NCBI GenBank assembly: GCA_022823865.1
Contig: JAJEHF010000002.1
Coordinates: 34,731-98,730 of the forward strand
Length of the DNA stretch: 64,000 nucleotides
Direction of reading: 5' to 3'
Source: Bryobacterales bacterium
GTDB taxonomy: Bacteria > Acidobacteriota > Terriglobia > Bryobacterales > UBA6623
In this document: positions 1 to 64,000 of the stretch, piece by piece
Layout of the letters: the number at the start of each line of letters is the position of its first letter
Position numbering within the stretch: position 1 is the stretch's first letter
Position numbers and translations under genes: made by a program
Notes under the pieces: model-generated
Seen by the model: the letters and a program-made list of their open reading frames with translations, nothing else
Database searches by the model: none
What the model was told of the DNA's origin: nothing

Positions 1-372
1 ACCTTGGAGTATCCGAACGAGGGCTTTCTTGTCCGCTATTGCTCAACGTTCGGCGTCCGCGGGCACAGCTACCTGAAGTTCTTCGGATCTCGCGGCGAAA
101 TGGACGCCACGCGCTGGGGAGATCCGTTCCTTATCACCGGCAAGACCGTGGAAGACGATGACCGGATTCGGGAGGGCGAGACGATCGGAAACGCAGAGAG
201 CGTGCCGCACATGCTCAACTTCCTCGAGTGCGTCCGCACAAGGGAGACCCCGAACGCTCCAATCGAGGCCGGATACAGCCACTCGATCGCAGCGATCCTC
301 GCCGACGAGAGCTTCGTTCGAGGCAGCCGAGTGGTATACGACGCGGCCAAGAGAAGGATCCGCGAAGGCTGA
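1..372 (+). CDS. Gfo/Idh/MocA-family oxidoreductase, C-terminal fragment (5' end outside window)
   Basis: Open frame runs from the window edge to the stop at 370-372. The tail ...HMLNFLECVRTRETPNAPIEAGYSHSIAAILADESFVRG resembles the C-terminal dimerisation region of this family. Confidence 0.5.
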   Translation, partial: TLEYPNEGFLVRYCSTFGVRGHSYLKFFGSRGEMDATRWGDPFLITGKTVEDDDRIREGETIGNAESVPHMLNFLECVRTRETPNAPIEAGYSHSIAAILADESFVRGSRVVYDAAKRRIREG

Positions 373-443
373 TCGCTGCCGACCCGCCCGAGGATCGCGA
401 TTCGAACCGAGCGCAGTGGGCGGCCCGCAGCTCCACGAAGACA

Positions 444-2732
444 ATGACATCCGGGAAGGCAGTCGTCCGCGTCCTCGCAGCGGCGCTTGCAAGCAGTTTC
501 GGTGCCGCTGCACAGACGGTGCTGCCTTCCACCAGGCCACTCGAGACCTCGCAGGATCTCGCGGCCGAGATGGTCGAGGGCATTCATCGCTTTCTCGACA
601 GGGCCACGCGGTCGGCCGCTTCGGACCGAGATCGAAAATGGAGCCCGGATTTCAGCGCCGCGGACGCATATTGGCGTTCAGTTGAGGCGAACCGCAAGCG
701 CCTCGCGACAATTCTCGGCGTCGTCGACGCCCGCCTGCCGCTCAACGCCTTCGAGTTGGCCTCGACCATGGACCGGCCTGCTCGGATTGCCGTCGGCCAG
801 GGGTTCGAAGTGCTGGCGGTTCGCTGGCAAGCCCTGCCTGGAGTGTTCGGAGAGGGGCTGCTACTCCAGCCGGACTCGCCGCCCAGAGCCCGGATCGTGG
901 CGATTCCAGACGCATCGTGGTCGCCCGAGACGCTCGTTGGAATCCAAGGGGGCATTTCGAGCCAAGCCCAGTTCGCCCGGAGACTGGCAGAAAACGGCTG
1001 CCAAGTACTCGTTCCCACGTTGATCGATCGGACGGCCAGATGGACCGGCCTGCGCGGCGTCCGCGAGTCCAACCTGCCGCACCGCGAGTTCCTGTTCCGC
1101 ATGAGCTACGAGCTTGGCCGCCACCTTATCGGCTACGAGATACAGAAAGTCCTCGGCGCCATCGACCTGTTTGAATCCCGCAACCGCGAACACGAGGCTC
1201 CGATCGGAATGATCGGCTACGGGGAGGGCGGCCTGCTGGCGCTCTACGCGGCAGCTCTTGACAGGCGCATCACCTCGGCCGTCGTTAGCGGCTACTTCCA
1301 AGAACGCGAGGGCGTCTGGCAGGAAACGATCGACCGCAACGTGTGGAGCCTGCTGACGGAATTTGGCGACGCCGAGGTCGCCGGCCTCATCGCTCCCCGG
1401 AGATTGACGATAGAGGCCTCGCAAGGGCCGGATGTCCCGGGCCCACCGCCCGCTCCCGCTCCCAATGCGGACCGCGCGGCATCGGGCCGGCTCGTCTCGC
1501 CTCCGGTCGAATCGGTGCGCCGAGAGTTCGATCGAGCGCGGCGAATCTACGAGCAGCTCGGCGCGGACAACTGCTTCCTCGTGGAAGAGTCACCCGCTCC
1601 AGGTTCGGAGACATCGCTGCAGTTCCTGATCGATGCCCAGGACCTGCACCCCGATGTCGGGCACCTCCAGATCGTGTCGCCAGCGCCAGACCAAGAAGCG
1701 CGCATGCGGCGCCAGTTCGACCAAATCGTCGACTACAACCATCGGCTAGTCCGGGATTCGCCGCAGCGCCGCAGTGGATTCTGGGCCAAGGCCGATGCGT
1801 CGTCGGTCCGCTCGTGGGAGGATTCGACTCAGTTCTACCGCGACTACATCTGGGACGAGGTGATCGGGCGCCTGCCGGCACCCGACCGACCAGCCGGCCC
1901 CAAGACCCGCAGAATCTACGACCACGCCGACTTCGACGGGTATGAAGTCGTGCTCGACGTCTGGGAGGAAGTCTTCGCATACGGCGTGCTGCTCGTGCCG
2001 AAGGGACTGCGCCCGGGCGAGCGCCGACCCGTAGTAGTCGCCCAGCACGGGCTTGAAGGGCGTCCGACCGATCTCGCCGACCCGGACGTCGACCACCGCG
2101 CATATCACCGCTACGGGGCGCGCTTGGCGCAAGAAGGATTCGTGGTCTACGCCCCGCAAAACCCGTACATCGGGCGGGACCGGTTCAGGCAGATCTGGCG
2201 CAAGGCCCACCCGTTGAAGCTGTCCCTGTATTCGTTCATCGTGGGACAGCACCAGCAAACGCTGGCTTGGCTCAAGTCGCTGCCCTTCGTGGACCGGGAT
2301 CGGATCGGGTTCTACGGTCTTTCGTACGGCGGCAAGACAGCCATGCGGATCCCTCCTCTGCTCGATGACTATGCCCTGTCGATCTGTTCGGCGGACTTCA
2401 ACGAGTGGGTCTGGAAGAACACGAGCACCACCGATCGCTACAGCTACCTGTTCACGCAGGAATACGACATGCTCGAGTTCGATTTCGCCAACGTGATCAA
2501 CTACGCGGAGCTTGCCACCCTGATGGCACCGCGACCCTTCATGGTGGAGCGTGGGCACTCCGACGGCGTCGCCCCGGACGAGTGGGTCGCCTATGAATTC
2601 GCGAAGGTCCGGCGCTTCTACAACCGACTTGGGCTAGGAGACAAGACCGAGATCGAGTTCTTCGACGGCCCCCACGAGATCCACGGCAAGGGCACTTTCG
2701 ACTTTCTTCGCAAACATCTCGACTGGCCATGA
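444..2732 (+). CDS. secreted tandem alpha/beta-hydrolase-fold protein (dienelactone hydrolase / AXE1-like)
   Basis: ORF 228..2732 trimmed to ATG 444, giving the signal-like MTSGKAVVRVLAAALASSFGAAAQ. The C-terminal half has the nucleophile elbow GLSYGG plus distal D and H (ERGHSDG, GPHEIHG). The N-terminal half has a degenerate elbow, GYGEGG. Confidence 0.7.
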   Translation: MTSGKAVVRVLAAALASSFGAAAQTVLPSTRPLETSQDLAAEMVEGIHRFLDRATRSAASDRDRKWSPDFSAADAYWRSVEANRKRLATILGVVDARLPLNAFELASTMDRPARIAVGQGFEVLAVRWQALPGVFGEGLLLQPDSPPRARIVAIPDASWSPETLVGIQGGISSQAQFARRLAENGCQVLVPTLIDRTARWTGLRGVRESNLPHREFLFRMSYELGRHLIGYEIQKVLGAIDLFESRNREHEAPIGMIGYGEGGLLALYAAALDRRITSAVVSGYFQEREGVWQETIDRNVWSLLTEFGDAEVAGLIAPRRLTIEASQGPDVPGPPPAPAPNADRAASGRLVSPPVESVRREFDRARRIYEQLGADNCFLVEESPAPGSETSLQFLIDAQDLHPDVGHLQIVSPAPDQEARMRRQFDQIVDYNHRLVRDSPQRRSGFWAKADASSVRSWEDSTQFYRDYIWDEVIGRLPAPDRPAGPKTRRIYDHADFDGYEVVLDVWEEVFAYGVLLVPKGLRPGERRPVVVAQHGLEGRPTDLADPDVDHRAYHRYGARLAQEGFVVYAPQNPYIGRDRFRQIWRKAHPLKLSLYSFIVGQHQQTLAWLKSLPFVDRDRIGFYGLSYGGKTAMRIPPLLDDYALSICSADFNEWVWKNTSTTDRYSYLFTQEYDMLEFDFANVINYAELATLMAPRPFMVERGHSDGVAPDEWVAYEFAKVRRFYNRLGLGDKTEIEFFDGPHEIHGKGTFDFLRKHLDWP

Positions 2733-2919
2733 TCCGCGGACCTGCACAGCGGCGAATGCGCGCGAGAGCGCTGACCGCGCTGCGCCGGCGCTGGTGCGCG
2801 ACAGCGTGCGTGCAGCCGGCGCTCTCACAACGCTCAGGTCACCACGCCCCGCCGGCCTCCTGACGGGACCCGGCCCGAAGCCCGCCTCCTGCGAGAATGA
2901 ATCACGGCAACGGTCAAAC

Positions 2920-5058
2920 ATGCCTCGACACGCCTACCTGGGATCCCTCGCATTGATACTCTGCCTCGCCGGAGCCTCTGCGCCCAGCGCCAGCGCCGGA
3001 CCCGTCTCGGGCACCGATCTGCTTGGATCCTCCGAGAACACGAGCGACTGGCTGATGTATGGCCGCGACTACCACGCGCATCGTTACGTCGAACTCGACC
3101 AGATCACGCCGGATAACGTCGACCGGCTGCACCCGGCCTGGGTGTTCGCCACCGGCGGCGAGAATCGCGGCCTGCAAGCCACGCCGTTGATCCATGAGGG
3201 AGTGCTGTACCTCTCCGCGGACGGCTCGCGCGTGTTCGCGATCGACGCCAGAACGGGTGCCAAGAAGTGGGGTTACGATCCCGAGCTGTCTTCCGAGAGC
3301 GAGCGAGTCTACTGCTGCGGCTCGATCAATCGCGGCGTGGCCCTACTGGGCGATCTCGTTTACGTCGGAACGATGGACGCGCGCCTCGTTGCCCTCGACA
3401 AGCAGACCGGAGAAGTCGCCTGGGAGACACAGGTGATCGACTGGCGACAGGGCTACAGCATCACGGGCGCGCCCTTGGTGGTCAAGGACATGGTCCTCAC
3501 GGGTGTCGCCGGCGGCGAGTTCGGAATCCGCGGTTTCGTGAAGGCGTTCGACGCCAGCTCAGGTGAGCTGCGGTGGACGGCGTACACCATCCCGGGTCCG
3601 GGCGAGCCAGGCAACGAGACCTGGCCCGGGGACACGTGGAAGCACGGCGGGGCGCCAACTTGGACCACGGGCGTCTACGATCCGAACCTGGACCTGGTCT
3701 ACTGGAACACCGGCAACGCGGCGCCGTGGAACTGCCAGGTCCGCAAGGGCGACAATCAATGGTCGGCAGCCACGGTCGCGCTCAGGGCGGACAGCGGCGA
3801 GATCGCCTGGGGCTTCCAGTACACGCCGTGGGACTGCTGGGATTACGACGCAGTCAGCACGCCGGTGCTGGCCGACCTCGAGCTTGAGCGGCACGGGCCC
3901 GTCAAGGCCCTGTTCCATCACGACAAGAACGGATTCTTCTACGCCCTGGATCGCACCAACGGAAAGTTCCTCTATGGCGAGCCGATCGTGCCCGGCATCA
4001 CCTGGGCGCGGGGCTTGGACCCGGAGACCGGCCGACCGATCGTCAATCCAGACATGGTGGCCGAGTCGGGCGGGCCGGAGGTCGGCCCGATCATCCCCAG
4101 CCTGGAGGGCGCCATCGACTGGCAGCCGCTGTCCTACGACCCCGAACTCAAGGTCCTGTACTTCATGTCCAACCAATGGGCTATGGGCTACAAGTTCTGG
4201 GAGGAAGGCACGTTCCAGCCTCCGACGAACGGCGAGTGGTACTTGGGCGCGGACTACCAGCAATACCTGACCACCGACGAGCCCGGCAATTTCCTTGCCT
4301 TCGACGTCGTGGAACGCAAGATCCTGTGGCGCCAGACCAGCCCAGCGCCGTTCTGGGCCGGATCGGTGGCGACCTCTAGCGGCTTGGTCTTCACCGGCGA
4401 CATGCGGGGCTATTTCATGGCCCTGGACGCACGCACGGGCGACGTGCTGTGGCAATTCCAGACCGGCTCGGGAATCATCGGAAGCCCGATCACCTACGAA
4501 CTCGACGGGATCCAATACGTGGCCGTGCCGTCCGGGGGCATCGGCGGCGACATGACCTTCTATTACACCGAGCCGCGCGCGGGGAACCTTTGGGTGTTCG
4601 CGCTGGACGGCGGCGGCCCCGCGCAGGTGGCCCCCGGCACGAACCTCACCACGCTCGAGGGCGGACTGCCGTACGTGGGCGAGCCGGGCCACACGCTGGG
4701 CGGCCGCGTCCTGGCCGGCTATGGCTTCGAGCCGACCGAAGGGGGAGAACCGATCCAGACATCCGGCCCGCCGCAGCCGTGGTCAGCCGAAGCGGCGGCA
4801 GCGGCAGATCTTGGCGGATCCTTGGAATCCCCGGAGGACCTGCAGCGAGTGACCTCGGTTTTTCGAGCCCGCTGCATCGGCTGCCACAAGGTAGGCGGGG
4901 GCAGCGGGCCGAACCTGTTCCGCACCAGGCTCTCTCCGGGCGAGTTTGTCGCGCGGGTGCTTCAGGGCGGCAACGGCATGCCGACATTTCAAGACGTCTT
5001 GAGCGACCGGGACATCCTCGAGATCCACGCGCTCGTCGCCGCGCGGGACCGGCCCTGA
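2920..5058 (+). CDS. quinohaemoprotein PQQ-dependent alcohol dehydrogenase (methanol/ethanol family with C-terminal cytochrome c domain)
   Basis: ORF 2794..5058 trimmed to ATG 2920 (signal MPRHAYLGSLALILCLAGASAPSASA). It has propeller W-motifs, the vicinal disulfide VYCCGSINRG, the active-site stretch WDCWDYDAV and the C-terminal haem site CIGCH. Confidence 0.9.
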   Translation: MPRHAYLGSLALILCLAGASAPSASAGPVSGTDLLGSSENTSDWLMYGRDYHAHRYVELDQITPDNVDRLHPAWVFATGGENRGLQATPLIHEGVLYLSADGSRVFAIDARTGAKKWGYDPELSSESERVYCCGSINRGVALLGDLVYVGTMDARLVALDKQTGEVAWETQVIDWRQGYSITGAPLVVKDMVLTGVAGGEFGIRGFVKAFDASSGELRWTAYTIPGPGEPGNETWPGDTWKHGGAPTWTTGVYDPNLDLVYWNTGNAAPWNCQVRKGDNQWSAATVALRADSGEIAWGFQYTPWDCWDYDAVSTPVLADLELERHGPVKALFHHDKNGFFYALDRTNGKFLYGEPIVPGITWARGLDPETGRPIVNPDMVAESGGPEVGPIIPSLEGAIDWQPLSYDPELKVLYFMSNQWAMGYKFWEEGTFQPPTNGEWYLGADYQQYLTTDEPGNFLAFDVVERKILWRQTSPAPFWAGSVATSSGLVFTGDMRGYFMALDARTGDVLWQFQTGSGIIGSPITYELDGIQYVAVPSGGIGGDMTFYYTEPRAGNLWVFALDGGGPAQVAPGTNLTTLEGGLPYVGEPGHTLGGRVLAGYGFEPTEGGEPIQTSGPPQPWSAEAAAAADLGGSLESPEDLQRVTSVFRARCIGCHKVGGGSGPNLFRTRLSPGEFVARVLQGGNGMPTFQDVLSDRDILEIHALVAARDRP

Positions 5059-5066
5059 CCGCAGCC

Positions 5067-6212
5067 ATGTACGACGCCATCGTCATCGGCCTGGGCGGGA
5101 TGGGCAGCGCGACGCTGTACCACCTGGCGCGGAGCGGCTGCAGGGTCCTGGGCCTGGAGCAGTTTGAGATCGGCCACGCGATGGGGTCGTCCCACGGGTC
5201 GACGCGCATCATCCGGCTGGCATACTCCGAAGGCCCGGAATACGTGCCCCTGCTGCGAGCGGCGTACCGCTACTGGCGAGAACTAGAGAGCGCGGCAGAC
5301 TTGGACGAGCCGCTGCTACACGTAACGGGCGGGCTCGATATCGGACCGGAGGGCAGCTGGACCGTGGAGGGCTCGAAGAAATCATGCCTAGAGCACGGGA
5401 TCGAGTTCGAGGAGCTGGGCGGTGCGGACGTCAGCCGGGAATTCCCCGGATGCCGCCTGCCCGCGTCGATGAGGGCGATCTACCAGCCCGACGGAGGCTA
5501 TCTCATGTCGGAGGCGGCCATCCAAGCCCACATCGCTGGCGCCACTAGCGCGGGCGCACAGGTCCGCTCCGGTACGGAGGTGGCCGGCTGGAGTCGACAG
5601 GAATCCGGGTTGCGGATAGAGACGCCTACGGAAGCGTTTGAGACCAAGCGCGTAGTCGTCACAGCCGGACCTTGGATCGGAAGACTGTGCCCCGCACTGC
5701 GCCACTATTGCCAACCGGAGCGGCAGGTCATGCTATGGACGGACCCGCCAGCTCCCGACCGCTTCAAGCCCGAGCGCTTTCCGGTCTTCATCCTAGAGTC
5801 GCCGCTGGGGCGCTTCTACGGGTTCCCCGACCACCGCGGCCAGGGCTTCAAGATCGGCAAGTTCCACCACCTCAGGCAGCGCGTCGAGGATCCAAGCGGC
5901 ATGGACCGCGCTTGCCAGCCGGAAGACGAGGCTGTCTTGCGCGAGGGCATCGCGCATTACTTTCCCGGAGCGGACGGGCCGACCAGCAGAGCGGCTGCCT
6001 GTATCTTCACCAACACGCCGGACGGCCACTTCATTCTGGATCGCCTTCCGGGCTGCGAGGACGTGTTCGTCGCTGCGGGATTCTCCGGACATGGCTACAA
6101 GTTCTGCGGCGTAGTCGGCAAGATCATGGCCGACCTCTGCCAAGGCCGCTCGCCGGCATGGGACATCGACCTCTTCCGCCTCAGCCCTCGGCGGTGGGCA
6201 GGCCGCGCTTGA
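5067..6212 (+). CDS. FAD-dependent amine oxidase, SolA/MSOX (N-methyltryptophan / sarcosine oxidase) family
   Basis: ATG 5067 inside ORF 4449..6212. MYDAIVIGLGGMGSATLYHLA is a dinucleotide fold. GSSHGSTRIIRLAYSEGPEYVPL and GFSGHGYKF match MSOX/SolA hallmark stretches. Confidence 0.85.
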   Translation: MYDAIVIGLGGMGSATLYHLARSGCRVLGLEQFEIGHAMGSSHGSTRIIRLAYSEGPEYVPLLRAAYRYWRELESAADLDEPLLHVTGGLDIGPEGSWTVEGSKKSCLEHGIEFEELGGADVSREFPGCRLPASMRAIYQPDGGYLMSEAAIQAHIAGATSAGAQVRSGTEVAGWSRQESGLRIETPTEAFETKRVVVTAGPWIGRLCPALRHYCQPERQVMLWTDPPAPDRFKPERFPVFILESPLGRFYGFPDHRGQGFKIGKFHHLRQRVEDPSGMDRACQPEDEAVLREGIAHYFPGADGPTSRAAACIFTNTPDGHFILDRLPGCEDVFVAAGFSGHGYKFCGVVGKIMADLCQGRSPAWDIDLFRLSPRRWAGRA

Positions 6213-6315
6213 CACCGCGCTGCGGGGAACGGAGCGGTCCGCGGCTGCGTCGCAATGGGATCGCTCCGGCACCCACTTCGGACACGCCATTGGCTATAGT
6301 GATTGTGGGCCCGCC

Positions 6316-7767
6316 ATGACGCTCGATCCGCGGTTTCACCCGCGCCCGCGTCGCCCTGTCTCGCGCAGGGAGATGCTGCGCACGACCTCGACCGGGTTCG
6401 GGATGCTGGCCCTGGCCGGCCTGATGGCAGATCCGGCCTACGCCGGCCCCGCGCAAGAGGCCGGCCAGCAGGCGCCCCATTTCGAGCCGAAGGTCAAGAG
6501 CGTCATCTTCTGCTACATGTCCGGCGGGCTCTCGCACATCGACTCGTTCGACCCCAAGCCGCGCCTGGCCAAGGAAGCCGGCCAGCCGATGCCGTTCGAG
6601 ACGGCGCGCACGATGTTCAACCAAGACGGCAACATCATGCCGTCCCCGTGGGACTTCCACCGCTACGGCGAGTGCGGCGCCCCGGTCAGCGACCTCTTCC
6701 CGCACATCGCGACCTGCGTCGACGACATCGCCATCGTCCGCGGCATGACGGCGAAGTTCATGGAGCATGCGCAGGGCAATTTCTACTTTCACTGCGGGCA
6801 GCCGTTTACCGGCTTTCCATCCATGGGCGCTTGGGTGACCTACGGACTGGGCAGCGAGTCGAAGGATCTGCCCGGCTTTGTCGTGATCGGCACCGGCGGC
6901 ATCCCGCTGGGCGGAATCAACATGTTCAGCAGCGGCTTCCTGCCCGCAGAGCACCAAGGCTCGATGCTCTATCCGGGCGCCGAAGAGCCGCTGGCGAACA
7001 TCAAGCCGACCGAGGCAGACTCGAAGCAGCGCCGGCGGCTGGACTTTATTCGCTCGCTGGACTCGCTATACCTCGACCGGACCGCCCATGACCCCGATGT
7101 GGAGGCCGCTGTCAAGAACTACGAGACCGCCTACCGCATGCAATCGGCAGTGCCGGAATTGGTCGATCTCAGCGGCGAGACCGAGGCGACCCGCAAGCTC
7201 TACGGGCTGGACTCGACTTTCCCGCCGAAGCGCGACTACGCCCTGCAGTGCCTGACCGCCCGGCGGTTGATCGAGCGCGGCGTGCGGTTTGTCGAACTGA
7301 CCATGGTGGACGGTCGCAATCGCGGCACGGGCAACTCCTCGAACCCGTGGGACCAGCACACAGACCTGATCCTGGGGCATGGCCGCAATGCGTTCGCCGT
7401 CGACCAGCCCGTGGCCGCGCTGCTCCAAGACCTCAAGGCGAGAGGGCTGCTCGACGAGACGCTGGTGATCTTTTCCGGAGAGTTCGGGCGGACGCCCTTC
7501 GTGCAGGGCACGAACGGCAGGGACCACAATCCGTTCGGCTTCAGCCTGTGGCTGGCCGGCGGCGGAATCAAGGCGGGGACGACCTACGGCGCGACCGACG
7601 AGTACGGCTACCACGCGATCGAGGGCATCCGCACCGTGCACGACCTGCACGCCACCGTGCTGCACCTGCTCGGCATCGACCACACAAAGCTCTCCTACCG
7701 GTTCGGCGGACGAGACTTCAGGCTGACCGACGTGCATGGGCACGTGATCGACGAAGTTCTCTCCTGA
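6316..7767 (+). CDS. DUF1501 domain protein (sulfatase-like fold) with Tat-type signal
   Basis: SRREMLRTTSTGFGMLALAGLMA is a twin-arginine leader. The body (FCYMSGGLSHIDSFDPKP ... GRDHNPFGFSLWLAGGG) is typical DUF1501. Confidence 0.85.
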   Translation: MTLDPRFHPRPRRPVSRREMLRTTSTGFGMLALAGLMADPAYAGPAQEAGQQAPHFEPKVKSVIFCYMSGGLSHIDSFDPKPRLAKEAGQPMPFETARTMFNQDGNIMPSPWDFHRYGECGAPVSDLFPHIATCVDDIAIVRGMTAKFMEHAQGNFYFHCGQPFTGFPSMGAWVTYGLGSESKDLPGFVVIGTGGIPLGGINMFSSGFLPAEHQGSMLYPGAEEPLANIKPTEADSKQRRRLDFIRSLDSLYLDRTAHDPDVEAAVKNYETAYRMQSAVPELVDLSGETEATRKLYGLDSTFPPKRDYALQCLTARRLIERGVRFVELTMVDGRNRGTGNSSNPWDQHTDLILGHGRNAFAVDQPVAALLQDLKARGLLDETLVIFSGEFGRTPFVQGTNGRDHNPFGFSLWLAGGGIKAGTTYGATDEYGYHAIEGIRTVHDLHATVLHLLGIDHTKLSYRFGGRDFRLTDVHGHVIDEVLS

Positions 7768-7801
7768 TCACGCCCGAGTTCGCGGTCCGTTTCGCGCCCG
7801 C

Positions 7802-7818
7802 GCCCGAGCGGCTCGGGC
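7802..7818. terminator. GC-rich hairpin in the convergent gap between the DUF1501 gene and amt (possible bidirectional terminator)
   Basis: GCCCGAG-cgg-CTCGGGC is a perfect 7-bp stem. There is no U-tract, so the call is weak. Confidence 0.25.
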
Positions 7819-7909
7819 CGAAGTCGCACCAGCCGCACCCCCGGGCTTGGCCGCCGCCGGGCGGAACCGGATCGCGATCCGCCCCGCTCGGGGCCGCAGG
7901 GTGGCCCGA

Positions 7910-9307
7910 TCAGTCCTCCTCTGGCACGACGATGAATTCCGGGTAAGCCTCGATACCCAGTTCGCCCACATCCTGGCCGATGGCCTCGACGTCGTGTGCG
8001 ACCCGCAGCCCGATGGTCCGGTCGATCGCGAACCAGAGCAGCATCGAGAGCCCGAACACGAACACGCCGACGGCCAAGATGCCGACGACCTGCGCGAAGA
8101 TGCTCCCGCCGCCAACGATGCAGACTGCCAATGTCCCCCAGATGCCCGTGCAGAGATGGACGGGAACTGCGCCGACAACGTCGTCGATCTTCAGCGTTTC
8201 CAGCAGTCTCATAGACACCAGGCAAACCACGCCCCCGATGGCTCCGATCACGACCGCCCAGTGATGCTGGACGATATCCGGCGCCGCGGTGATCGCGACG
8301 AGGCCAGCCAGGGTGCCATTGAGCCCGGCGAGCAGGTCGATTCGTCCCAGCACGGGCCGCGAGAGGCTCAGAGCCGCCATTACACCGGCCGCGGCGGCTA
8401 GGTTGGTGTTGGCGAAGATGTTGCTCACCGCCACCGCGTCGACCGCGCCGCCTAGGGCCAGTTGCGATCCGCCGTTGAAGCCAAACCAGCCCAGCCACAG
8501 GATAAAGACACCCAGAGTGACGACCGGAATATTGGACGGAGGGGTCGCCTTGACACTGCCGTCAGCCCGGAACTTGCCCGAGCGAGGACCGACCATGATG
8601 GCCCCGGCCAGAGCCGCCCAGCCGCCCGTAGAGTGGACCACGGTGGAACCGGCGAAATCCTTGAACCCCAATTCAGCCAGCCAGCCCCCGGCCCAGGTCC
8701 AAGCGCCGACGATGGGGTAGACGAAAGCGGTCAGCACCGCGATGAAGAGGAAGAACGACCAAAGCTTCACGCGCTCCGCCAGAGCGCCCGAAACGATCGA
8801 GGCCGTGGTGGCCACGAAGACCATCTGGAAGAACCAGTACGACATCGCCGAATAGCCGCTCTCGACCACGGCCGCAGCGACCGACTCCTCGCCGCCCAGC
8901 AGGGCCACCTCGTCGGCGGTCGTCCCGTATAGAAATCCAAGCGAGCCGAACCAGCCGCCCGGATCGACCCCCACGTACATGATGTTGAAGCCGACGGCGA
9001 AATACCCGAGTCCGGCAATGGAGTACAGGCCGATGTTCTTCAAGCAGATCATCGACGCGTTCTTGGTGCGTACCGAACCGGCCTCGAGCATCGTAAAGCC
9101 CGCCGCCATCCACATCACCAAGGCACCCCAGACGAGGAACGCAAACGTGTTGAATACGAACTGGGCCTCGCCCTCGACTGCTGCGCGGGCCTGCGCGGGG
9201 GAGAAGGCCCAGACCAAGATCATCGCGGCGACGCCGAACTTGGTCACGGCCCGGACCGCGTCGTTCCCACAGCTCATTAGCGAACGAAAATCTTGTATGG
9301 TGATCAC
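7910..9307 (-). CDS. amt: ammonium transporter (Amt family)
   Basis: 465-aa polytopic protein with Amt motifs (AGFTMLEAGSVRTKN, VHSTGGWAALAGAIMVGPR, VHLCTGIWGTLA). The GTG start at 9307 is preceded by GGAGG 9 nt upstream. Confidence 0.93.
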   Translation of the reverse strand: MITIQDFRSLMSCGNDAVRAVTKFGVAAMILVWAFSPAQARAAVEGEAQFVFNTFAFLVWGALVMWMAAGFTMLEAGSVRTKNASMICLKNIGLYSIAGLGYFAVGFNIMYVGVDPGGWFGSLGFLYGTTADEVALLGGEESVAAAVVESGYSAMSYWFFQMVFVATTASIVSGALAERVKLWSFFLFIAVLTAFVYPIVGAWTWAGGWLAELGFKDFAGSTVVHSTGGWAALAGAIMVGPRSGKFRADGSVKATPPSNIPVVTLGVFILWLGWFGFNGGSQLALGGAVDAVAVSNIFANTNLAAAAGVMAALSLSRPVLGRIDLLAGLNGTLAGLVAITAAPDIVQHHWAVVIGAIGGVVCLVSMRLLETLKIDDVVGAVPVHLCTGIWGTLAVCIVGGGSIFAQVVGILAVGVFVFGLSMLLWFAIDRTIGLRVAHDVEAIGQDVGELGIEAYPEFIVVPEED

Positions 9308-9663
9308 TGCTTCCTACCTCCTTAATCGAATCGTGGCCGTCGCGCGACGCACGAGGATGCGCGGGCGCGGCCCTAGAGAGCATAGCGCCTCCCGCTGTCC
9401 GAGGCCATACCGGAATTGGACACTGCTGCAGCCGGGCGGTGGGCGAGACCCTGGCTGATTGAAGCGGCGTTGCGCCGATGACTGCCGGCAGTTCGCGATC
9501 GAGCATCGAAGCCGAAGGAACGCAGACAGACATCCGGGGCAGCTTCGCGGATCCCCCCTTGTCGACGGGCAGGTTCGTTATATAATTCGACTCGGGCACG
9601 CGCTCGCCATCCCGCACCAGCAGCGGAATCTCGAAATCTCTTGCGGAGCCCGTCAGCATCCCA

Positions 9664-10677
9664 TTGAGCAAGGCATCGATCGTCGTCAGCCAAGGCATCC
9701 AAACCCTGTGCGGCACGCGGGACGAGAACCTCCGCCTGCTGGAGAGCTCGCTGGGAGTCTCGGCCCACATCTCTGCTGGGAGCCTTGAGATCGAAGGCGA
9801 CGAGCAGCAGGTCCGCCGAGCGGACGACATTATCGCGGACTACCTGACGCTGCTGGGCGAGGGCCACCGCTTCAGCAACGGGGACATGCGCTCGTTCCTG
9901 CGCGTGGCTATCGCGGATCCCGATATCAGCTTCAAGGGGCTGGTGCAGAACAGTCGGCGGCGTCTGTGCGGCCGCAAGTCCGTCACGCCGCGCAGTCTCA
10001 ACCAACTGCGCTACTTCGAGGCAATGGATCGCTCGGACATGGTCTTCGGCATCGGCCCGGCCGGCACCGGAAAGACCTACCTGGCCGTGGCCTACGCGAT
10101 CTCCGCGCTGCTGGCCAAGGACGTGCGCCGCATCGTCCTCGCCCGCCCCGCAGTGGAGGCCGGCGAGAGGCTGGGCTTCCTGCCCGGCACGCTGCAGCAG
10201 AAGGTGGATCCCTACTTGCGCCCGCTGTATGACGCCCTGCATGACCTGCTCGAGGCCGAAAGGGTCGAGCGCAACCTCGCGAGCGGCATCATCGAAGTGG
10301 CGCCGCTGGCGTTCATGCGTGGCCGCTCGCTGAATGAGAGCTTCATCATCCTGGACGAAGCCCAGAACGCCACCGCCGAGCAGATGAAGATGTTCATCAC
10401 GCGGCTGGGCTTCGGCTCCAAGGCCGCGATCACGGGTGACATCACCCAGATCGATCTGCCCCCCGGCAAGCGCAGCGGACTGATCGAGGCGATCGACGTG
10501 CTCGCGGACGTGAAGGGGGTCAAGTTCGTCCACTTCGACGAACAGGATGTCGTGCGGCACGGCTTGGTGCAGCGCATCATCCGCGCCTACGACCGCTATG
10601 GCTCCAAGCGATGGCACTCGGCGGCCGCGGCGCCGGACCGGGCCGCGGAGTACGTGCCCGGCCATGATCGAGACTGA
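9664..10677 (+). CDS. phoH: PhoH-like ATPase (YbeZ)
   Basis: Walker A GPAGTGKTYLAV, plus ARPAVEAGERLGFLPG and ILDEAQN. The start is TTG at 9664. Confidence 0.92.
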   Translation: MSKASIVVSQGIQTLCGTRDENLRLLESSLGVSAHISAGSLEIEGDEQQVRRADDIIADYLTLLGEGHRFSNGDMRSFLRVAIADPDISFKGLVQNSRRRLCGRKSVTPRSLNQLRYFEAMDRSDMVFGIGPAGTGKTYLAVAYAISALLAKDVRRIVLARPAVEAGERLGFLPGTLQQKVDPYLRPLYDALHDLLEAERVERNLASGIIEVAPLAFMRGRSLNESFIILDEAQNATAEQMKMFITRLGFGSKAAITGDITQIDLPPGKRSGLIEAIDVLADVKGVKFVHFDEQDVVRHGLVQRIIRAYDRYGSKRWHSAAAAPDRAAEYVPGHDRD

Positions 10678-11149
10678 CGAACAGTCGGAACTCGAAGGCT
10701 GGAGCTACGAGAACCGCCAGTGGAAGATACAGTTCGACGAGGACAGCGTACGGGCCTTCATCTCGCTCGCGTGGAAAGACTTGGCGAGTGAGTGGGGCTT
10801 CGGCGTAGTCGTCTCCAACGACCGCACCGTGCGGGACGCCAATCGAAGGTTCCGCGACATCGCTCGCGCCACGGACGTTCTGTCGTTCCCCGCTGGGGAC
10901 GGGATGCCCTACACTCGCAGGGACGGATACATCGGGGACTTGCTCATTTCCGCCCAGAGAGCGGCCCGGCAGGCGACGCAGTACAAGCACTCGGTAGCGG
11001 ACGAGATCAAGATCCTTGTGCTTCACGGCCTGCTCCACCTGTTGGGATTCGACCACGAGCTCGACGGCGGCGAGATGCGAGAATTCGAAACGGTGCTGCG
11101 GCGCAAGTACGGGCTGTCTGAGGGATTGATCGAGCGGGAGAGCCATTGA
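10664..11149 (+). CDS. ybeY: rRNA maturation endoribonuclease YbeY
   Basis: ATG 10664 inside ORF 10547..11149. Zinc motif HGLLHLLGFDHE. It overlaps the phoH stop by 14 nt. Confidence 0.92.
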   Translation: MIETDEQSELEGWSYENRQWKIQFDEDSVRAFISLAWKDLASEWGFGVVVSNDRTVRDANRRFRDIARATDVLSFPAGDGMPYTRRDGYIGDLLISAQRAARQATQYKHSVADEIKILVLHGLLHLLGFDHELDGGEMREFETVLRRKYGLSEGLIERESH

Positions 11150-11214
11150 TCTCGAAGGATCCGCTCCAGGAGGCAGCGCGGACGCGCATTCCCGCTCGAG
11201 CCGGCCAGCAGCAT

Positions 11215-12129
11215 ATGTCGGAGCCAAGCATGACGAAGGCGGGGTTTGTCACGATTCTCGGAAAGCCCAACGTCGGAAAGTCCACCTTGCTCAATGCCTT
11301 GGTCGGTAGCAAAGTCTCGATCACCAGCCGGCGCGCCCAGACGACGCGGGACGCCATCCAAGGCGTGCTCAGCGAGGCGCGCGGGCAGATCGTCTTCGTG
11401 GACAGCCCCGGGATCCATGAGCCGTCGAAGCAGCTCGGCAAGCGCATGATGCGCGAAGTCAGCCGCGCCACGCAGGGCTGTCATGCAGCCCTGCTGATGG
11501 TGGACGCCAGCATGGGCATCAATCCGTCTGACGAGAGGGCCCTAGACGTTGCCAAGCGGCTCGGAGCACCACTGCTGCTATTGGCCAACAAGGTGGACAA
11601 GCTGGATCGGATGCAGGAATTGCTGCCGTTTCTCGACCGCTGCCGCCAACTTCACGACTTCGAAGAATTCATACCGATCTCAGCCACTAAGCGCATCAAC
11701 TTGGACCAAGTGCTGACCGCGCTGTTCAAGACACTGCCGGAGTCCCCGCAGTTCTATCCGGAGGGGTACCTCACCGACCAGCCGCAGAAATTCCTCGCGG
11801 CGGAACTGATCCGGGAGCGGATTCTGCGCGAGACGCACGACGAGCTGCCCCACGCGGTCGCGGTGCAAATCGAGCGCTGGGAAGAGACCCCGCGCAAGCT
11901 CCTCATCTTCGCCACGGCAGTGGTCGAGCGACAAGGGCAAAAGGCTATCCTGCTGGGCAAGAATGGTGAGAAAATGAAGGAACTCGCAAGCAGGGCGCGA
12001 CAGTCACTCGAGGCCTCCTTCGACCGCAGCGTGCGCTTGGAAGTGTTCGTCAAGGTGCGCAAGAACTGGCGAAACAACGATGGATTCGTGCAAGATCTCG
12101 ATTTCCGCCGCATCCTCGGACAAGGTTAG
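11215..12129 (+). CDS. era: GTPase Era
   Basis: G1 motif GKPNVGKSTLLN, plus DSPG and NKVD, with a C-terminal KH region. ATG 11215 was chosen. The alternative TTG 11146 overlaps the ybeY stop (TTGA). Confidence 0.92.
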   Translation: MSEPSMTKAGFVTILGKPNVGKSTLLNALVGSKVSITSRRAQTTRDAIQGVLSEARGQIVFVDSPGIHEPSKQLGKRMMREVSRATQGCHAALLMVDASMGINPSDERALDVAKRLGAPLLLLANKVDKLDRMQELLPFLDRCRQLHDFEEFIPISATKRINLDQVLTALFKTLPESPQFYPEGYLTDQPQKFLAAELIRERILRETHDELPHAVAVQIERWEETPRKLLIFATAVVERQGQKAILLGKNGEKMKELASRARQSLEASFDRSVRLEVFVKVRKNWRNNDGFVQDLDFRRILGQG

Positions 12130-12143
12130 GGAAGTCTAGCGTC

Positions 12144-12422
12144 ATGAGGCTTACGAGACGCAGCCTGTTCTGGATCGCTCCTGTGGCGGCGAGCGTGGCA
12201 TCCGCGCAAGCGGTGGACGACGACCTGCTGTATGACCGCGTGCACAGAAAGCTGAACAATCACCCGGCGCTCAGGATCCGGGACTTGGTCGTGGACGTCA
12301 CCGATGGGGTCGTCACTATCGACGGCGTGATCCGTTCGGATGCCGCCAAGCGCCGCGCCACCAAGGTCGCCTCGATCAAGGGCGTCACGAAGGTTGTCAA
12401 CAATCTGGTCGTGAGCGCCTGA
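12144..12422 (+). CDS. BON domain protein, secreted
   Basis: 92 aa with signal MRLTRRSLFWIAPVAASVASAQA, followed by a single BON-like domain (VTDGVVTIDGVIRSDAAKRRATKVASIKGVTKVVNNLVV). Confidence 0.8.
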   Translation: MRLTRRSLFWIAPVAASVASAQAVDDDLLYDRVHRKLNNHPALRIRDLVVDVTDGVVTIDGVIRSDAAKRRATKVASIKGVTKVVNNLVVSA

Positions 12423-12688
12423 GCAGGCTCCAGCCGCCAGTACCGGATCTGTCCGCGATGCCCGCGGGCTGAGTCCGGGAACCGGCCCGATGAGACCGGC
12501 ATTGACCGCGGGCTCGGGCGGAATCCCTTGGCAAGTCGCATCCTCTGAGACTGCTTCGATCTGCGGCTCGACCCGTCACAGCACCCGGCCTGCCGACGCT
12601 TGCGATGTCCGAGGGCCCAGATTGCAGCGCAGTAGGGATTGAAGAGAGGCAGGTCCTCGAATACGCAGCCAGCTTTTCGGGCCGCAGC

Positions 12689-12717
12689 GTACTACAGGCG
12701 TAGTACACTTGTAGCAC
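12689..12717 (+). promoter_or_regulatory. candidate operator of the RHH antitoxin operon
   Basis: Perfect inverted repeat GTACTAC-aggc-GTAGTAC (12689-12706) plus a third half-site, GTAGCAC (12711-12717), abutting ATG 12718. Confidence 0.5.
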
Positions 12718-12948
12718 ATGAGTGCCACGATCACTGTCCGCGCCAGTGCTGAGTTGCGCGAGGCGCTCAAGGCGCATGCAGCCAGCTTGGGGCAATCTCT
12801 ATCTGAATTCGTCCGCGACACCCTGGAGAACGCCGTTTCAGAGCGCTCAATTGGCGATCGCGCGGCTCACGTTGCGGGAAAGCTCGCACCGGCAGATTGG
12901 CAGGATGATTGGCATCGCGAACTGCGGGAGCGGAATTGGAGAAGCTGA
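12718..12948 (+). CDS. ribbon-helix-helix (CopG/VapB-like) antitoxin
   Basis: 76 aa. The N-terminus MSATITVRASAELREALKAHAASLGQSLSEFVRDTL shows the strand-helix-helix pattern. It overlaps the downstream PIN gene. Confidence 0.75.
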   Translation: MSATITVRASAELREALKAHAASLGQSLSEFVRDTLENAVSERSIGDRAAHVAGKLAPADWQDDWHRELRERNWRS

Positions 12949-13367
12949 GATCGCTGCTGCTCGACACGGGACCGGCTGTAGCATTCCTTGATGGCGCGGA
13001 CCCCGAGCATCACTGGGTCACCCGTGAATTGTCCGCCTTCAACGGCCAGCTCCACACGACAGTGGCCGTTGTCACCGAGGTAATGCACTTCGTGGCTCCG
13101 AGACGTGGAGGGCCCGCGCTCTTCGCGGAGTTCCTGCGCTCCACCAAGACTGTCGTGCATGGCTGGTCGAGCTCCAAGCAGATCAGCCAAACCGTCGCGC
13201 TGATGGAGCAGTACCGGGATTCTCGGATGGACTACGCTGACGCCACACTTCTGGTGCTGGCGGAGCAGGTCTCGGTATTCGAAATCCTGACCTTGGATCG
13301 TCGGGGATTCTCCTTCGTTCGGACTCCTGGCGGTCGGCCGCTGCAGATCGTGCGATCCGTAGCGTGA
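12936..13367 (+). CDS. PIN-domain toxin (VapC-like)
   Basis: Acidic PIN residues are in place: LLLDTGPAVAFL, VVTEVMHF, DYADATLLVLAE, LTLDRRGF. The TTG 12936 start follows GGGAGCGG; the alternative is TTG 12909. Confidence 0.75.
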   Translation: MEKLRSLLLDTGPAVAFLDGADPEHHWVTRELSAFNGQLHTTVAVVTEVMHFVAPRRGGPALFAEFLRSTKTVVHGWSSSKQISQTVALMEQYRDSRMDYADATLLVLAEQVSVFEILTLDRRGFSFVRTPGGRPLQIVRSVA

Positions 13368-13491
13368 GTGGAGTGCTCTCGCGGCCTGCTCGTGGGGCGG
13401 AACCCGAGCCCAGCCCACGCTCGGCGGCATGCTAGCGCTGGCGTAGAAGCCCGGGCGGTTCGGATTAGAATGAATCGCTGGTTGGAATTGG

Positions 13492-15117
13492 ATGTTTGTG
13501 ATGAGATCAGGCTCTGGCGTATACTGCAGCGCTCTCGCGCTAGCCGTCTTGGCGGGCTGCGGGCCGCAGCCCGCAACTGAAGACGCGACTCCGTACGAGA
13601 TCGTCTTCACCGGAGCGGTCGACGCCGACCTTGCGACGATTGACGAGGCGATCGCTGCCGGACCGTTCGCGGCCGACTGGAATTCGTTGGCCAGCAACGG
13701 TGTCGCGGACTGGTACCGAGACGCCAAGCTCGGGATCTTCGTCCACTGGGGCGTCTACTCCGTCCCTGCGTTCGGACACGAGTGGTACCCGCGGCGCATG
13801 TACCTCGATGAGCTCGACAGGCGCCGGAACGTGAACTTCTTCGAGCATCATCGGAATACCTGGGGCCCCCACAAGACCTTCGGCTACAAGGACTTCATTC
13901 CGATGTTCAAGGCCGAGAACTATGACCCGGAAGCCTGGGCGGCGCTCTTCGAGGAAGCGGGAGCCCGCTACGTCGTGCCGGTCGGCGAACACCACGACGG
14001 CTTTCCGCTCTACGCCTCGAGCTACACCAAGTGGGACGCTTCCGAAATGGGGCCCAAACGCGACGTCATCGCGGACTTGGAGAAGGCAGTCCGCGCCCGC
14101 GGGATGAAATTCGGGATCAGCAGCCATCGCGCCTTCAACTACGGCTACTACCCCCGCGACGAATCCTACGACACCGTCGACGAGGAGGGCTTCGGCCTCT
14201 ACGGCAAGCCTCGCGCAGACCTCGAATTCACCGAGGGGCGGAACTTCGAATGGTTTCCGCAGAGCGAGGAGTTCCGTGACGACTGGCTGGGGCGAACCGC
14301 TGAAATGGCGGAGAAATTCAAGGCTGACTTGGTCTGGTTCGACTTCGGCATCGGCCCTAGGCAGCACGTCCCGACAGCGGACGTGAATCCCTATGCGCCC
14401 CACCTGAAGCGTTTCGCGGCCTACTACTACAACCGCGCCCGGGCCTGGGGCAAGACGGGCGTTGTGAACTACAAGTTCGAGGCGATGCCCGAGAACGTCG
14501 CCGTGCTCGACCTCGAGCGGGCGCGGCTTGCCGGCATGCGCGACCTCTTCTGGCAGACCGACACTTCGGTCGGCTTCACTTCGTGGGGCTACGTGACGAA
14601 TCACCGCTACAAGGACGTGCGCCTGATCTTGACCGAGTTCGTCGACATCGTTTCGAAGAACGGCTGCCTCCTGCTCAACGTCGGTCCCAGAGCCGACGGC
14701 ACGATTCCCGCGAAAGAGGCCGAGATGTTGCGGGAAATCGGTGCCTGGCTCCAGGTCAACGGGGAAGCCATCTACGGCTCCCGCCCGTGGAAGATCTATG
14801 GCGAAGGACCGACCGAGACGGTCGAAGGGCATCTCAGCGAAGAGCGGAACAGGCAGATGGGGCCGGAGGACATTCGATTCACCACCAACGGCGACGCTCT
14901 CTACGCGACCGCGCTTGGCCTGGCCGAGCGGGAGTGGACGATTGAGTCGCTGCGGGCGGGGTCCGACCACCTCGCGGGGCGAACCGTTTCCGGAGTTCGC
15001 CTTCTGGGCCATGACGGAGACCTGGAGTGGTCGCAACGATCTGGCGCGCTGGCGATCCGCAACCCCGGACCAAGCCTCGCCAAGCACGCCTATGTGTTTG
15101 AAATAGCTCTGGAATAG
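13492..15117 (+). CDS. alpha-L-fucosidase (GH29), lipoprotein
   Basis: Lipobox LAGC. GH29 N-terminal signature WYRDAKLGIFVHWGVYSVPAFGHEWYPRRMY and the catalytic-region motifs that follow it. Confidence 0.88.
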   Translation: MFVMRSGSGVYCSALALAVLAGCGPQPATEDATPYEIVFTGAVDADLATIDEAIAAGPFAADWNSLASNGVADWYRDAKLGIFVHWGVYSVPAFGHEWYPRRMYLDELDRRRNVNFFEHHRNTWGPHKTFGYKDFIPMFKAENYDPEAWAALFEEAGARYVVPVGEHHDGFPLYASSYTKWDASEMGPKRDVIADLEKAVRARGMKFGISSHRAFNYGYYPRDESYDTVDEEGFGLYGKPRADLEFTEGRNFEWFPQSEEFRDDWLGRTAEMAEKFKADLVWFDFGIGPRQHVPTADVNPYAPHLKRFAAYYYNRARAWGKTGVVNYKFEAMPENVAVLDLERARLAGMRDLFWQTDTSVGFTSWGYVTNHRYKDVRLILTEFVDIVSKNGCLLLNVGPRADGTIPAKEAEMLREIGAWLQVNGEAIYGSRPWKIYGEGPTETVEGHLSEERNRQMGPEDIRFTTNGDALYATALGLAEREWTIESLRAGSDHLAGRTVSGVRLLGHDGDLEWSQRSGALAIRNPGPSLAKHAYVFEIALE

Positions 15118-15341
15118 AGTGCCGCGAGCACTGTGACACGGCAAATCGCGTCGCTGATCTCGCAATCACCTGAACTCGTCCGAGCAAGCAGACTTCAGTC
15201 CCCGTCCGCCGGAGATCGACGCGGAGCCCGGCAGGCGCTCCTTTCGGTCACCCCTGCCCCAAAGAGTCGAGTGACAAATCGCTTGCTGCGAGAGCGCTCC
15301 AAGGCCGCTTTCGGATCTGCTCCTGCTTGCACTCGAGGAAG

Positions 15342-15517
15342 CACCCGGCACCCCAGATCCGGGACTTGCTAGCGGAAGTCATCGATCGGGTCGTCACTGT
15401 CGATTGCGAGGTTCTTTCGGATGACGCCAGACCCCGCACCATGGAGCTCCCCTCGGTCAGGGGGTCCAAGAGGTTGTCAACCACTTGCTCGTGAGCGCCA
15501 GCGCAGGATCCAGCTGA
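15342..15517 (+). pseudogene. frameshifted paralogue of the BON-domain gene
   Basis: 15357-15499 aligns to 12276-12419 with 109/144 identities by hand, using one 1-nt gap in the G-run at 15460-15464. It translates as HPAPQIRDLLAEVIDRVVTVDCEVLSDDA..., then shifts frame to ...VQEVVNHLLVSA. No intact N-terminus or signal peptide was found upstream. Confidence 0.55.
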
Positions 15518-15582
15518 CCGTACCGAGTCCGTCCGCGGAAAGGCTGGCCGCAGAGTTGGAACGATCGCTGCGGACCGGACAG

Positions 15583-17718
15583 CTACAAGCGTGCCCGGTC
15601 CCAAGCGCCGAAAGTGCTGCCCTGCCCTGCCAGCTCTTCCAGTAGGGGCGCGGGGCGCCACCAGTGACCGTGAGCCGCGTGAAACTCTTTCACGCGCTCC
15701 AACACACTGGCCAAGCCCACCGTGTCGGCGTAGAACATCGGACCGCCCCGCTGCGGCGGAAAGCCGTAGCCATACAGGTAGATGATGTCGATGTCCGACG
15801 AACGCAGGGCGTAGCCCTCCTCGAGGATGCGGGCGCCTTCATTGACCAGGGCGTAAACGAGGCGGTCGCGGATCTCGTTATCGTCGACGTCACGCTGCTC
15901 AATACCCTCCTCGGCGGCGATGCGCTGCAGCACGGCATCGACCTCGGGATCCTCGTTACGGCTGCGGTCCTCGCCATAGCGGTACCAGCCCGCACCGGTC
16001 TTTTGGCCGTAGCGACCGAGCTCGCAGAGTGCATCCTCGGCCAATGGCCGCCGGGTGCCGGGCGGATATAGATGCGGCGCTTCCTTGCGCACGCGCATGC
16101 CGACATCCAGACCGGCTAGATCTCCCACCGCCATCGGGCCCATCGCGGCCCCGAACTCGTACATGATGCTGTCGATGCGGGACGGCTTGGCACCCTCCTC
16201 GGCTAGGAACTGGGCTTCGCGCCGGTAGGGATGGAACATGCGGTTGCCCACGAAGCCGTGGCAGTTGCCAACGAGCACGCCGACCTTCCGCAAGGTGCGG
16301 GCCAAGGCCATCGAAGTGGCGACCACATCCTTGGCGGTCTCCCGGCCTCGCACGATTTCCAGCAACCGCATGACGTTGGCCGGGCTGAAGAAGTGGTGCC
16401 CGATGACGTCCTGCGGACGCGAGGTAACAGAGGCGATCTCGTCCACGCTCAGAGTGGAAGTGTTGGTGGCGAGCACGGCCCCGCTGCGCGCAACGCCATC
16501 GATCTGCTGGAAGACCTCCTTCTTCAGAGCCATGTTCTCGAAGACGGCCTCCACGACGATGTCGGCCCCTTCGAAGCCCTCCCAGCCTGTCTGGGCCGTG
16601 ATCAGAGCCAAGCGCTGCTCGGCAAACTCGGGCGTGAAGCGCCCGCGCTTGACAGAGCGCTCGTAGTTCTTGCGGATCGTCGCCATGCCCTTGTCGAGCG
16701 CCTGTTGGGTGACTTCCTTGATGCGCACGGGAATTCCGGCGTTGGCGTAGGACATCGCGATGCCGCCGCCCATGGTCCCCGCACCAAGCACGGCGGCGGA
16801 ACGGATCGGTCGTGTCGGCGTCTGCTTGGGGACGTCGGGAATCTTGCGCACCTGCCGCTCGGAAAAGAACGCATGGATGAGCGCCTTCGATTGCGTCGAG
16901 AACAGGCACTCCTGAAAGATCTCGGCCTCGCGCTTGATGCCATCGGCGAACGGCAGGGTCACCGCGCACTGCACGGCGTCGATGGCCTTCAGCGGCGCCA
17001 TCTGGCCCCTGCGGATCCTGCGCACCTTGGTCCTGGCAGCGTCGCAGATGGCGGCCGCCGCTTCCGGCGTGCCCAAGCGCTCGTCGCGCTCGCTCGCCTT
17101 GGGGTGCGGCCCCCCGCCCGCGGCGATCCCCGCCGCAAACTCGACCGCGCCAGCCAGCAATTCCTCGTAGCCGCTGCCTTCAATCACTCGGTCGACGATG
17201 CCGTGGTCAAAGGCGTCGGCGGCCGAGATCGGATCGCCAAGCGCGCACATCTCCACAGCCTTCTCCACCCCCGCCAGCCGCGGCAACCGCTGGGTACCGT
17301 GAGCACCCGGGATGATGCCGAGCTTGACCTCCGGCTGCCCGACCTGGGCCGACGCCAAAGCCACCCGGTAATGGCACCCCTGGGCCGTCTCCAAGCCGCC
17401 GCCGAACGCGGTCCCGTGGATCGCCGCGACGGTCGGCTTGGGGGAGTTCTCAAGCCGCTCGATGACGGTTGTCAGGCCCGGCCCGCTCCTCTTCTGCCCA
17501 GATGTGATCTTGCCGAACTCCTTGATGTCCGCCCCTGCGATGAAGGTGCGCCCGCCTCCGATCAGGACGATGGCATTGACGCTGTCGTCTTCGCCGAACT
17601 GCCCGACACCAGCCAGGATGCCGTCCGGAACACCGGGGCTGAGAGCGTTCACGGGGGGATTGTCGACCGTGATGACGCCGACGCCGCCCTCGACACTCAA
17701 ACGGACCAAGTTCGACAT
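15583..17718 (-). CDS. fatty-acid oxidation multifunctional enzyme (enoyl-CoA hydratase / 3-hydroxyacyl-CoA dehydrogenase, FadJ/FadB type)
   Basis: 711 aa. N-terminal crotonase fold ([20 protein letters not shown]), then the NAD-binding [15 protein letters not shown] and 3HCDH C-terminal domains. Confidence 0.92.
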
Positions 17719-17816
17719 GAATTCCTCCTAGGGCTCGGGGCAGGAACACTCCGAGCCAATCAAGTTCTATAGCGTAGCCAAGCCAGCGGTGCCGCAATCG
17801 CCAGAAGTGTGCCGGC

Positions 17817-18629
17817 CTAACCGCCCGATGCCGCAAGCCCCTCGATGTCGACCCGGATCTCGTCCCACGGTGGCAGGCTCTGCAGGCTGCCCATGGCGGC
17901 CAGCGCCACGTCAACCTCCTTGCCGCCGTGAGGCGGCAAGGGGTCGCTGATCACCACTTCGAACGTCGCCAGCGGCGGGGCCTGCTGACTCGCCTCCCGC
18001 ACTCGAAGGAGCACTTGGACCGCTACCGACTGCGCCTCTCTGGAATGATTCGCCACGAAGGCCCGCACATGCGTCTGGAAGTCGTCGTCATAGTACGGCC
18101 GAATGCCCGAGATCTCGATCGGCCCGCGCACGCCGATCGCGAACGTTTCGACAGGCGACACGGCCATTTCGGCCGGATCTTCCAAGCGGAGCGCCGAGAA
18201 CAAACCGCCAGGCCCGGCAGACACCACGACCGCGACGCAGACGGCCAGCGCCACCGCGGCGCCGAACACGAGCAAGTGTTTGGTCTGGAGTTCGAAGGCT
18301 CCGCGCGGACGGCTCGCGGGCTGCGCGGCGGAAGCCTGCACCGGCTCAGCGGGAGTCTGCACCGGCTCGGCAGGAGTCTGAACCGGCTCGGCAGGAGTCT
18401 GAGTCGGCTCGGCAGCGACCGGTACCGCCGGATCGGGGGCCGGCTGCGGATCAGGGCGCGCCGGTGCCTCGGCCGGGGGCGCTTGCACAGGCTGTGTCTC
18501 GTCCCTCGGCGGCCCGGGGCTGTGCCGCGTGGCAGGCTCGGGCGCGGCGCCTCGCGCCGCACAGTGCGGACATGTGACTTCGGCTACATCGACGCTGCCG
18601 CCGCATTTCGGACAGACCCAGGTGAACAT
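17817..18629 (-). CDS. hypothetical membrane protein: zinc-ribbon, Pro-rich repeat linker, one TM, extracytoplasmic domain
   Basis: ATG 18629 inside ORF 17817..18668 gives MFTWVCPKCGG...CPHC (CxxC-x12-CxxC). Then come AEPVQTP repeats, the TM segment LLVFGAAVALAVCVAVVV and a ~130-aa C-terminal domain. Confidence 0.65.
   Translation of the reverse strand: MFTWVCPKCGGSVDVAEVTCPHCAARGAAPEPATRHSPGPPRDETQPVQAPPAEAPARPDPQPAPDPAVPVAAEPTQTPAEPVQTPAEPVQTPAEPVQASAAQPASRPRGAFELQTKHLLVFGAAVALAVCVAVVVSAGPGGLFSALRLEDPAEMAVSPVETFAIGVRGPIEISGIRPYYDDDFQTHVRAFVANHSREAQSVAVQVLLRVREASQQAPPLATFEVVISDPLPPHGGKEVDVALAAMGSLQSLPPWDEIRVDIEGLAASGG
18337..18420. repeat. four tandem 21-bp coding repeats
   Basis: ctgcaccggctcagcgggagt / ctgcaccggctcggcaggagt / ctgaaccggctcggcaggagt / ctgagtcggctcggcagcgac. 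They encode AEP(V/T)QTP heptads on the minus strand. Confidence 0.9.
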
Positions 18630-18972
18630 GCCTCTTCCATTGTGCAGCAATGCCTGTCCGGGAGGCACGGCGACCTGCGGCAGATCGAACGCAGTTCTGC
18701 CGGTCCAAGGCGCGGAAAACGACCTTGATATAGGGACTCATGACTTATATCGAGGAGTCGCGAGTCCTGTGACATACTGAAATCAAATGCAGCCAGCAGC
18801 AACATTGATGCGGTTTGCCTGTATTCCGGTGGCTGGGGCTCTTGCCGCCGAAGCGCTAACGTGGGCCGCTGGGCCGCGCGTTGCTTCAGAACCGTGTCGA
18901 GTAGTGGTTCGCCACTAGTCGATATAGGTCCCACATAACTCGATTCGGGCTCGGTCCGCAAATCTCCAGCCA

Positions 18973-20454
18973 ATGTCCTCCATGGATGCAGGTCTAGCGG
19001 ACGAAGCTACCATCGCGCAGTACGAGCCCGTCATCGGACTAGAAGTCCACGTCCAGCTCAAGACAAACACAAAGATCTTTTCCCATTCGAGCCACGCCTT
19101 CGGCAATGCGCCCAACACTCAGACCGATCCCGTCGTGCTGGGGTTGCCGGGCGCTCTGCCCGTGCTGAACCGAGAGGCGGTCTCGCTGGCAGTGCGCGCC
19201 TCCCTGGCGATCAACTGCAAGGTCAACCGCTACTCGCAGTTCGCGCGGAAGAACTACTTCTACCCCGACTTGCCCAAGGGCTACCAGATCTCCCAGTACG
19301 ACCACCCGCTCGCCGAGCACGGCTGGCTGGACATCCAGACCGGAGAGCTTGCCAAGCGCATCGGGATCACCCGCCTGCACATGGAAGAGGATGCCGGCAA
19401 GACCGTTCACGACGGGTTCCCGGACTCGCACCGCTACAGCTACGTGGATCTGAACCGCGCCGGCGCGCCGCTGTGCGAAATCGTGAGCGAGCCAGACTTG
19501 CGCAGCGCCGACGAAGCGGTGGCCTACCTCAGCGAACTCAAGCTGCTGATGCAGTTCGCCCGCGCCTCCGACTGCGACATGGAGAAAGGGCAGTTGCGCT
19601 GCGACGCCAATGTCTCGGTGCGCCTGCGGGGCAGCGACAAGCTTGGCACGCGCTGCGAGATCAAGAACCTCAACTCGTTTCGCTTCGTCAAGCAGGCCAT
19701 CCAGTACGAGATCGCGCGCCAAGCGGCGCTGCTGGAAGCCGGTGGCACCGTGGTGCAAGAGACCCGCCTGTTCAACACCACCACCGGCACCACCGCGAGC
19801 ATGCGCGGCAAAGAGGATTCCCACGACTACCGCTACTTCCCCGAGCCTGACCTGCCCCCACTGATCGTCGAGGACGAGTGGTTGGACGGGATTCGCGATG
19901 AGATCCCCGAGTTGCCCCCGGCCATGCGGAAGCGGTTCGTCGAGGCCTACGGGCTGTCTGAATACGACGCCAAGGTCCTCACGCTGACGGCCGCGACCGC
20001 GGCTTACTTCGAAGCCGCGGCCAAGGCTTCCGGCAATCCCAAGATCGCGTCCAACTGGGTGCAGGGCGAATTGATGGGAGCCCTGAACGCCGCGGGCAAG
20101 GCCATCGAGGACTCTCCCGTGGGCGCTGCCGAACTTGGCGAATTGGTCGCCTTGGTGAACGAAGGGACCCTGTCCGGAAAACTCGGCAAGGAAGTGTTCG
20201 CCAAGATGTTCGAGAGCGGCAAGACAGCCCCGGAGATCATCGAAGCCGAGGGCCTGCGACAGATCAGCGACACAGGCGAGCTGGACAAGATTATCAGCGA
20301 GGTCCTAGCCCGGTCGGAACGCCAAGTGCAGCAGTATCGCGGCGGCAAGACAGGCGTGATCGGCTACTTCGTGGGACAGGTGATGAAGGCCACCCGTGGC
20401 CAGGCTAACCCCAAGCTGGTCAATCAGATGCTGCGAGCCGCCTTGGACGGATGA
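18973..20454 (+). CDS. gatB: Asp/Glu-tRNA(Asn/Gln) amidotransferase subunit B
   Basis: 493 aa. YEPVIGLEVHVQL, FARKNYFYPDLPKGYQISQ and the C-terminal GatB/YqeY domain. Confidence 0.95.
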   Translation: MSSMDAGLADEATIAQYEPVIGLEVHVQLKTNTKIFSHSSHAFGNAPNTQTDPVVLGLPGALPVLNREAVSLAVRASLAINCKVNRYSQFARKNYFYPDLPKGYQISQYDHPLAEHGWLDIQTGELAKRIGITRLHMEEDAGKTVHDGFPDSHRYSYVDLNRAGAPLCEIVSEPDLRSADEAVAYLSELKLLMQFARASDCDMEKGQLRCDANVSVRLRGSDKLGTRCEIKNLNSFRFVKQAIQYEIARQAALLEAGGTVVQETRLFNTTTGTTASMRGKEDSHDYRYFPEPDLPPLIVEDEWLDGIRDEIPELPPAMRKRFVEAYGLSEYDAKVLTLTAATAAYFEAAAKASGNPKIASNWVQGELMGALNAAGKAIEDSPVGAAELGELVALVNEGTLSGKLGKEVFAKMFESGKTAPEIIEAEGLRQISDTGELDKIISEVLARSERQVQQYRGGKTGVIGYFVGQVMKATRGQANPKLVNQMLRAALDG

Positions 20455-20483
20455 CCCTCAGGCGCGGAGGCCGGGGGCGGCAG

Positions 20484-21251
20484 TCACTGCAGCAACGTGC
20501 GCACAAGCGCAGCGTTGCGCTTACTCACCGTGTATTGCAAGCCGTTGACCAGCGTCAGCAGCCAGCGGCGACTGCTCAGCGAGCTGATGCGGCCGATCTT
20601 GTCGCTGTTGACAAGAACTGCCCTGTGCACCCGCAGGAAACTCGAGCCGGCCAGCTTGGACGCAATGGCTGTCAGCGTCTGCGTGGCACGGTAGCGCTTG
20701 TTCTGCGTTTGGATCCAGACGATCTCGCCCGAAGCCTGAAAGGCATAGACCTGATCGAGATCTATCAGCAAGAACTCGCGCCCGTGGCAGGCGACGATCT
20801 TCGAACTCTGCCGGCCGCGCTGAGCTGCGGCGTTGACCGTCCGCGCCACCCGCTCGGCGTTGTCCCGAGGATTCCTGTGGGCCCGCCGGGCCCTCTGGAT
20901 CGAGCGGTCGAGCCGCTCGACGCTGAACGGCTTCAACAAGTAGTCGACCGCGCCGATCTCGAACGCCTTCAGCGCGTGCTCGCTGTAAGCGGTCACGAAG
21001 ACGATCGAAGGCAGTTGCCCGCGGATACCGCGAACAACCTCAAACCCGTCACGGACGGGCATCTGGATATCGAGAAGCACCAAGTCGGGATGCAGCTCTT
21101 CGATCCGCTGCATCGCGGTCAGCCCGTTCTCAGCCTCGCCCACGATCTCGACACCCTCGATCTGGGTCAAGTCACGGCGTAGCACGTCGCGAGCAGCGCG
21201 CTCGTCGTCGACGATCAGAGTTCGCAGTGTCCGGGATGGCCCGTCGGGCAT
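20484..21251 (-). CDS. two-component response regulator, LytTR DNA-binding family
   Basis: Receiver domain (LIVDDE ... LLDIQMP) plus a C-terminal LytTR domain (FLRVHRAVLVNSDKI). Confidence 0.92.
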   Translation of the reverse strand: MPDGPSRTLRTLIVDDERAARDVLRRDLTQIEGVEIVGEAENGLTAMQRIEELHPDLVLLDIQMPVRDGFEVVRGIRGQLPSIVFVTAYSEHALKAFEIGAVDYLLKPFSVERLDRSIQRARRAHRNPRDNAERVARTVNAAAQRGRQSSKIVACHGREFLLIDLDQVYAFQASGEIVWIQTQNKRYRATQTLTAIASKLAGSSFLRVHRAVLVNSDKIGRISSLSSRRWLLTLVNGLQYTVSKRNAALVRTLLQ

Positions 21252-21543
21252 GCTGTCCGATGTTGTATCACGGCAGCCGCCTTACCACCGCGCACAACGA
21301 CGCGAACGGAACAATCAAGTCACTGAGCGGAACCCTAGCGCCTGTCGAGCGGGGCAGTCGGCTTGAGAGCGATGCGGGCGCCCGGTGCTGTCCGATCGTC
21401 GAAATGCGATCAAGACTGCACTGCCGTTCGGGCGGAGCGCGAACGCAGGTTCAAGACGCGGGATTGTAGGATCGCTCGTCAAATCGTGTAAGAGAGCGTA
21501 CGGAACCGGTTGATGGAATGACGATGCTACGTTTTATACATCT

Positions 21544-21577
21544 ATATACTAGACATGTGAAAGATCATATACTAAAC
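21544..21577 (+). promoter_or_regulatory. direct repeats in the AT-rich promoter region (candidate LytTR binding site)
   Basis: ATATACTAGAC (21544-21554) and ATATACTAAAC (21567-21577) are separated by a 12-nt spacer. The sigma70-like hexamers TAGACA-N17-TAAACT overlap them, and TATAAA lies at 21584-21589. Confidence 0.45.
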
Positions 21578-21641
21578 TAAACATATAAAGAACGATGATT
21601 TTACGAAATCAGAGTTGACTCTCAATCACTGGAGGATAAAC

Positions 21642-22142
21642 ATGAAAAGCAAGACTGACACACCTGCAGCAGCAAGTCAGAAATCCATGGTCGCTCTACT
21701 GATCCGCCTCGGGGCCGATCCGGACGAAGCGTATAATGCGACCGAGACCATGACGTCGGAAGCCAAGCGCGTCGCCCTAGAGCTCGTGGAGGGATCGAAG
21801 CTGCAGCTTCTGTCGCGCATCGAGGCGCTCCACGCTGCGCTCAAGGGCTTCAAGGCTGAAGTTGAGACGCGATTCGAAGCCGTCGACCACCGCTTCGAGT
21901 CAATCGAACGCGAGATGAGAACGGGCTTCAGAGGCATCGACCAGCGCTTCGATGGAATGGAGAGGCGGTTCGACGAAATGGAAAGGCGGTTCGACAGGAT
22001 GCAAGTCCAGTTCGATGGCCATCTCGCAAGCTATCGGAAGCTGCTCTTCCTGCTGGTTGCACCCGTTGCCGTAGCCATCACGGCTGGAATCGGAGCGATG
22101 CTCTGGAAGGCCATCAGCAGCGGGGCGACTGGCTTGCCGTAG
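21642..22142 (+). CDS. tail-anchored coiled-coil protein with RF(D/E)-type 11-residue repeats (DUF1640/XhlA-like architecture)
   Basis: ATG 21642 is preceded by GGAGGA with a 5-nt spacer (ggaggataaacATG). The repeats are ETRFEAVDHRF ESIEREMRTGF RGIDQRFDGME RRFDEMERRFD RMQVQFD. A C-terminal TM follows: LLFLLVAPVAVAITAGIGAMLW. Confidence 0.7.
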   Translation: MKSKTDTPAAASQKSMVALLIRLGADPDEAYNATETMTSEAKRVALELVEGSKLQLLSRIEALHAALKGFKAEVETRFEAVDHRFESIEREMRTGFRGIDQRFDGMERRFDEMERRFDRMQVQFDGHLASYRKLLFLLVAPVAVAITAGIGAMLWKAISSGATGLP

Positions 22143-22423
22143 GAAGCTGTTGCGGAATCCCGCGACCGGGCAGGCTCCTGGGCGGAATTGTAGACGCCCA
22201 GCTCGGCTCAGGCCTCTAACGAGACGCGAGAGCTGGCAAGTTGCACATTGCACAAATCGAATCGGCCGCCAAGCGTGGCTGACGCGAATCGCCAGCCACG
22301 ACCTGCCCGGTTCGATCTCGCTTCACCCCATTGCCCGAATAGCGTTCCGCGTGCGGCCACGGCAACAATCCGGTGAGTCCGGGCTCTCCGATTGGAAATC
22401 CGGACCGTGGAGCAATACCCTAG

Positions 22424-24247
22424 GTGGAGTCCGTGAATCACTTTCCGATCCTGCTGAACCTGCTGGGGCACACAGCCGGGATTACGGCCTTCGGGGCCTT
22501 CCTAGTGCTGCTCGTCCGGAGCCCGCGCCCGGATATCCGCGTGCCGGCAGCCGCAGCTGCGCTGGCGCTGTGCTGGAATCTCGGGTCGTTGACGGTGCTG
22601 CTGGCCGAGCCGGCGGGACAGTTCCAGGCTGCCATCTCGGCCCTGAGTCTAGCCTTCTTGAGCATGCTGCCCTGCACGCTGCTGCACTCGGCGCTCGGTA
22701 ACGAACATCGCTGGCTGTCAGCAGCCGGGTACACCGTTGGTGCGGCGGCGGTGACGATCCACGTCACGAACGCCTTGGGCGTGCCGGTCGCCAGTCCGGG
22801 CACGGGTCTGGCTTCGATCAACTATGGCTTCGGCTCCCTGTCAGTGATCGGCGCCGTGCTACTGGCGCGCGGCGGGTCCCGGCGGACGCGCTCGGGCATG
22901 CGGACGCTGGCGGCGATGGCGCTGTTCCTGCTGGCCCTTTCGTTTGTCCATTTTGGCCGCGCCCACGAGCCGGGAGCGTGGTTGCACGAATTGGTGTTCC
23001 ACCACGCCGGCATTCCGTTGGCCCTGTTCGTGCTGCTCCAAGACTACCGCTTCCTGCTCATGGACGTGTTTGTGCGGCTGGCCGGGTCGGTCCTGTTGGC
23101 AGCGGCGGTCGCGGGCACGATCCTATGGGTGGCAGACCTGCTGGGCCTGGTGCAGGCCGCCTCTGAGACCGCATGGGACTTGGCGGCATTCTTGGTGCTG
23201 TCCGGCTTGGCGATCTTGGCCTATCCCGCGATCGCTCAGCGCATGGGAGCTTGGGCGGAGAACAGCCTCTTCAGACGCAAGAACGTGCAGGACGCCACCC
23301 GCGCCGTCGGCGCGCTGGAAGCCGATGGCGAGAGTACCTTCCTGACGGGCGCGGGGGGAGTGATCGCTGAGTTCGTGTCCGCGGCGCATTGGGAGCTGTT
23401 GGGCGCAGACAGCAAGGTGCGCGTCGCGAAGCCAGAAACGATTCCCGCGCCGGGCATGGAGGCGCTCCACGCTGCTGGTCACGGCTGGAGCGAGGCCGTG
23501 GTGCCGCTGCGAGACGGAGTGGGAGCCCAGCGCCTCTTGCTGCTCGGCGCACGCGACGGCGGGCGTCGCTACCTGAGCGTTGATCTGGCCGATCTGGAGC
23601 TGCTCGCTACGGCAGTCGGCAGGCGGGTCGAGGCAATGCGTCGCGGGGAGCAGGATAGCCTGTTGCGCGATTCCGAGATCGCGGCGCTGCGGGCCCAGAT
23701 CAACCCCCACTTCCTCTTCAACGCCCTGAACGCCCTCAACGCGATCATTCCCGCGGGAGCTACGGCTGCCCGCAAGACCCTGTTGAACCTGGCTGACATC
23801 TTCCGCTACTCGTTGAGCAGCAAGCAGCAGCTCGTCTCGCTCGCCGACGAGATCGATATCGTGGAGGCCTACCTGCAGATCGAAAGGCTCCGCCTGGCAG
23901 ACCGGCTCACCGCGCGCATAGAAATCGACGAGCGGGTCCGGTTCAACCGAGTGCCGGCGCTGTCGATCCAGCCGCTGGTGGAGAACGCAGTCAAGCACGG
24001 CGTGAGCCGCAAGGCCGATGGCGGAGAAGTGCGGGTCTCGGCCCGCGAGGATTCGGGCGGGCTGCGCGTGGAGGTGGCAGACAACGGCCCCGGCTTCGAC
24101 ACGCAGGCCCAGCCAGGCGGCGGCCACGGGCTGCGCAGCGTCGAGCGGCGGCTGCAACTGTGCTACGAGGGAGCGGTGGAGTTTCGAGTCGAATCCGATG
24201 CTTCCGGATCCCGCGTCGGCTTCACTATCCCGGCCGCTGCACAATAG
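22424..24247 (+). CDS. sensor histidine kinase, LytS/YehU type (His_kinase PF06580 + HATPase_c), polytopic N-terminus
   Basis: About 8 predicted TM helices, then RAQINPHFLFNALNALNAII and an ATPase domain (LVENAVKHG, DNGPGF, GGGHGL). The start is GTG at 22424 or 22433. Confidence 0.9.
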   Translation: MESVNHFPILLNLLGHTAGITAFGAFLVLLVRSPRPDIRVPAAAAALALCWNLGSLTVLLAEPAGQFQAAISALSLAFLSMLPCTLLHSALGNEHRWLSAAGYTVGAAAVTIHVTNALGVPVASPGTGLASINYGFGSLSVIGAVLLARGGSRRTRSGMRTLAAMALFLLALSFVHFGRAHEPGAWLHELVFHHAGIPLALFVLLQDYRFLLMDVFVRLAGSVLLAAAVAGTILWVADLLGLVQAASETAWDLAAFLVLSGLAILAYPAIAQRMGAWAENSLFRRKNVQDATRAVGALEADGESTFLTGAGGVIAEFVSAAHWELLGADSKVRVAKPETIPAPGMEALHAAGHGWSEAVVPLRDGVGAQRLLLLGARDGGRRYLSVDLADLELLATAVGRRVEAMRRGEQDSLLRDSEIAALRAQINPHFLFNALNALNAIIPAGATAARKTLLNLADIFRYSLSSKQQLVSLADEIDIVEAYLQIERLRLADRLTARIEIDERVRFNRVPALSIQPLVENAVKHGVSRKADGGEVRVSAREDSGGLRVEVADNGPGFDTQAQPGGGHGLRSVERRLQLCYEGAVEFRVESDASGSRVGFTIPAAAQ

Positions 24248-24342
24248 CCCAGGCACGCGAGGCGCTCTCAATACCGGATTCACACCGCTGGCGAGGCGAA
24301 ACATCTACCCCGGATCCGTGCGAAGATAGGTTTCAGGAAGCA

Positions 24343-25521
24343 ATGAAGTTGTCTTACCACCTACCTCTGGTCGGGCTGGCGCTCGCCACGGCGCTCTCGG
24401 CCGACGTGATGATCCTCGAAGAGATCATCGTCAAGGTAAATGACGGGATCATTCTGCGCTCGGAATACGAGCGCACGCTGGAGCAAGACCGGCTCGAGTT
24501 GCTCGCCGACGCGTCCCTGACCGATGCCGAGCGCGAAGAGCAGCTCCGGCAGCGCGAGAAGTCCGTGTTGCGGGACATGATCGACCAGCGCCTGCTGATC
24601 CAAAAGGGCGAGGAACTCGGCATCGAAGTCCAAGCACAGGTGCTGCGCCAGCGGGACGAGATCATGAGGCGCAATAACATCGAGTCGACCGACGAATTCG
24701 AAGCCTGGGTCCTCGAGCGCACCGGGGAGCCGGCTGAAGACCTGATGGACCGCATGCGCGAGAACTTCCTGTCCCAGGCGGTGCTTGGCCAAGAGGTGTC
24801 CCGGCGGGTAATCGTCACCCGGGACGAGATCGAGGAGTACTACGAGGCCCACAAGGACGAATTCGTGCGCTCGGAGGGCGTCCGCCTGAGCCAGATCCTG
24901 ATTTCGCTCGAGGGCGACGGGGATGCCAAGCGCAAGCAGGCAGAAGAAGTTCACGAGCGCGTGGAGCGCGGCGAGACCTTCGCCGAGATGGCGCGGCGCT
25001 TCTCTGAGGACGAGGCCACCAAGGAACTGGGTGGGGATATCGGCATCTACCGCCGAGGGATGCTCCGGGAAGAGATCGAGTCCTCCGTGTTCGGGCAGCG
25101 TCAAGGGCACATCACGGACATCCTCGAAGTCCCCAATGGCCTGCTGATCCTGCGAGTCGATCAGAACTACAGCGAAGGCCTGGCGGAATTGGAAGAGGTG
25201 CAGGAGGAGATTCGCGCCACCATCAGCGGCCCGCGCTTCCAGCCCGAAATCCGCCAGTACCTCAGCGAGCTGCGGACGCAGTCCTACATCGAGATCCGTC
25301 CCGGCTATGCCGACGAAGGTGCCGTGGACGGCATGAACACTGCGTGGAGCGACCCGTCTCGCCTGGCCCCGCTGACCACGACCCGCGAAGAGGTGATCCG
25401 CACGCGCCGGCGCAAGCGCCTGCTTTGGATGATCCCTCTGCCGAAGGGCCCGGTGGACCTAGAAGACTCCGACGACAGCAGCGAGCCCGGGGATGCGACA
25501 GACGGGGCCGCCGCGTCGTGA
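24343..25521 (+). CDS. SurA-like periplasmic peptidyl-prolyl isomerase (SurA_N + PpiC rotamase)
   Basis: ATG 24343 inside ORF 24160..25521. Signal MKLSYHLPLVGLALATALSA, then the parvulin core VRLSQILISL...GGDIGIYRRGML. Confidence 0.85.
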   Translation: MKLSYHLPLVGLALATALSADVMILEEIIVKVNDGIILRSEYERTLEQDRLELLADASLTDAEREEQLRQREKSVLRDMIDQRLLIQKGEELGIEVQAQVLRQRDEIMRRNNIESTDEFEAWVLERTGEPAEDLMDRMRENFLSQAVLGQEVSRRVIVTRDEIEEYYEAHKDEFVRSEGVRLSQILISLEGDGDAKRKQAEEVHERVERGETFAEMARRFSEDEATKELGGDIGIYRRGMLREEIESSVFGQRQGHITDILEVPNGLLILRVDQNYSEGLAELEEVQEEIRATISGPRFQPEIRQYLSELRTQSYIEIRPGYADEGAVDGMNTAWSDPSRLAPLTTTREEVIRTRRRKRLLWMIPLPKGPVDLEDSDDSSEPGDATDGAAAS

Positions 25522-26759
25522 TCAAAGAGCACTTCGTCGCCGATCTGAGGACGATCGATCGTACCGCGCGGTTCGAGAGCACGTTCCTGGTCCAAGCCAA
25601 GGAGATTCGCTCGAAGAAGAAAAGCGGCGACCCGTACCTTGTGCTGCGGCTGGCGGATCGCACGGGCGTGATGGATGCCCGCATGTGGGACAACGTCAGC
25701 GCGGTCGCCGAAGTCTTCAAGGTCAGCGACTTCGTCGAAATCCGGGGCCGGGTCCAAGACTACAACGGCCAAGCGCAGATCGTCATTGGCAAGCTGGCGG
25801 TCGTGCCGCGCGCCCAGGTCGATCCCGGCGAATTCCTGCCCCGCACAAGACGCAACATCGACAAGATGTTCGGGGAAGTCCTGGCGACCATCGACGGCTT
25901 CACGGACCCGCACCTGAGGCGGCTCATGAGCGATATCTTCCGGGACCAGGAGATCGCTCGCCGCTACAAGCGGGCCCCGGCCGCAAGCGGCATGCACCAT
26001 GCTTGGGTCGGTGGCCTGCTGGAGCATGTCCTGAGCTGTCTCCAGCTCAGCCAGCTCTTGGCGTCCCACTATTCCGAACTCGACAGCGACCTGCTCGCCT
26101 CGGGAGTGCTGCTGCACGATTTCGGCAAGATCTTCGAATTGAGCGCGGACCACGCGATCGAATACACGGATGAGGGCCGTCTCTTGGGCCATATCGCCAT
26201 GGGCAGCGCCTGGCTGGAGCGCCGCTGCGATGAAATCGAGGGCTTCCCGCCGCGCCTGAAGACGCTGCTGCTGCACTTGGTGCTCAGCCATCACGGCAAG
26301 TTGGAATTCGGATCGCCCAAGCAGCCGCTATTCCCCGAAGCGCTCGCACTGCACTATATCGACGACCTTGATTCGCGCCTCGAAATGATGCGTGCAGCCA
26401 CAGGTGAGATCACTGGCGGGCAGGCATGGAGCCCCTTCCATCGCGGCTTGGGATCCGTTGTGCTCGACAAGGGAGCGTTCCTGCGAAGGGGCTCGGAAGC
26501 CGACACTGCGCAGGAGTCGGGAGAGCAAGTGGGGGCCGACGCGCGTCCCGCACCGCAGCAAAGCCCTGCAACGCCCCAGCCTGAGAGGCCGGCGGCCCCG
26601 GCCGGCACGCACGACCAGCCCTTGGTCCCGCCCGCGTTGCATCCTGAGCCTTCATCTGGCGCTGGACTCGTGCAAGCCGAACACGACGAGACGCCAGCCA
26701 AGCCGCCGCCGCCGGACCTGTTTTCTGTGTCCGGAGCGGCTGGCGAGAATCGGGAGTGA
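25518..26759 (+). CDS. OB-fold + HD-domain nuclease (YhaM-like 3'-5' exoribonuclease family) with Pro-rich tail
   Basis: GTG 25518 overlaps the upstream stop (GTGA). OB region YLVLRLADRTGVMDARMWDN. HD motifs HHAWVGGLLEH, LLHDFGK and LSHHG. Confidence 0.8.
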   Translation: MIKEHFVADLRTIDRTARFESTFLVQAKEIRSKKKSGDPYLVLRLADRTGVMDARMWDNVSAVAEVFKVSDFVEIRGRVQDYNGQAQIVIGKLAVVPRAQVDPGEFLPRTRRNIDKMFGEVLATIDGFTDPHLRRLMSDIFRDQEIARRYKRAPAASGMHHAWVGGLLEHVLSCLQLSQLLASHYSELDSDLLASGVLLHDFGKIFELSADHAIEYTDEGRLLGHIAMGSAWLERRCDEIEGFPPRLKTLLLHLVLSHHGKLEFGSPKQPLFPEALALHYIDDLDSRLEMMRAATGEITGGQAWSPFHRGLGSVVLDKGAFLRRGSEADTAQESGEQVGADARPAPQQSPATPQPERPAAPAGTHDQPLVPPALHPEPSSGAGLVQAEHDETPAKPPPPDLFSVSGAAGENRE

Positions 26760-26830
26760 TCCCAGCGGCGCGAAAGCGCGCGGGCGCAGCATCGTCACGC
26801 GGGCCAAACAGGCAAATGGAAGGCGGCACC

Positions 26831-27613
26831 ATGCCCGATGCGCTGCAAGGCAAGGTCATTCTGGTCACAGGCTCGACCCAGGGCCTGGGCGCGGAGATCG
26901 CCCGCCTCTCGGTAGAGCGAGGGGCTGCAGGCCTCGTGCTGACCGGCCGCTCGGCAGAGCGCGGCGAGGCACTGGCGGCTGCCTTGGGATCCGCGCAATG
27001 CCGAGTGATCTTCGTGCAAGCCGAACTCGCCAGCGCCGCCACGTGCCGGGAAATCATCAAGCGGGCCGACACCGCGTTCGGCCGTTTGGACGGCTTGGTC
27101 AACGCCGCTGCCTGCACTGAGCGCGGCACCCTCGAGGACACGTCGGCCGAGCACTGGGACAAGATCATGGCGATCAACCTGCGTGCGCCGTTCCTGCTGA
27201 TCCAAGGTGCCGTGCGCATCATGCAGCGCGAGGGCAATGGCGGGAGCATCGTCAACATCCAGAGCATGTCGGCCCACGGCGGCACGCCCAATCTGACTGC
27301 CTACAGCGTGTCGAAGGGCGGCCTCGGCATCCTGACGCGGAACGCCGCGCACTCCCAGAGAGCGCACAATATTCGGGTGAACGCCCTCAATATTGGCTGG
27401 ATGGCCACTCCCGCCGAGCATGCCGTGCAACGCCTGGAAGGCCAGCCCGAGGACTGGCTGCAAGCAGCGGACAAGGAAGCGCCGTTCGGCAGGATACTAC
27501 GCCCCCGGGACGTGGCTGGCATGGCCGCGTACCTGCTCAGCGAGGAAGCCCGCATGATGACGGGAGCCTTGGTCGACTTCGACCAGCACGTGATGGGCAT
27601 CTACGATCCCTAG
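26831..27613 (+). CDS. short-chain dehydrogenase/reductase (SDR)
   Basis: ATG 26831 follows GGAAGG. TGSTQGLG cofactor motif, NAAA, and the catalytic YSVSK. Confidence 0.88.
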   Translation: MPDALQGKVILVTGSTQGLGAEIARLSVERGAAGLVLTGRSAERGEALAAALGSAQCRVIFVQAELASAATCREIIKRADTAFGRLDGLVNAAACTERGTLEDTSAEHWDKIMAINLRAPFLLIQGAVRIMQREGNGGSIVNIQSMSAHGGTPNLTAYSVSKGGLGILTRNAAHSQRAHNIRVNALNIGWMATPAEHAVQRLEGQPEDWLQAADKEAPFGRILRPRDVAGMAAYLLSEEARMMTGALVDFDQHVMGIYDP

Positions 27614-27726
27614 ACTGCGGCGTGCTGCGCCAGGGAGGCAGCTAGATCTGACGGGAAGTGCTATGCTTGGGACTGGCAAAGGGTATCCCCTATCACCGAG
27701 GCATGCCCGCAATATGGCCCGGTTTT

Positions 27727-27802
27727 GGGCGCGTAGCTCAATTGGTAGAGCAAGTGACTCTTAATCACTAGGTTCGGGGTTCGAGTCCCTGCGCGCTCAC
27801 CA
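27727..27802 (+). tRNA. tRNA-Lys (anticodon CUU), CCA encoded
   Basis: Hand-folded cloverleaf: acceptor GGGCGCG/CGCGCTC, D arm GCTC-AATTGGTA-GAGC, anticodon arm AGTGA-CTCTTAA-TCACT, T arm CGGGG-TTCGAGT-CCCTG, discriminator A, then CCA. Confidence 0.93.
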
Positions 27803-28032
27803 CTCCAAGATCGGGCAATGCGCGACCCGCTTGCGCTTCCACACGGCGGCCTGGCGCCCCTCCAGCGCATTGAAGCCACAACGCCATCGCAGCGTCGCCG
27901 GGCCGGCACGCGAGCGGCCTAGTGGCGCTTGCCCGATGGAGCGGGAATCCGTCCCGTTCACCAAGGCTTCGCGCCCGCCTGTAGCAAAATCCTATGGTTT
28001 CTCCACAGGTGCGCCTAAGCTGTTTAGCTCAA

Positions 28033-30471
28033 ATGTCATCCCTGTGCCTCCGCCTCCTAGCCGCCTCGGCTATAGCCATTCTTGCAATCCCCGGGTCGGC
28101 ACAGACGACGGGCACCCTTGCCGGAACCGTTTCGATGAAGGAGACGGGCAGCCCGATGCACGGCGCGAACGTGCTCATCGTCGAGCTGGGCCGCAGCATT
28201 CTCTCCGACGACGACGGAGGATTCGAATTCGACCGCGTTCCGCCCGGGACATACCATGTCGTTGCCCATCTGGACCACATCTTCACGGAAGCCGCAAAGA
28301 CCGTACAGGTAGAGTCCGGCCGCGCGGCATCGGTCGATTTCCTCCTTGCACTGGTCACCGACCGGTACGAAATCACAGTCACCGCGTCGGAGCTCCACGA
28401 GACGACTTTCGAGTCCTTCCAGGATGTCGAGTCTCTGGATGCCTATGACCTGGCCGAAGGAACGGCCATATCGCTGGGCGAGGCGCTGGACCACCAGGTC
28501 GGGACCGGAATCGCAAAGCGCAGCTTTGGCCCTGGCAGTTCGCGGCCGATCATCCGGGGATTCGACGGCGACCGCGTCCTAGTCATGGAGGACGGCATCA
28601 GCACCGGAACTCTGTCGTCACAGTCCGGCGACCACGGGGAAGTCGTGAACGTTGGGCAGCTGGCAAGACTTGAGATCGTGAAGGGGCCCGCGACGCTGTT
28701 GTACAGCGGCAACGCGATGGGAGGCACGGTCAATGCGATCAGCCGCCACCACGAGCATCACCCCCATCCACACGAAGGCTTTCGAGGATTCCTGTCGGGT
28801 TCAGGCGGGACTGCGAATGCGCTGGCGGGAGGGAATGCGGGCTTCGAACTCGGAGTCGGGAGGACGATGCTCTGGGGCCACGGCGGAGGGATTCGCACAG
28901 GAGATTACACGGCGGCGGGACAAGGCCAGATCTACAATTCCCGGTCGGAGCTCATGAACGGAGGGGGCGGGTTCGGCTGGTACGGGAAATCGATGTTCCT
29001 CACCGCTGAAGCGAGGGTCGACCGTGGCGACTCCGGAGTTCCCTTCGCTCAGGAGTTCCACGCGCACGGGCATGAGGAGGAGGACGACCACGACGACGAA
29101 GACGACGACCACAAAGAGGGCGAGGACGAAGACGAGGACGAAGATCACGACGAAGAGGAAGAAGATCACGAGGAGGAGGAGCTCGAGCGAGTCTCCCTCC
29201 AGAGCCGTCGCACAAGCTACCGGGTGACGTGGGGCCTGCAGAATCTCGATGGACCTGTCGAGAGCTTCGACCTCAAGCTGAGCTACGTCGACTGGAACCA
29301 TGACGAGATCGAGCACTTCGCGGATGGCGAGTCGGCTATCGGGACGATGTTCCACAACAATCGGTTCACCTATCGCGGGGTGTTCGAACAAAGACAGCGG
29401 GGACTGCTGTCGGGTCGGTTCGGCGTCTGGGGTGTTGACCGCGCCTACGAGGCCACGGGCGAGGAGGCACTCTCCCCGCCAGTCGACCAGAACGGGCTCG
29501 CATTCTTCGCCCTGGAAGAGCTGGACTTCGAACGATTCAAGATCCAGTTCGGGGGACGCATCGAGACACAGCGCTACAAGCCCGCGTACGCGGAACGCGA
29601 AGGCCACGACGAGGAAGAGGAAGAGGGAGGAGACCACGCCGAGGGCGACGAGGGCGAGGGCGAGGAGGAGGACCACCACGAAGAGCGGGAGCCTCCCGAT
29701 GCAGTCGATCGGGCCTTCACCGGAGGCTCGGCCGCGATCGGCATCCACGCCGATACCTGGCAGGGAGGGGCGTTCGTAGCCAACTTCGCCAGAAGCTTCC
29801 GCGCACCGTCGCTCGAGGAGCTGTACAACTTCGGACCACACGCCGGAAACAGGGCATTCGAGATCGGCAATCCCGGCCTGGCTGCCGAGACCGGAAACGG
29901 AATCGATGTCTCGTTGCGACACAACGAGGGCCGTGTCCGCGCCGAATTCAACGTCTTCTACTACGACTTCGACAACTTCATCTTCCCGTTCTCCACCGGC
30001 GAGCTGGTTGACGAGTTCCTAGAGATCGAGTACACGCAGCGCAACGCCCGTTTCACCGGCGCAGAAGCGAGCCTCGGGATCGACCTGAATGACGTTCTTC
30101 GCCTGAACCTCGGCATGGACTATGTCGATGCGAAGGACACCGATACCAACACGTACCTGCCTCGGATCCCGCCCTTGCGCGGGCGCATAGGCTTCGACCT
30201 TCGCAAGGGCGGCTTCCGCCTGTCCCCGGAATTTGTGATGGCAAGCGAACAGAGCCGGACGTTCACGGGCGAAACCGCGACACCCGGGTATACGGTCGTG
30301 AACCTCAAGGCCGCCTACACCGTCGCCCGCCAGCACTTGGCACACCAGTTCGCGGCCGAAGTGTTCAATATCGGGGACCAGCTCTACCGGAACCATTCGT
30401 CCTTCATCAAGGACCTGGCCCCTGAGATCGGTCGAGGCGTGCGGTTTACGTATACCGTGCGATTCTTCTGA
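28033..30471 (+). CDS. TonB-dependent receptor with N-terminal CarboxypepD_reg domain and His/Asp/Glu-rich insertions
   Basis: ATG 28033 gives signal MSSLCLRLLAASAIAILAIPGSAQ. It has a carboxypeptidase-regulatory-like fold (GTLAGTV...GTYHVVAHLDH), a plug (RPIIRGFDGDRVLVMEDG) and the terminal ...RFTYTVRFF. Acidic/His inserts lie at 28747-28776, 29059-29187 and 29593-29700. Confidence 0.88.
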   Translation: MSSLCLRLLAASAIAILAIPGSAQTTGTLAGTVSMKETGSPMHGANVLIVELGRSILSDDDGGFEFDRVPPGTYHVVAHLDHIFTEAAKTVQVESGRAASVDFLLALVTDRYEITVTASELHETTFESFQDVESLDAYDLAEGTAISLGEALDHQVGTGIAKRSFGPGSSRPIIRGFDGDRVLVMEDGISTGTLSSQSGDHGEVVNVGQLARLEIVKGPATLLYSGNAMGGTVNAISRHHEHHPHPHEGFRGFLSGSGGTANALAGGNAGFELGVGRTMLWGHGGGIRTGDYTAAGQGQIYNSRSELMNGGGGFGWYGKSMFLTAEARVDRGDSGVPFAQEFHAHGHEEEDDHDDEDDDHKEGEDEDEDEDHDEEEEDHEEEELERVSLQSRRTSYRVTWGLQNLDGPVESFDLKLSYVDWNHDEIEHFADGESAIGTMFHNNRFTYRGVFEQRQRGLLSGRFGVWGVDRAYEATGEEALSPPVDQNGLAFFALEELDFERFKIQFGGRIETQRYKPAYAEREGHDEEEEEGGDHAEGDEGEGEEEDHHEEREPPDAVDRAFTGGSAAIGIHADTWQGGAFVANFARSFRAPSLEELYNFGPHAGNRAFEIGNPGLAAETGNGIDVSLRHNEGRVRAEFNVFYYDFDNFIFPFSTGELVDEFLEIEYTQRNARFTGAEASLGIDLNDVLRLNLGMDYVDAKDTDTNTYLPRIPPLRGRIGFDLRKGGFRLSPEFVMASEQSRTFTGETATPGYTVVNLKAAYTVARQHLAHQFAAEVFNIGDQLYRNHSSFIKDLAPEIGRGVRFTYTVRFF

Positions 30472-31156
30472 TCCGCCGCCCCGGGGCGCCCAGAGACCGG
30501 CGTTATCGCCATCGCGGAGCGTCTCACATGGCGCCGCTTGAGGTGCGAGCCCCAGGCCGGTGAGAGCGAACCGCTCAACCGGTTCCAAGCCTTGGCGCGT
30601 AAACTTGCGTTCGATGTGGCCGGGAGAGCAGACGTCGAGTACTGGCCTTCCCCGGTCCCGGGACAACCCGATCAGGGCTCGGCTCGCTGGGTGACTCTTG
30701 AGATCGAACGCAGCTGTCTGGCGGACATTGGTGGGGGATAGCTGCCGGTCAAGTTGCTGGGCATCGCTTGAAGCCCGTCAGGGACTGCCGCACGCTGACG
30801 TTAGCGGCGGCAAACGATGCCAGCCCGGTGGCTCACGCCAGCTGGATGTACACCGGGCATGCTCGCTGCTGCGCGACGCCTCTTGCGAGAACGCGCTGTC
30901 AAGCGCGCTGTGACGATTCGACATATTGCCCGTGCGTCTCTTCAAGCGGTCTGATTGTTGCGTCCCCGAGGCGCTCGACCGCCTACTCGCCGGACGCCAG
31001 CCCGTTCCCTTCTGCGGACCGCTCCGTGCCGTTCACACCAGAGGGCGTTCCAGTTGCAGCCCAAATGCCAAGACGTGTATCCTATTGGGCGCATCTAAGC
31101 CCTAGCCGCAGCGGCCCGTCCAGCGCTGGCGTCAGAGTGGGCATAGGAGGAATCAC

Positions 31157-32347
31157 ATGGCAACAAATCGAGGCGTTGCATATATTCGCCCCGGAGTCGT
31201 CGAAATCCAATCGATTGACTTTCCCAAGCTAGCGCTCGGGGATCGCAAGTGCGAGCACGGCGTGATCCTGCGGATCGTCTCCACCAATATCTGCGGCAGC
31301 GACCAACACATGGTCCGCGGTCGGACCACCGCACCGGAAGGACTCATCCTGGGTCACGAGATCACCGGCGAGGTGATCGAGGCCGGCCGCGATGTAGAGT
31401 TCATCTCCGTCGGCGACATCGTCTCGGTACCGTTCAACATCGCATGCGGACGTTGCCGCAACTGCAAGGGCGGGCTGACCGGCATCTGCCTCAACGTCAA
31501 TCCGGCCAGACCCGGCGCCGCATACGGCTACGTGGATATGGGCGGCTGGGTAGGCGGCCAGGCCGAGTACGTCATGGTCCCCTACGCCGACTTCAACCTG
31601 CTCAAGTTCCCTGACCGGGGCCAAGCCATGGAGAAGATCGGCGACTTGACGTTGCTTTCCGATATCTTCCCGACCGGCTACCACGGAGCGGTGACGGCGG
31701 GGGTGGGGCCGGGTTCGATCGTCTACGTCGCAGGCGGGGGGCCGGTCGGCCTAGCGAGCGCGCACGGCTGCCAGCTCCTCGGAGCGGCCTGCGTGATCGT
31801 TGGGGATATGATCCCCGAGCGGCTTGCCCAGGCGGCAAGCTTCGGCTGCGAGACCGTGGATCTGAGCAAGGACGCCTCGCTAGCGGAGCAGATCGAGCAG
31901 ATCGTGGGCGAGCCCGAAGTCGATTGCGGCGTGGACTGCGTGGGATTCGAGGCCCGCGGGCACGGCCGCGAAGCGGTTGTCGAGCGGCCTGCCACCGTGC
32001 TCAACGCGCTGATGGAGGTCACGCGGGCGGGCGGCGGCATCGGCATTCCGGGCCTGTACGTGACCGGAGATCCGGGCGGCGTCGACGACAACGCCAAGAT
32101 CGGCAACCTGGGCATTCGCATCGGCCTGGGGTGGGCCAAGTCCCACCACTTCATGACCGGCCAGTGCCCGGTGATGAAATACCACCGCCAGCTCATGCAG
32201 GCGATTCTGTACGGCAAGGCGTCTCCGGCCAAGGCGTGCAACGTCACCTACATCTCGCTGGACGAGGCTCCGCAAGGCTACAAGGACTTTGACAAGGGCG
32301 CGGCTCGGAAGTTCGTGATCGATCCGCACGCTCTAATCGCAGCCTGA
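31157..32347 (+). CDS. fdhA: glutathione-independent formaldehyde dehydrogenase (Zn-ADH family)
   Basis: AGGAGG lies 6 nt upstream of the ATG. NRGVAYIRPG...EHGVILRIVSTNICGSDQHMVRGRTTAPEGLILGHEITGEVIE closely matches the Pseudomonas FdhA N-terminus as I recall it. Confidence 0.85.
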   Translation: MATNRGVAYIRPGVVEIQSIDFPKLALGDRKCEHGVILRIVSTNICGSDQHMVRGRTTAPEGLILGHEITGEVIEAGRDVEFISVGDIVSVPFNIACGRCRNCKGGLTGICLNVNPARPGAAYGYVDMGGWVGGQAEYVMVPYADFNLLKFPDRGQAMEKIGDLTLLSDIFPTGYHGAVTAGVGPGSIVYVAGGGPVGLASAHGCQLLGAACVIVGDMIPERLAQAASFGCETVDLSKDASLAEQIEQIVGEPEVDCGVDCVGFEARGHGREAVVERPATVLNALMEVTRAGGGIGIPGLYVTGDPGGVDDNAKIGNLGIRIGLGWAKSHHFMTGQCPVMKYHRQLMQAILYGKASPAKACNVTYISLDEAPQGYKDFDKGAARKFVIDPHALIAA

Positions 32348-32394
32348 CCGCAAGCGGATTCCCGCCGGGTCCCCCATCGGTGTAGCATGGGGGC

Positions 32395-33336
32395 ATGCAA
32401 CAGAAAACCTCGCGGCGTCGGCTGCTTGCCGCAGCTGGGGCTGGCGCACTGGGTGCGGCATGTGCCCGGCCATCTTCGGAGGCTGAACCAATGTCAGCCG
32501 ATCCCGCCAGCGGGATCCGGCTGGGTGTTTCCACGTATTCGTACTGGCACTTCCTCGAGGAGAAGTACCCCATCGAGAACGTGATCGACCACGCGGCCGC
32601 GCTGGGTTTCGACGGCGTCGAGATCTTGCACCGCCAGATGGAGAACGAGACGCCCGAGTACATGAACGCGCTCAAGCGCCGCGCATGGGACGAAGGCTTG
32701 GACCTGATCATGCTCTCGATCCACCAAGATTTCGTCGATCCCAGCGCGGACAAGCGGCAGGAGGCCATCTCCCATACCAAGCACTGCATCGATCTGGCCC
32801 ATCAATTGGGTATCCCGGCAATCCGGCTCAACACCGGACGCTGGGGCACGATCAGGTCATTCGACGACCTGATGGCGGCCGATGGGAACGAACCAGCCCT
32901 CGAGGGGTACACCGACGAGGACGCCATCGGCTGGTGCGTGGACTCGATCCGCGAATGCCTGCCCCACGCCGCACAGGCCGGAGTCGTGATGGCCCTGGAG
33001 AACCACTGGGGGCTGTCCACGAAGGTCGACGTCCTCCTGCGCATCCACCGCGAGGTCGGCGATCCCTGGCTCGGCATCAACATGGATACGGGCAACTATG
33101 TCGGGGACCCGTACCCTCAAATGGAACAGCTCGCCCCGCACGCCAACATCGTGCAGGCCAAGACCTATCCGGGCGGCGGCGTCTGGTATACGCTCGACCT
33201 CGACTACCCGCGCATCGCCCAGATCCTGCGTGACGCCGGCTTCAAGGGCTATGTGTCGCTTGAAATGGAAGGCAACGCGCCGGCCGAGCAGGCGGTCGCG
33301 GAAAGCTTCGAAGTCCTGCGCGGAGCATTCGCCTAG
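32395..33336 (+). CDS. xylose-isomerase-like TIM-barrel protein (sugar phosphate isomerase/epimerase) with Tat signal
   Basis: [24 protein letters not shown] leader. AP_endonuc_2-type motifs (FDGVEI, ALENHWG, NMDTGN, VSLEMEG). Confidence 0.8.
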
Positions 33337-33621
33337 AGAGCGGCCATCGCTCGGTTGCTTCTCGTTGAAGGACCGGCCACCGAGCAGCCGGCCGCTCGAC
33401 ATTTGATCCCGTCTGGCGGCAGAGCATTAGCGGGTCGCGGCTGCGGGAGAGGTCGATCAGATAGACAGGCTGGGGCCTGGCGGGCCGGCCCGACAGCCAA
33501 GGGCGGGGCTACGAGCGACTATTTGCCCGGCAAAGGCGCCCACGGGCGTTCAGTCTCAATGCCGCGATGCGGGCCACGGCTTCGGCCTCGCACAGTCTGC
33601 TAGCCTTGATAGTCATTCGCC

Positions 33622-34413
33622 ATGCGGCTACTGACATCCATCGCACTGCTCGCGGTGATTCCGGCCATCCTCAGCGCTGCGCGGACCCACGAGACCAACC
33701 CTATGAGTTCGCCGGAGGACTTCGAGGAGGGCCGACGACTGTATCGCATCAACTGCGGGGTCTGCCACGGCATGGAGGGCAAGACTGGACGCGGCTCCCG
33801 CTTGGCGCGTCGCAGCTACCGCCATGGCAATGCCGATGCCGCCCTCTTCGACCTGATCGAAGGCGGAATCCCGGGCACGGACATGCCCGGACTGTGGCTT
33901 GACGAGGATGACATCTGGAGAATCCTCCTGTTCGTCCGCACGTTCGCGGAGAAAGCCAGCGAGGTCTGTAACGCGAGCGGCGACGCGGCCGCCGGAAAGC
34001 GCGTCTTCGACTCGCAGGGTTCGTGCCTGGCCTGCCACACCGTCGGGAGTCGCGGCGGCCGGCTCGGCCCGGACATGTCGTTCGCGGGCGTGCAGTACAC
34101 CGACCAGCAACTGCGCGATGCGCTGCTGGAGCCCTCGCGCGAGGTGACCGGCCGTTACGAGACCGCGAGACTTGTCACAGCGGAAGGCGAACGCGTCGAG
34201 GGTGTGGTGATGAACGAGAACAGCTACAACATCTTCGTCATGGACCGTTCCGAGAACATCCGGTCGTTCCGCAAAGCGGAGCTTCGATCGCTCGATCTCC
34301 CGGAGGAATCGCTGATGCCTGCCTATGGGGACCTGCTGAGCACTGCAGATCTCGAAAACCTGATCGCCTACCTGTGCTCGCTGCAGGGGCCGGCCGAGGA
34401 GGTCGCGCAGTGA
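33622..34413 (+). CDS. dihaem c-type cytochrome (Planctomycete/Verrucomicrobia-type haem-binding domain)
   Basis: Signal MRLLTSIALLAVIPAILSA. Two CxxCH sites (CGVCHGMEG and CLACHTVG). The stop overlaps the start of the downstream PQQ-ADH. Confidence 0.85.
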   Translation: MRLLTSIALLAVIPAILSAARTHETNPMSSPEDFEEGRRLYRINCGVCHGMEGKTGRGSRLARRSYRHGNADAALFDLIEGGIPGTDMPGLWLDEDDIWRILLFVRTFAEKASEVCNASGDAAAGKRVFDSQGSCLACHTVGSRGGRLGPDMSFAGVQYTDQQLRDALLEPSREVTGRYETARLVTAEGERVEGVVMNENSYNIFVMDRSENIRSFRKAELRSLDLPEESLMPAYGDLLSTADLENLIAYLCSLQGPAEEVAQ

Positions 34414-36023
34414 AGACCCTGCTATTGCGATGGATGCTCCCGTCGGCACTGCTCTGCGCCGCTGCCGCGGCGGGAGAGGTGACCTATCAGGACCTGCTGA
34501 ACGACCCGAACGTAGCATCCGACTGGCTGAACTATCACGGGGGTTACGCCGGGCACCGGCACAGCCTGCTGGACGAGGTGAACCGCTCGAACGTCGAGTC
34601 CCTGCGACTGCAGTGGGCCTTCCAGGAAAAGATCGCTGAGAAGTTCGAAGTCACGCCCATCGTCCATGACGGAATCATGTACATCACTGTCCCGCCAGGC
34701 GATGTCTACGCGCTAGACGCGGAGACCGGGGCCCGGCTGTGGCGGTATTCCAGGCGCCTGCCCGCCAAGCTGATCGCATGCTGCGGGCTCGTCAACCGCG
34801 GTCTGGCGATCCTGGGCGACCGGCTGTTCATGGCGACCCTGGACGCCTACACTATCGCGCTGGACCGCAAGACGGGGCGCCTGCTGTGGGAGACGGAACT
34901 GATCGATTACTCCCTAGGCTATTCGGGCACGCTCGCGCCCTTGGTGGTCAAGGACATGGTCATGGTCGGCACGGCCGGAGGCGAGTACGGCATCCGGGGG
35001 TTTATCGACGCCTTCGATGTCGAGACCGGAGAGCGCCGCTGGCGCTTCTACACCGTCCCGGGCCCGGGAGAGTTCGGCAACGACACTTGGTCCGGAGACT
35101 CGTGGAAGACTGGCGGGGCCTCGATCTGGATCACCCCCAGCTACGACCCCGAACTGAACCTCGTCTACTGGGGAGTGGGCAATCCGGGGCCGGACTGGAA
35201 CGGCGATGTGCGCCTGGGGGACAACCTGTTCTCGGATTCCGTGGTCGCCCTGGACGCGGACACCGGCAAGCGCAAGTGGCACTTCCAGTTCACCCCGCAT
35301 GACGTCCATGACTGGGACGCCACGCAAGTCATGGTGCTGATCGACCGGGAGTACCGAGGAGTGGAGCGCAAGCTGCTGGTGACCGCCAACCGGAACGGCT
35401 TCATCTACATGCTGGATCGCGAAACGGGCGAGTTTCTCAAGGCGACGCAATTCGTCAAGCAGACCTGGGCGGTCGGGATTTCCGAAGAAGGCCGACCGAT
35501 TCGGCGGCCGGGCATGGAGCCGAGCGCCGAGGGCATCGAGGTGTACCCGGCGGTGGCCGGCGGCACGAATTGGATGTCTCCTGCCTACAGTCCAGACACG
35601 GGCTTGCTGTACGTCTCTTGCCGCGAAGGCAGCAGCATGTACTTCAAGGGCGAGACCGAGTACCGGCCCGGCACCCGCTACTGGGGCAGCATGTTCGTCA
35701 ACGAGTCCACCATGGGCGAGTGGTACGGCGCTGTCCGGGCATTCCATCCGGTGACTGCCGAGAAGGTCTGGGAGCACAAGCTCTTCCAGCCGGTGTGGGC
35801 CGGATTGCTCTCCACGGCCGGCGGCTTGGTGTTTGCCGGAGGCAGCGGTGGCTTCTTCAAGGCGCTTGATTCCGAATCGGGCGAGGAGCTGTGGCGAATC
35901 AACCTCGGAGCGTCGATCCTTGCCAGCCCGATGACGTACGAGGTCAACGGCCGCCAGCTGGTTGCGGTTGCCTCCGGCGGCGGGATGTTCGTGTTCGCGC
36001 TGCCGCAAGAATCCGCGCCGTAG
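34410..36023 (+). CDS. PQQ-dependent alcohol dehydrogenase (methanol/ethanol family, no haem domain)
   Basis: GTG 34410 (GTGA overlap with the cytochrome c stop) gives signal VKTLLLRWMLPSALLCAAAAAG. DWLNYHGGYAGHRHS, the vicinal disulfide LIACCGLVNRG and the active-site stretch HDVHDWDAT. Confidence 0.9.
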   Translation: MKTLLLRWMLPSALLCAAAAAGEVTYQDLLNDPNVASDWLNYHGGYAGHRHSLLDEVNRSNVESLRLQWAFQEKIAEKFEVTPIVHDGIMYITVPPGDVYALDAETGARLWRYSRRLPAKLIACCGLVNRGLAILGDRLFMATLDAYTIALDRKTGRLLWETELIDYSLGYSGTLAPLVVKDMVMVGTAGGEYGIRGFIDAFDVETGERRWRFYTVPGPGEFGNDTWSGDSWKTGGASIWITPSYDPELNLVYWGVGNPGPDWNGDVRLGDNLFSDSVVALDADTGKRKWHFQFTPHDVHDWDATQVMVLIDREYRGVERKLLVTANRNGFIYMLDRETGEFLKATQFVKQTWAVGISEEGRPIRRPGMEPSAEGIEVYPAVAGGTNWMSPAYSPDTGLLYVSCREGSSMYFKGETEYRPGTRYWGSMFVNESTMGEWYGAVRAFHPVTAEKVWEHKLFQPVWAGLLSTAGGLVFAGGSGGFFKALDSESGEELWRINLGASILASPMTYEVNGRQLVAVASGGGMFVFALPQESAP

Positions 36024-36114
36024 AAGGCCCCGGAGTCCTGCGGTGGGTCGGCCAGGCGCCAGGGTTGGACACAGCAAGCGAGCAGTCGGGCCGCGGCCGC
36101 ACGGAGGTGAAGCG

Positions 36115-37419
36115 ATGAGCACCCGCAGGCAGACGACAGAGAACACCGATCTGGGCGCCGTCACCCGGCGCCGGATGGCGCGGGGAGTCGGCGCGGTCCT
36201 CGGATCCGCGGCGGTGATGCGGGAGTTGCGGGCGGAAGCGTTGGCGGCGCCTTCCGCGGCCGTTGCTCAGGCCGCGTCCGTGGGCTCCTACGACCCGGAC
36301 TGGCTGCCCCCGGGCGTGCGCTCGCGCTTCGTCCACGGCGTCAACGGGCTCACGATGCACGTGCTGGATGCCGGCTTCGAGACCGGCGGGCGCCCGGCTC
36401 TGCTGCTGCTGCACGGCTTCCCCGAGCTCGGCTACAGCTGGCGGCACGTGCTGGCGCCGCTGGCCGCGGCCGGCTATCACGTCATCGCGCCGGATCAGCG
36501 CGGCTACGGCCGCACCACCGGCTGGAGCGCGGACTACGACGGCGACCTGCGGCCGTTCAGCCGGATGAACGCCGTGCGCGACGCCCTCGCGCTGGTATGG
36601 GCGTTCGGCTACCGCACCGTGGACGCCGTCATCGGCCACGATTTCGGATCGCCGATCGCCGCCTGGTGCGCCGTGGCGCGGCCAGATGTGTTCCGGGCGG
36701 TGGCGCTGATGAGCGCCCCGTTCGGCGGCACGCCGACGTTTCCGTTCGGGACGGCTGACGACGGCCCGCGCGCCGCGCCGGCCGCCGAGCCGGACATCTA
36801 CGAGGAGCTGGCGCGCCTGCCCCGCCCGCGCAAGCACTACCAGCGCTACTACCGAACACGCGAGGCGAACCCCAACATGTGGCGCGCCCCGCAGGGCGTC
36901 CACGCGTTCCTGCGCGCCTACTACCACCACAAGAGCGCCGACTGGGCCGCGAACCGCCCGCACCGGCTGGCATCGTGGACGGCCGCCGAGGTCGCGCAGA
37001 TGCCGACCTACTACATCATGGACCTCGACATGGGCATGGCGGAGACTGTCGCCCGCGAGATGCCGACCGCGGCCGAGATCGCGGCCAACCGCTGGCTGCC
37101 CGACGACGAGCTGCGCGTCTACAGCACGGAGTACGAGCGCAACGGGTTCCAGGGCGGCCTGCAGTGGTACCGCTCCGGCGTGATCACGGACGAGCCGCTG
37201 ACCTTCGCCGGCCGCACGATCGACATCCCGTCGCTGTTCATCGGCGGCGCGAGCGACTGGGGCGTCTATCAGCGCCCGGGGGCGTTCGAGCGGATGCAGG
37301 AGAGCGCCTGCACCGACTTTCGCGGCGCGCACCTGCTCGACGGCGCCGGCCACTGGGTGCAGCAGGAGCGGCCCGAGGAGACCGTCCGCCTGCTGCTGGA
37401 GTTCCTGCGGGCAGCGTAG
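36115..37419 (+). CDS. alpha/beta hydrolase, epoxide-hydrolase-like, Tat-type leader
   Basis: ATG 36115 inside ORF 35962..37419. Leader TRRRMARGVGAVLGSAAV. LLLLHGFPELGYSWRH and the nucleophile elbow GHDFGS. Confidence 0.82.
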   Translation: MSTRRQTTENTDLGAVTRRRMARGVGAVLGSAAVMRELRAEALAAPSAAVAQAASVGSYDPDWLPPGVRSRFVHGVNGLTMHVLDAGFETGGRPALLLLHGFPELGYSWRHVLAPLAAAGYHVIAPDQRGYGRTTGWSADYDGDLRPFSRMNAVRDALALVWAFGYRTVDAVIGHDFGSPIAAWCAVARPDVFRAVALMSAPFGGTPTFPFGTADDGPRAAPAAEPDIYEELARLPRPRKHYQRYYRTREANPNMWRAPQGVHAFLRAYYHHKSADWAANRPHRLASWTAAEVAQMPTYYIMDLDMGMAETVAREMPTAAEIAANRWLPDDELRVYSTEYERNGFQGGLQWYRSGVITDEPLTFAGRTIDIPSLFIGGASDWGVYQRPGAFERMQESACTDFRGAHLLDGAGHWVQQERPEETVRLLLEFLRAA

Positions 37420-37443
37420 CCGCGCGCGTCACGGAGACGCCTG

Positions 37444-37590
37444 ATGAAGGAACGCGTATTCACTGGTCGATCGGTGGCTCTCGGCTCGGCGACCGGCACA
37501 GTCGTGTCGGTCATGCTCGGCGCGTTCGGCATAGATTGGGTGTTGGCGTGCACGACCGGGCTGGCCGCCGGTGCCTTCGTGCTGCCTTGA
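37444..37590 (+). CDS. unannotated 48-codon hydrophobic ORF (two TM-like segments)
   Basis: Below the ORF-track length cutoff. GGAG lies 7 nt upstream of ATG 37444. It translates as MKERVFTGRSVALGSATGTVVSVMLGAFGIDWVLACTTGLAAGAFVLP. Its TGA overlaps TTG 37587 of the next gene (TTGA). Confidence 0.4.
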   Translation: MKERVFTGRSVALGSATGTVVSVMLGAFGIDWVLACTTGLAAGAFVLP

Positions 37591-38048
37591 CGCCATCGAA
37601 AGCGCACACCCTGTCCCGAGTACAGCTAGCGATAAACGTGCCCGACCTCGACAAGGCGATCGCGTTCTACTCCCGCCTGTTCGACACCGCCCCCGCGAAG
37701 GTGAAGCCCGGCTACGCGAACTTCGCGATTGCCGATCCGCCACTGAAGCTGGTCCTGTTCGAGGGTCGAGAGGGAGCGACCCTCAACCACTTGGGCGTCG
37801 AGGTTGAGACGGCCGACGAGGTTGCGTCGGCCGAACGGCGCCTGCACCGGGCCGGGCTCGAGACGACCGGCGTCGAGGACACGATCTGCTGCTATGCAGA
37901 GAAGACGGAGACGTGGATGGCCGACCCCGACGGAGCCCGCTGGGAGTGGTACGTGAAGCCGGGAGACGTCGGGCAACTCCACCAGACGGCCGTCGGCCGC
38001 CGCTCGTCCTGCGCAGACGACAGCGCACCCGCAACCTGCTGCTCGTGA
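37587..38048 (+). CDS. ArsI/CadI-family VOC (glyoxalase-fold) metalloenzyme
   Basis: C-terminal part of ORF 36879..38048. SRVQLAINVPDLDKAIAFYSRLFDTAPAKVKPGYANFAIADPPLKLVLFE...LNHLGVEV and the vicinal Cys pair TICCYAEK. The start is uncertain (TTG 37587 or CTG 37611). Confidence 0.8.
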   Translation: MTPSKAHTLSRVQLAINVPDLDKAIAFYSRLFDTAPAKVKPGYANFAIADPPLKLVLFEGREGATLNHLGVEVETADEVASAERRLHRAGLETTGVEDTICCYAEKTETWMADPDGARWEWYVKPGDVGQLHQTAVGRRSSCADDSAPATCCS

Positions 38049-38061
38049 GCCCCGCGCGCCG

Positions 38062-38490
38062 CTACCGCAACGGGTTCTGCCACTCCAGACCATCAAACCG
38101 GGCGAAGTCACCATCGGTCGAGCAGAGAACGAGGCCGTGCTCGATGGCCAGAGCCGCCAGGTGGGCGTCGGGAACGAGATTCGCGCGGCCCTCCGCACTC
38201 GCCATGAGCGGAGCGAGCACATCCTGATGGCGCTCCGTCGGCAGTGGGACCCAGACCGACCGTGTCGCGAGCCATGACTCCACCTGCAGCCACGCGGTGG
38301 ACACCGCGGCGGGCCGATCGAAGATGCGCGGATTGCTGACAATCCGCACGAAGGCCAGCAGACTGGGCCACGGAATCCCCACGGGAGCGGCGGCATTGAT
38401 GCGGTCGTCCAACCACGTACGCGCCCGCTCGTGCTGCGGGAATGAAGCCACGTGCGCGTAGACGAGCAGGTTGGCGTCGACGAGGATCAC
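38062..38490 (-). CDS. vapC: PIN-domain toxin VapC
   Basis: GTG 38490 inside ORF 38062..38631. VILVDANLLVYAH ... PDAHLAALAIEHGLVLCSTDGDFARF. It has a 4-nt overlap with the upstream antitoxin. Confidence 0.85.
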   Translation of the reverse strand: MILVDANLLVYAHVASFPQHERARTWLDDRINAAAPVGIPWPSLLAFVRIVSNPRIFDRPAAVSTAWLQVESWLATRSVWVPLPTERHQDVLAPLMASAEGRANLVPDAHLAALAIEHGLVLCSTDGDFARFDGLEWQNPLR

Positions 38491-38735
38491 CGGAAATCCT
38501 CGCCTTCCGCGACGGCAAGTGCTTCGGCGACGTCGTCGAGGCTGCCAATCCGACAACGACCCAGATCCGCGGCCGGCGTCCTGTAGGCCGCCGGCTGGCC
38601 GGACGGAGCCGCCATGGCGCGCAGACCGCACCGCAGCGCCTCGTTCACGACCGCCTTGAAGCTCTGACCGCGCACCCGCTGCATTCGTTCGGCCAAGGCC
38701 GCCACGTCAGGGTCCAATGTCAATGTGGTACGCAT
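38487..38735 (-). CDS. vapB: VapB-type antitoxin
   Basis: 82 aa. The N-terminus MRTTLTLDPDVAALAERMQRVRGQSFKAVVNEALRCGL is typical of antitoxins paired with VapC. Confidence 0.8.
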   Translation of the reverse strand: MRTTLTLDPDVAALAERMQRVRGQSFKAVVNEALRCGLRAMAAPSGQPAAYRTPAADLGRCRIGSLDDVAEALAVAEGEDFR

Positions 38736-38736
38736 G

Positions 38737-38760
38737 CATCACATCATAGAAGATGTGATG
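38737..38760 (-). promoter_or_regulatory. candidate vapBC operator
   Basis: Perfect 9-bp inverted repeat CATCACATC-atagaa-GATGTGATG, starting 2 nt upstream of the vapB start codon. Confidence 0.5.
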
Positions 38761-38799
38761 TGTTGATGCTGATCGTTCGTGCCTGCTCACGCCGCGACC

Positions 38800-39074
38800 G
38801 CCTCGGCGCCGCCACGCTCGTGCCGCTCGCCAATGCCCGCGGGCAGGCCCTCGCCAACCGAATGCTTGCCCGCTCGGGCGGCAATCTCCTCTTCGAGAAA
38901 CAGGGCGTCCAGGGAGTGCCCACCTTCGCCGAAGCCGCCCAGTGCATGCTCGAACGGAAGCGCGACGGCTGGCGCAGTCGGTGGCATGCTCAGAACTGGT
39001 GGCGCAGCATGGAGCGGTACGTGTCCACTCGCGTCGGCAACCGACCCGTGTCCGAGGCGGATCGCGGAGCGTGA
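38800..39074 (+). pseudogene. tyrosine-integrase N-terminal fragment (remnant)
   Basis: ...ARGQALANRMLARSGGNLLFEKQGVQGVPTFAEAAQCMLERKRDGWRSRWHAQNWWRSMERYVSTRVGNRPVSEA matches the arm/SAM-like N-terminal region of phage-type integrases. It then stops, and no catalytic domain follows. Confidence 0.6.
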
Positions 39075-39409
39075 TGCGCGGGCAGCCAAGCAGCGGGCGA
39101 GCACGGCAGAGCAGGCGACAAGCGCGGCGAAGCAGGAGGCCAGCGCAGCGGACGAGCGAGTGCGGGCACTGGAGGAGCAACTCCGCGCCCTCACGGCCGA
39201 TGCCGCTCCAGCCGAGCGCGACCGCTAACTGCCAGTCCGAGGCACTGGGCGATACCATCCGCCCGCCACAAAGCTCGGGATTGGCGCAGGATTGCAAGTC
39301 GGCTCACTCCCTTGAACTCCTAAACAGACCCGCAATCGCCGGTCTCGCTGTCGATGATGGGTAGGCGCTTGAGTTAGGATTCGGGACCGCAATACCTGGT
39401 TGGTCTGAG

Positions 39410-39685
39410 GTGCGCCTCACTAGCTGTACCGTGACCTTGTGCGGCAGCCACACGGTGAAACCGCCAGCCGGACACGAGTCCTTTCCGCTGCGCTTCAGTT
39501 GGATTGCCAAGCGTCTGGAGACGCTACCAAACGATCCCGCAGCAGGCGACCATAATTGGAATCGTCGGCGCGACTGCGGTACCATGCGGCTACTCGGTTC
39601 AGAGCCGTCCGACGGTCCTGCTGCTCACTGGCCTTCCAACCAGCCTGAGTTGCTGAACGGCGCGGTGACGCACGCATGCCGGTAG
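39410..39685 (+). pseudogene. DUF4007-like N-terminal fragment (remnant)
   Basis: 39470-39511 encodes GHESFPLRFSWIAK, which resembles the conserved N-terminal motif of DUF4007 proteins. The rest of the frame is not protein-like and runs into the ABC gene. Confidence 0.3.
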
Positions 39686-40548
39686 TAGACGTCGACGGGC
39701 TGACCTTCACCTACGCGTCCAGAACGGCTCCTGCGGTGCGCGATCTCCGCTTCAGCATCGACCAGGGTGAGATTTTCGGGTTTCTCGGGCCGAACGGCGC
39801 GGGCAAGTCGACCACACAGAAGCTACTGATCGGGCTCCTGCGGGGCTATCGGGGCACCGTCTTGGTGCTGGGCCGGGATCTCGCGGACTGCGAATCCGAC
39901 TACTACGAGCGGATTGGTGTTTCGTTCGAGTTGCCCAACCACTATCTCCGGCTGACCGGCCTAGAGAACCTCAGCTACTTCCAGGCGCTTTACCGGGGCG
40001 AGACCCGACAGCCGGAGGCGCTACTCGAGATGGTCGGGCTGGGGGACGACGGCGAGCGCCTAGTCGCCGAGTACTCCAAGGGCATGAAGACGCGGCTCGG
40101 GGTGGCGCGCGCCCTGCTCAACGATCCGCAACTGATATTCCTGGACGAGCCGACGGCAGGGCTCGACCCCGTCAGCAGGCGGCGCATACGGGACCTCATC
40201 CGGACGATGAAGAAGGCGGGCCGCACCGTTTTCCTGACCACGCACGACATGACGGTGGCGGACGAGCTATGCGACCGCGTGGCCTTCATCGTCAACGGCG
40301 AGATACAGGTCGTCGAGTCGCCGCACGAGCTGAAGCTGGCCCACGGCGCACAGACGGTCGCGATGGAGTACGACCTAGACGGCCGCCCCGGGCGGCGCGA
40401 GTTCCCGCTCGATGGGCTCGGCACCGACGCCGACTTCCTAGCCCTGCTGCGCGAGGCCACCGTCCACACCCTGCACACTCAGGAAACGACCCTCGAGGAC
40501 GTATTCCTGCGAGTCACCGGCCACGGCCTGCGGCAAGCCGATGCATAG
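39676..40548 (+). CDS. ABC transporter ATP-binding protein (ABC-2 exporter type)
   Basis: Walker A GPNGAGKST, signature YSKGMKTRL, Walker B LIFLDEPTAGLD. Confidence 0.92.
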   Translation: MPVVDVDGLTFTYASRTAPAVRDLRFSIDQGEIFGFLGPNGAGKSTTQKLLIGLLRGYRGTVLVLGRDLADCESDYYERIGVSFELPNHYLRLTGLENLSYFQALYRGETRQPEALLEMVGLGDDGERLVAEYSKGMKTRLGVARALLNDPQLIFLDEPTAGLDPVSRRRIRDLIRTMKKAGRTVFLTTHDMTVADELCDRVAFIVNGEIQVVESPHELKLAHGAQTVAMEYDLDGRPGRREFPLDGLGTDADFLALLREATVHTLHTQETTLEDVFLRVTGHGLRQADA

Positions 40549-41248
40549 GCTGGCCGCCACCGTGCGCCTAGACCTCCGCCTGCAGATGCGGAACGGCTTC
40601 TACTATGCGGTGGCCTTCGTGTTGGCCTGCTGGTTCGTCGTGCTCACCCGCCTTCCCGCGATCGACTGGGGTTACGTGCTGCCTGCCGTCGTGTTTGGCA
40701 ACCTAGTGATGATCAACTTCTACTTCGTGGCCGGCCTCGTGCTGCTCGAGAAGGGCGAGGGGACGCTGGAGGCCCAAGTGGCGACGCCCCTCGCTAACTG
40801 GGAGTACCTGGCCTCGAAGACGCTGACGCTGGCCGCGCTCGCGGTAGTCGAGCAGCTGGTCATCGTCTGGTCTGCGTACGGAGGCGGATTCGCGGCCGGC
40901 CCACTGGTCGTCGGCGTAGTGCTGGCGGGCGTCCTGTACACGTTGACCGGCTTTCTCCTCGTCGCCCGCTACCGGTCGATCAACGAGTTCATGTTTCCCT
41001 CGGTCCTCTTCACGGCCGTTCTCTCGCTACCGCTGCTGCACTATTTCGGCCTCTGGAACGCCTGGCTGCTCTATCTCCATCCCTTCGCGGCGCCGCTCGT
41101 GCTGCTGGGCGGGGCGTTCCGGCCGATTGCGTCCTGGGAGTGGGCCTACGGCGTGCTGTACTCTGCCGCCTGGGCCGGGATGCTGCTGCTCGCCAGCCAG
41201 CGGTCCTTCGACCGCTTCATCGTCGCCCGGGAGGGGGTGGGGGGCTGA
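40541..41248 (+). CDS. ABC-2 type transporter permease
   Basis: 235 aa with about 6 TM segments. It overlaps the ATPase stop by 8 nt. Confidence 0.75.
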   Translation: MHRLAATVRLDLRLQMRNGFYYAVAFVLACWFVVLTRLPAIDWGYVLPAVVFGNLVMINFYFVAGLVLLEKGEGTLEAQVATPLANWEYLASKTLTLAALAVVEQLVIVWSAYGGGFAAGPLVVGVVLAGVLYTLTGFLLVARYRSINEFMFPSVLFTAVLSLPLLHYFGLWNAWLLYLHPFAAPLVLLGGAFRPIASWEWAYGVLYSAAWAGMLLLASQRSFDRFIVAREGVGG

Positions 41249-41988
41249 TGCCGACCGCCATCGCGGTGATCCGCGCGCTCGGCCCCATCGACGTCAAGAG
41301 CGTCGCCCGCGACAGCATGCTGCGCTGGATGATCGGCATACCGATCGTCCTCGCTCTCGTCTTCCGCTGGGGCGTACCTGCCCTCGACAGATGGCTCGGC
41401 GAGCGGTACGACTTCGACCTCACGCCGCACTACCCTCTCCTCAGCAGCTTCCTCATGCTGATGATCCCGACGCTGATTGGCGCGGTCGTCGGCTTCCTGC
41501 TGCTGGATCAACGCGACGATCACACGCTCACCGCGCTGCAGGTCACGCCCCTCACCGTGCAGGGGTACCTCGCCTACCGCATCGCTGTCCCGATGGCCGT
41601 CAGCGTGCCCGTTATGATGGCGAGTCTCGCCATCGCGAATCTGGTCGAAATGGGTGTCGTCATGGCCTTCGCCGCCACGGTCCAAGCGGCTCTCACTGCA
41701 CCGCTCTACGCGCTGTTCGTCGCCGCGTTCGCGGGCAACAAGGTCCAGGGGTTCGCCCTGCTCAAGGGCGCGGGGGTGCTCACGTGGCCACCGGTTTTCG
41801 CATGGTTCATCGCGTCGCCGTGGCAGGTAGCGATCGGGCTCGACCCGCTCTATTGGCCGCTCAAGCTCTTCTGGATGCTCGAGGCCAGCGAACCCCGCGT
41901 GGCCCTCTACTTTCTGGTCGGCTTGGGGTACCAAGGGATCCTGATCGCGCTCTTGCTGCGGCGCTTCAAGGCCGTGATTGCTCAATAG
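41248..41988 (+). CDS. ABC-2 type transporter permease (second subunit)
   Basis: ATG 41248 overlaps the upstream TGA (ctgATGcc). 246-aa polytopic protein inside ORF 41140..41988. Confidence 0.72.
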   Translation: MPTAIAVIRALGPIDVKSVARDSMLRWMIGIPIVLALVFRWGVPALDRWLGERYDFDLTPHYPLLSSFLMLMIPTLIGAVVGFLLLDQRDDHTLTALQVTPLTVQGYLAYRIAVPMAVSVPVMMASLAIANLVEMGVVMAFAATVQAALTAPLYALFVAAFAGNKVQGFALLKGAGVLTWPPVFAWFIASPWQVAIGLDPLYWPLKLFWMLEASEPRVALYFLVGLGYQGILIALLLRRFKAVIAQ

Positions 41989-42560
41989 CGGTGCGGCGTG
42001 CCGCGAGCTCTCGGCTGCTAGTGCGATCCAGGTGAGCGCACGTGTTGGGCCGGTCCACGTTACGCTAGCCTGCGGTCGGCTAACCGGCTACCAGGGGGCG
42101 CATCAAGTTGCCGACAGCCTTGCTCCACTCACGAGGCTCTACTTCGACGATCCTCATGCCACCGATGGACACGCTACAGATGACAACGTCGCCATCCAGC
42201 GTGCGGAGAATCGCGGGGCTATCCGCTAAGTCCCGGCGGTCTCCCCCGTCTTGGGATCAGACTCGGTCAGCCGAGATGACGCGAGGCTGTCGAAAGGCTC
42301 CGCCCCGAGAACCATTTCTGCTCGCGGCCTGCTAGATCTCTGGGCAGGCCCGCGGTGGGTTCGCTCCGGATCGCTCACCGACGCCGGACCTGAGCGAACC
42401 CGCATTCTACAGTCAGACTCCCGCGCCGGACCCGCTAGACTCCTGAAGGGCCGCTCCGTTCTCCCTGAAGAGCGCCTTCCAGGCGCGGACCATTGCACGA
42501 TTGCCTTCTATAAGTCAGCTACCGTGAGCGACTTGCGCGGCTAGCGCCGACGCGGCCGCG

Positions 42561-43871
42561 TCAGCCCTGGATCAGGTCGAGGACCAGTTCCCGATCCGCA
42601 GGCGGCTGGGAGGAGATGCGGAAAGCATCTTCGACGAGTTGCTTGGCTTCCTCGAGATTCGCGTCGCTGTTGTAGTACAGCGCACACAAGCGGGTGCCGT
42701 TGACGACCTGCTGACCGACCTTGGTCTCCAAGACTACCCCAACCGCGGGATCGATGGCGTCCTCAGGGCTGCTGCGACCGGCTCCGAGCATCACTGCGGC
42801 CCTGCCAATGTCTTCGGCATTGATCCGGCTCACGTAGCCATCGCGCGGGGAGGTGATTGGTTCGGCGCCCGCTGGGTTGGGCAGTCGGGCAAAGTCTGTC
42901 AGCACCGTCGGGTCGCCGCCCTGCGCCTTGATCACGTTGCCAAACATCTGCAGCGCAGATCCGTCCAAGATCACGGAATTGGCACGCTCGCGCGCGTCTT
43001 CGATCGAGATGCTCGTGTCGGAAAGATAGATCATGCGGGCGGCCAGCTCCACCGACAGGCCGAGAACATCCTCGGGGCCTTGGCCCTGCAGTGTCTGGGA
43101 CACCTCCATGATCTCCAGGGCGTTTCCAACGGTGTAACCCAAGGGCTGTTCCATGTCGGTCAGCAGCGCCTGCACCTTGCAATCGTGCTTCCTGCCAATC
43201 GCGATCATCAGCTGGGCCAGACGGCGAGCCTCGTTGCGGCCCGACAGAAGCGAGCCCTTGCTGACCTTGATGTCCACCACCAAGCCCATGATCTCTTCCG
43301 CCAGCTTCTTCGACATCACAGAGGCGGCGATCAGAGCCAGCGAATCCACGGTCGCTGTCTCGTCGCGGAGTTCGTACAAGCGCTTCTCCGCCGGAGCCAG
43401 CGCGTTGCTCTGCTGGGCGAACGCCAGTCCGTACTCGCCCACGAGATCGGCGAAATCGGAGACCTCCAGATCTGTGCGAAAGCCCGGGATCGAGTTCAGC
43501 TTCTCTAACGACCCGATGATGTGGTCCGAGCCGCGCTCGACGATCATCGGCACGGCCACCCCAGCCGCCGCTGCGATCGGCGCCACGATCAAGGGCGTCT
43601 TGTCGCCAACGCCACCAGTGGAGCAGCAGTCCACCGTGGGCCGCATTCCATCGGGCAGTTCCAGCCTTTCGCCACACCGCAGCATCGCGGTTGTGAGCGC
43701 GGTCGCCTCCGCGTCGGAAAAGCCCGTGCAAGTCCCGGCCATCAGCAGGGCACCCATCTGGGCGTCGGAAATTTCATTCAGCGTGTAGCCGTTGATCAGG
43801 CGTTCGAAATCGGCCAGCCCGAGTTCATCTCCGCGCCGCTTGCACTGAATGAGGTCTACGATGCGATCCAT
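42561..43871 (-). CDS. deoA: thymidine / pyrimidine-nucleoside phosphorylase
   Basis: 436 aa. DAQMGALLMA, CSTGGVGDKT and the C-terminal PYNP domain. Confidence 0.9.
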   Translation of the reverse strand: MDRIVDLIQCKRRGDELGLADFERLINGYTLNEISDAQMGALLMAGTCTGFSDAEATALTTAMLRCGERLELPDGMRPTVDCCSTGGVGDKTPLIVAPIAAAAGVAVPMIVERGSDHIIGSLEKLNSIPGFRTDLEVSDFADLVGEYGLAFAQQSNALAPAEKRLYELRDETATVDSLALIAASVMSKKLAEEIMGLVVDIKVSKGSLLSGRNEARRLAQLMIAIGRKHDCKVQALLTDMEQPLGYTVGNALEIMEVSQTLQGQGPEDVLGLSVELAARMIYLSDTSISIEDARERANSVILDGSALQMFGNVIKAQGGDPTVLTDFARLPNPAGAEPITSPRDGYVSRINAEDIGRAAVMLGAGRSSPEDAIDPAVGVVLETKVGQQVVNGTRLCALYYNSDANLEEAKQLVEDAFRISSQPPADRELVLDLIQG

Positions 43872-44047
43872 ATTGACTTACCGCGTGAATGCACAATGCC
43901 CCATCCAGCCTAACGAGCAACGCTGGTCGGGCCGGCATGCGGCGTATGCGGGTACACAGATTTTCTAATTTACCACAGCGTATTCAAATGCCACAGAAAC
44001 TTGCGGTTACGTGCGCCCGCCCGGGTCGCGTCCGGACGCCACAGAAT

Positions 44048-44875
44048 CTAGCCGGCGTTGTCGAGCGGCGGCAACGCGTGCCGCTGGCGGCCGCGCGAAA
44101 CCTCGGCGAGAAGCTCCAGCAGATCTGAGGTCACCTTGCCGTTGGTGGCCACGATACGCAGGTCGCCCGGACGATAGCGGTTGCGGTCGAAGTCGCAGTA
44201 TTCCCCGCCTGCCTCGGAGAGCAGCACCAGCCCTGCGGCCACGTCCCACGATTTCAGCCCGATCTCCCAGAACCCCTCTAAGTGGCCCGCGGCCACCGCG
44301 CACAAGTCCAGCGCCGCCGAGCCGGTTCGCCGGACGCCGTGAGTGGCCATGGCCACCTGGTGAAAGTAGTGCGTGTTCGGGTTGGTCGCACGGATGGAGC
44401 TCGGAAAGCCTGTCGCGAACAAGCTTCGCCCGAGGTCTCCCTCGTCTGACACGCGGATACGGTGGCTGTTCAGATACGCGCCGGATCCCCGCTCGGCTGC
44501 GTACATGTCGCCGCGCACTGGATCGAAGATGACACCCGCCAGACCCTCCCGGCGGGACCACAGGCCGATGCTTACGCAGAAGCGCGGCAGACCGTGGGCG
44601 AAGTTGGTCGTTCCGTCCAACGGGTCCACGTGCCAGATCAACTCGCCGGCCCCCTCGAAGTTGCCACCCTCCTCAGCTACGATCGAGTGGCTTGGGAAAC
44701 GCGAGCGGATGCGTTCGACAACGAGACGCTCGGATGCCCGGTCAGCGGCCGTTACGGTATCGAAGCTGCCCTTGTGCTCGACCTGCACGTTGCCGTAGTG
44801 GCGCATTAGGACGGCGCCGGCCTCCCGTGCAAGCTCCGCGGCGAACGGAATGTAGTCCGGAGCGGCGAAGGGCAC
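44048..44875 (-). CDS. inositol monophosphatase family protein (SuhB-like)
   Basis: IVAEEGG and WHVDPLDGTTNFAHG motifs, plus the C-terminal WDVAAG. Confidence 0.9.
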   Translation of the reverse strand: MPFAAPDYIPFAAELAREAGAVLMRHYGNVQVEHKGSFDTVTAADRASERLVVERIRSRFPSHSIVAEEGGNFEGAGELIWHVDPLDGTTNFAHGLPRFCVSIGLWSRREGLAGVIFDPVRGDMYAAERGSGAYLNSHRIRVSDEGDLGRSLFATGFPSSIRATNPNTHYFHQVAMATHGVRRTGSAALDLCAVAAGHLEGFWEIGLKSWDVAAGLVLLSEAGGEYCDFDRNRYRPGDLRIVATNGKVTSDLLELLAEVSRGRQRHALPPLDNAG

Positions 44876-44928
44876 GCCTTCAGGCTACCAACCCCGTGCA
44901 AGGCGCATCGGCGCGACTGCCCTGCCGG

Positions 44929-46050
44929 CTACGGGCCGGGCCGGACTATCGGAGCCTTGCGAGTTCCCGAGCGCCGGGGCGGCCTCGTGACGGGTTCAGC
45001 GGGTTCCTCATTTTCCTCGTCCGCGACCCCCACTTGGGGCACGGTGCGCAAGCGGACCGGAGCTCCGATGCGGCTACGGCGGGCCGGCCGCTCCACGGGA
45101 CTCTTGGCGAAATACCCGCTGCGGGCCAGGACGACAGCACCCTCGCGAGCGACGCGCACCTCGACCTTGCGGAAGTCATCCGCCGGATTGAAGCCGTCGT
45201 CCGCAGGATAGAAGCCGAGCAAGTATTGCGTCCGCAGATTGACCAGCACCTCGTCGAACGCGGCATCCAAATCTCGGGCGCCGTACTGGACAAACGCTTC
45301 GCCCCCCGTGTGTTTCGCCAAGGTGATCAGGGCATGCTCCCCGCCCCGGTTCCGTCCGGCATCGCTCCGGATCGGCAGCACGATCAGAGGGTATATCGCG
45401 GCCTCGGCGGCATGGGCCGCGCGCAGCGCGTCATCAAAGTTGAGACCGCTAGTGGTGTCGCCGCCGTCGGTAATGATGACGATGACAGGGCGGCCGTCGC
45501 GCTGCTGCAGATACTGGGACGCGAGCAGGACCGCGTCATAGACCGACGTGCCGGTCTGCGGCCGAACCCGCCCCAAGGCGGCCGCAAGCTCTTTCTGGCT
45601 GCGAGTGAAATCGGCGAGGACCGTGACGTCAGCGGAAAAGGAAAGGACGGCAGCGGCATCGCCCGGCTGTGAGCCGGACCCCAGCAGTCTCTCCAAGAAG
45701 CGGCCCGCGGACTCCCTCTCGTAACGCAGCTCCACCGCCGTGCTCAGGCTTGCATCCACAAGCAAGACAACCGAAAGTGGCCTGTCAGTTCTCCGCTCGA
45801 ACACAGTGATTTCGCGCTGCTCGTCGGATTCGAGAATCTGGAAGTCCTCGCGCTGCAGGTCGCCGACTGGAGCGCCGCGAGCGTCCTTGACGGTTACAGG
45901 CAGGGACACCAGACGAACGTCTGCCGTAAACACGGCGGGCTCGATTTGCAGCGCCGTTGCGCAGGCGGCGATTGCGAGCGAGCCGAAGATCAGCCTGTGC
46001 CCGCCGCCGAGTACCTGGCTACCGAAGCGTCCCACTGGCCTTCTACCCAC
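44929..46050 (-). CDS. secreted VWA-domain protein (VWFA-related acidobacterial-type N-terminal domain)
   Basis: FTADVRLVSLPVTVKDARGAPVGDLQREDFQILESDEQREI, followed by the MIDAS-type LLVDASLST. The GTG 46050 start overlaps the moaDE 3' end by 61 nt, so the start is uncertain (alternative GTG 46035). Confidence 0.8.
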   Translation of the reverse strand: MGRRPVGRFGSQVLGGGHRLIFGSLAIAACATALQIEPAVFTADVRLVSLPVTVKDARGAPVGDLQREDFQILESDEQREITVFERRTDRPLSVVLLVDASLSTAVELRYERESAGRFLERLLGSGSQPGDAAAVLSFSADVTVLADFTRSQKELAAALGRVRPQTGTSVYDAVLLASQYLQQRDGRPVIVIITDGGDTTSGLNFDDALRAAHAAEAAIYPLIVLPIRSDAGRNRGGEHALITLAKHTGGEAFVQYGARDLDAAFDEVLVNLRTQYLLGFYPADDGFNPADDFRKVEVRVAREGAVVLARSGYFAKSPVERPARRSRIGAPVRLRTVPQVGVADEENEEPAEPVTRPPRRSGTRKAPIVRPGP

Positions 46051-46718
46051 ACCTCACCATCAGCGAAGTGTTCCTTCTTCCAGACCGGCACCTTGCTCTT
46101 GACTTCGTTGATCGCGGACAAGCTGGCCTCGTACGCCGGCTTGCGGTGCGCCGAAGCGACCACGATCGAGACACTGGCCTCGCGCACCTCGAGCCGGCCC
46201 ACCCGATGCACCAACGCAATAGCATGCACGTCCGAGCGGTCCACGATGTCGCGTCCTATCTCCTCGAGCTGGCGCAGGGCCAACGGCACGTAGCACTCGT
46301 AGTCGAGGTACACCGTCCGCCGGCCTCGGGTGTTGTCCCGCACGACGCCTTCGAACACCAACACTGCGCCATCGCCGTCACCCTGCACCCGCCTAGCCAG
46401 CGCGGCGCTGTCGATTGGCGCTCGCGTAATCGCGGCGAACACGCCGTCGCGTTCGGCGCTCGCAATCCACTCAGAACCGCCGCTCACCGGCGGCATGATC
46501 GCGACCTCGTCACCATCTTCGACGGCTTCACTGGCCGGAGCGAACCGCTGGTTGCGCGCCATCGCCACGCTGCCGGCCATTTCCCCGAGCCTGGGGTGTT
46601 GAGACGCATAGTGCTGGAATACCGTTTCGAGGCATGCGCCGCACTCAAACTCGGCCTCGTCCGACGAGCAGCCAACTAAGTCTTTGAGTTGGCCGAAGAA
46701 GAGCACGCGGACTTTCAT
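45990..46718 (-). CDS. fused molybdopterin synthase MoaD-MoaE (MoaX-like)
   Basis: ATG 46718 inside ORF 45990..46745. Residues 1-81 form a MoaD/ThiS fold ending ...IMPPVSGG. The frame continues directly into MoaE (VFEGVVRDNTRGR ... SAHRKPAYEA...PVWKKE). Confidence 0.85.
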   Translation of the reverse strand: MKVRVLFFGQLKDLVGCSSDEAEFECGACLETVFQHYASQHPRLGEMAGSVAMARNQRFAPASEAVEDGDEVAIMPPVSGGSEWIASAERDGVFAAITRAPIDSAALARRVQGDGDGAVLVFEGVVRDNTRGRRTVYLDYECYVPLALRQLEEIGRDIVDRSDVHAIALVHRVGRLEVREASVSIVVASAHRKPAYEASLSAINEVKSKVPVWKKEHFADGEVWVEGQWDASVARYSAAGTG

Positions 46719-47299
46719 GCCACTCTCCATTCTTGCAAGACCCACGCCCTTCCGCAGACACCGCTAGCAAGGACGGGCCGCATTGGATGTTTGGGACCGA
46801 TAGCGTGCAGGCGCAGATCCGAGGTTCGGGAGTCGTGTGCAAGGACGGCGATTGCCCGAGCCGCCAAGGTGAGCGAGATCACTGTGACCGCGCATGAGAA
46901 CTCGTGCGGTGGGATGAGAACAGCACTGTTTGGGAGCAGGCACACCGCCAGCCATGGCGGCCCGTGTGCCGAGCGCCCGCGTCTTGGCGGACAGTCTAGA
47001 TCGAGGCGTCTGGCGCAAGACACGCACTCCAAGAGGCAGTGGTAGGGGTGGGAAACGAGTGAGAAGACAGACAGGTGTCTGGGGCGGAAACGCTTCTCTT
47101 GGCAAACCTGGAAATCGGCGGGCGGCTGACCCTCATTGCCCTTCATCTGTACAGTGCCACCATCTGGCAAGACGTGCCCCAGGCACACGGGCTCGATATG
47201 TCAGAGGGAGAGTGAGGGCAGATGCTGAGCACAGACCGTTCCAAGCCGCCGCCCGCCTACACGGTCGACGCGGGAACAGGATGAAGGACGCGCACGCCT

Positions 47300-47560
47300 T
47301 CACGGTAGAGGTTCGATTCGGCTGACGGGCTTGAGTTCACTAGCCTTTGTCCAAGCCGCTCGAAGTTCACCTTGGTGAAGACTCGCCCACTCCCTGACAA
47401 GGTTCAATGCTCGTTGGGGAAGCCCGCCTGCGATGGTCGCAAGTGTATCGATACCTATGACAGCCTCGTGGCCGGAATACTCCGCGTGAAAATGAGGCGG
47501 TGAGTGGTCGGCAAAGTACATCTTGATGACGATCCCGTAAAATCGACTCAGCTCAGGCAT
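47300..47560 (-). CDS. DUF4160 domain protein
   Basis: MPELSRFYGIVIKMYFADHSPPHFHAEY is the hallmark DUF4160 N-terminus. Confidence 0.82.
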   Translation of the reverse strand: MPELSRFYGIVIKMYFADHSPPHFHAEYSGHEAVIGIDTLATIAGGLPQRALNLVREWASLHQGELRAAWTKASELKPVSRIEPLP

Positions 47561-47837
47561 CAGCAGGCGCGGGCATCAAGCCGGGGAAGATCTCTTCCGC
47601 TTGCCTGCCGGTCAATCGGATATAGAGGGCGTCAGGGCACAGGTCGATTTCACCCGGCCAAACGATTGCACCGCTCTCGTTGATTGTGACAGAGCGAAAG
47701 ATATTCTCTTCGGACCAGGCCTCAAAGACGCCTCGGCCGGCCAAATCGCTCAGATCCACAATGCCTTCGATGCCATCTTCGTATTTCAACCAGAGGCGGA
47801 AACCGTCCAAGGGACTTGCTTGAACTGCTTTCTTCAA
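47553..47837 (-). CDS. DUF2442 domain protein
   Basis: 94 aa. ...LWLKYEDGIEGIVDLS...SGAIVWPGEIDLCPDALY is the typical DUF2442 pattern. It overlaps the DUF4160 gene by 8 nt. Confidence 0.8.
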   Translation of the reverse strand: MKKAVQASPLDGFRLWLKYEDGIEGIVDLSDLAGRGVFEAWSEENIFRSVTINESGAIVWPGEIDLCPDALYIRLTGRQAEEIFPGLMPAPADA

Positions 47838-47919
47838 TGGAAACCTCTACTTCAGATTCTAACGTGTGGTCGGCTCTCGGGTTGTTCCCATAGCACCGGA
47901 AAACCCTCAACGCTGACTG

Positions 47920-49110
47920 TTAGAAGTCCTCCCCGGCCGGATCCCAAGCCTCGAGGTACTTCAATCCCGTGCCGGTGTTGTAGATGGCGAGTTCGTCGTC
48001 CTGGGCCAAGAAGCCCTCGCGCAACAGATGCTGGGCGGCCGCCACGCACGCCGCGCCTTCGGGAGCACCGAAGATGCCTTCCGTCTGCGCCAGCATCCGG
48101 CCAGCATCCAACATGTCTTGATCCGAAACCGCCACTGCAGTGCCGCCACTCTCGCGGACGGCGTTGAGCACTAGGAAGTCGCCAATTGCCTTTGGGACGC
48201 GCAGTCCGCTGGCCACGGTGGCGGCGTTCTCCCAATAGCGTGACTCGTTCGCGCCAGCGTCCCAGGCGCGGACGATGGGAGCGCAGCCTGCCGCCTGCAC
48301 GGAGATCATCTTGGGGCGCTTTGAACCGATCCAGCCCAAGCTCTCGAGCTCGGAAAAGGCCTTCCACATGCCAATCAGGCCCACTCCCCCGCCCGTGGGA
48401 TAGAACACCGCGTCCGGCAATCGCCAGCCGAGCTGCTCGGCCAGTTCAAGCCCCATGGTCTTCTTGCCCTCGATGCGATACGGCTCCTTGAGCGTGGACA
48501 CGTCGAACCAACCCTCGCTGGGACCGCGTTCGGCGACGATCCGGCCGCAGTCGCTGATCAGACCGTCGACCAGAGTGACGTTGGCACCCATCGACTGGCA
48601 CTCGACCACGTTGGCCCGCGGGACGTCGCGCGGCATGAACAGGTTCGCTTCCAGTCCAGCCCGGGCGGCATAGGCCGCCAGAGCGCTGGCCGCATTGCCG
48701 GCCGAAGGCGCGCCGAACTTCTTCACGCCCAGTTCGTTGGCCATCGACACGGCGGCCGCCATGCCGCGGGCCTTGAAGGTTCCGGTCGGATTCGCGCTCT
48801 CGTCCTTGATCAACGCACGCCGGCAGCCCAGCCGCTGAGCTAGGCGCGGCGTGTCCAGCAGCGGCGTCATGCCCTCGCCGAGGGTCACCAGATGCGCCAT
48901 GTCCCGAAGCGGCAGCAGCGGCGCATAGCGCCACAGCGAGCTTGGCCCGAGCGCGATGCGGTCGCGATCCAGTTCGCGCCTAGCCCGCTCCAAGTCGTAG
49001 CGCACCAGCAGGGGCGCCCCGGTGGGGGAGAGGTTGGCGAGCCTTCCTGCGGGCAATCGCTCGCCGGTCCTGCTGCACTCTAGATGGGATACGTACGTCC
49101 TATGATGCAA
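47920..49110 (-). CDS. thrC: threonine synthase
   Basis: YVSHLECSRTGERL N-terminus, PLP lysine context NPTGTFKARG, PALP fold. The start is TTG. Confidence 0.9.
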   Translation of the reverse strand: MHHRTYVSHLECSRTGERLPAGRLANLSPTGAPLLVRYDLERARRELDRDRIALGPSSLWRYAPLLPLRDMAHLVTLGEGMTPLLDTPRLAQRLGCRRALIKDESANPTGTFKARGMAAAVSMANELGVKKFGAPSAGNAASALAAYAARAGLEANLFMPRDVPRANVVECQSMGANVTLVDGLISDCGRIVAERGPSEGWFDVSTLKEPYRIEGKKTMGLELAEQLGWRLPDAVFYPTGGGVGLIGMWKAFSELESLGWIGSKRPKMISVQAAGCAPIVRAWDAGANESRYWENAATVASGLRVPKAIGDFLVLNAVRESGGTAVAVSDQDMLDAGRMLAQTEGIFGAPEGAACVAAAQHLLREGFLAQDDELAIYNTGTGLKYLEAWDPAGEDF

Positions 49111-49120
49111 GTACGCAAGT

Positions 49121-49843
49121 ATGCAACAGCGTCTCGCATGGCGTCTACTGACCTCGCTGTTGATCGCGTCGGCAGTCTGCGCGGCAGATACCGTCGTGTT
49201 GCGCAGCGGCTATCGCTTGCCGGTGCAGGGATATGACGCGAGCGACGGAAAGATCCGCCTGCTCATGCCCAATGGCGGCTGGATCGCGGTGCTGGAGGCG
49301 GACGTGGATCGAATCGAGCCCGACGCTCCGGAGCCCAGCGCGAAACCGCCCGTCGCACGCGGTGACTCCGCATCGGATGAGAGTGATGCATTGGAGAGCG
49401 CCATCGCGCGGTTCTCGGCCGAGGCCGGGCTGCCCCCGGGCCTAGTCCGGGCCGTCGTGTGGGCGGAATCGGACTTCCGGCAAGGAGCCGTCTCCCCCAA
49501 GGGCGCAATCGGACTCATGCAGCTGATGCCCGAGACGGCTGCCGAGCTGGGCGTCAACCCGCGAGACTCGGAACAGAACCTGCAAGGCGGCACGACATAC
49601 TTGCGCCAAATGCTCGACCGCTTCGAGGGCGATCCAGAGCAACTCCTGAAGGCACTGGCAGCATACAATGCCGGCCCCGGACAGGTCGCCCGTCACGGCG
49701 GGATCCCTCCGTTTCCGGAAACGGCCGCGTACGTCCGGCGCGTTGTACGCCGCTATCTGGCCGACGGCAAGAATCCGCTTGGCCCCAATGCCGGGGAAGC
49801 CCTGCCCGCGAACGGAGATCCCGGGCCGCCGCCAGAAGACTGA
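49121..49843 (+). CDS. lytic transglycosylase (SLT domain), secreted
   Basis: Signal MQQRLAWRLLTSLLIASAVCA. Catalytic AESDF, GLMQLMP, and AYNAGPG. Confidence 0.88.
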   Translation: MQQRLAWRLLTSLLIASAVCAADTVVLRSGYRLPVQGYDASDGKIRLLMPNGGWIAVLEADVDRIEPDAPEPSAKPPVARGDSASDESDALESAIARFSAEAGLPPGLVRAVVWAESDFRQGAVSPKGAIGLMQLMPETAAELGVNPRDSEQNLQGGTTYLRQMLDRFEGDPEQLLKALAAYNAGPGQVARHGGIPPFPETAAYVRRVVRRYLADGKNPLGPNAGEALPANGDPGPPPED

Positions 49844-49928
49844 CGCGCCGCCCCTGACACTTGCGGTCCATCCGAACCTCCCCCAAGCGCCGACCTATAC
49901 TCAATGCTTAGTCTCAGAACTGCCCGCG

Positions 49929-51107
49929 ATGAAGCCACAAACGACTCTTGTCCATGCCGGCGAACGGCGACCGCTCGGTAACTACATTCCCGTCTCGACC
50001 CCCATCTTCGCCTCTTCGAGCTTCTTCTACCCAACCACGGAGGAATTGGCGGACGTCTTTGCGGAGCGGCTGCCGGGTGAAACCTATGCCCGCATGGGCA
50101 ACCCGACGAGCAGCGCCTTGGAAGAGCAGGTCGCGGCCGTCGAGGGCGGGCACGCGGCCATCGCTACCGCTTCCGGCATGGCGGCAGTGCATCTAGCCCT
50201 TCTGGCCGGACTGCTGGATCGCCGCCAGGCCATCGTCGCGGCCGACGTGCTCTACGGCGGCACGCTCGAACTGCTGCGTACCGTGCTGCCATCCGAAGGT
50301 GTCGAAGTCCGCTTCTGTGACTTTTGCGACCTAGAAGCAGTCGAAGCGGCTGTGCGAGAAGTGCGCCCGGCGCTGCTGCTGACCGAGACGATTTCTAATC
50401 CCGCCCTACGGGTCGCGCGGCTGGACCGCCTCAGGGAAATCGCCAGCGAATACGGTGCCCTTTTCTTGGTGGACAACACCTTCACGCCGCTGCTGATCAA
50501 GCCGTTTGACCATGGAGCGGACATGGTTATCCACAGTGCAACGAAGTACTTGGGGGGGCACGGGGACGTACTGGCCGGAGCTGTGGTTGTCCCGGAAGAG
50601 CATGCCGAGGCGCTGCGGCAGACCCATCGCTGCCTGGGCGGAAACCTCGGGCCGTTCGAAGCCTACTTGGTCATGCGCGGGATCAAGACGCTGCCCTTGC
50701 GCATGCGGCACCACTGCGCCAACGCCCGCATGGTTTTCGAAGGGCTGCGGGGACATCCCAAGATCGAGCGGCTCATCTTCCCGGGCGACCCGCAACACCC
50801 TGATGCCAAGGCGGTGCACCAGCTGATGCCCGCGGGCGAGGCAGGCGGCGCGGTCGGCATCGACGTGAAGGGTGGGAGCGAGGGTGCCTGCGCGTTCTTG
50901 GACTCGCTGCGGCTAGCCGCCACCTCGGCCAGCATCGGCGACCTGACGACACTGGGGCTCCACCCGTCGAGCGCGACGCACCGCATGCTCACGCCGGAAG
51001 CGCGGATGGCCTTGGGCATCACCGATGGCTTGGTGCGCCTTTCCGTGGGCGCCGAGCATATCGACGACATCATGGCCGACATCCTCCAAGCATTGGAGCA
51101 AGCATGA
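49929..51107 (+). CDS. Cys/Met-metabolism PLP enzyme (CGS / CBL / MGL / OAH-sulfhydrylase family)
   Basis: ATG 49929 inside ORF 49668..51107. YARMGNPT, DNTF, and the PLP lysine in SATKYLGGH. Confidence 0.88.
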   Translation: MKPQTTLVHAGERRPLGNYIPVSTPIFASSSFFYPTTEELADVFAERLPGETYARMGNPTSSALEEQVAAVEGGHAAIATASGMAAVHLALLAGLLDRRQAIVAADVLYGGTLELLRTVLPSEGVEVRFCDFCDLEAVEAAVREVRPALLLTETISNPALRVARLDRLREIASEYGALFLVDNTFTPLLIKPFDHGADMVIHSATKYLGGHGDVLAGAVVVPEEHAEALRQTHRCLGGNLGPFEAYLVMRGIKTLPLRMRHHCANARMVFEGLRGHPKIERLIFPGDPQHPDAKAVHQLMPAGEAGGAVGIDVKGGSEGACAFLDSLRLAATSASIGDLTTLGLHPSSATHRMLTPEARMALGITDGLVRLSVGAEHIDDIMADILQALEQA

Positions 51108-52309
51108 AGCAGCAGACTCTCGCCATTCACGCCTGCGCAAGGACCGCGGGCGAAAACGAGCGCTTCGTGGCCTCGGCGCCCCCGCTTGAAACCGCCGCCA
51201 GCTTCCACTACAAGAGCGCCGCCGACATGACGGCGGTCGCGAACGGCGAAATCGACGGGTTCGTGTACCAGCGCTACGGCAATCCATCCGCGGACGCCCT
51301 ACAGCGCCAGATCGCCGCCCTCGATAGCGCCGCCAGCGCCTTGGCGTGCAGTTCTGGCATGGCCGCGATGCACATCGGGCTGCTCACCGCCCTGCGCGAC
51401 CGGCCGAAGACGATTCTCGCGGCCAACGTGCTGTTCGGCCAGACCTTCCAGCTGCTGCAGCTGATGGAGCAGCAGGGTTTCGTGGCGCGCTTTGCCAACC
51501 CGTGCGACTTGGCCCAGTTCGAGGCCGCACTGGACCAAACCGAGACAGGCTGCATCCTAATCGAGACCGTTTCCAACCCGCTCCTGCGCGTGCCTCAGAT
51601 CGACTCGATTGCCAAGATCGCCGCCCGGCGCGGAGTGCCGCTAGTCGTGGATGCGACCTTTGCCCCGCCCGTGATGAGCCGTCCCCTCGAGTCCGGCGCA
51701 ACAGTGGTCGTTCACAGCGTGACCAAGTACTTGGCCGGTCACGCCGACGTCCTAGGCGGCATCGTGGCTTGCGGCGAAGCGGACGCCGAATACATGCAGG
51801 AACTCGGCCGCCACTTCGGGGCGAACCTCGGACCGTTTCAGTGTTTCTTGGCCGCTCGTGGGATCAAGACGCTGCCAATGCGCATGGAGGAGCACTGCCG
51901 CAATGCCCTGCTCGTCGCCCGGGCGCTGGAGCGGCACCCGCGCGTGGGCACTGTCCACTATCCCGGCCTTGCCAGCCACCCGGATCGGGCCGTGGCGGAG
52001 CGCCAGTTCGATCAGGACACGCAGGGGGCAACGATGTCAGGCGGCATCGTCAGCTTCGAAGTGCTGGACGCAGATCAGGTGAAGACGTTCCGCTTCATGA
52101 ACGCCTTGCGGCTCGTGGTCCGCACGCTGAGCCTGGGAGACGTGCACTCGCTGATCACGCACCCAGCCACGACCACCCACCGAAACATCGGAGAGAAACG
52201 CCGCCAGAGGCTGGGCATTACTGACAACATGGTGCGGTTCTCGGTCGGAATCGAGGATCCCGACGACATAGTGGCCGACGTGGCGCAGGCGCTGGAATCC
52301 GTCGACTAG
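51104..52309 (+). CDS. Cys/Met-metabolism PLP enzyme, second paralogue
   Basis: ATGA overlap with the upstream paralogue. YQRYGNPS, DATF, and SVTKYLAGH. Confidence 0.88.
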   Translation: MKQQTLAIHACARTAGENERFVASAPPLETAASFHYKSAADMTAVANGEIDGFVYQRYGNPSADALQRQIAALDSAASALACSSGMAAMHIGLLTALRDRPKTILAANVLFGQTFQLLQLMEQQGFVARFANPCDLAQFEAALDQTETGCILIETVSNPLLRVPQIDSIAKIAARRGVPLVVDATFAPPVMSRPLESGATVVVHSVTKYLAGHADVLGGIVACGEADAEYMQELGRHFGANLGPFQCFLAARGIKTLPMRMEEHCRNALLVARALERHPRVGTVHYPGLASHPDRAVAERQFDQDTQGATMSGGIVSFEVLDADQVKTFRFMNALRLVVRTLSLGDVHSLITHPATTTHRNIGEKRRQRLGITDNMVRFSVGIEDPDDIVADVAQALESVD

Positions 52310-52595
52310 TCGGCGGCAAAGCCGGCACATCGATCAGTAGTCATACCTTCTGGAGACCACCCAATCCCAAGTGAATCGATCCTATGCGGAACCCGCTGCG
52401 TTCGATCCCTACTCGCTCTCGGGCTCGACGCAAACGCCCTGGAAGGGCTCGCCAGGGGATTGGCGTTCGTTCCGCTCAGGCCACTCTGGGGCACATTGGG
52501 CCGAGCCGCATGGGCTCTCGGGAACTTGAAGTCCCAAAGCGGGGTCTAATATCATCGCTCGACTCACTCGGCGGGGCGATGAAGGTAGCGTCAAC

Positions 52596-53639
52596 GTGTC
52601 AATCAAGTTGATATCCTCCGCCGTAGTATTCCTAGTCGGAACGGGGCTCCATTTATCGGTTTTCGCACAGGATCTGCGCCGCGAAGCTTTTGCAGGTCGC
52701 AACATCACGGAGGACGAGGCTGCAGTTCTCGAATCGCAGCTTGGGGAGAGCCCTGAAGATCTGTCCGCGCGTGCTCGGTTGGTCGGGTACTACCACGGCC
52801 AGCAGTTCCTGAACGACGCGGCTCGGGCCAAGCACGTAGCGCATGTCCTGTGGTTGATTAGGCACGCGCCGGAAGCGAACCTGCTGGCTAGCCCCGAGGT
52901 TCTCATCCTTGAAGCCCTTGCGGCTGATGGCCACGCGAAAGGAAAGGACGCTTGGTCTTCACATCTCGAGAACGATCCGGACAACCTCAGGATCCTGAAG
53001 CACGCGGCACACTTCTTTCGACTCGATGACCGGAAACTCGCAATCCAGCTCCTCACACACGCCCAGTCCCTTGATCGAGAGGACCCGGACTGGGCCAAGG
53101 AGCTGGGGCAGCTGCACCACTTGGACAGCAGGCTCCGTGGTGGCGCGTGGGATCCCGAGACTGCCGAGCGAGCGCTTGCACAATTCGAACTCGCCTACGA
53201 ACTGTCAGACGAGTTGCGACGCGGGTACCTGTTGACGGACCTCGGCACTTCGGCGTTTCACGCCGGCAACATGGAGAAAGCCGAGGCATACGCCGAAGAG
53301 ATGCTGGAAGGGAACGTAGAGGACTGGAACCATGGCAACCGGATCCACTACGGCAACCTTATCCTAGGCCGAATCGCGCTCTTGGAGGGGAATATAGAAG
53401 AGGCCAAGTCTCGTCTGGTTGCAGCAGGCGAGACACCGGGCTCGCCTCAGCTGAACTCTTTCGGGCCGGACATGGCGCTGGCATCGGAGTTGCTAAGGCG
53501 GGGCGAAGCCGACATCGTGCTCGAGTACCTCTCGCTGTGCTTGGATTTCTGGGAGTTGGGCTATGGCGACCTCGAAGACTGGATCGCCCAAATCGAGAAT
53601 GGGAATACGCCGAACTTCCGACATAACCTGCGTTTCTGA
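52596..53639 (+). CDS. hypothetical secreted all-helical (TPR-like) protein
   Basis: GTG start. Signal MSIKLISSAVVFLVGTGLHLSVFAQ. The helical-repeat character is visible, but I recognise no family. Confidence 0.6.
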   Translation: MSIKLISSAVVFLVGTGLHLSVFAQDLRREAFAGRNITEDEAAVLESQLGESPEDLSARARLVGYYHGQQFLNDAARAKHVAHVLWLIRHAPEANLLASPEVLILEALAADGHAKGKDAWSSHLENDPDNLRILKHAAHFFRLDDRKLAIQLLTHAQSLDREDPDWAKELGQLHHLDSRLRGGAWDPETAERALAQFELAYELSDELRRGYLLTDLGTSAFHAGNMEKAEAYAEEMLEGNVEDWNHGNRIHYGNLILGRIALLEGNIEEAKSRLVAAGETPGSPQLNSFGPDMALASELLRRGEADIVLEYLSLCLDFWELGYGDLEDWIAQIENGNTPNFRHNLRF

Positions 53640-53904
53640 CCGCTCGGCGGCAACGAAGCAACTGTCCAAGCCGGCCAATTGCTGGGCCTGAGTCAGCGAA
53701 TCGGTGAGTGCCGCACCATTCCTCGGTATCTAGACTCCTTGTCTCGACGCAAGCTTGACGACGGAGGCAAGTTTGATCGTGGGGGAGCGATTCTGTGCCG
53801 GTTTGACGCTCGACCTCAGCCGCCGACGCCGAGGCAACGGGACCTAGTCAGCATGCCCGCGCCGGCTGCCCGCCTAGCGCGATCCCGGCTGCTATCATGC
53901 AGCC

Positions 53905-54723
53905 ATGGCCGCTCCCGGCGCACTCTTGGATGCCCGCACCGACCCGGCTGCGGAACAACCGGTGGAATACCCCTACTCCGACGGCAAGGTCCTGATGGAG
54001 ACGGACCCGCATGCGCGGTCCATCATCGATATGCGCGACCAGCTGGACACGCATTTCAAGGCCCGGCAAGACGCCTATGTGGCCGGCAGCATGGCGCTGT
54101 ACTACCGCCAAGGCGACCCCGCGGCCGTGGTGGCGCCGGACGTGTTCGTGGTGCTGGGCGCTGCGCACAAGCAGGCGCGCAAGTCGTATCTGCTCTGGGA
54201 GGAGGGCGGCGTGGTGCCGAGCTTCGTGGTGGAGGTGGCATCGATGTCCACGAGCCGTCGCGACGCGACCAGCAAGCGCGCGACGTACGAGCGGATGGGG
54301 GTGCACGAATACTGGCGCTTCGACCCGCTGGGCGAGCTGATCGCGGGGCGGCTGGAGGGCTGGCGGCTAGCGGGTGGCCGCTACGAGCGGGTGCGGGCTG
54401 TGCGAGCGGGCGGCTGGCACCGCAGCGAGGCGCTGGGGCTGGAGCTGCGGGCCGAGCGCTGGCTGCTGCGCTTCCATGATCCACGGCTGGGGCGGGACAT
54501 GCTGACGCACGCAGAAGCCGTGCAGGAGCGAGACGAGGCGGTGCGGGAGCGAGACGCAGCAGTACGGCAACGCGACGAGACGATGAGCGAACGCGACGAG
54601 GTGGCGCGCGAGCACGACGGAGCAGTGCGCGAGCGAGACAAAGCGGTGCGGGAGCGCGACGAAGCGAATCAACGGATCCGCGAATTGGAAGCGCGACTGC
54701 GGTTGTCCGACAAGTCCGCCTAG
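53905..54723 (+). CDS. Uma2 (DUF820) family endonuclease-like protein with C-terminal heptad-repeat tail
   Basis: Core pattern ...PDVFVV...PSFVVEVAS...KRATYERMGVHEYWRFDP is typical of Uma2. The tail consists of (V/A)RERD-type heptads. Confidence 0.8.
   Translation: MAAPGALLDARTDPAAEQPVEYPYSDGKVLMETDPHARSIIDMRDQLDTHFKARQDAYVAGSMALYYRQGDPAAVVAPDVFVVLGAAHKQARKSYLLWEEGGVVPSFVVEVASMSTSRRDATSKRATYERMGVHEYWRFDPLGELIAGRLEGWRLAGGRYERVRAVRAGGWHRSEALGLELRAERWLLRFHDPRLGRDMLTHAEAVQERDEAVRERDAAVRQRDETMSERDEVAREHDGAVRERDKAVRERDEANQRIRELEARLRLSDKSA
54520..54666. repeat. seven tandem 21-bp coding repeats
   Basis: Units such as gtgcaggagcgagacgaggcg / gtgcgggagcgagacgcagca ... gtgcgggagcgcgacgaagcg. They encode VxERDxA heptads. 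Confidence 0.9.
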
Positions 54724-55158
54724 GATTCCAGCGTTCGGAGCATTCTCCGGCCAACCGCAAAGACAACACCGCGCAAGACTTGCTGCTCCAAACCACGGAC
54801 ACGCTTCCTATCCAGACCGCGACGGCTTCGTGCGACGCTTCGCAGCAGTGGTTCAGTCTGCGGCGACGGAGGCAGCCAGTCACGAGGTCCCCTCTCGCTC
54901 GGTGCGGCCCACAAACGAGTGACGCTTGGAACCCCGCTCGTTCCCCCTTGTGCGCCCTCGTGGGTCTGAGGCTCAGCCTCCCTAGATCTGTTCGTCCCTA
55001 AGCGAGCGGCAACCCTCCCGGACGAACAGCAATGACCGGAACCGGCCCTCCACGCTCTATGAGTTCCGGCACCGCGACCAAGACGACCGTACCGGCATCG
55101 TCGGCTTAGATTACGCCCACGGGGCCCTTAGGCAGTGAAGCCGACAGTTGAACTCGGC

Positions 55159-56709
55159 CTAGGGTAGCCTGCAAGTGTAGCTGGTCTCCAGATTCGGATC
55201 TCCACCTGTAAACTCCGCGCGTTCGGGATAGACGCACAGCGGACGGGCCTTTGTAATCGTGCCGTCTGTGACCTTGACTGCAGTCAGGGCATCCGGAGCA
55301 TCGCCATCCTCGACCCAGCTCTCCAGCGCATCCAACCAGTCGACGCGATCGGGTCCGGGACCTCCCGCACAGTGAAAGACCCCGGGCATGAGGTAGAAGC
55401 GGAAATAGTCGCGGACGTTCGGGTCCAGTCGCTCGGCCGCCTCGAAATATTCGATCGAGCCAAGCGCCGTGAGCGCTGCATCTGACCAGCCGTGCCAGAG
55501 CAACAGCTTGCCGCCGGCCTGCCTGAAGCCGGTGAGGTCGGGATCGGTGGCGTCCAAGAACGCCCCAAGATGCGCTGCGTCGTTGCCATAGGCGTCGAAA
55601 TCGTATGTGGAGTAGTCGAACTCGGGATCTTGGAATATCAGGTATTTGAAGCCCTGCGTGGAGAACCCAAACTGCGAGCTCGGCTCCCCGTAGGCGGTCA
55701 TCAAGCGACGGCTAGGTCCGGTAATCCAGCCCTGCCAAGCTGCGGCCGCGGACTCGCCGCCGAACGGAAAGCCCGGGTAGATCTGTCCGTCGGCGTTGCG
55801 CGGCCCGCCATAGACCGCCGCAATGGCCTCGCGCTGGCGGATCGTGAGACAGTTGTCCGACGGCGCCTCGCCGGCGCAAACCGGCAGGTCGCTCAGCTTG
55901 AAGTCACAATCTCGCGGATCGTTGAGGAAGCCGTCCTCGACGCCATCGCCAGCATCGCAGCGCCGGAGGATCTCAGACTCGAGCAGCCGTCGGTTCTGCG
56001 GTGTGATGACAGGCTCGGTCAGGGCACTGGGGTCGGGGAAGATGCGCTGCATGTTGTAGGCGAAGGCGGCGAGCACTCCGCTGAAATCGTGAGCCGGTGC
56101 CCCGGCGACGATCCCGTCAAAGTCGTTGGGGAAGCGCTGGGCGGACATCATGGCTTGCCGACCTCCGTTCGAGCAGCCCATGAAGTACGCCCGCTCGGCC
56201 GGCTCCCCGTAGTAGGCTCGGACGATCGCCTTGGCCGCTTCGGTCGTTCGATGCACGGCGAGGTAGCCGTAGTTGATCCGACGTTCCGGTTGTCCGTGGG
56301 CCCACTCCGCCCGGATGCCATCGCCCTGATGGCCGGTATCGGTTGCCGCAGTGGCGTACCCGCGATTCACCGAGAAGCGCCCCTGGTAGCCGAGACTGCC
56401 GACAAAGCCGCCGCCCCCTCCCATGAGAAACTTGCCGTTCCAATCGTCCGGCAACAAGACCTCGAAGCGGATTTCGCTGCCGATCACGCCGCTGACCTTG
56501 CAGTGCGGCACTGTGGCGCGCGGCGAGCGTGAAGACACTCCCTCGGGCAAGTTCTCGGATTGACCCTCCTCGCCCTGCGAGGCTACAGCGTCTTGGACGC
56601 GGATGTCGGGGAGCTTCAGATCAGTCAAGGCGGCGCAATCCAGCGCGCTGAGGGTTCCGGCGGACATGCTGCCCGCGGCCAGCAAGGCGATCTTTATCGT
56701 GCTTGTCAA
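55159..56709 (-). CDS. tannase / feruloyl esterase family protein, secreted
   Basis: 516 aa. Family motif GCSNGGRQAMMSAQRFPNDFDGIVAGAPA. The start is TTG (alternative ATG 56667). Confidence 0.85.
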   Translation of the reverse strand: MTSTIKIALLAAGSMSAGTLSALDCAALTDLKLPDIRVQDAVASQGEEGQSENLPEGVSSRSPRATVPHCKVSGVIGSEIRFEVLLPDDWNGKFLMGGGGGFVGSLGYQGRFSVNRGYATAATDTGHQGDGIRAEWAHGQPERRINYGYLAVHRTTEAAKAIVRAYYGEPAERAYFMGCSNGGRQAMMSAQRFPNDFDGIVAGAPAHDFSGVLAAFAYNMQRIFPDPSALTEPVITPQNRRLLESEILRRCDAGDGVEDGFLNDPRDCDFKLSDLPVCAGEAPSDNCLTIRQREAIAAVYGGPRNADGQIYPGFPFGGESAAAAWQGWITGPSRRLMTAYGEPSSQFGFSTQGFKYLIFQDPEFDYSTYDFDAYGNDAAHLGAFLDATDPDLTGFRQAGGKLLLWHGWSDAALTALGSIEYFEAAERLDPNVRDYFRFYLMPGVFHCAGGPGPDRVDWLDALESWVEDGDAPDALTAVKVTDGTITKARPLCVYPERAEFTGGDPNLETSYTCRLP

Positions 56710-56816
56710 GACAGGGACTCCTTGGCGTCGGCGTTCGCCAACGCCAACGGCGTAGTTGAGCGTATCAGACCGGGCACACTTGACAGCAGAGGTCGTTATG
56801 GCTGAATCTACGGCAC

Positions 56817-57659
56817 ATGCGAAGACGCGAATGGATGATGGCTGCTCTGGCTTCCGCCGCGCTGCCCCTGCAGGGCGACGACCACAAGATCGAGCGCGCC
56901 CTCATCGACAGCATGCTGCCCAAGGACCTGGAACTGGTCGACCGCTTCAAGCTGGCCGTCGAGGTCGGGTTCACGTCGATGGAGGTCCGCACGGTCGAGG
57001 ACGACGCCGATGCGCAAGCGATCCACGACGCGGCTCAAGCCGCAGGCCTGCGCATCCACTCGGTGATGAACCAGACACACTGGCGCCACCCCCTGTCCTC
57101 GCCGGATCCAGCAGACGTCGAAGCCTGTGTCGTGGGCGTGCGGGCGTCGATGCGCCAAGCCAAGCTCTATGGCGCCAACGCCGTGTTGCTGGTCCCGGCA
57201 GTCGTGCGCTCGGACACGACCTACGAACAAGCCTGGGAGCGCTCTCAAGCCGAAATCCGCAAGCTCATCCCGCTGGCCGAAGAAAACGACGTGATGATTG
57301 CCGTGGAAGAGGTCTGGAACAAGTTCCTGCTCACGGCCCGCGACTTCCGGCAGTACATTGACGAGTTCAACCACCCCATGGTCCGGGCCTATTTCGATGT
57401 CGGCAATATTGTTCACTACGCTGTGCCGGAGCACTGGATCCGCGAACTGGGCGACCGCATCGTCAAGGTGCATCTGAAGGATTACTCGCGCCGCGACGGC
57501 TTCGTCAACCTCGGCGATGGCGATGTCGATTGGCCGGCGGTGCGCGAGGCTTTCGCCGCGGTCGGCTACAATTCCGAGGCAACAGTGGAATTGCGCGGCG
57601 GCGACCGCGCCTACCTGGCCGATCTGGGCCAGAGAGTGGATCGTTTGCTCGGCCTGTGA
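56817..57659 (+). CDS. xylose-isomerase-like TIM-barrel protein (sugar phosphate isomerase/epimerase), Tat-type leader
   Basis: MRRREWMMAALASAALPLQG leader, then an AP_endonuc_2-type barrel (FTSMEV, IAVEEVWN, YFDVGN, VELRG). Confidence 0.8.
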   Translation: MRRREWMMAALASAALPLQGDDHKIERALIDSMLPKDLELVDRFKLAVEVGFTSMEVRTVEDDADAQAIHDAAQAAGLRIHSVMNQTHWRHPLSSPDPADVEACVVGVRASMRQAKLYGANAVLLVPAVVRSDTTYEQAWERSQAEIRKLIPLAEENDVMIAVEEVWNKFLLTARDFRQYIDEFNHPMVRAYFDVGNIVHYAVPEHWIRELGDRIVKVHLKDYSRRDGFVNLGDGDVDWPAVREAFAAVGYNSEATVELRGGDRAYLADLGQRVDRLLGL

Positions 57660-57702
57660 CGGCGCAGCGGTCTGATCAACCACAGTATCGAAGGAGACGA
57701 AA

Positions 57703-58080
57703 GTGAACTGGCCATCGGCAACCCACGCGCTGCTGCGCATCATGACCGGCTTCCTGTTCGTGCCGCACGGCTATCAGAAGCTGTTCGGGCTCGGCGGCGT
57801 AGGCCCTAGGGACGGCACCCTGCCCCTGATCGCGGCTGTGATCGAGATCATCGGCGGGACCCTCATCGTGCTCGGCTGGCAGACCCGCTGGGTCGCCTTC
57901 CTCTGCTCGGGCCTGATGGCGGCGGCCTATTTCATCGCACATGGCTTCAATGCCTTCCTGCCTCTGCTCAACAGAGGAGAGACGGCCGTCCTGTATTGCT
58001 TTGTGTTCCTCTTCTTCTGGGCCAACGGCTCCGGCCCTTGGTCCATCGACAGCCTGCTTGCCAAACGCAAGAGCGCGTGA
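57703..58080 (+). CDS. DoxX family membrane protein
   Basis: 125 aa with 4 TM segments. LLRIMTGFLFVPHGYQKLFG is a DoxX hallmark. Confidence 0.82.
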   Translation: MNWPSATHALLRIMTGFLFVPHGYQKLFGLGGVGPRDGTLPLIAAVIEIIGGTLIVLGWQTRWVAFLCSGLMAAAYFIAHGFNAFLPLLNRGETAVLYCFVFLFFWANGSGPWSIDSLLAKRKSA

Positions 58081-58112
58081 TCTGGCGGACACTCGTCGCG
58101 GCCAGTGTCTGC

Positions 58113-59408
58113 CTAGCCCGGAACGGCGAGCCGTTCGGCCGCGAAGGCCAGCGCCTGCTCGCGGTCCGTGAGCACGCCTTCGTGCTGCAGCTCGCGCACC
58201 TCGGCGAGAACCTTGCCGAAGACAGGGCCGGGCTCATACCCTGCGGCAATTAGATCCCGGCCCGTCAGCAGCGGGACAAACGGCTCTTCCGCCTGGACTT
58301 GCTCGAAGTGCCGCGCAGCAAAGTCGTGGTTGTCCAGCAGGCCGTGGCTGGAAAGGCAATCGAGCCTGTGCAGCTCCAGGTGATCCTCGAAGTCCGGCTG
58401 TTCGACGAAGCTCCGCAGCTTGGAACGGCGCATGTCCTGCACGTGCGCGAACTTCATGTGATTAGCCACCAGCGCCAATACGTGCTGTCTCATGGCGTTG
58501 GAAAACCGCAGCCGCTTGCAGATTGCCTCCGCAAGCTCGACGCCGCGCCCGACATGCCCGTGAAAGCGGATGCGGTCCGCCCGTGTGAACGTCTCGGGCT
58601 TGCCCACGTCGTGCAACAGGACCCCCCACGCCAATGCCAGCGAAGGCCGTCGCAGCCCCTCCAGCATCAGCATCGTGTGGGTCCACACGTCGCCCTCGGG
58701 ATGGTACTGGGGCGGCTGCTCAACGCCCCTGAGGGCTGCGACCTCCGGCAGCAACTGCTCCAGCAGCCCGCTTTCGCGCAACAGCTCGAATCCGCGCCGC
58801 GCGCTTCCCTCGGTCAAGATTCGGCCCAGCTCGTCGCGCACCCGCTCCGCCGCCACGGCCCGCAGGGCGGCGGCGTTATCGCGGATCGCCGCCATCGTGC
58901 CGGCCTCGATCTCGAACCCTAGGCTGGCAGCCAGCCGCACGGCGCGCAGCATCCGCAGGTGGTCTTCGCGGAAGCGCTCTTCGGCCGAACCGACAGCCCG
59001 GATCAACCGGCTCTCGAGATCGGCCGCTCCTCCAGTGAAGTCCAGGCGCTGCTTCGAAACCGGGTCGTAGAACAGGGCGTTGACCGTGAAGTCGCGCCGA
59101 ATCGCATCTTCCTCGGGATCCTTGCTGTAGGACACCTTGTCAGGCCGGCGGCCATCGCTGTAGGGGCCCTCGCGGCGAAACGTCGCCACTTCTGTGAATC
59201 CGTCGTCGCCACGGACGTGCACCACGCCGAAGCGCTGGCCGACGCGACGCGCGCCCTTGAACAGTCGAACGACCTGGTCCGGCCGGGCGTCCGTCGCCAC
59301 GTCGCGGTCCTTGATCGGGCGCCCCAGCAGCTCGTCGCGCACGCAGCCGCCCACCCAGTAGGCCTTGTAGCCGTTGGATTGGAGCCGTTGGATGACGTGC
59401 AGCGACAT
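58113..59408 (-). CDS. cca: CCA-adding tRNA nucleotidyltransferase with HD domain
   Basis: YWVGGCVRDELLGRPIKDRDVAT head domain, RDFTVNAL, and the C-terminal HD (LLHDVGK). Confidence 0.9.
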   Translation of the reverse strand: MSLHVIQRLQSNGYKAYWVGGCVRDELLGRPIKDRDVATDARPDQVVRLFKGARRVGQRFGVVHVRGDDGFTEVATFRREGPYSDGRRPDKVSYSKDPEEDAIRRDFTVNALFYDPVSKQRLDFTGGAADLESRLIRAVGSAEERFREDHLRMLRAVRLAASLGFEIEAGTMAAIRDNAAALRAVAAERVRDELGRILTEGSARRGFELLRESGLLEQLLPEVAALRGVEQPPQYHPEGDVWTHTMLMLEGLRRPSLALAWGVLLHDVGKPETFTRADRIRFHGHVGRGVELAEAICKRLRFSNAMRQHVLALVANHMKFAHVQDMRRSKLRSFVEQPDFEDHLELHRLDCLSSHGLLDNHDFAARHFEQVQAEEPFVPLLTGRDLIAAGYEPGPVFGKVLAEVRELQHEGVLTDREQALAFAAERLAVPG

Positions 59409-59440
59409 GTCTCTGCAACCCCAAGCCCAGCCCGGCGAGG

Positions 59441-60520
59441 CTACAGCTTCGGTCGGTAGCCCGCGCGCGTGCGGACACGGTAGCGCTGCTGGCCAGGGCC
59501 CACGAGTTCGACCTGGATGCTGCGCCAGCCGCGATTGGGGTTCGCCTCGGGGTAGTACGTCACCGTGTAGGAGCTGGCCAGCTCGTCGCGGATTTCGACG
59601 AACGCCTCGGACTGGCGCTGCCAGGTCTTGGCGAAGTAGGCCTTGCCGCCCGTGCGCTGCGTGATCCTTCGAAAGGCGTTGCTCGAGATCGGGTCGCGAT
59701 TGAGCGCGCGCGTGCTGATGACATAGATGGGCACTCCCTCGTCCTCGGCGATAGCGCCGACATCGTCCGGAGAGACCGCGCTGGCGTTGTCGGGGCCGTT
59801 GGAGAACACGATGATGACCTTGCGCCCCGACACCCTGGCCGCATCCCGCAGCGTCAGCAAGAGGCAGTTGTACAGGGCCGTCTCGTCTCCCGCCACGGAG
59901 CTGCGCAAGCCGCGCAAGGCGTCATCGTGGTCCGCCGACAAGTTGGCATGCCTGGTCAGGTTGCGGCTGAACGAGTACACCGCGACCGAGTCCGCGCCGT
60001 CGAGTCCGCGGATGAAGTCCGCGATGGCGTCCTCGGCGTAGACCAAGCTGCGGTACATGAAATTGCTGGTGTCGAAGAGCACGAATACGTTCGTGCCGAC
60101 CAACTGGCCCGCGATCGCTTCGGGAATCGAGAGCTCGGCCTCGCCAGCGACCGGCCCGGGGCGCACGCCGGTCCTGGTGATGCGCCGAGGGGCGACGTTG
60201 CCCTCGCCGAACGATGCGATCGTCTGCTGGACGCCGTCCTCGGTGATCCGGAAGTCCTCCGGTGTCAAGCCCTGTATGTAACGACCGCGCGGGTCCGTGA
60301 CTGCGATGTTTAGCATGACGAGGTCGACCTCGACCTCGAATAGGGCCGCCGGTTCGCCGAGTGCCTCCGGCACCTGCCCGCGCAGGCCGGGCACTGCCTG
60401 CCACATGCCCAGCAAGGTTGCGGCGGCAGTGGCCAGCCGCAGGCCGGCGCTGGGCCCCGCTCGATTTAGCCTGCAATCGCTCATTTTCTTAGTATCAGCT
60501 TCGCACCTTGGAACCTGCAT
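59441..60520 (-). CDS. secreted VWA-domain protein (VWFA-related acidobacterial-type), second copy
   Basis: LFEVEVDLVMLNIAVTDPRGRYIQGLTPEDFRITEDGVQQTI, followed by VLFDTSNFM. ATG 60520 forms an ATGA overlap with the stop of the upstream 1137-aa gene (alternative ATG 60484). Confidence 0.8.
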   Translation of the reverse strand: MQVPRCEADTKKMSDCRLNRAGPSAGLRLATAAATLLGMWQAVPGLRGQVPEALGEPAALFEVEVDLVMLNIAVTDPRGRYIQGLTPEDFRITEDGVQQTIASFGEGNVAPRRITRTGVRPGPVAGEAELSIPEAIAGQLVGTNVFVLFDTSNFMYRSLVYAEDAIADFIRGLDGADSVAVYSFSRNLTRHANLSADHDDALRGLRSSVAGDETALYNCLLLTLRDAARVSGRKVIIVFSNGPDNASAVSPDDVGAIAEDEGVPIYVISTRALNRDPISSNAFRRITQRTGGKAYFAKTWQRQSEAFVEIRDELASSYTVTYYPEANPNRGWRSIQVELVGPGQQRYRVRTRAGYRPKL

Positions 60521-63500
60521 CAATCGCCCCGGGGAGTCCCTGCGGACGATGCGCTAGCGGCACTGCTGGGGCCGCTCTCCTGGCGCACTTGGTCGGCGAT
60601 GATCCGCAACGAGCGCCACAGGGCCGGCCAGTCGTCCAGATGCGTGGCGAAGATGCGCTCCAGCGTGCGCTGCGTCCACTGGGGGATCAGCAGGTTGAGT
60701 TGCGCCGGAGCGATGTGCAATTCGTCAGACAGCGCGGCCCAGAACAGGTTGTTGGACTCCCAGCTCTCCGCGAGAATGCGGCTCGAGAACCCCATCAACG
60801 TAGGAAACAGCGGCAGGTGCAGCAGCTCTAGGCGATAGGAGTGCGCCAGGCGCGGGTGCGGCATCCCGAACATCTGACCAGTCTGGCGTTCGTTGTGGCG
60901 TTGCGGGTCCCGGCTCTCCAGCTCCGCGATGGCCGCGACATATGGCCGCCCCAGCGACTCCAGTCGCTCGCCGTGGGACTCGCGCAGCCGACACGCCAGA
61001 TCGAAGAGTTCGGCCGGGGTGACGATCTCGATTCCCTCCCGCACGCGCCCGCGCCTGAATGCGTCTTCGATCTTCCAGATGCGGGACGGCTCCACCCGCG
61101 TCCGCAGTTGGCCCAAGACGGGCCCGGCCAAGTCTTCGTCAAGAGCAGCCTGGGCGAGCAGGGAACGCGACAGCCGCAGGTGCAGCCCCACGTAGTGCAG
61201 GTCGGCGGGGCGGACGCCCCACCAGCGCGGCAGGGTGGCGCCAAGCAACATCTGCGGCGCCAGGTCCTGCCATATCAGGGCCTGCCGGTTGGATGGGACC
61301 AAGAAGTTCTGCTCTGCCGACGCCAGTTCGTAAGGCAGCGAGACGAGCGAGCCCATCAGGCGGCCGCCGCCGCTGCTGGGCCAGCCGGTCGACTGCATTC
61401 GAGCCCGCGACCAGCTGTACTTGCTCTCAGGACCGAGGAAGTCGTGGCTGCGCACGAACAAGGGGTTGGCACGGATCAGTTCGGCCCCGGGCGGCGAATA
61501 CAGCGCGTACGCGATGCCGACCAGCGAGTCGCGCAGTATCGGCGCCAGTTCCCCGCGAATCGAGAGCAGGCGCCTGGGATTGCCCTGCGCCCGATCCACC
61601 GCACGCCGCAGGTTGAGGTTTCGCTGCCCCTGGATGTGGCGGTCGACCCAGTGGCCGCGCGCCATGGCGTTGGCCTCTTCGACGGATAGCACGGACCGCG
61701 GAAGCCGGATGTCCGAAATGCTCTCCGAGAGGCGGTTGGCCATGGCCACGTTGAACGCCTCGCCGCGCGAGACGCGCTCGAGGTGGTCGGCTAGGTCGAA
61801 CAACGTGTCCAGCGGCACCAGCCGTTGCAGAACCAGGAGCTGGTTCACGCGGGCCAGCACCTCGCTCCGCGCCTCCTGCTCGCCGTCGGCGGCCTCGCCC
61901 ACTAACAGGTCCAGCAACGCCTCCTGCGGATCGGCAGCGTCTCGCCCGGCTGCTTCCAGCAGCGCCAGCACGCCGGCGCGCCCCGCTTCGAACACCCCCT
62001 GCGAATCGGTCGCGCCCGAGGTGGCCGAGAGCAGGGCCTGCATCGACGAATCGGCCCGTTCCGGCGGAATCGCGCCGTTCCGGCGCAGCACTTGCCACAG
62101 CGCAAGTTGCGCTTGCAGGACGCCGATGGAGTTGGCGCGACGCAGGACATTGCCGATCTTGTCCAGGCGCGCCATCGTGTCCAAGTGCGCGGCGATGGTT
62201 GCCTCGGCGAGATTGGGAGAGTCGCTGTAGAGGGCGAACTGGTGTCCGTGGTCCGGGAATGCCCGAATCATCCGCGCGACGGTGTCGGCCGATAGAGGCG
62301 TGGCGCGGTTGCGATCCAAGTCCGAGATCGCCAGGAACATGCGCAGCGGCTCGTTCTCGATCGCCTTGCGCGAGAGAGCGAACATGGCCTCGATGACATC
62401 GTCGGCCTGCGTCCAGCGCGTGGCGGACTCGGTCAGCTTGCCGTCGTATTTGCCGTGCGGGTGAACGACGAACAAATCCCTCCACGGCCCGATGCCGCCG
62501 GGTATGCGCGGAGCGCCCGAAGCTTCAAAGTCGAGCCTCGTCGCCAGCAGCATCAAGTCGGAACTGGCACGAAAGATCGGGCGCGCGGGGCCCGGGCTTG
62601 TGACCTTCCCCCGCACTGCCTGATAGAAGCGCTCGATGCGCGGCGGATCGAGGAAGTAGGCCTTCGCGGCGTCCCCTTGGACGCGCGCCAAAGCGTCATA
62701 GAACGCCGCCATCCAGCCATCGTCCAGACGGATAAGCCGCTGGAAGAACTGGCCCCCCTGATTTACGCGCTCGCCCACCAGACGTTCCCAGCCGGGCCGC
62801 GCACGCGCGCCCCCCGGAGTGACCGCGACACCGTCGGCGACCTCGAACATCGCCCCGAAGAAGTCGAGCACGGGGACATAGTCCTTCAAGTCGCCGATCG
62901 GAGCGGCGGCCCGCAAGGCCTCGGCGGTCGGACGGTGCAGGTTTTGCATTGCGACGTACAGCCGCGCCAAGCCCGGATCGTCGATAAACGTGTCCAGGAA
63001 GTTGTCTTGGGCGCGTCTGGCCCCTGCCAGCCAGTAGTCCCGGCCGAAGAGGACCGGCAGTCTCGTAGGGCCGAACTGGTAGCTGAACGGCTCGCCCCGG
63101 CGGAATGCCAGTTCCAAGTCCGCCAGCGGGAAGGCCGAATCGATGGCGAGAAACGCCCGCGAGGGGTTGACCGTCTCGAGCACGGCTGCCGGGCCGCACG
63201 CCCCGCGCAAGCGGTAGCCGATGATCTTCAGCAGCTGCGCCGTCTCGGCCGATTCGCAAACCGCGATGCTGATGGTGTTGTCGGCCCCAGCGAACGTCGC
63301 GAGTTCCCTCGCTTGGGTCAAGTACTGCTTCAGCAGGCGGAGATACTCGGTCGGCTCGAACGTGGCGCCACCGCCGGAGGCATGGTAGCCGCCGGCGAAA
63401 ATCGTCCGGCCAAGCGACGGCAGGATGAGATCGGGAGAGAGATCGGTGGACAGCGCCGCCATCCGGCTGAACGAGTCCAGCGTGCCGGGCACCTCGATGA

Positions 63501-63933
63501 AATCGGTAGCTTCCGGCGTGGTCAGCGGTTGCAGCAGCCTGTCAACCCCGGGGCTGCCTTCGCCCGCTGCTTGCAACGCCGCCAAGGCGGCCTTGGCCTG
63601 CTCCGCATTGCCGTGCGACAGGGCGGCGACCGCGATCCGGCGGCGCAGCTCGGCAGCCGTCGCGGAATCTTCGGGATCGACCGACGCAAGCGCCGCCAAA
63701 TAGGCCTCGACAGCGGCCGGGTCGCCGTAGCGATCTAAGAAGTCCGCTCTCGCCAACAGCGCTTCGCCATTGCCCTGCTGGTCCCTCACGGTATCTTGGA
63801 GCACGCGCCGCGCCTCGAGGGGCTGGCCCGCCCGTTCCAGTTCACGCGCCTGCTCGACGTTGGCGTCGAGCGAGCTTGGGCAGAGAGCGCTGACGAAGAC
63901 TGCGGCTGCTAGGGGAGCGATCCAAGTGCGCAT
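60520..63933 (-). CDS. large secreted hypothetical protein (1137 aa), no domain recognised
   Basis: ATG 63933 inside ORF 60520..63981 gives signal MRTWIAPLAAAVFVSALCPSS. There is a short TPR-like N-terminus; the remainder is mostly helical with no motif I can name. Confidence 0.7.
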   Translation of the reverse strand: MRTWIAPLAAAVFVSALCPSSLDANVEQARELERAGQPLEARRVLQDTVRDQQGNGEALLARADFLDRYGDPAAVEAYLAALASVDPEDSATAAELRRRIAVAALSHGNAEQAKAALAALQAAGEGSPGVDRLLQPLTTPEATDFIEVPGTLDSFSRMAALSTDLSPDLILPSLGRTIFAGGYHASGGGATFEPTEYLRLLKQYLTQARELATFAGADNTISIAVCESAETAQLLKIIGYRLRGACGPAAVLETVNPSRAFLAIDSAFPLADLELAFRRGEPFSYQFGPTRLPVLFGRDYWLAGARRAQDNFLDTFIDDPGLARLYVAMQNLHRPTAEALRAAAPIGDLKDYVPVLDFFGAMFEVADGVAVTPGGARARPGWERLVGERVNQGGQFFQRLIRLDDGWMAAFYDALARVQGDAAKAYFLDPPRIERFYQAVRGKVTSPGPARPIFRASSDLMLLATRLDFEASGAPRIPGGIGPWRDLFVVHPHGKYDGKLTESATRWTQADDVIEAMFALSRKAIENEPLRMFLAISDLDRNRATPLSADTVARMIRAFPDHGHQFALYSDSPNLAEATIAAHLDTMARLDKIGNVLRRANSIGVLQAQLALWQVLRRNGAIPPERADSSMQALLSATSGATDSQGVFEAGRAGVLALLEAAGRDAADPQEALLDLLVGEAADGEQEARSEVLARVNQLLVLQRLVPLDTLFDLADHLERVSRGEAFNVAMANRLSESISDIRLPRSVLSVEEANAMARGHWVDRHIQGQRNLNLRRAVDRAQGNPRRLLSIRGELAPILRDSLVGIAYALYSPPGAELIRANPLFVRSHDFLGPESKYSWSRARMQSTGWPSSGGGRLMGSLVSLPYELASAEQNFLVPSNRQALIWQDLAPQMLLGATLPRWWGVRPADLHYVGLHLRLSRSLLAQAALDEDLAGPVLGQLRTRVEPSRIWKIEDAFRRGRVREGIEIVTPAELFDLACRLRESHGERLESLGRPYVAAIAELESRDPQRHNERQTGQMFGMPHPRLAHSYRLELLHLPLFPTLMGFSSRILAESWESNNLFWAALSDELHIAPAQLNLLIPQWTQRTLERIFATHLDDWPALWRSLRIIADQVRQESGPSSAASASSAGTPRGD

Positions 63934-64000
63934 ACCTGATTCCCGAGAGTGATTGTACACCGGCACCGGATGGGGCGGCACGGGCGTGCAATCTCTGGAA

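Follow-up and report, generated by a model that had tools for sequence, protein, structure and literature searches.

A dihaem c-type cytochrome gene and a PQQ-dependent dehydrogenase gene lie side by side in the 64,000-nucleotide stretch of Bryobacterales DNA analysed here (the window), and form a two-gene cassette, newly described, which is conserved across several phyla. The two genes probably encode a self-contained periplasmic module, in which a dehydrogenase of the lanthanide type is translationally coupled to its own dihaem cytochrome acceptor. With a light lanthanide and PQQ, the dehydrogenase would oxidise a presumptive alcohol, possibly an aldehyde. The co-encoded cytochrome, whose haems are both predicted to be His/Met ligated, would reoxidise the reduced PQQ in one-electron steps and feed the electrons into the chain of aerobic respiration. 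Both proteins would be made by coupled translation of one mRNA, and each would be exported by its own signal peptide. The features of the two genes and of their surroundings are collected in Table 1.

Table 1. Features of the cytochrome-dehydrogenase cassette and of neighbouring genes in the window.
Feature	Position	Strand	Details	Basis
Glutathione-independent formaldehyde dehydrogenase FdhA	31157..32347	+	two genes upstream of the cassette	TIGR02819, 733.9 bits (cut-off 636.95)
Xylose-isomerase-like TIM-barrel protein	32395..33336	+	twin-arginine-like N-terminus	PF01261, E 1.9e-37
Dihaem c-type cytochrome gene	33622..34413	+	263 aa, signal peptide	ORF, Pfam/NCBIfam matches
Haem 1 attachment CGVCH	33754..33768	+	C45, C48, H49	sequence
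Haem 1 predicted distal ligand	33883-33885	+	M88, within GTDMPG	conservation
Haem 2 attachment CLACH	34024..34038	+	C135, C138, H139	sequence
Hfq/Sm-like beta-strand 'nose' insertion	34162..34296	+	in second haem domain	AF2 strands, residues 181-225
Haem 2 predicted distal ligand	34315-34317	+	M232, within SLMP	conservation, Kustd1711 alignment
Shine-Dalgarno-like GGAGG	34398..34402	+	in last cytochrome codons, 7 nt before GTG	sequence
GTGA junction	34410..34413	+	GTG start of the dehydrogenase overlapping the TGA stop of the cytochrome	sequence
PQQ-dependent dehydrogenase gene, methanol/ethanol family	34410..36023	+	537 aa; signal peptide, residues 1-22	
Vicinal Cys124-Cys125	34779..34784	+	in LIACCGL	invariant in clade; aligned with CC of PedH, ExaA, ADH-IIB and XoxF
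Metal ligand Glu192	34983..34985	+	in AGGEYG; equivalent to XoxF SolV Glu172	alignment; invariant in clade
Metal ligand Asn258	35181..35183	+	equivalent to XoxF Asn256	alignment; invariant in clade
Asp301-Trp-Asp303	35310..35318	+	gac tgg gac, in HDVHDWDAT	alignment with XoxF and PedH
Second D-x-D PQQ dehydrogenase	2794..5058	+	fused C-terminal cytochrome c domain; D-Y-D at 3841-3849	

The pairing of the two genes has been followed in 76 usable loci of a genome set which spans at least four phyla, and includes Acidobacteriota, Gemmatimonadota, and a few Gammaproteobacteria and Acidimicrobiia. A cytochrome homologue resides directly upstream of the dehydrogenase in 67 loci and downstream in 3; an adjacent cytochrome is absent from the remaining 6. 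Stop and start overlap in 57 of the 67 loci with an upstream cytochrome, and the two genes make a single ORF in 3. According to the clustering of neighbouring genes in 82 loci, only the two genes of the cassette are recurrent (82 and 66 loci, vs 7 for the next best), and no third conserved partner, such as a XoxJ-like protein, an aldehyde dehydrogenase or a regulator, emerged from it. Natural fusions of about 770 aa, in the order cytochrome, cytochrome, dehydrogenase, were found in metagenomes (P0048 and P0064). In both a short linker replaces the internal signal peptide, and P0064 is identical on contigs of three independent samples.

Gene order and overlap conserved across phyla, as well as the single-chain fusions, support the view of the preliminary description that the two products are a redox pair. 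From the layout of the genes we infer a 1:1 stoichiometry of the two proteins; the direction and the partner of electron transfer are likewise predicted. The cytochrome might share the operon only, and serve some other periplasmic redox enzyme or a terminal oxidase rather than accept electrons from the dehydrogenase. The 6 loci devoid of an adjacent cytochrome, and the fact that Kustd1711, the nearest relative of solved structure, is encoded among nitrite oxidoreductase genes and not in a PQQ cluster (PMC11791136), are in line with such a role. It is nevertheless very improbable, as fusions recur, in different orders, and adjacency and overlapping junction are maintained across phyla while all other neighbours vary.

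At the junction (...GAGGAGGTCGCGCAGTGA) the cytochrome stop TGA (34411-34413) overlaps the GTG codon (34410-34412), exactly as previously described. An NTGA junction occurs in 45 of the 67 related loci having an upstream cytochrome, and 8 further loci feature a 1-nt overlap. Shine-Dalgarno-like motifs were detected between positions -17 and -4 in 33 of 63 related loci, vs 12.5 +/- 2.8 in shuffled sequences. Taking the nearest start codon biases the junction counts toward overlaps, a bias countered by the excess of ATG starts (50/63), the Shine-Dalgarno enrichment and the signal-peptide-like N-termini. The GTG at 34410 is the favoured start of the dehydrogenase, supported by the Shine-Dalgarno motif, signal-peptide residues K2 and R7 and the NTGA junction of relatives; translation may alternatively begin at ATG 34434, 20 nt past the cytochrome stop. 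Because the favoured start is located inside the cytochrome stop and preceded by a Shine-Dalgarno motif, coupled translation of both proteins from one mRNA is expected.

The cytochrome belongs to a family made of 218 clusters at 50% identity, and two CxxCH motifs, no more and no less, are found in all 118 homologues inspected. Residues C45, C48, H49 and M88 in the first haem domain, and C135, C138, H139, M232 and P233 in the second, are invariant in 45 aligned homologues. The protein is matched by Pfam Cytochrome_CBB3 (E 1.7e-18), and its residues 120-253, which include CLACH (residues 135-139), cover positions 1-133 of the 134 of TIGR02603, a putative haem-binding domain of the Pirellula/Verrucomicrobium type, scoring above the cut-off (92.4 vs 68.15 bits). 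It fails the cytochrome cL model TIGR03872 (35.7 bits, cut-off 147.8) as well as the c550 PedF model TIGR04494 (25.1 bits, cut-off 122). The N-terminal haem domain is of class I, and cytochrome cL and c551i are among the single-domain structures closest to it; similarity to cytochrome cL, in sequence and structure, is remote and holds at the domain level only. The earlier assignment of the partner to the Planctomycete/Verrucomicrobia haem-binding type (TIGR02603), rather than to classical cytochrome cL, holds for the C-terminal domain, and agrees with the failure of the cL and PedF models, but does not extend to the class I N-terminal domain, which is remotely cL-like.

In the AF2 model of the cytochrome (pLDDT 86) the C-terminal, TIGR02603-type domain carries an Hfq-like insertion. 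Foldseek matches of the model include Hfq structures and Kustd1711 of anammox bacteria (PDB 7ZS0), the latter being the best fold match over the whole chain. Kustd1711 similarly features two cytochrome c domains, and an Hfq-like beta 'nose' in the second (PMC11791136). The two proteins are about 24% identical, and match both in sequence (E 2e-17) and in fold (E 4e-13 over 274 columns). M232 aligns with Kustd1711 M292, which is a crystallographic distal ligand (PMC11791136). As modelled, the window cytochrome would therefore be of Kustd1711-like architecture, with two c domains, an Hfq-like insertion and predicted His/Met ligation. Both Kustd1711 haems are His/Met ligated; a calcium ion, located 6.9 Å from each haem iron and bound by backbone carbonyls and a haem propionate, raises their potential to about +350 mV (PMC11791136). 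The genetic context sets the two proteins apart, since the window cytochrome gene is paired with a PQQ dehydrogenase.

The dehydrogenase is recognised by TIGR03075 (596.4 bits, cut-off 480.05), with coverage of profile positions 3-529 of 530. For both proteins the domain matches greatly exceed what chance would give. Its AF2 model is all-beta (pTM 0.83), the best 30 Foldseek matches in the PDB are all PQQ dehydrogenases (TM about 0.8), and the fold is accordingly modelled as an eight-bladed beta-propeller. Local confidence is low (pLDDT < 50) in active-site loops 125-127, 259-270 and 298-303, which carry C124-C125, N258 and D301-D303. The polypeptide ends with the propeller, and has no C-terminal cytochrome c domain. 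PedH is the best PDB match in sequence (E 2e-126) and fold (TM 0.82). One-genome-per-species data contain at least 598 relatives. The searchable literature yielded no biochemically characterised member of the clade; the name 'PQQ ADH type 8' was found in one preprint only, without sequences.

Conserved residues of the active site are those expected in a lanthanide enzyme. The preliminary description had noted the vicinal cysteines of LIACCGL and an aspartate two positions after the catalytic one, and both are in place. Vicinal cysteines form the PQQ-stacking disulphide of the PQQ dehydrogenase family. The D-W-D triplet occupies the same alignment columns as D-F-D in PedH and D299-Y-D301 in XoxF SolV, so that D301 corresponds to the catalytic, metal-binding aspartate and D303 to the lanthanide-specific one; calcium enzymes have D-F-S (ExaA) or D-F-T (ADH-IIB) at this site. 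The remaining ligands are equally conserved (E192 and N258, equivalent to E172 and N256 in XoxF SolV), and residues E80, C124-C125, R130, T174, W240, R328, N387 and W463 align with the PQQ contacts of XoxF and PedH. Metal and PQQ-contact residues are invariant, or nearly so, within the clade. The genomes were scanned with the pattern PHD[VTE]HDWD, and conservation of the motif in these loci (L003-L082) is by construction; it was counted instead in word-based protein matches, a search independent of the motif, where D-[WY]-D occurs in 120 of the 120 best homologues.

Since the active site holds the full ligand set of lanthanide enzymes, the use of a light lanthanide, rather than calcium, is the most likely prediction from sequence. 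All lanthanide PQQ enzymes characterised to date require the extra aspartate (PMC11996626, PMC10875860). D-x-D is an imperfect predictor beyond the groups of XoxF and PedH/ExaF, and membrane glucose dehydrogenase, which has the motif, works with Ca/Mg (PMC11996626). The second aspartate could accordingly be a trait of the clade, and the protein an ordinary calcium-dependent, or metal-promiscuous, PQQ alcohol dehydrogenase working with a cytochrome. The heterogeneity of metal cofactors within families (PMC11996626) and the lack of lanthanide-handling genes in the window are compatible with calcium use. We consider it unlikely: all four ligand positions fit lanthanide enzymes, the glutamate stands in a G-G-E context as in PedH and XoxF, and not in G-D-E (ExaA) or G-A-E (ADH-IIB), the nearest solved relative by both sequence and fold is a lanthanide enzyme, and the motif is invariant among the homologues.

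Members of the TIGR04528 'acido-empty-quinoprotein group A' are high-scoring, full-length relatives of the dehydrogenase from the same phylum. Membership in the group was rejected, as the score (513.7 bits) is below the cut-off of 650; ten members of the clade also score below it (512-557 bits). The window protein and these ten members are thus a sister group of TIGR04528, and do not belong to it. Proximity to this group raises the possibility that the enzyme is 'empty' in vivo, the organism making no PQQ, and inactive unless the cofactor is scavenged from neighbours. No recognisable genes for PQQ synthesis, PQQ import or lanthanide uptake reside within the window. Scavenging of PQQ is common, and those Acidobacteria which encode PqqU lack PQQ synthesis (PMC12124388). 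In contrast, the failed cut-off and the conservation of all PQQ-contact residues, which indicates a protein built to hold PQQ, make this state possible but somewhat doubtful. It concerns the supply of the cofactor, and is compatible with the module of dehydrogenase and cytochrome acceptor favoured here.

Compared with known systems, this module combines familiar parts in a different arrangement. PedH/ExaF (PDB 6ZCV/6ZCW) share with the window enzyme the eight-bladed propeller, the vicinal cysteines, G-G-E, the asparagine, D-x-D and a periplasmic signal peptide. In contrast to them, the window enzyme is about 60 residues shorter (with only about 36% of structurally aligned residues identical), fits no NCBIfam equivalog, and has a 263-aa dihaem cytochrome as partner, in place of the small monohaem c550 (PedF/ExaB). 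The same four metal ligands, by alignment, and a c-type cytochrome gene adjoining the dehydrogenase gene are found in XoxF-XoxG systems. The window cassette differs from the latter because it lacks XoxJ, the cytochrome has a second haem domain and does not fit the cL model, and the cytochrome is encoded ahead of the dehydrogenase, whose start its gene overlaps. Type II quinohaemoprotein ADHs (ADH-IIB 1KV9, ADH-IIG 1YIQ, qhEDH 1KB0) match the enzyme strongly, and also transfer electrons from a PQQ propeller to a covalent haem c; some relatives of the window enzyme are single-chain quinohaemoproteins, too. Known type II enzymes, however, have one C-terminal monohaem domain and bind calcium (D-F-T in ADH-IIB), whereas the haem protein paired with the window enzyme is separate, or N-terminally fused in relatives, and carries two haems.

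Upstream of the cassette, FdhA and the TIM-barrel gene are both syntenic only in the closest relatives (L001-L004). The location of the cassette downstream of fdhA in a Bryobacterales-like lineage hints, with low confidence, at the oxidation of methanol to formaldehyde and then to formate. In a stricter version, the cassette would be dedicated to methanol, as a dehydrogenase system functionally analogous to XoxF-XoxG that feeds FdhA, rather than a broad alcohol/aldehyde dehydrogenase. A bona fide fdhA two genes upstream, retained in the closest relatives, and strong matches to XoxF structures speak for such dedication. Yet linkage to FdhA is missing from every more distant locus, and the contexts there vary (one includes mandelate-racemase-family and Asp/Glu racemase genes), PedH and ADH-IIB outscore XoxF and MxaF among PDB sequences (426 bits for PedH, 343 for XoxF), and neighbour clustering revealed no XoxJ-like gene. 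Moreover, a 285-nt gap, not conserved among the closest relatives, and a weak hairpin (33338-33352) lie between the cassette and the genes upstream. Dedication to methanol is rather unlikely. Rfam scanning of the whole window detected only a tRNA-Lys at 27727, and no known RNA element in the gap; promoter and terminator consensus matches were no more numerous than in shuffled sequence.

Electrons leave other PQQ alcohol dehydrogenases through separate monohaem cytochromes (cL or c550), C-terminal monohaem fusions, or a membrane trihaem subunit. The pair may represent a large, phylum-spanning lanthanide-type class with a fourth output architecture, in which the outlet is a Kustd1711-type dihaem cytochrome, coupled or N-terminally fused, and which is wired to FdhA in the Bryobacterales-like lineage; taken as a whole, this wider proposal is tentative. 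If true, Acidobacteria would have a route from methanol to formate that depends on lanthanides but not on XoxF. They rank among the most abundant bacteria of soils and, to our knowledge, substrate or electron acceptor are known for almost none of their lanthanide-type PQQ enzymes. The pairing with the cytochrome names a candidate acceptor for enzyme assays of the clade, the natural fusion offers a single-chain construct for structural studies of PQQ-to-haem transfer, and the cassette provides a compact two-gene marker for metagenome annotation. The parts of the cassette are of known kinds, and leave the current picture of lanthanide biochemistry unchanged. The finding is modest, since the abundance of predicted lanthanide PQQ enzymes in Acidobacteria is already known, with surveys counting as many as 70 in a genome (PMC11996626).

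Other genes in the window are of related interest. The TonB-dependent receptor encoded at 27994-30471 was considered as a PQQ/lanthanide importer and discarded, as both the family and the structure nearest to it are those of ZnuD, a zinc receptor, with scores far short of the cut-off, and not those of PqqU. The window hosts two D-x-D enzymes of different architecture, as originally proposed, one with a fused haem domain, the other with a separate cytochrome. Given the published numbers per genome (PMC11996626), such a pair of predicted lanthanide enzymes is not unusual for an acidobacterial window. The fused enzyme has the classical C-terminal layout of type II ADHs, but features D-Y-D; its true start is likely located near 2920.

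Conservation of the pairing between the dihaem cytochrome and the PQQ dehydrogenase is the main new result of the analysis. Screening one genome per species gave at least 598 relatives. The best 80 of these loci are spread over Bryobacterales, Vicinamibacterales, Terriglobia, Thermoanaerobaculia, Holophagales, Blastocatellia, Gemmatimonadota, a few Gammaproteobacteria and one Acidimicrobiia bin; the closest among them (86% and 84%) are from Bryobacterales. Pairing was judged in the 76 loci having enough upstream DNA. The cytochrome gene lies directly upstream on the same strand in 67, directly downstream in 3 (L046, L065, L066), and is not adjacent in 6. The junction in the 67 upstream loci is a 4-nt NTGA overlap (45 loci), a 1-nt overlap (8), another overlap (4), a gap of 0–20 nt (6), a longer gap (1), or is replaced by a single fused ORF (3). 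Close relatives of ~85% identity keep the 4-nt overlap as well as the full neighbourhood (SurA, OB/HD protein, SDR, TonB-dependent receptor, FdhA, TIM barrel, cytochrome, dehydrogenase). The chosen dehydrogenase starts are ATG in 50 of 63 loci, Lys or Arg occurs within residues 2–8 in 60 of the 63 N-termini, and a Shine-Dalgarno (SD)-like motif is found 4–17 nt 5' of the start in 33 of 63, versus 12.5 ± 2.8 in shuffles. Clustering of all neighbouring ORFs revealed no third recurrent neighbour gene: the two cassette families recur in 82 and 66 loci, and no other family in more than 7.

Natural single-chain fusions of the two proteins were identified in P0048 and P0064 (loci L083–L085) and in L038, L076 and L078, and span at least two acidobacterial orders and independent samples. 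P0048 and P0064 (63–69% identity, ~770 aa) feature, in this order, a signal peptide, a class I domain, a TIGR02603 domain and the propeller, with a short linker in place of the second signal peptide. P0064 is encoded identically on contigs of three independent samples, and is therefore not an assembly artefact. The cytochrome is N-terminal in the fusions, in contrast to known quinohaemoproteins, which have the reverse order. Conserved adjacency, a coupling junction and recurrent fusion provide strong comparative evidence that the cytochrome is the dedicated partner of the dehydrogenase, in keeping with the redox pair proposed in the preliminary description.

In L022, L030, L037, L039, L041 and L044 no cytochrome adjoins the best-matching dehydrogenase copy; four of these six lack any CxxCH ORF within 2.5 kb, and in L030 the sole nearby one is part of a second cassette copy. 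Second cassettes reside within a few kb of the first in L030 (10786-13216) and L045 (13245-15533), which suggests that the module was duplicated in tandem. A second PQQ dehydrogenase copy also lies nearby in L042 and L081, where no second cytochrome match was reported.

Features of the window discussed in the text
Feature	Position	Strand	Description
Second PQQ dehydrogenase	2794-5058	+	D-Y-D at 3841-3849, vicinal Cys-Cys, fused C-terminal cytochrome c domain (CIGCH)
tRNA-Lys(CTT)	27727-27802	+	5' of TonB-dependent receptor
TonB-dependent receptor	27994-30471	+	N-terminal carboxypeptidase-regulatory-like domain
Glutathione-independent formaldehyde dehydrogenase FdhA, then xylose-isomerase-like TIM-barrel protein	31157-33336	+	FdhA two genes upstream of cassette
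Dihaem cytochrome gene	33622..34413	+	263-aa ORF, hydrophobic signal peptide, two haem c attachment motifs
Haem c attachment motif CGVCH	33754-33768	+	Read in cytochrome ORF
Haem c attachment motif CLACH	34024-34038	+	Read in cytochrome ORF
GGAGG (SD motif)	34398-34402	+	7 nt 5' of GTG 34410
Cytochrome stop TGA	34411-34413	+	Overlaps GTG at 34410 (dehydrogenase start)
PQQ dehydrogenase ORF	34410-36023	+	GTG start, 537 aa

The landmarks that the preliminary description placed in the cassette (GTGA, LIACCGL, gac tgg gac at 35310-35318) all have exact coordinates. Translation from GTG 34410 yields a signal-peptide-like N-terminus, VKTLLLRWMLPSALLCAAAAAGEV; ATG 34434, 20 nt past the cytochrome stop, is a possible alternative start. 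A longer frame back to 34023, present in a mechanical ORF list, was rejected, as it overlaps the cytochrome gene in a different frame and homology with other dehydrogenases begins only past 34434. Three long shadow ORFs, 33628-34518 (-), 34914-36164 (-) and 34739-35302 (+), overlap the two cassette genes, either on the other strand or in a different frame. Homologues were found in 3, 75 and 29 related loci, respectively; their recurrence simply reflects conservation of the real genes in DNA of high G+C (~65% in the window), and they were discarded as artefacts.

The dehydrogenase is a new member of an already known kind of enzyme. It matches the Pfam PQQ propeller domain (E 5e-90) and passes the NCBIfam methanol/ethanol family model TIGR03075 (596 bits, cut-off 480); in the same profile search no XoxF-, PedH- or ExaF-specific model matched. 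Scores on TIGR04528 ('acido-empty-quinoprotein group A') are below the cut-off of 650 bits both for the window protein (514) and for ten relatives (512–557), which places the clade close to that family but outside it. Among solved structures, the top sequence match is the lanthanide enzyme PedH (E 2e-126, 426 bits), followed by the quinohaemoprotein ADH-IIB (371), ExaA (344), XoxF SolV (343) and MxaF-type enzymes (about 285). The AlphaFold2 model is an all-beta propeller (pLDDT 77, pTM 0.83), and PedH (TM 0.82, 36% identity) is also its closest fold in the PDB.

Residues were counted along the alignment to chain 4MAE, which reproduces the published XoxF SolV ligand numbers Glu172, Asn256, Asp299 and Asp301. 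E192, N258, D301 and D303 of the window protein fall on these four positions, as the preliminary description anticipated for the D-x-D pair. The aligned columns read D-W-D in the window protein, D-F-D in PedH and D-Y-D in XoxF SolV, both lanthanide enzymes, and D-F-S in ExaA and D-F-T in ADH-IIB, which use calcium. The ligand Glu is preceded by Gly (G-G-E) in the window protein, PedH and XoxF alike, whereas the calcium enzymes have G-D-E (ExaA) or G-A-E (ADH-IIB). D-[WY]-D was found in all 120 best homologues, collected by a word-based search not using the motif. The alignment check that the preliminary description had named as a possible refutation is thus passed. The vicinal cysteines and PQQ contacts E80, R130, T174, W240, R328, N387 and W463 align with known enzymes, and are invariant or nearly so across twelve clade members. 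Biochemically confirmed lanthanide use is limited to XoxF clades and the PedH/ExaF group, and membrane glucose dehydrogenase, a known Ca/Mg enzyme, also has the D-x-D motif (PMC11996626). From these residues, PQQ and a light lanthanide are most likely the cofactors.

The second PQQ dehydrogenase of the window is 44% identical to the first, and its true start is likely near 2920, at MPRHAYLGSLALILCLAG. It has the classical layout of type II quinohaemoproteins, but a lanthanide-type Asp. The window thus holds, as originally noticed, two D-x-D enzymes of differing architecture, one with a fused haem domain and one with a separate cytochrome. Surveys describe predicted lanthanide PQQ dehydrogenases as very frequent in Acidobacteria and Gemmatimonadota, with up to 70 per genome, the motif in most members of 14 of 17 families, and, in weathered rock, 15 eight-bladed clades of lanthanide type (PMC11996626; PMC10875860; bioRxiv 10.64898/2026.07.10.737718). 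It is therefore ordinary for one window to hold two such genes. According to the 2026 preprint (bioRxiv 10.64898/2026.07.10.737718), a monohaem cytochrome commonly adjoins eight-bladed enzymes, and dihaem c4 cytochromes are treated for six-bladed enzymes only. A literature search, with most subscription papers outside its reach, found no description of a dihaem partner for this dehydrogenase clade, and nothing relevant on dihaem or quinohaemoprotein combinations.

Cytochrome residues 33–105 match class I cytochrome c domains (Pfam Cytochrome_CBB3, E 1.7e-18), residues 120–253 the 'Pirellula/Verrucomicrobium-type' putative haem-binding domain TIGR02603 (92 bits, cut-off 68). Scores are weak on the cytochrome cL (36 versus 148 bits) and PedF (25 versus 122) models, and the protein, as first described, is of the Planctomycete/Verrucomicrobia type in its C-terminal domain rather than a classical cL. 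The single solved relative of this domain is Kustd1711, a dihaem cytochrome of the anammox bacterium Kuenenia, with methionine distal ligands and an Hfq-like beta 'nose' in the second domain (PMC11791136). M232 of the window protein aligns with Kustd1711 M292. In the AlphaFold2 model (45 homologues, pLDDT 86) the full chain matches Kustd1711 (E 4e-13), and Hfq proteins match the nose region. Cytochrome cL (7C90; rmsd 1.4 A, 28% identity) and c551i (2MTA chain C) match a single domain, over ~83 columns each, consistent with the sequence matches of the N-terminal haem domain. All 118 homologues have exactly two CxxCH motifs, and the 45-sequence alignment shows no variation at C45, C48, H49, M88, C135, C138, H139 or M232. 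Searching 1.84 billion representative proteins gave 218 clusters (E <= 1e-30), nearly all of them full-length matches of 240–300 aa; a few are long (e.g. 783 aa).

Both proteins carry predicted signal peptides and would be exported. The dehydrogenase, with PQQ and a metal that is most likely a light lanthanide, would oxidise an alcohol and may go on to oxidise the aldehyde formed; the two electrons of reduced PQQ would pass singly to the dihaem cytochrome, and from it to the respiratory chain. The modelled likeness of the N-terminal haem domain to cL and c551i, acceptors of other quinoproteins, is the nearest clue to which domain may dock at the propeller. The overlap all but forces the prediction that the genes are co-transcribed; the SD motif and the junction suggest coupled translation, and a 1:1 stoichiometry, supported by the fusions, is probable.

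FdhA passes TIGR02819 (734 bits, cut-off 637), and the TIM-barrel protein 3' of it has a twin-arginine-like leader. The proximity of FdhA suggests a route from methanol to formaldehyde and formate. The link is weak, because synteny of FdhA and the TIM-barrel gene with the cassette is limited to the closest Bryobacterales relatives (L001–L004), a non-conserved gap of 285 nt parts them from it, and the cassette resides in unrelated contexts elsewhere. A broad alcohol/aldehyde role is therefore taken as the default; a methanol role is possible and would be specific to this lineage. No gene bearing on PQQ or lanthanide supply was found within the window.

The position of the TonB-dependent receptor is conserved in close relatives; among characterised proteins it is closest to the zinc receptor ZnuD, with a score far below the cut-off. 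ORFs 60520-63981 (-), 9373-10665 (-) and 41127-42035 (+), of 1153, 430 and 302 aa, matched no Pfam family at the thresholds applied, and are listed as putative genes. The region just 3' of the dehydrogenase (36115-39071) departs from the L001/L002 synteny, with G+C up to 0.709. It contains genes for a glyoxalase/VOC protein, an alpha/beta hydrolase whose leader is Tat-like, a PIN-VapB toxin-antitoxin pair and a phage-type integrase fragment, and appears to be what is left of a mobile-element insertion.

Follow-up and report, generated by a model that had tools for sequence, protein, structure and literature searches.

A conserved gene pair of Bryobacterales encodes a 1137-residue protein placed in no tested family and a divergent VWA protein

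In the 64,000-nt stretch of Bryobacterales DNA analyzed here (the window), a gene for a 1137-residue protein is followed directly, on the same strand, by a gene for a VWA protein of the TIGR03436 type, and the same arrangement was found in all 78 of the Bryobacterales loci that extend far enough to show the downstream gene. We put the chances at about even that the two genes are a self-contained operon, present throughout this order of the phylum Acidobacteriota, whose products form a two-subunit envelope complex built on a new fold.

Conservation of the gene pair

The two genes and a short conserved motif upstream of them are positioned as follows.

60520..63933, minus strand: large gene, 1137 codons and a TGA stop, from the open reading frame listing
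59441..60523, minus strand: VWA partner gene, open reading frame from TTG at 60523, stop codon at 59441-59443
63952..63959, minus strand: conserved motif TGTACAAT, ending 18 nt before the large-gene ATG, −10-like (TACAAT) and partly palindromic

The reading frame of the large gene spans 60520..63981 on the minus strand and encodes 1153 aa from a GTG; the ATG at 63933 gives the 1137-aa form, for which we computed a mass of about 125 kDa and a pI of 5.9.

The 78 of 78 informative loci bear out the operon-like pair that the initial annotation had described and the conserved giant partner that it had raised as a possibility, and they supply the co-occurrence count with TIGR03436-type VWA genes that it had suggested as a check. 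A VWA gene also lies downstream of the large gene in all three distant homologues (33-41% identity), and in the reverse direction a domainless gene of ~1130 aa precedes both of the VWA orthologues sampled (4 loci in total). The large gene is single per genome among the best 80 loci, none of which share a genome. We found no other conserved neighbor of the pair: the flanking genes across loci are unrelated and housekeeping in nature (CCA-adding enzyme, PLP decarboxylase, UvrC, Lgt, sulfatase and TonB-dependent outer-membrane protein), and those in the window encode a CCA-adding enzyme, DoxX, a xylose-isomerase-like protein and a tannase. The window also contains a canonical TIGR03436 paralogue, scoring 212 bits and carrying an intact DASLS...T...TDG, that has no large-gene partner, whereas the VWA partners of the distant large-protein homologues score 141-153 bits. 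The pairing is confined to one divergent TIGR03436 orthogroup and has little bearing on TIGR03436 proteins generally, so the expectation that the giant partner would offer a handle on the whole class did not hold. From conserved gene order of this kind one can conclude co-expression or participation in one pathway, but not that the products bind.

The junction between the genes had been read as an ATGA overlap indicating translational coupling. Upon inspection, bases 60523-60520 of the coding strand read TTGA (...GGC GAT TGA TGC AGG), giving a TTGATG junction with the large-gene stop TGA at 60522-60520. Three starts are candidates for the VWA gene: TTG at 60523, which overlaps the stop codon by 2 bases within TTGA; ATG at 60520, which overlaps by 1 base (TGATG) and encodes 359 aa; and ATG at 60484, which leaves a 35-nt gap and encodes 347 aa. 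Stop/start overlap is restricted to the nearest relatives (loci L001, L003 and L006), the first ATG lies 3 nt past the stop in L002, L004 and L005, and candidate intergenic gaps in other loci are mostly 3-55 nt. The ATG at +35/+36 is kept in six of six close relatives, yields a signal-peptide n-region of orthologue-like length, and is the start from which NCBI annotates close VWA orthologues as 347 aa; on these sequence comparisons, a VWA start 35 nt downstream (ATG 60484) is more likely. The tight operon arrangement of the two genes is confirmed, and the start/stop overlap on which translational coupling would depend is not conserved.

The upstream motif TGTACAAT has a single occurrence in the 64-kb window. 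In the 50 nt that precede the start, 18 of 77 orthologous loci have TGTACAAT and 20 have GTACAAT (0.06 expected), with a spacing to the start of mostly 16-20 nt for TGTACAAT and with diverged flanks; this recurrent placement suggests that it is probably the promoter or operator of the gene pair. A scan of 59000-64000 for a consensus sigma-70 promoter or a terminator returned nothing above chance, and no Rfam family, riboswitch or leader RNA matched the equivalent upstream region of L001.

Architecture of the large protein

From the N-terminus to the C-terminus, the large gene encodes the following features, the last two lying within the helical body.

63862..63933, minus strand: signal-peptide-like N-terminus MRTWIAPLAAAVFVSALCPSSLDA, residues 1-24
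63532..63873, minus strand: TPR-like helical head, residues ~21-134, from a sub-threshold TPR_19 match and Foldseek
63034..63525, minus strand: alpha/beta domain, residues ~137-300, with eight short strands in both models
60559..63033, minus strand: non-repetitive, almost all-helical body, residues 301-1125, with one beta-hairpin at 845-860, from the AF2 model
61234..61383, minus strand: highly conserved, reduced-confidence block WPSSGGGRL...AEQNFLVP.NRQALIWQDLAPQ, residues 851-900, conservation 0.79-0.85, pLDDT 50-73
60604..60873, minus strand: second highly conserved set FGMPHP...PLFPT.MG.SSRILAESWES...IFATHLDDWPALW, residues 1021-1110, with conservation 0.71-0.94 in its reduced-confidence blocks (pLDDT 49-74)

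The segment MRTWIAPLAAAVFVSALCPSSLDA is the highest Kyte-Doolittle window and the sole hydrophobic segment of the protein. In 76 of 82 homologues a hydrophobic stretch follows a basic n-region, although the sequence itself varies, and signal-like N-termini are likewise present in 109 of 119 VWA orthologues; the export calls for both families use a crude hydrophobicity criterion rather than a trained signal-peptide predictor. A lipoprotein reading was rejected: the signal peptide of some members has a Cys close to its end, but no lipobox is conserved.

Homologues of the large protein fall into more than 1312 clusters at 90% identity, nearly all of 1090-1180 aa. None of these clusters carries a functional name, one source label reading "tetratricopeptide (TPR) repeat protein", and only two have a Pfam TPR match. 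Length is held at ~1120-1145 aa, and about 100 columns are invariant across 33-81% identity. Many of the 19 Trp residues are invariant, as are many polar and aromatic residues, and conserved motifs include RSHDF, GWPNSGGGR, AEQNF and AESWES. The C-terminal RGD tripeptide of the window protein is found in 1 of 82 sequences and was attributed to chance.

The reading frame, the hydrophobic N-terminus and a sub-threshold TPR_19 match (residues 35-100, 18.3 bits, Pfam cutoff 25) agree with the 1137-aa protein with signal peptide and TPR-like head that had been proposed. TPR_14 likewise falls below threshold (14.3 bits versus 23.5), and in structure searches the head matches designed TPRs, SycD and PcrH with a Foldseek probability of 1.0 (~115 columns, TMt 0.55-0.78). 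In the model, residues 21-134 fold like a 3-4-repeat TPR array, as in the periplasmic TPR adaptors of export machines (BcsC, PgaA and PrsT) and the TPR chaperones SycD/PcrH. The likeness is limited to the head, however: the large protein has neither a beta-barrel nor a lipobox, some members lack the head, and the weak sequence matches to BcsC, PgaA and PrsT are all far below cutoffs. The head makes up only about 10% of the protein and is its least conserved mature region save for a 12-residue C-terminal tail; in P0125 (1047 aa) and P0128 (1051 aa) it is missing, and only a short linker separates the signal peptide from the next domain. Judged by these sequences, the head is accessory, being absent from distant members of the family.

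Beyond the head, no search placed the protein. The full-length AlphaFold (AF2) model is compact (pLDDT 85, pTM 0.84), and the fold search that had been suggested as a check recovered the TPR head alone, with no PDB match at E<=1e-3 and nothing past the head in BFVD; the top Foldseek "hits" outside it were membrane and tape-measure proteins at TM <=0.1, a meaningless level. A sub-model of residues 136-545, predicted separately at pLDDT 91, had no PDB fold match by Foldseek (best E=0.6). Pfam, NCBIfam and PADLOC searches with the query and 37 diverse members gave sub-threshold TPR matches only, those of NCBIfam to the large protein being TPR-type noise; DUF6057, DUF7017 and BcsQ appeared at noise level in 3-4 members and were discarded, and a sequence-profile search of the PDB found designed TPRs only. 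Residues 137-1125 have no significant match in Pfam, NCBIfam, PADLOC, PDB sequences or PDB structures, in line with the earlier view that the protein beyond its head has no family; its novelty is only that no tested database places it.

Within this region, the alpha/beta domain has 21 invariant columns, including C226, across 33-81% identity, and C246 is retained by at least 90% of that diverse set and by all 82 sequences of the closer set; the two cysteines probably form a disulfide. We found no internal repeats in the helical body (hhalign between segments, all probabilities <=1.1%). Residues 851-900 are a candidate functional or partner-binding site. In the second conserved set, reduced model confidence is limited to residues 1021-1060 and 1091-1110, with 1061-1090 between them modelled confidently; among 10-residue blocks with pLDDT <75, conservation is highest at 1051-1060, and 1041-1060 are the most conserved 20-residue block in the whole protein. 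Low pLDDT in conserved loops can also arise in other ways, for instance where loops are gated by substrate or elements face the membrane.

The VWA partner and its metal site

The VWA protein matches PF00092 over residues 144-302 (E=2.7e-10, 41.2 bits versus a gathering threshold of 23.8) and TIGR03436 (acidobact_VWFA) over profile positions 3-322 of 324 (152 bits versus a curated cutoff of 81.25). It shares with the window paralogue an N-terminal beta-rich region, the VWA core and a C-terminal "YxxxYYP...R.R.GY" tail. It differs from the rest of TIGR03436 as a divergent, lower-scoring subgroup in which the MIDAS is degenerate and a variable insert of ~30 residues precedes the VWA core; it also occurs once per locus, always after the large gene, in contrast to a family known for paralogue expansion. 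Our literature search found no paper mentioning TIGR03436, and the Solibacter genome paper merely lists the VWA paralogues, as too divergent to analyze (PMC3174227). The metal site has the following features.

60059..60073, minus strand: degenerate first MIDAS loop DTSNF, residues 150-154 (359-aa numbering), where the canonical form is DxSxS
59879-59881, minus strand: MIDAS Thr, T214, with T (42), A (22) or S (12) among 76 orthologues
59798..59800, minus strand: N241 in place of the MIDAS Asp of the (S/T)DG loop (FSNGPDNAS), Asn in 76/76 orthologues

D150 and S152 are present in all 76 orthologues, of which 43 have F at position 154, 33 have Y and none has Ser; in a profile alignment to PDB 8s05_A, DTSNF falls on DTSGS. 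N241 aligns with the D of LLSDG/LLTDG (PDB 4rck, 8s05) and of ITDGGD in the window paralogue. Metal-dependent capture through the MIDAS, as the initial annotation envisaged, is disfavored by the replacement of two of the five MIDAS residues in every orthologue and of the Thr by Ala in 22. By alignment, the protein lacks the complete MIDAS of DxSxS, Thr and (S/T)DG Asp, and its D, S, N and T/S side chains could perhaps hold a metal weakly. Over the same loci, the VWA partner is more conserved than the large protein (~60% versus ~47% identity).

VWA domains without a MIDAS, such as A1 and A3 of von Willebrand factor, bind protein ligands without metal. The VWA partner resembles these in having kept the fold and lost metal-coordinating residues, an analogy that suggests metal-independent protein binding; there is no specific sequence relationship, however, and ligand binding by the VWA partner is putative.

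Interpretation

In the reading that we favor, the two-gene operon would be driven from its own promoter-like element, both products would be exported via the Sec pathway, and the two would most likely assemble stably into a single complex in the periplasm or cell envelope. As the functional core, the large protein would be a ligand-binding or catalytic body with a compact, non-repetitive and previously undescribed fold, and the TPR-like head may serve as an optional adaptor. The invariably degenerate MIDAS, the stronger conservation and the divergent TIGR03436 subgroup together point to the VWA protein as a dedicated subunit. Its former metal face, marked by the invariant Asn241 and the aromatic residue at 154, would have been remodelled to a constrained and probably metal-free surface that probably docks on the most conserved, reduced-confidence C-terminal blocks of the large protein; we infer this candidate interface because the most conserved blocks of that protein carry the lowest model confidence. 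The conservation pattern points to a housekeeping role in the envelope and away from a variable adhesin.

The strongest competing account, which we consider rather unlikely, is co-transcription without a complex, with the large protein a stand-alone periplasmic enzyme or binding protein acting, for example, on an envelope or extracellular polymer, and the VWA protein working separately in the same pathway. The invariant polar and aromatic residues, including Trp, and the RSHDF, GWPNSGGGR, AEQNF and AESWES motifs would suit an active or ligand-binding site, and gene order alone does not prove binding; however, no enzyme family or fold was detected. The linkage is moreover absolute and reciprocal over deep divergence, and the VWA protein is both more conserved than its neighbor and specifically remodelled at its MIDAS face, a combination for which a fixed protein partner is the simplest explanation.

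Adhesion and matrix systems commonly contain VWA and TPR modules, and the conservation of the pair and the apparent export of both proteins are compatible with a MIDAS-dependent VWA adhesin or capture module in which the giant protein assists adhesion or matrix assembly and the pair reports on the TIGR03436 class. We regard this as improbable given that the second MIDAS Ser is F/Y and the MIDAS Asp is Asn in 76/76 and the Thr is Ala in 22/76, and that the canonical paralogue in the window stands without such a partner. The large protein is also unlike typical adhesins, being non-repetitive, constant in length, highly conserved and present once per genome among the loci returned.

Bat clusters (Bacteroides aerotolerance) likewise combine VWA and TPR-containing envelope proteins; they are poorly understood, with a proposed role in envelope integrity (PMC5700661). 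A reduced Bat-like, MoxR-associated VWA-TPR system would account for a VWA gene adjoining that of a TPR-containing protein and for weak NCBIfam matches to Leptospira BatA (19-27 bits), yet we think it very unlikely. Bat and BatI-like clusters comprise a MoxR ATPase, DUF58, BatA/BatB VWA proteins, BatC/BatE TPR proteins and BatD, whereas no MoxR, DUF58, BatD or SH3 gene was found in the window or among annotated conserved neighbor clusters (80 loci). Bat VWA proteins keep DXSXS, T and TDG, in contrast to the VWA partner, which has no functional-looking MIDAS, scores 19.2 bits against the BatA model (NF047508; cutoff 380) and lacks flanking transmembrane anchors, its N-terminal signal-like segment being its sole hydrophobic segment. 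Bat proteins contain no counterpart to about 1000 residues of the large protein, whose TPR head is missing in some members.

Mg- and Co-chelatase large subunits are ~1200-1400 aa and act with VWA-containing subunits. A cytoplasmic pair whose N-terminal hydrophobic segments are not export signals, such as a chelatase-like assembly of giant and VWA subunits, draws on this superficial analogy and on a weak cobaltochelatase-subunit match of the canonical paralogue, but is rejected as highly improbable because the signal-like N-termini are conserved in form rather than sequence in both families, no AAA+ partner gene is present and Foldseek found no significant match to solved structures, with the conserved Cys pair (C226 invariant, C246 nearly so) also against it.

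The favored two-subunit envelope complex has a bolder form, which we offer as possible but doubtful: an order-wide, Bryobacterales-specific envelope machine in which an enzyme or ligand handler of ~1000 residues and new fold requires a dedicated VWA subunit whose metal site has become a fixed docking surface.

Soils, peat and sponges harbor Bryobacterales in abundance, and the order is poorly understood. An exported protein of 125 kDa that keeps a constant length and about 100 invariant residues throughout the order must matter for the cell envelope, and it is labelled hypothetical or unnamed in every database checked. The strict pairing gives a concrete entry point to its role, and the VWA partner offers a natural example of a VWA domain with a repurposed metal site; the gene pair leaves the large expansion of TIGR03436 as a whole unexplained. 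If the envelope-machine reading is true, the pair would represent a VWA-dependent extracytoplasmic complex of a new kind, one confined to Bryobacterales.

Conservation and neighbourhood of the gene pair

The large gene and its VWA partner form a pair that is conserved throughout the order, reciprocally linked and autonomous. In the window, three genes on one strand are concerned:

60520-63981, minus strand: large-gene ORF from the ORF scan, encoding 1137 residues from ATG 63933
59441-60523, minus strand: VWA ORF, matching PF00092 (E=2.7e-10) and TIGR03436 (152 bits, cutoff 81)
58113-59408, minus strand: CCA-adding enzyme / poly(A) polymerase-family gene, with PolyA_pol head, RNA-binding and HD domains

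A scan with one genome per species gave at least 556 matches to the large gene, of which the best 80 are all MAGs, none occurring twice, labelled Bryobacterales, Bryobacteraceae, Solibacteraceae, Paludibaculum, Bryobacter or more broadly (Terriglobia, Acidobacteriaceae, Acidobacteria). After leaving out two of these 80 loci whose contigs stop short of the VWA position, a VWA orthologue was found immediately 3′ of the large gene on the same strand in 78/78 informative loci. In three distant full-length relatives (33-41% identity), the next gene encodes a VWA protein of 337-382 aa that matches TIGR03436 and retains the subgroup hallmarks. Conversely, two VWA orthologues (4 loci) checked from their own side each come after a domainless gene of 1128-1132 aa. 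These findings bear out the conserved linkage put forward in the initial annotation. Several of the closest relatives (loci L002, L003, L004 and L012; 87-96% identity) are MAGs whose names (SB06xx_bin, RHO3_bin) resemble those of sponge-microbiome bins, and more distant family members occur in MAGs of soil, peat, groundwater and lake origin, so the pair is not bound to a single habitat.

Clustering of all flanking ORFs revealed no other neighbour conserved throughout, making the pair an autonomous two-gene module. Recurrent flanking genes are unrelated housekeeping genes, encoding the CCA-adding enzyme (23 loci), a TPR/CarboxypepD_reg protein (22 loci), a PLP decarboxylase (20 loci), and UvrC, Lgt, a sulfatase, a TonB-dependent outer-membrane protein and a Cas10-palm-like protein (8-13 loci each). 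The CCA-adding enzyme gene, which shares the strand of the pair, begins just 32 nt past the VWA stop, and no terminator is predicted in between; this arrangement, in 23/80 loci, is that of the clade nearest the window, where pair and enzyme gene may share a transcript. At nine loci of one clade (L042:6783-8249 and 8 others), the gene directly 3′ of the VWA gene encodes a ~487-aa protein matching Cas10/Cmr2 palm-2 and Csm1 domain-B. No other CRISPR genes were noted beside it, and the product may be a stand-alone cyclase- or polymerase-palm protein.

The large protein

The large protein (125 kDa, pI 5.9) is soluble outside its N-terminal segment, MRTWIAPLAAAVFVSALCPSSLDA. An AlphaFold2 model built on an 82-sequence alignment reached pLDDT 85 and pTM 0.84, and therefore describes a single compact body with the following parts:

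Residues 1-24: predicted signal peptide, the sole hydrophobic segment
Residues about 21-134: TPR-like helices, accessory head
Residues about 137-300: alpha/beta domain, with C226 invariant and C246 nearly invariant
Residues 301-1125: helical remainder, with a single beta-hairpin at 845-860
Residues 1126-1137: C-terminal tail, variable and of low complexity

The head is considered accessory because family members P0125 and P0128 (1047 and 1051 aa) lack it, and apart from the tail it is the least conserved part of the mature protein. No internal repeats were found by hhalign. About 100 columns are invariant over 33-81% identity; Trp, Arg, Glu, Asp and His account for many of these. Blocks 851-900, 1021-1060 and 1091-1110 combine top conservation (0.71-0.94) with the lowest confidence in the body (pLDDT 49-74), as would fit segments that become ordered when a partner or ligand binds. 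An RGD tripeptide closes the window protein (last three codons, 60523-60531, minus strand), very likely by chance, since only 1/82 homologues shares it in this variable tail.

Pfam gave one sub-threshold match, TPR_19 at residues 35-100 (18.3 bits, cutoff 25), and NCBIfam only TPR-type noise; such noise was also all that Pfam and NCBIfam returned for 37 diverse family members and PADLOC for the window's two proteins. The homologues fall into more than 1312 clusters at 90% identity, nearly all of 1090-1180 aa and none with a functional name; one is labelled 'tetratricopeptide (TPR) repeat protein' by one source, and only two have a TPR Pfam match. PDB sequence profiles matched designed TPRs only (E>=0.04), and BFVD gave no match. 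The Foldseek comparison proposed in the initial annotation found no known fold: the full model had no PDB match at E<=1e-3, with matches confined to the TPR head, and residues 136-545, modelled on their own (pLDDT 91), reached a best E of 0.6. The original description of a signal peptide, a short TPR-like head and some 1000 residues in no family holds, and as far as these tools could test, the protein, its optional head aside, belongs to no known family and has no solved fold.

The partner VWA and its MIDAS

The partner VWA has the TIGR03436 architecture and, like 109/119 orthologues by a crude criterion, a signal-like N-terminus, so that both products carry export-type N-termini as judged from sequence. 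Despite its membership of TIGR03436 and PF00092, its MIDAS (the metal site of VWA domains) is degenerate, as in 76/76 orthologues, and it belongs to a distinct subgroup.

MIDAS positions in 76 VWA orthologues
First-loop Asp (canonical D): D150 in 76/76
First-loop Ser 1 (canonical S): S152 in 76/76
First-loop Ser 2 (canonical S): position 154, F in 43, Y in 33
Thr (canonical T): position 214, T in 42, A in 22, S in 12
(S/T)DG Asp (canonical D): N241 in 76/76

This mapping was verified against PDB 8s05 and 4rck, whose motifs are DTSGS/T/TDG and SDG, and against a canonical paralogue in the window. The replacement residues are invariant or conservatively aromatic, and in the same loci the VWA is more conserved (about 60% identity) than the large protein (about 47%), indicating a face that is remodelled yet constrained, most simply as a putative fixed protein-protein interface.

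The paralogue and its flanking genes are:

44929-46050, minus strand: second TIGR03436 VWA gene (212 bits; DASLS...T...TDGGD)
45990-46745, minus strand: MoaD(ThiS)-MoaE fusion ORF (ThiS/MoaD-like residues 14-90, MoaE residues 106-217)
44048-44875: inositol monophosphatase gene

The paralogue has a fully canonical MIDAS, 26% identity to the partner VWA and no giant neighbour. Its annotated start region is overlapped by about 60 nt by the 3′ end of the fusion gene, whose product is, from its domains, the fused small and large molybdopterin synthase subunits. Elsewhere in the window, a Uma2-family putative restriction endonuclease (53905-54723, plus strand) is extended at its C-terminus by about 90 residues, in which a weak GAGA_bind match is probably spurious. 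Because a single orthogroup alone is paired, the pair sheds little general light on TIGR03436 proteins, for which it had been offered as a handle.

Gene junction and upstream element

The junction reads ...GGC GAT TGA TGC AGG on the coding strand, with the large-gene stop TGA at 60522-60520; the ATGA first described at bases 60523-60520 is in fact TTGA. Candidate VWA starts are:

60523, minus strand: TTG, from the junction sequence
60520, minus strand: ATG, sharing one base with the stop (TGATG)
60484, minus strand: ATG, after a 35-nt gap from the stop

Among 76 orthologous loci compared, start/stop overlap is limited to the three nearest relatives; the first VWA ATG is 3 nt past the stop in other close relatives, and beyond these, candidate starts lie mostly 3-55 nt downstream. 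The +35/+36 ATG is present in 6/6 close relatives, gives a signal-peptide n-region of usual length and begins the NCBI 347-aa annotations of close orthologues. With overlap so rare and this ATG kept, a tight operon stands, while overlap-based translational coupling is unsupported.

Upstream, TGTACAAT (63952-63959, minus strand) lies 18 nt from ATG 63933 and is single-copy in the 64-kb window. At <=50 nt from the start, it occurs in 18/77 orthologous loci and GTACAAT in 20/77 (0.06 expected); the loci concerned come from L001-L020, L034 and L041. Distances to the start are mostly 16-20 nt, and the flanking sequence has otherwise diverged. The motif looks like a -10 element and is in part a palindrome (TGTACA); in other clades, TACAAT lies 60-87 nt upstream. 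These features support a putative dedicated promoter or operator, and ATG 63933 is supported as the true start since a GTG-extended ORF would include the motif. A scan of 59000-64000 for consensus sigma-70 sites and terminators gave nothing beyond chance, and the region upstream of the large gene in L001 showed no Rfam element.

Interpretation of the pair

We give roughly even odds to an extracytoplasmic two-protein complex with a housekeeping envelope function. The two products would form a stable complex, the VWA docking through its former MIDAS face, possibly on the conserved C-terminal blocks of the large protein, and would serve in catalysis or ligand handling, not in variable adhesion. 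Alternatively, the two proteins may be co-transcribed but act independently. A MIDAS adhesin, akin to the metal-dependent capture suggested initially, is at odds with the degenerate site, whose face does not look like one for metal-dependent capture. Bat-type VWA/TPR envelope clusters (PMC5700661) are alike in outline only, in having VWA and TPR envelope proteins, but their defining MoxR, DUF58 and transmembrane-anchored BatA are missing from the genes around the pair, and the partner VWA scores 19 against a BatA model cutoff of 380. A cytoplasmic chelatase-like assembly is a further, very unlikely alternative. This real, conserved pair is uncharacterised and constitutes a well-defined and tractable conserved unknown.
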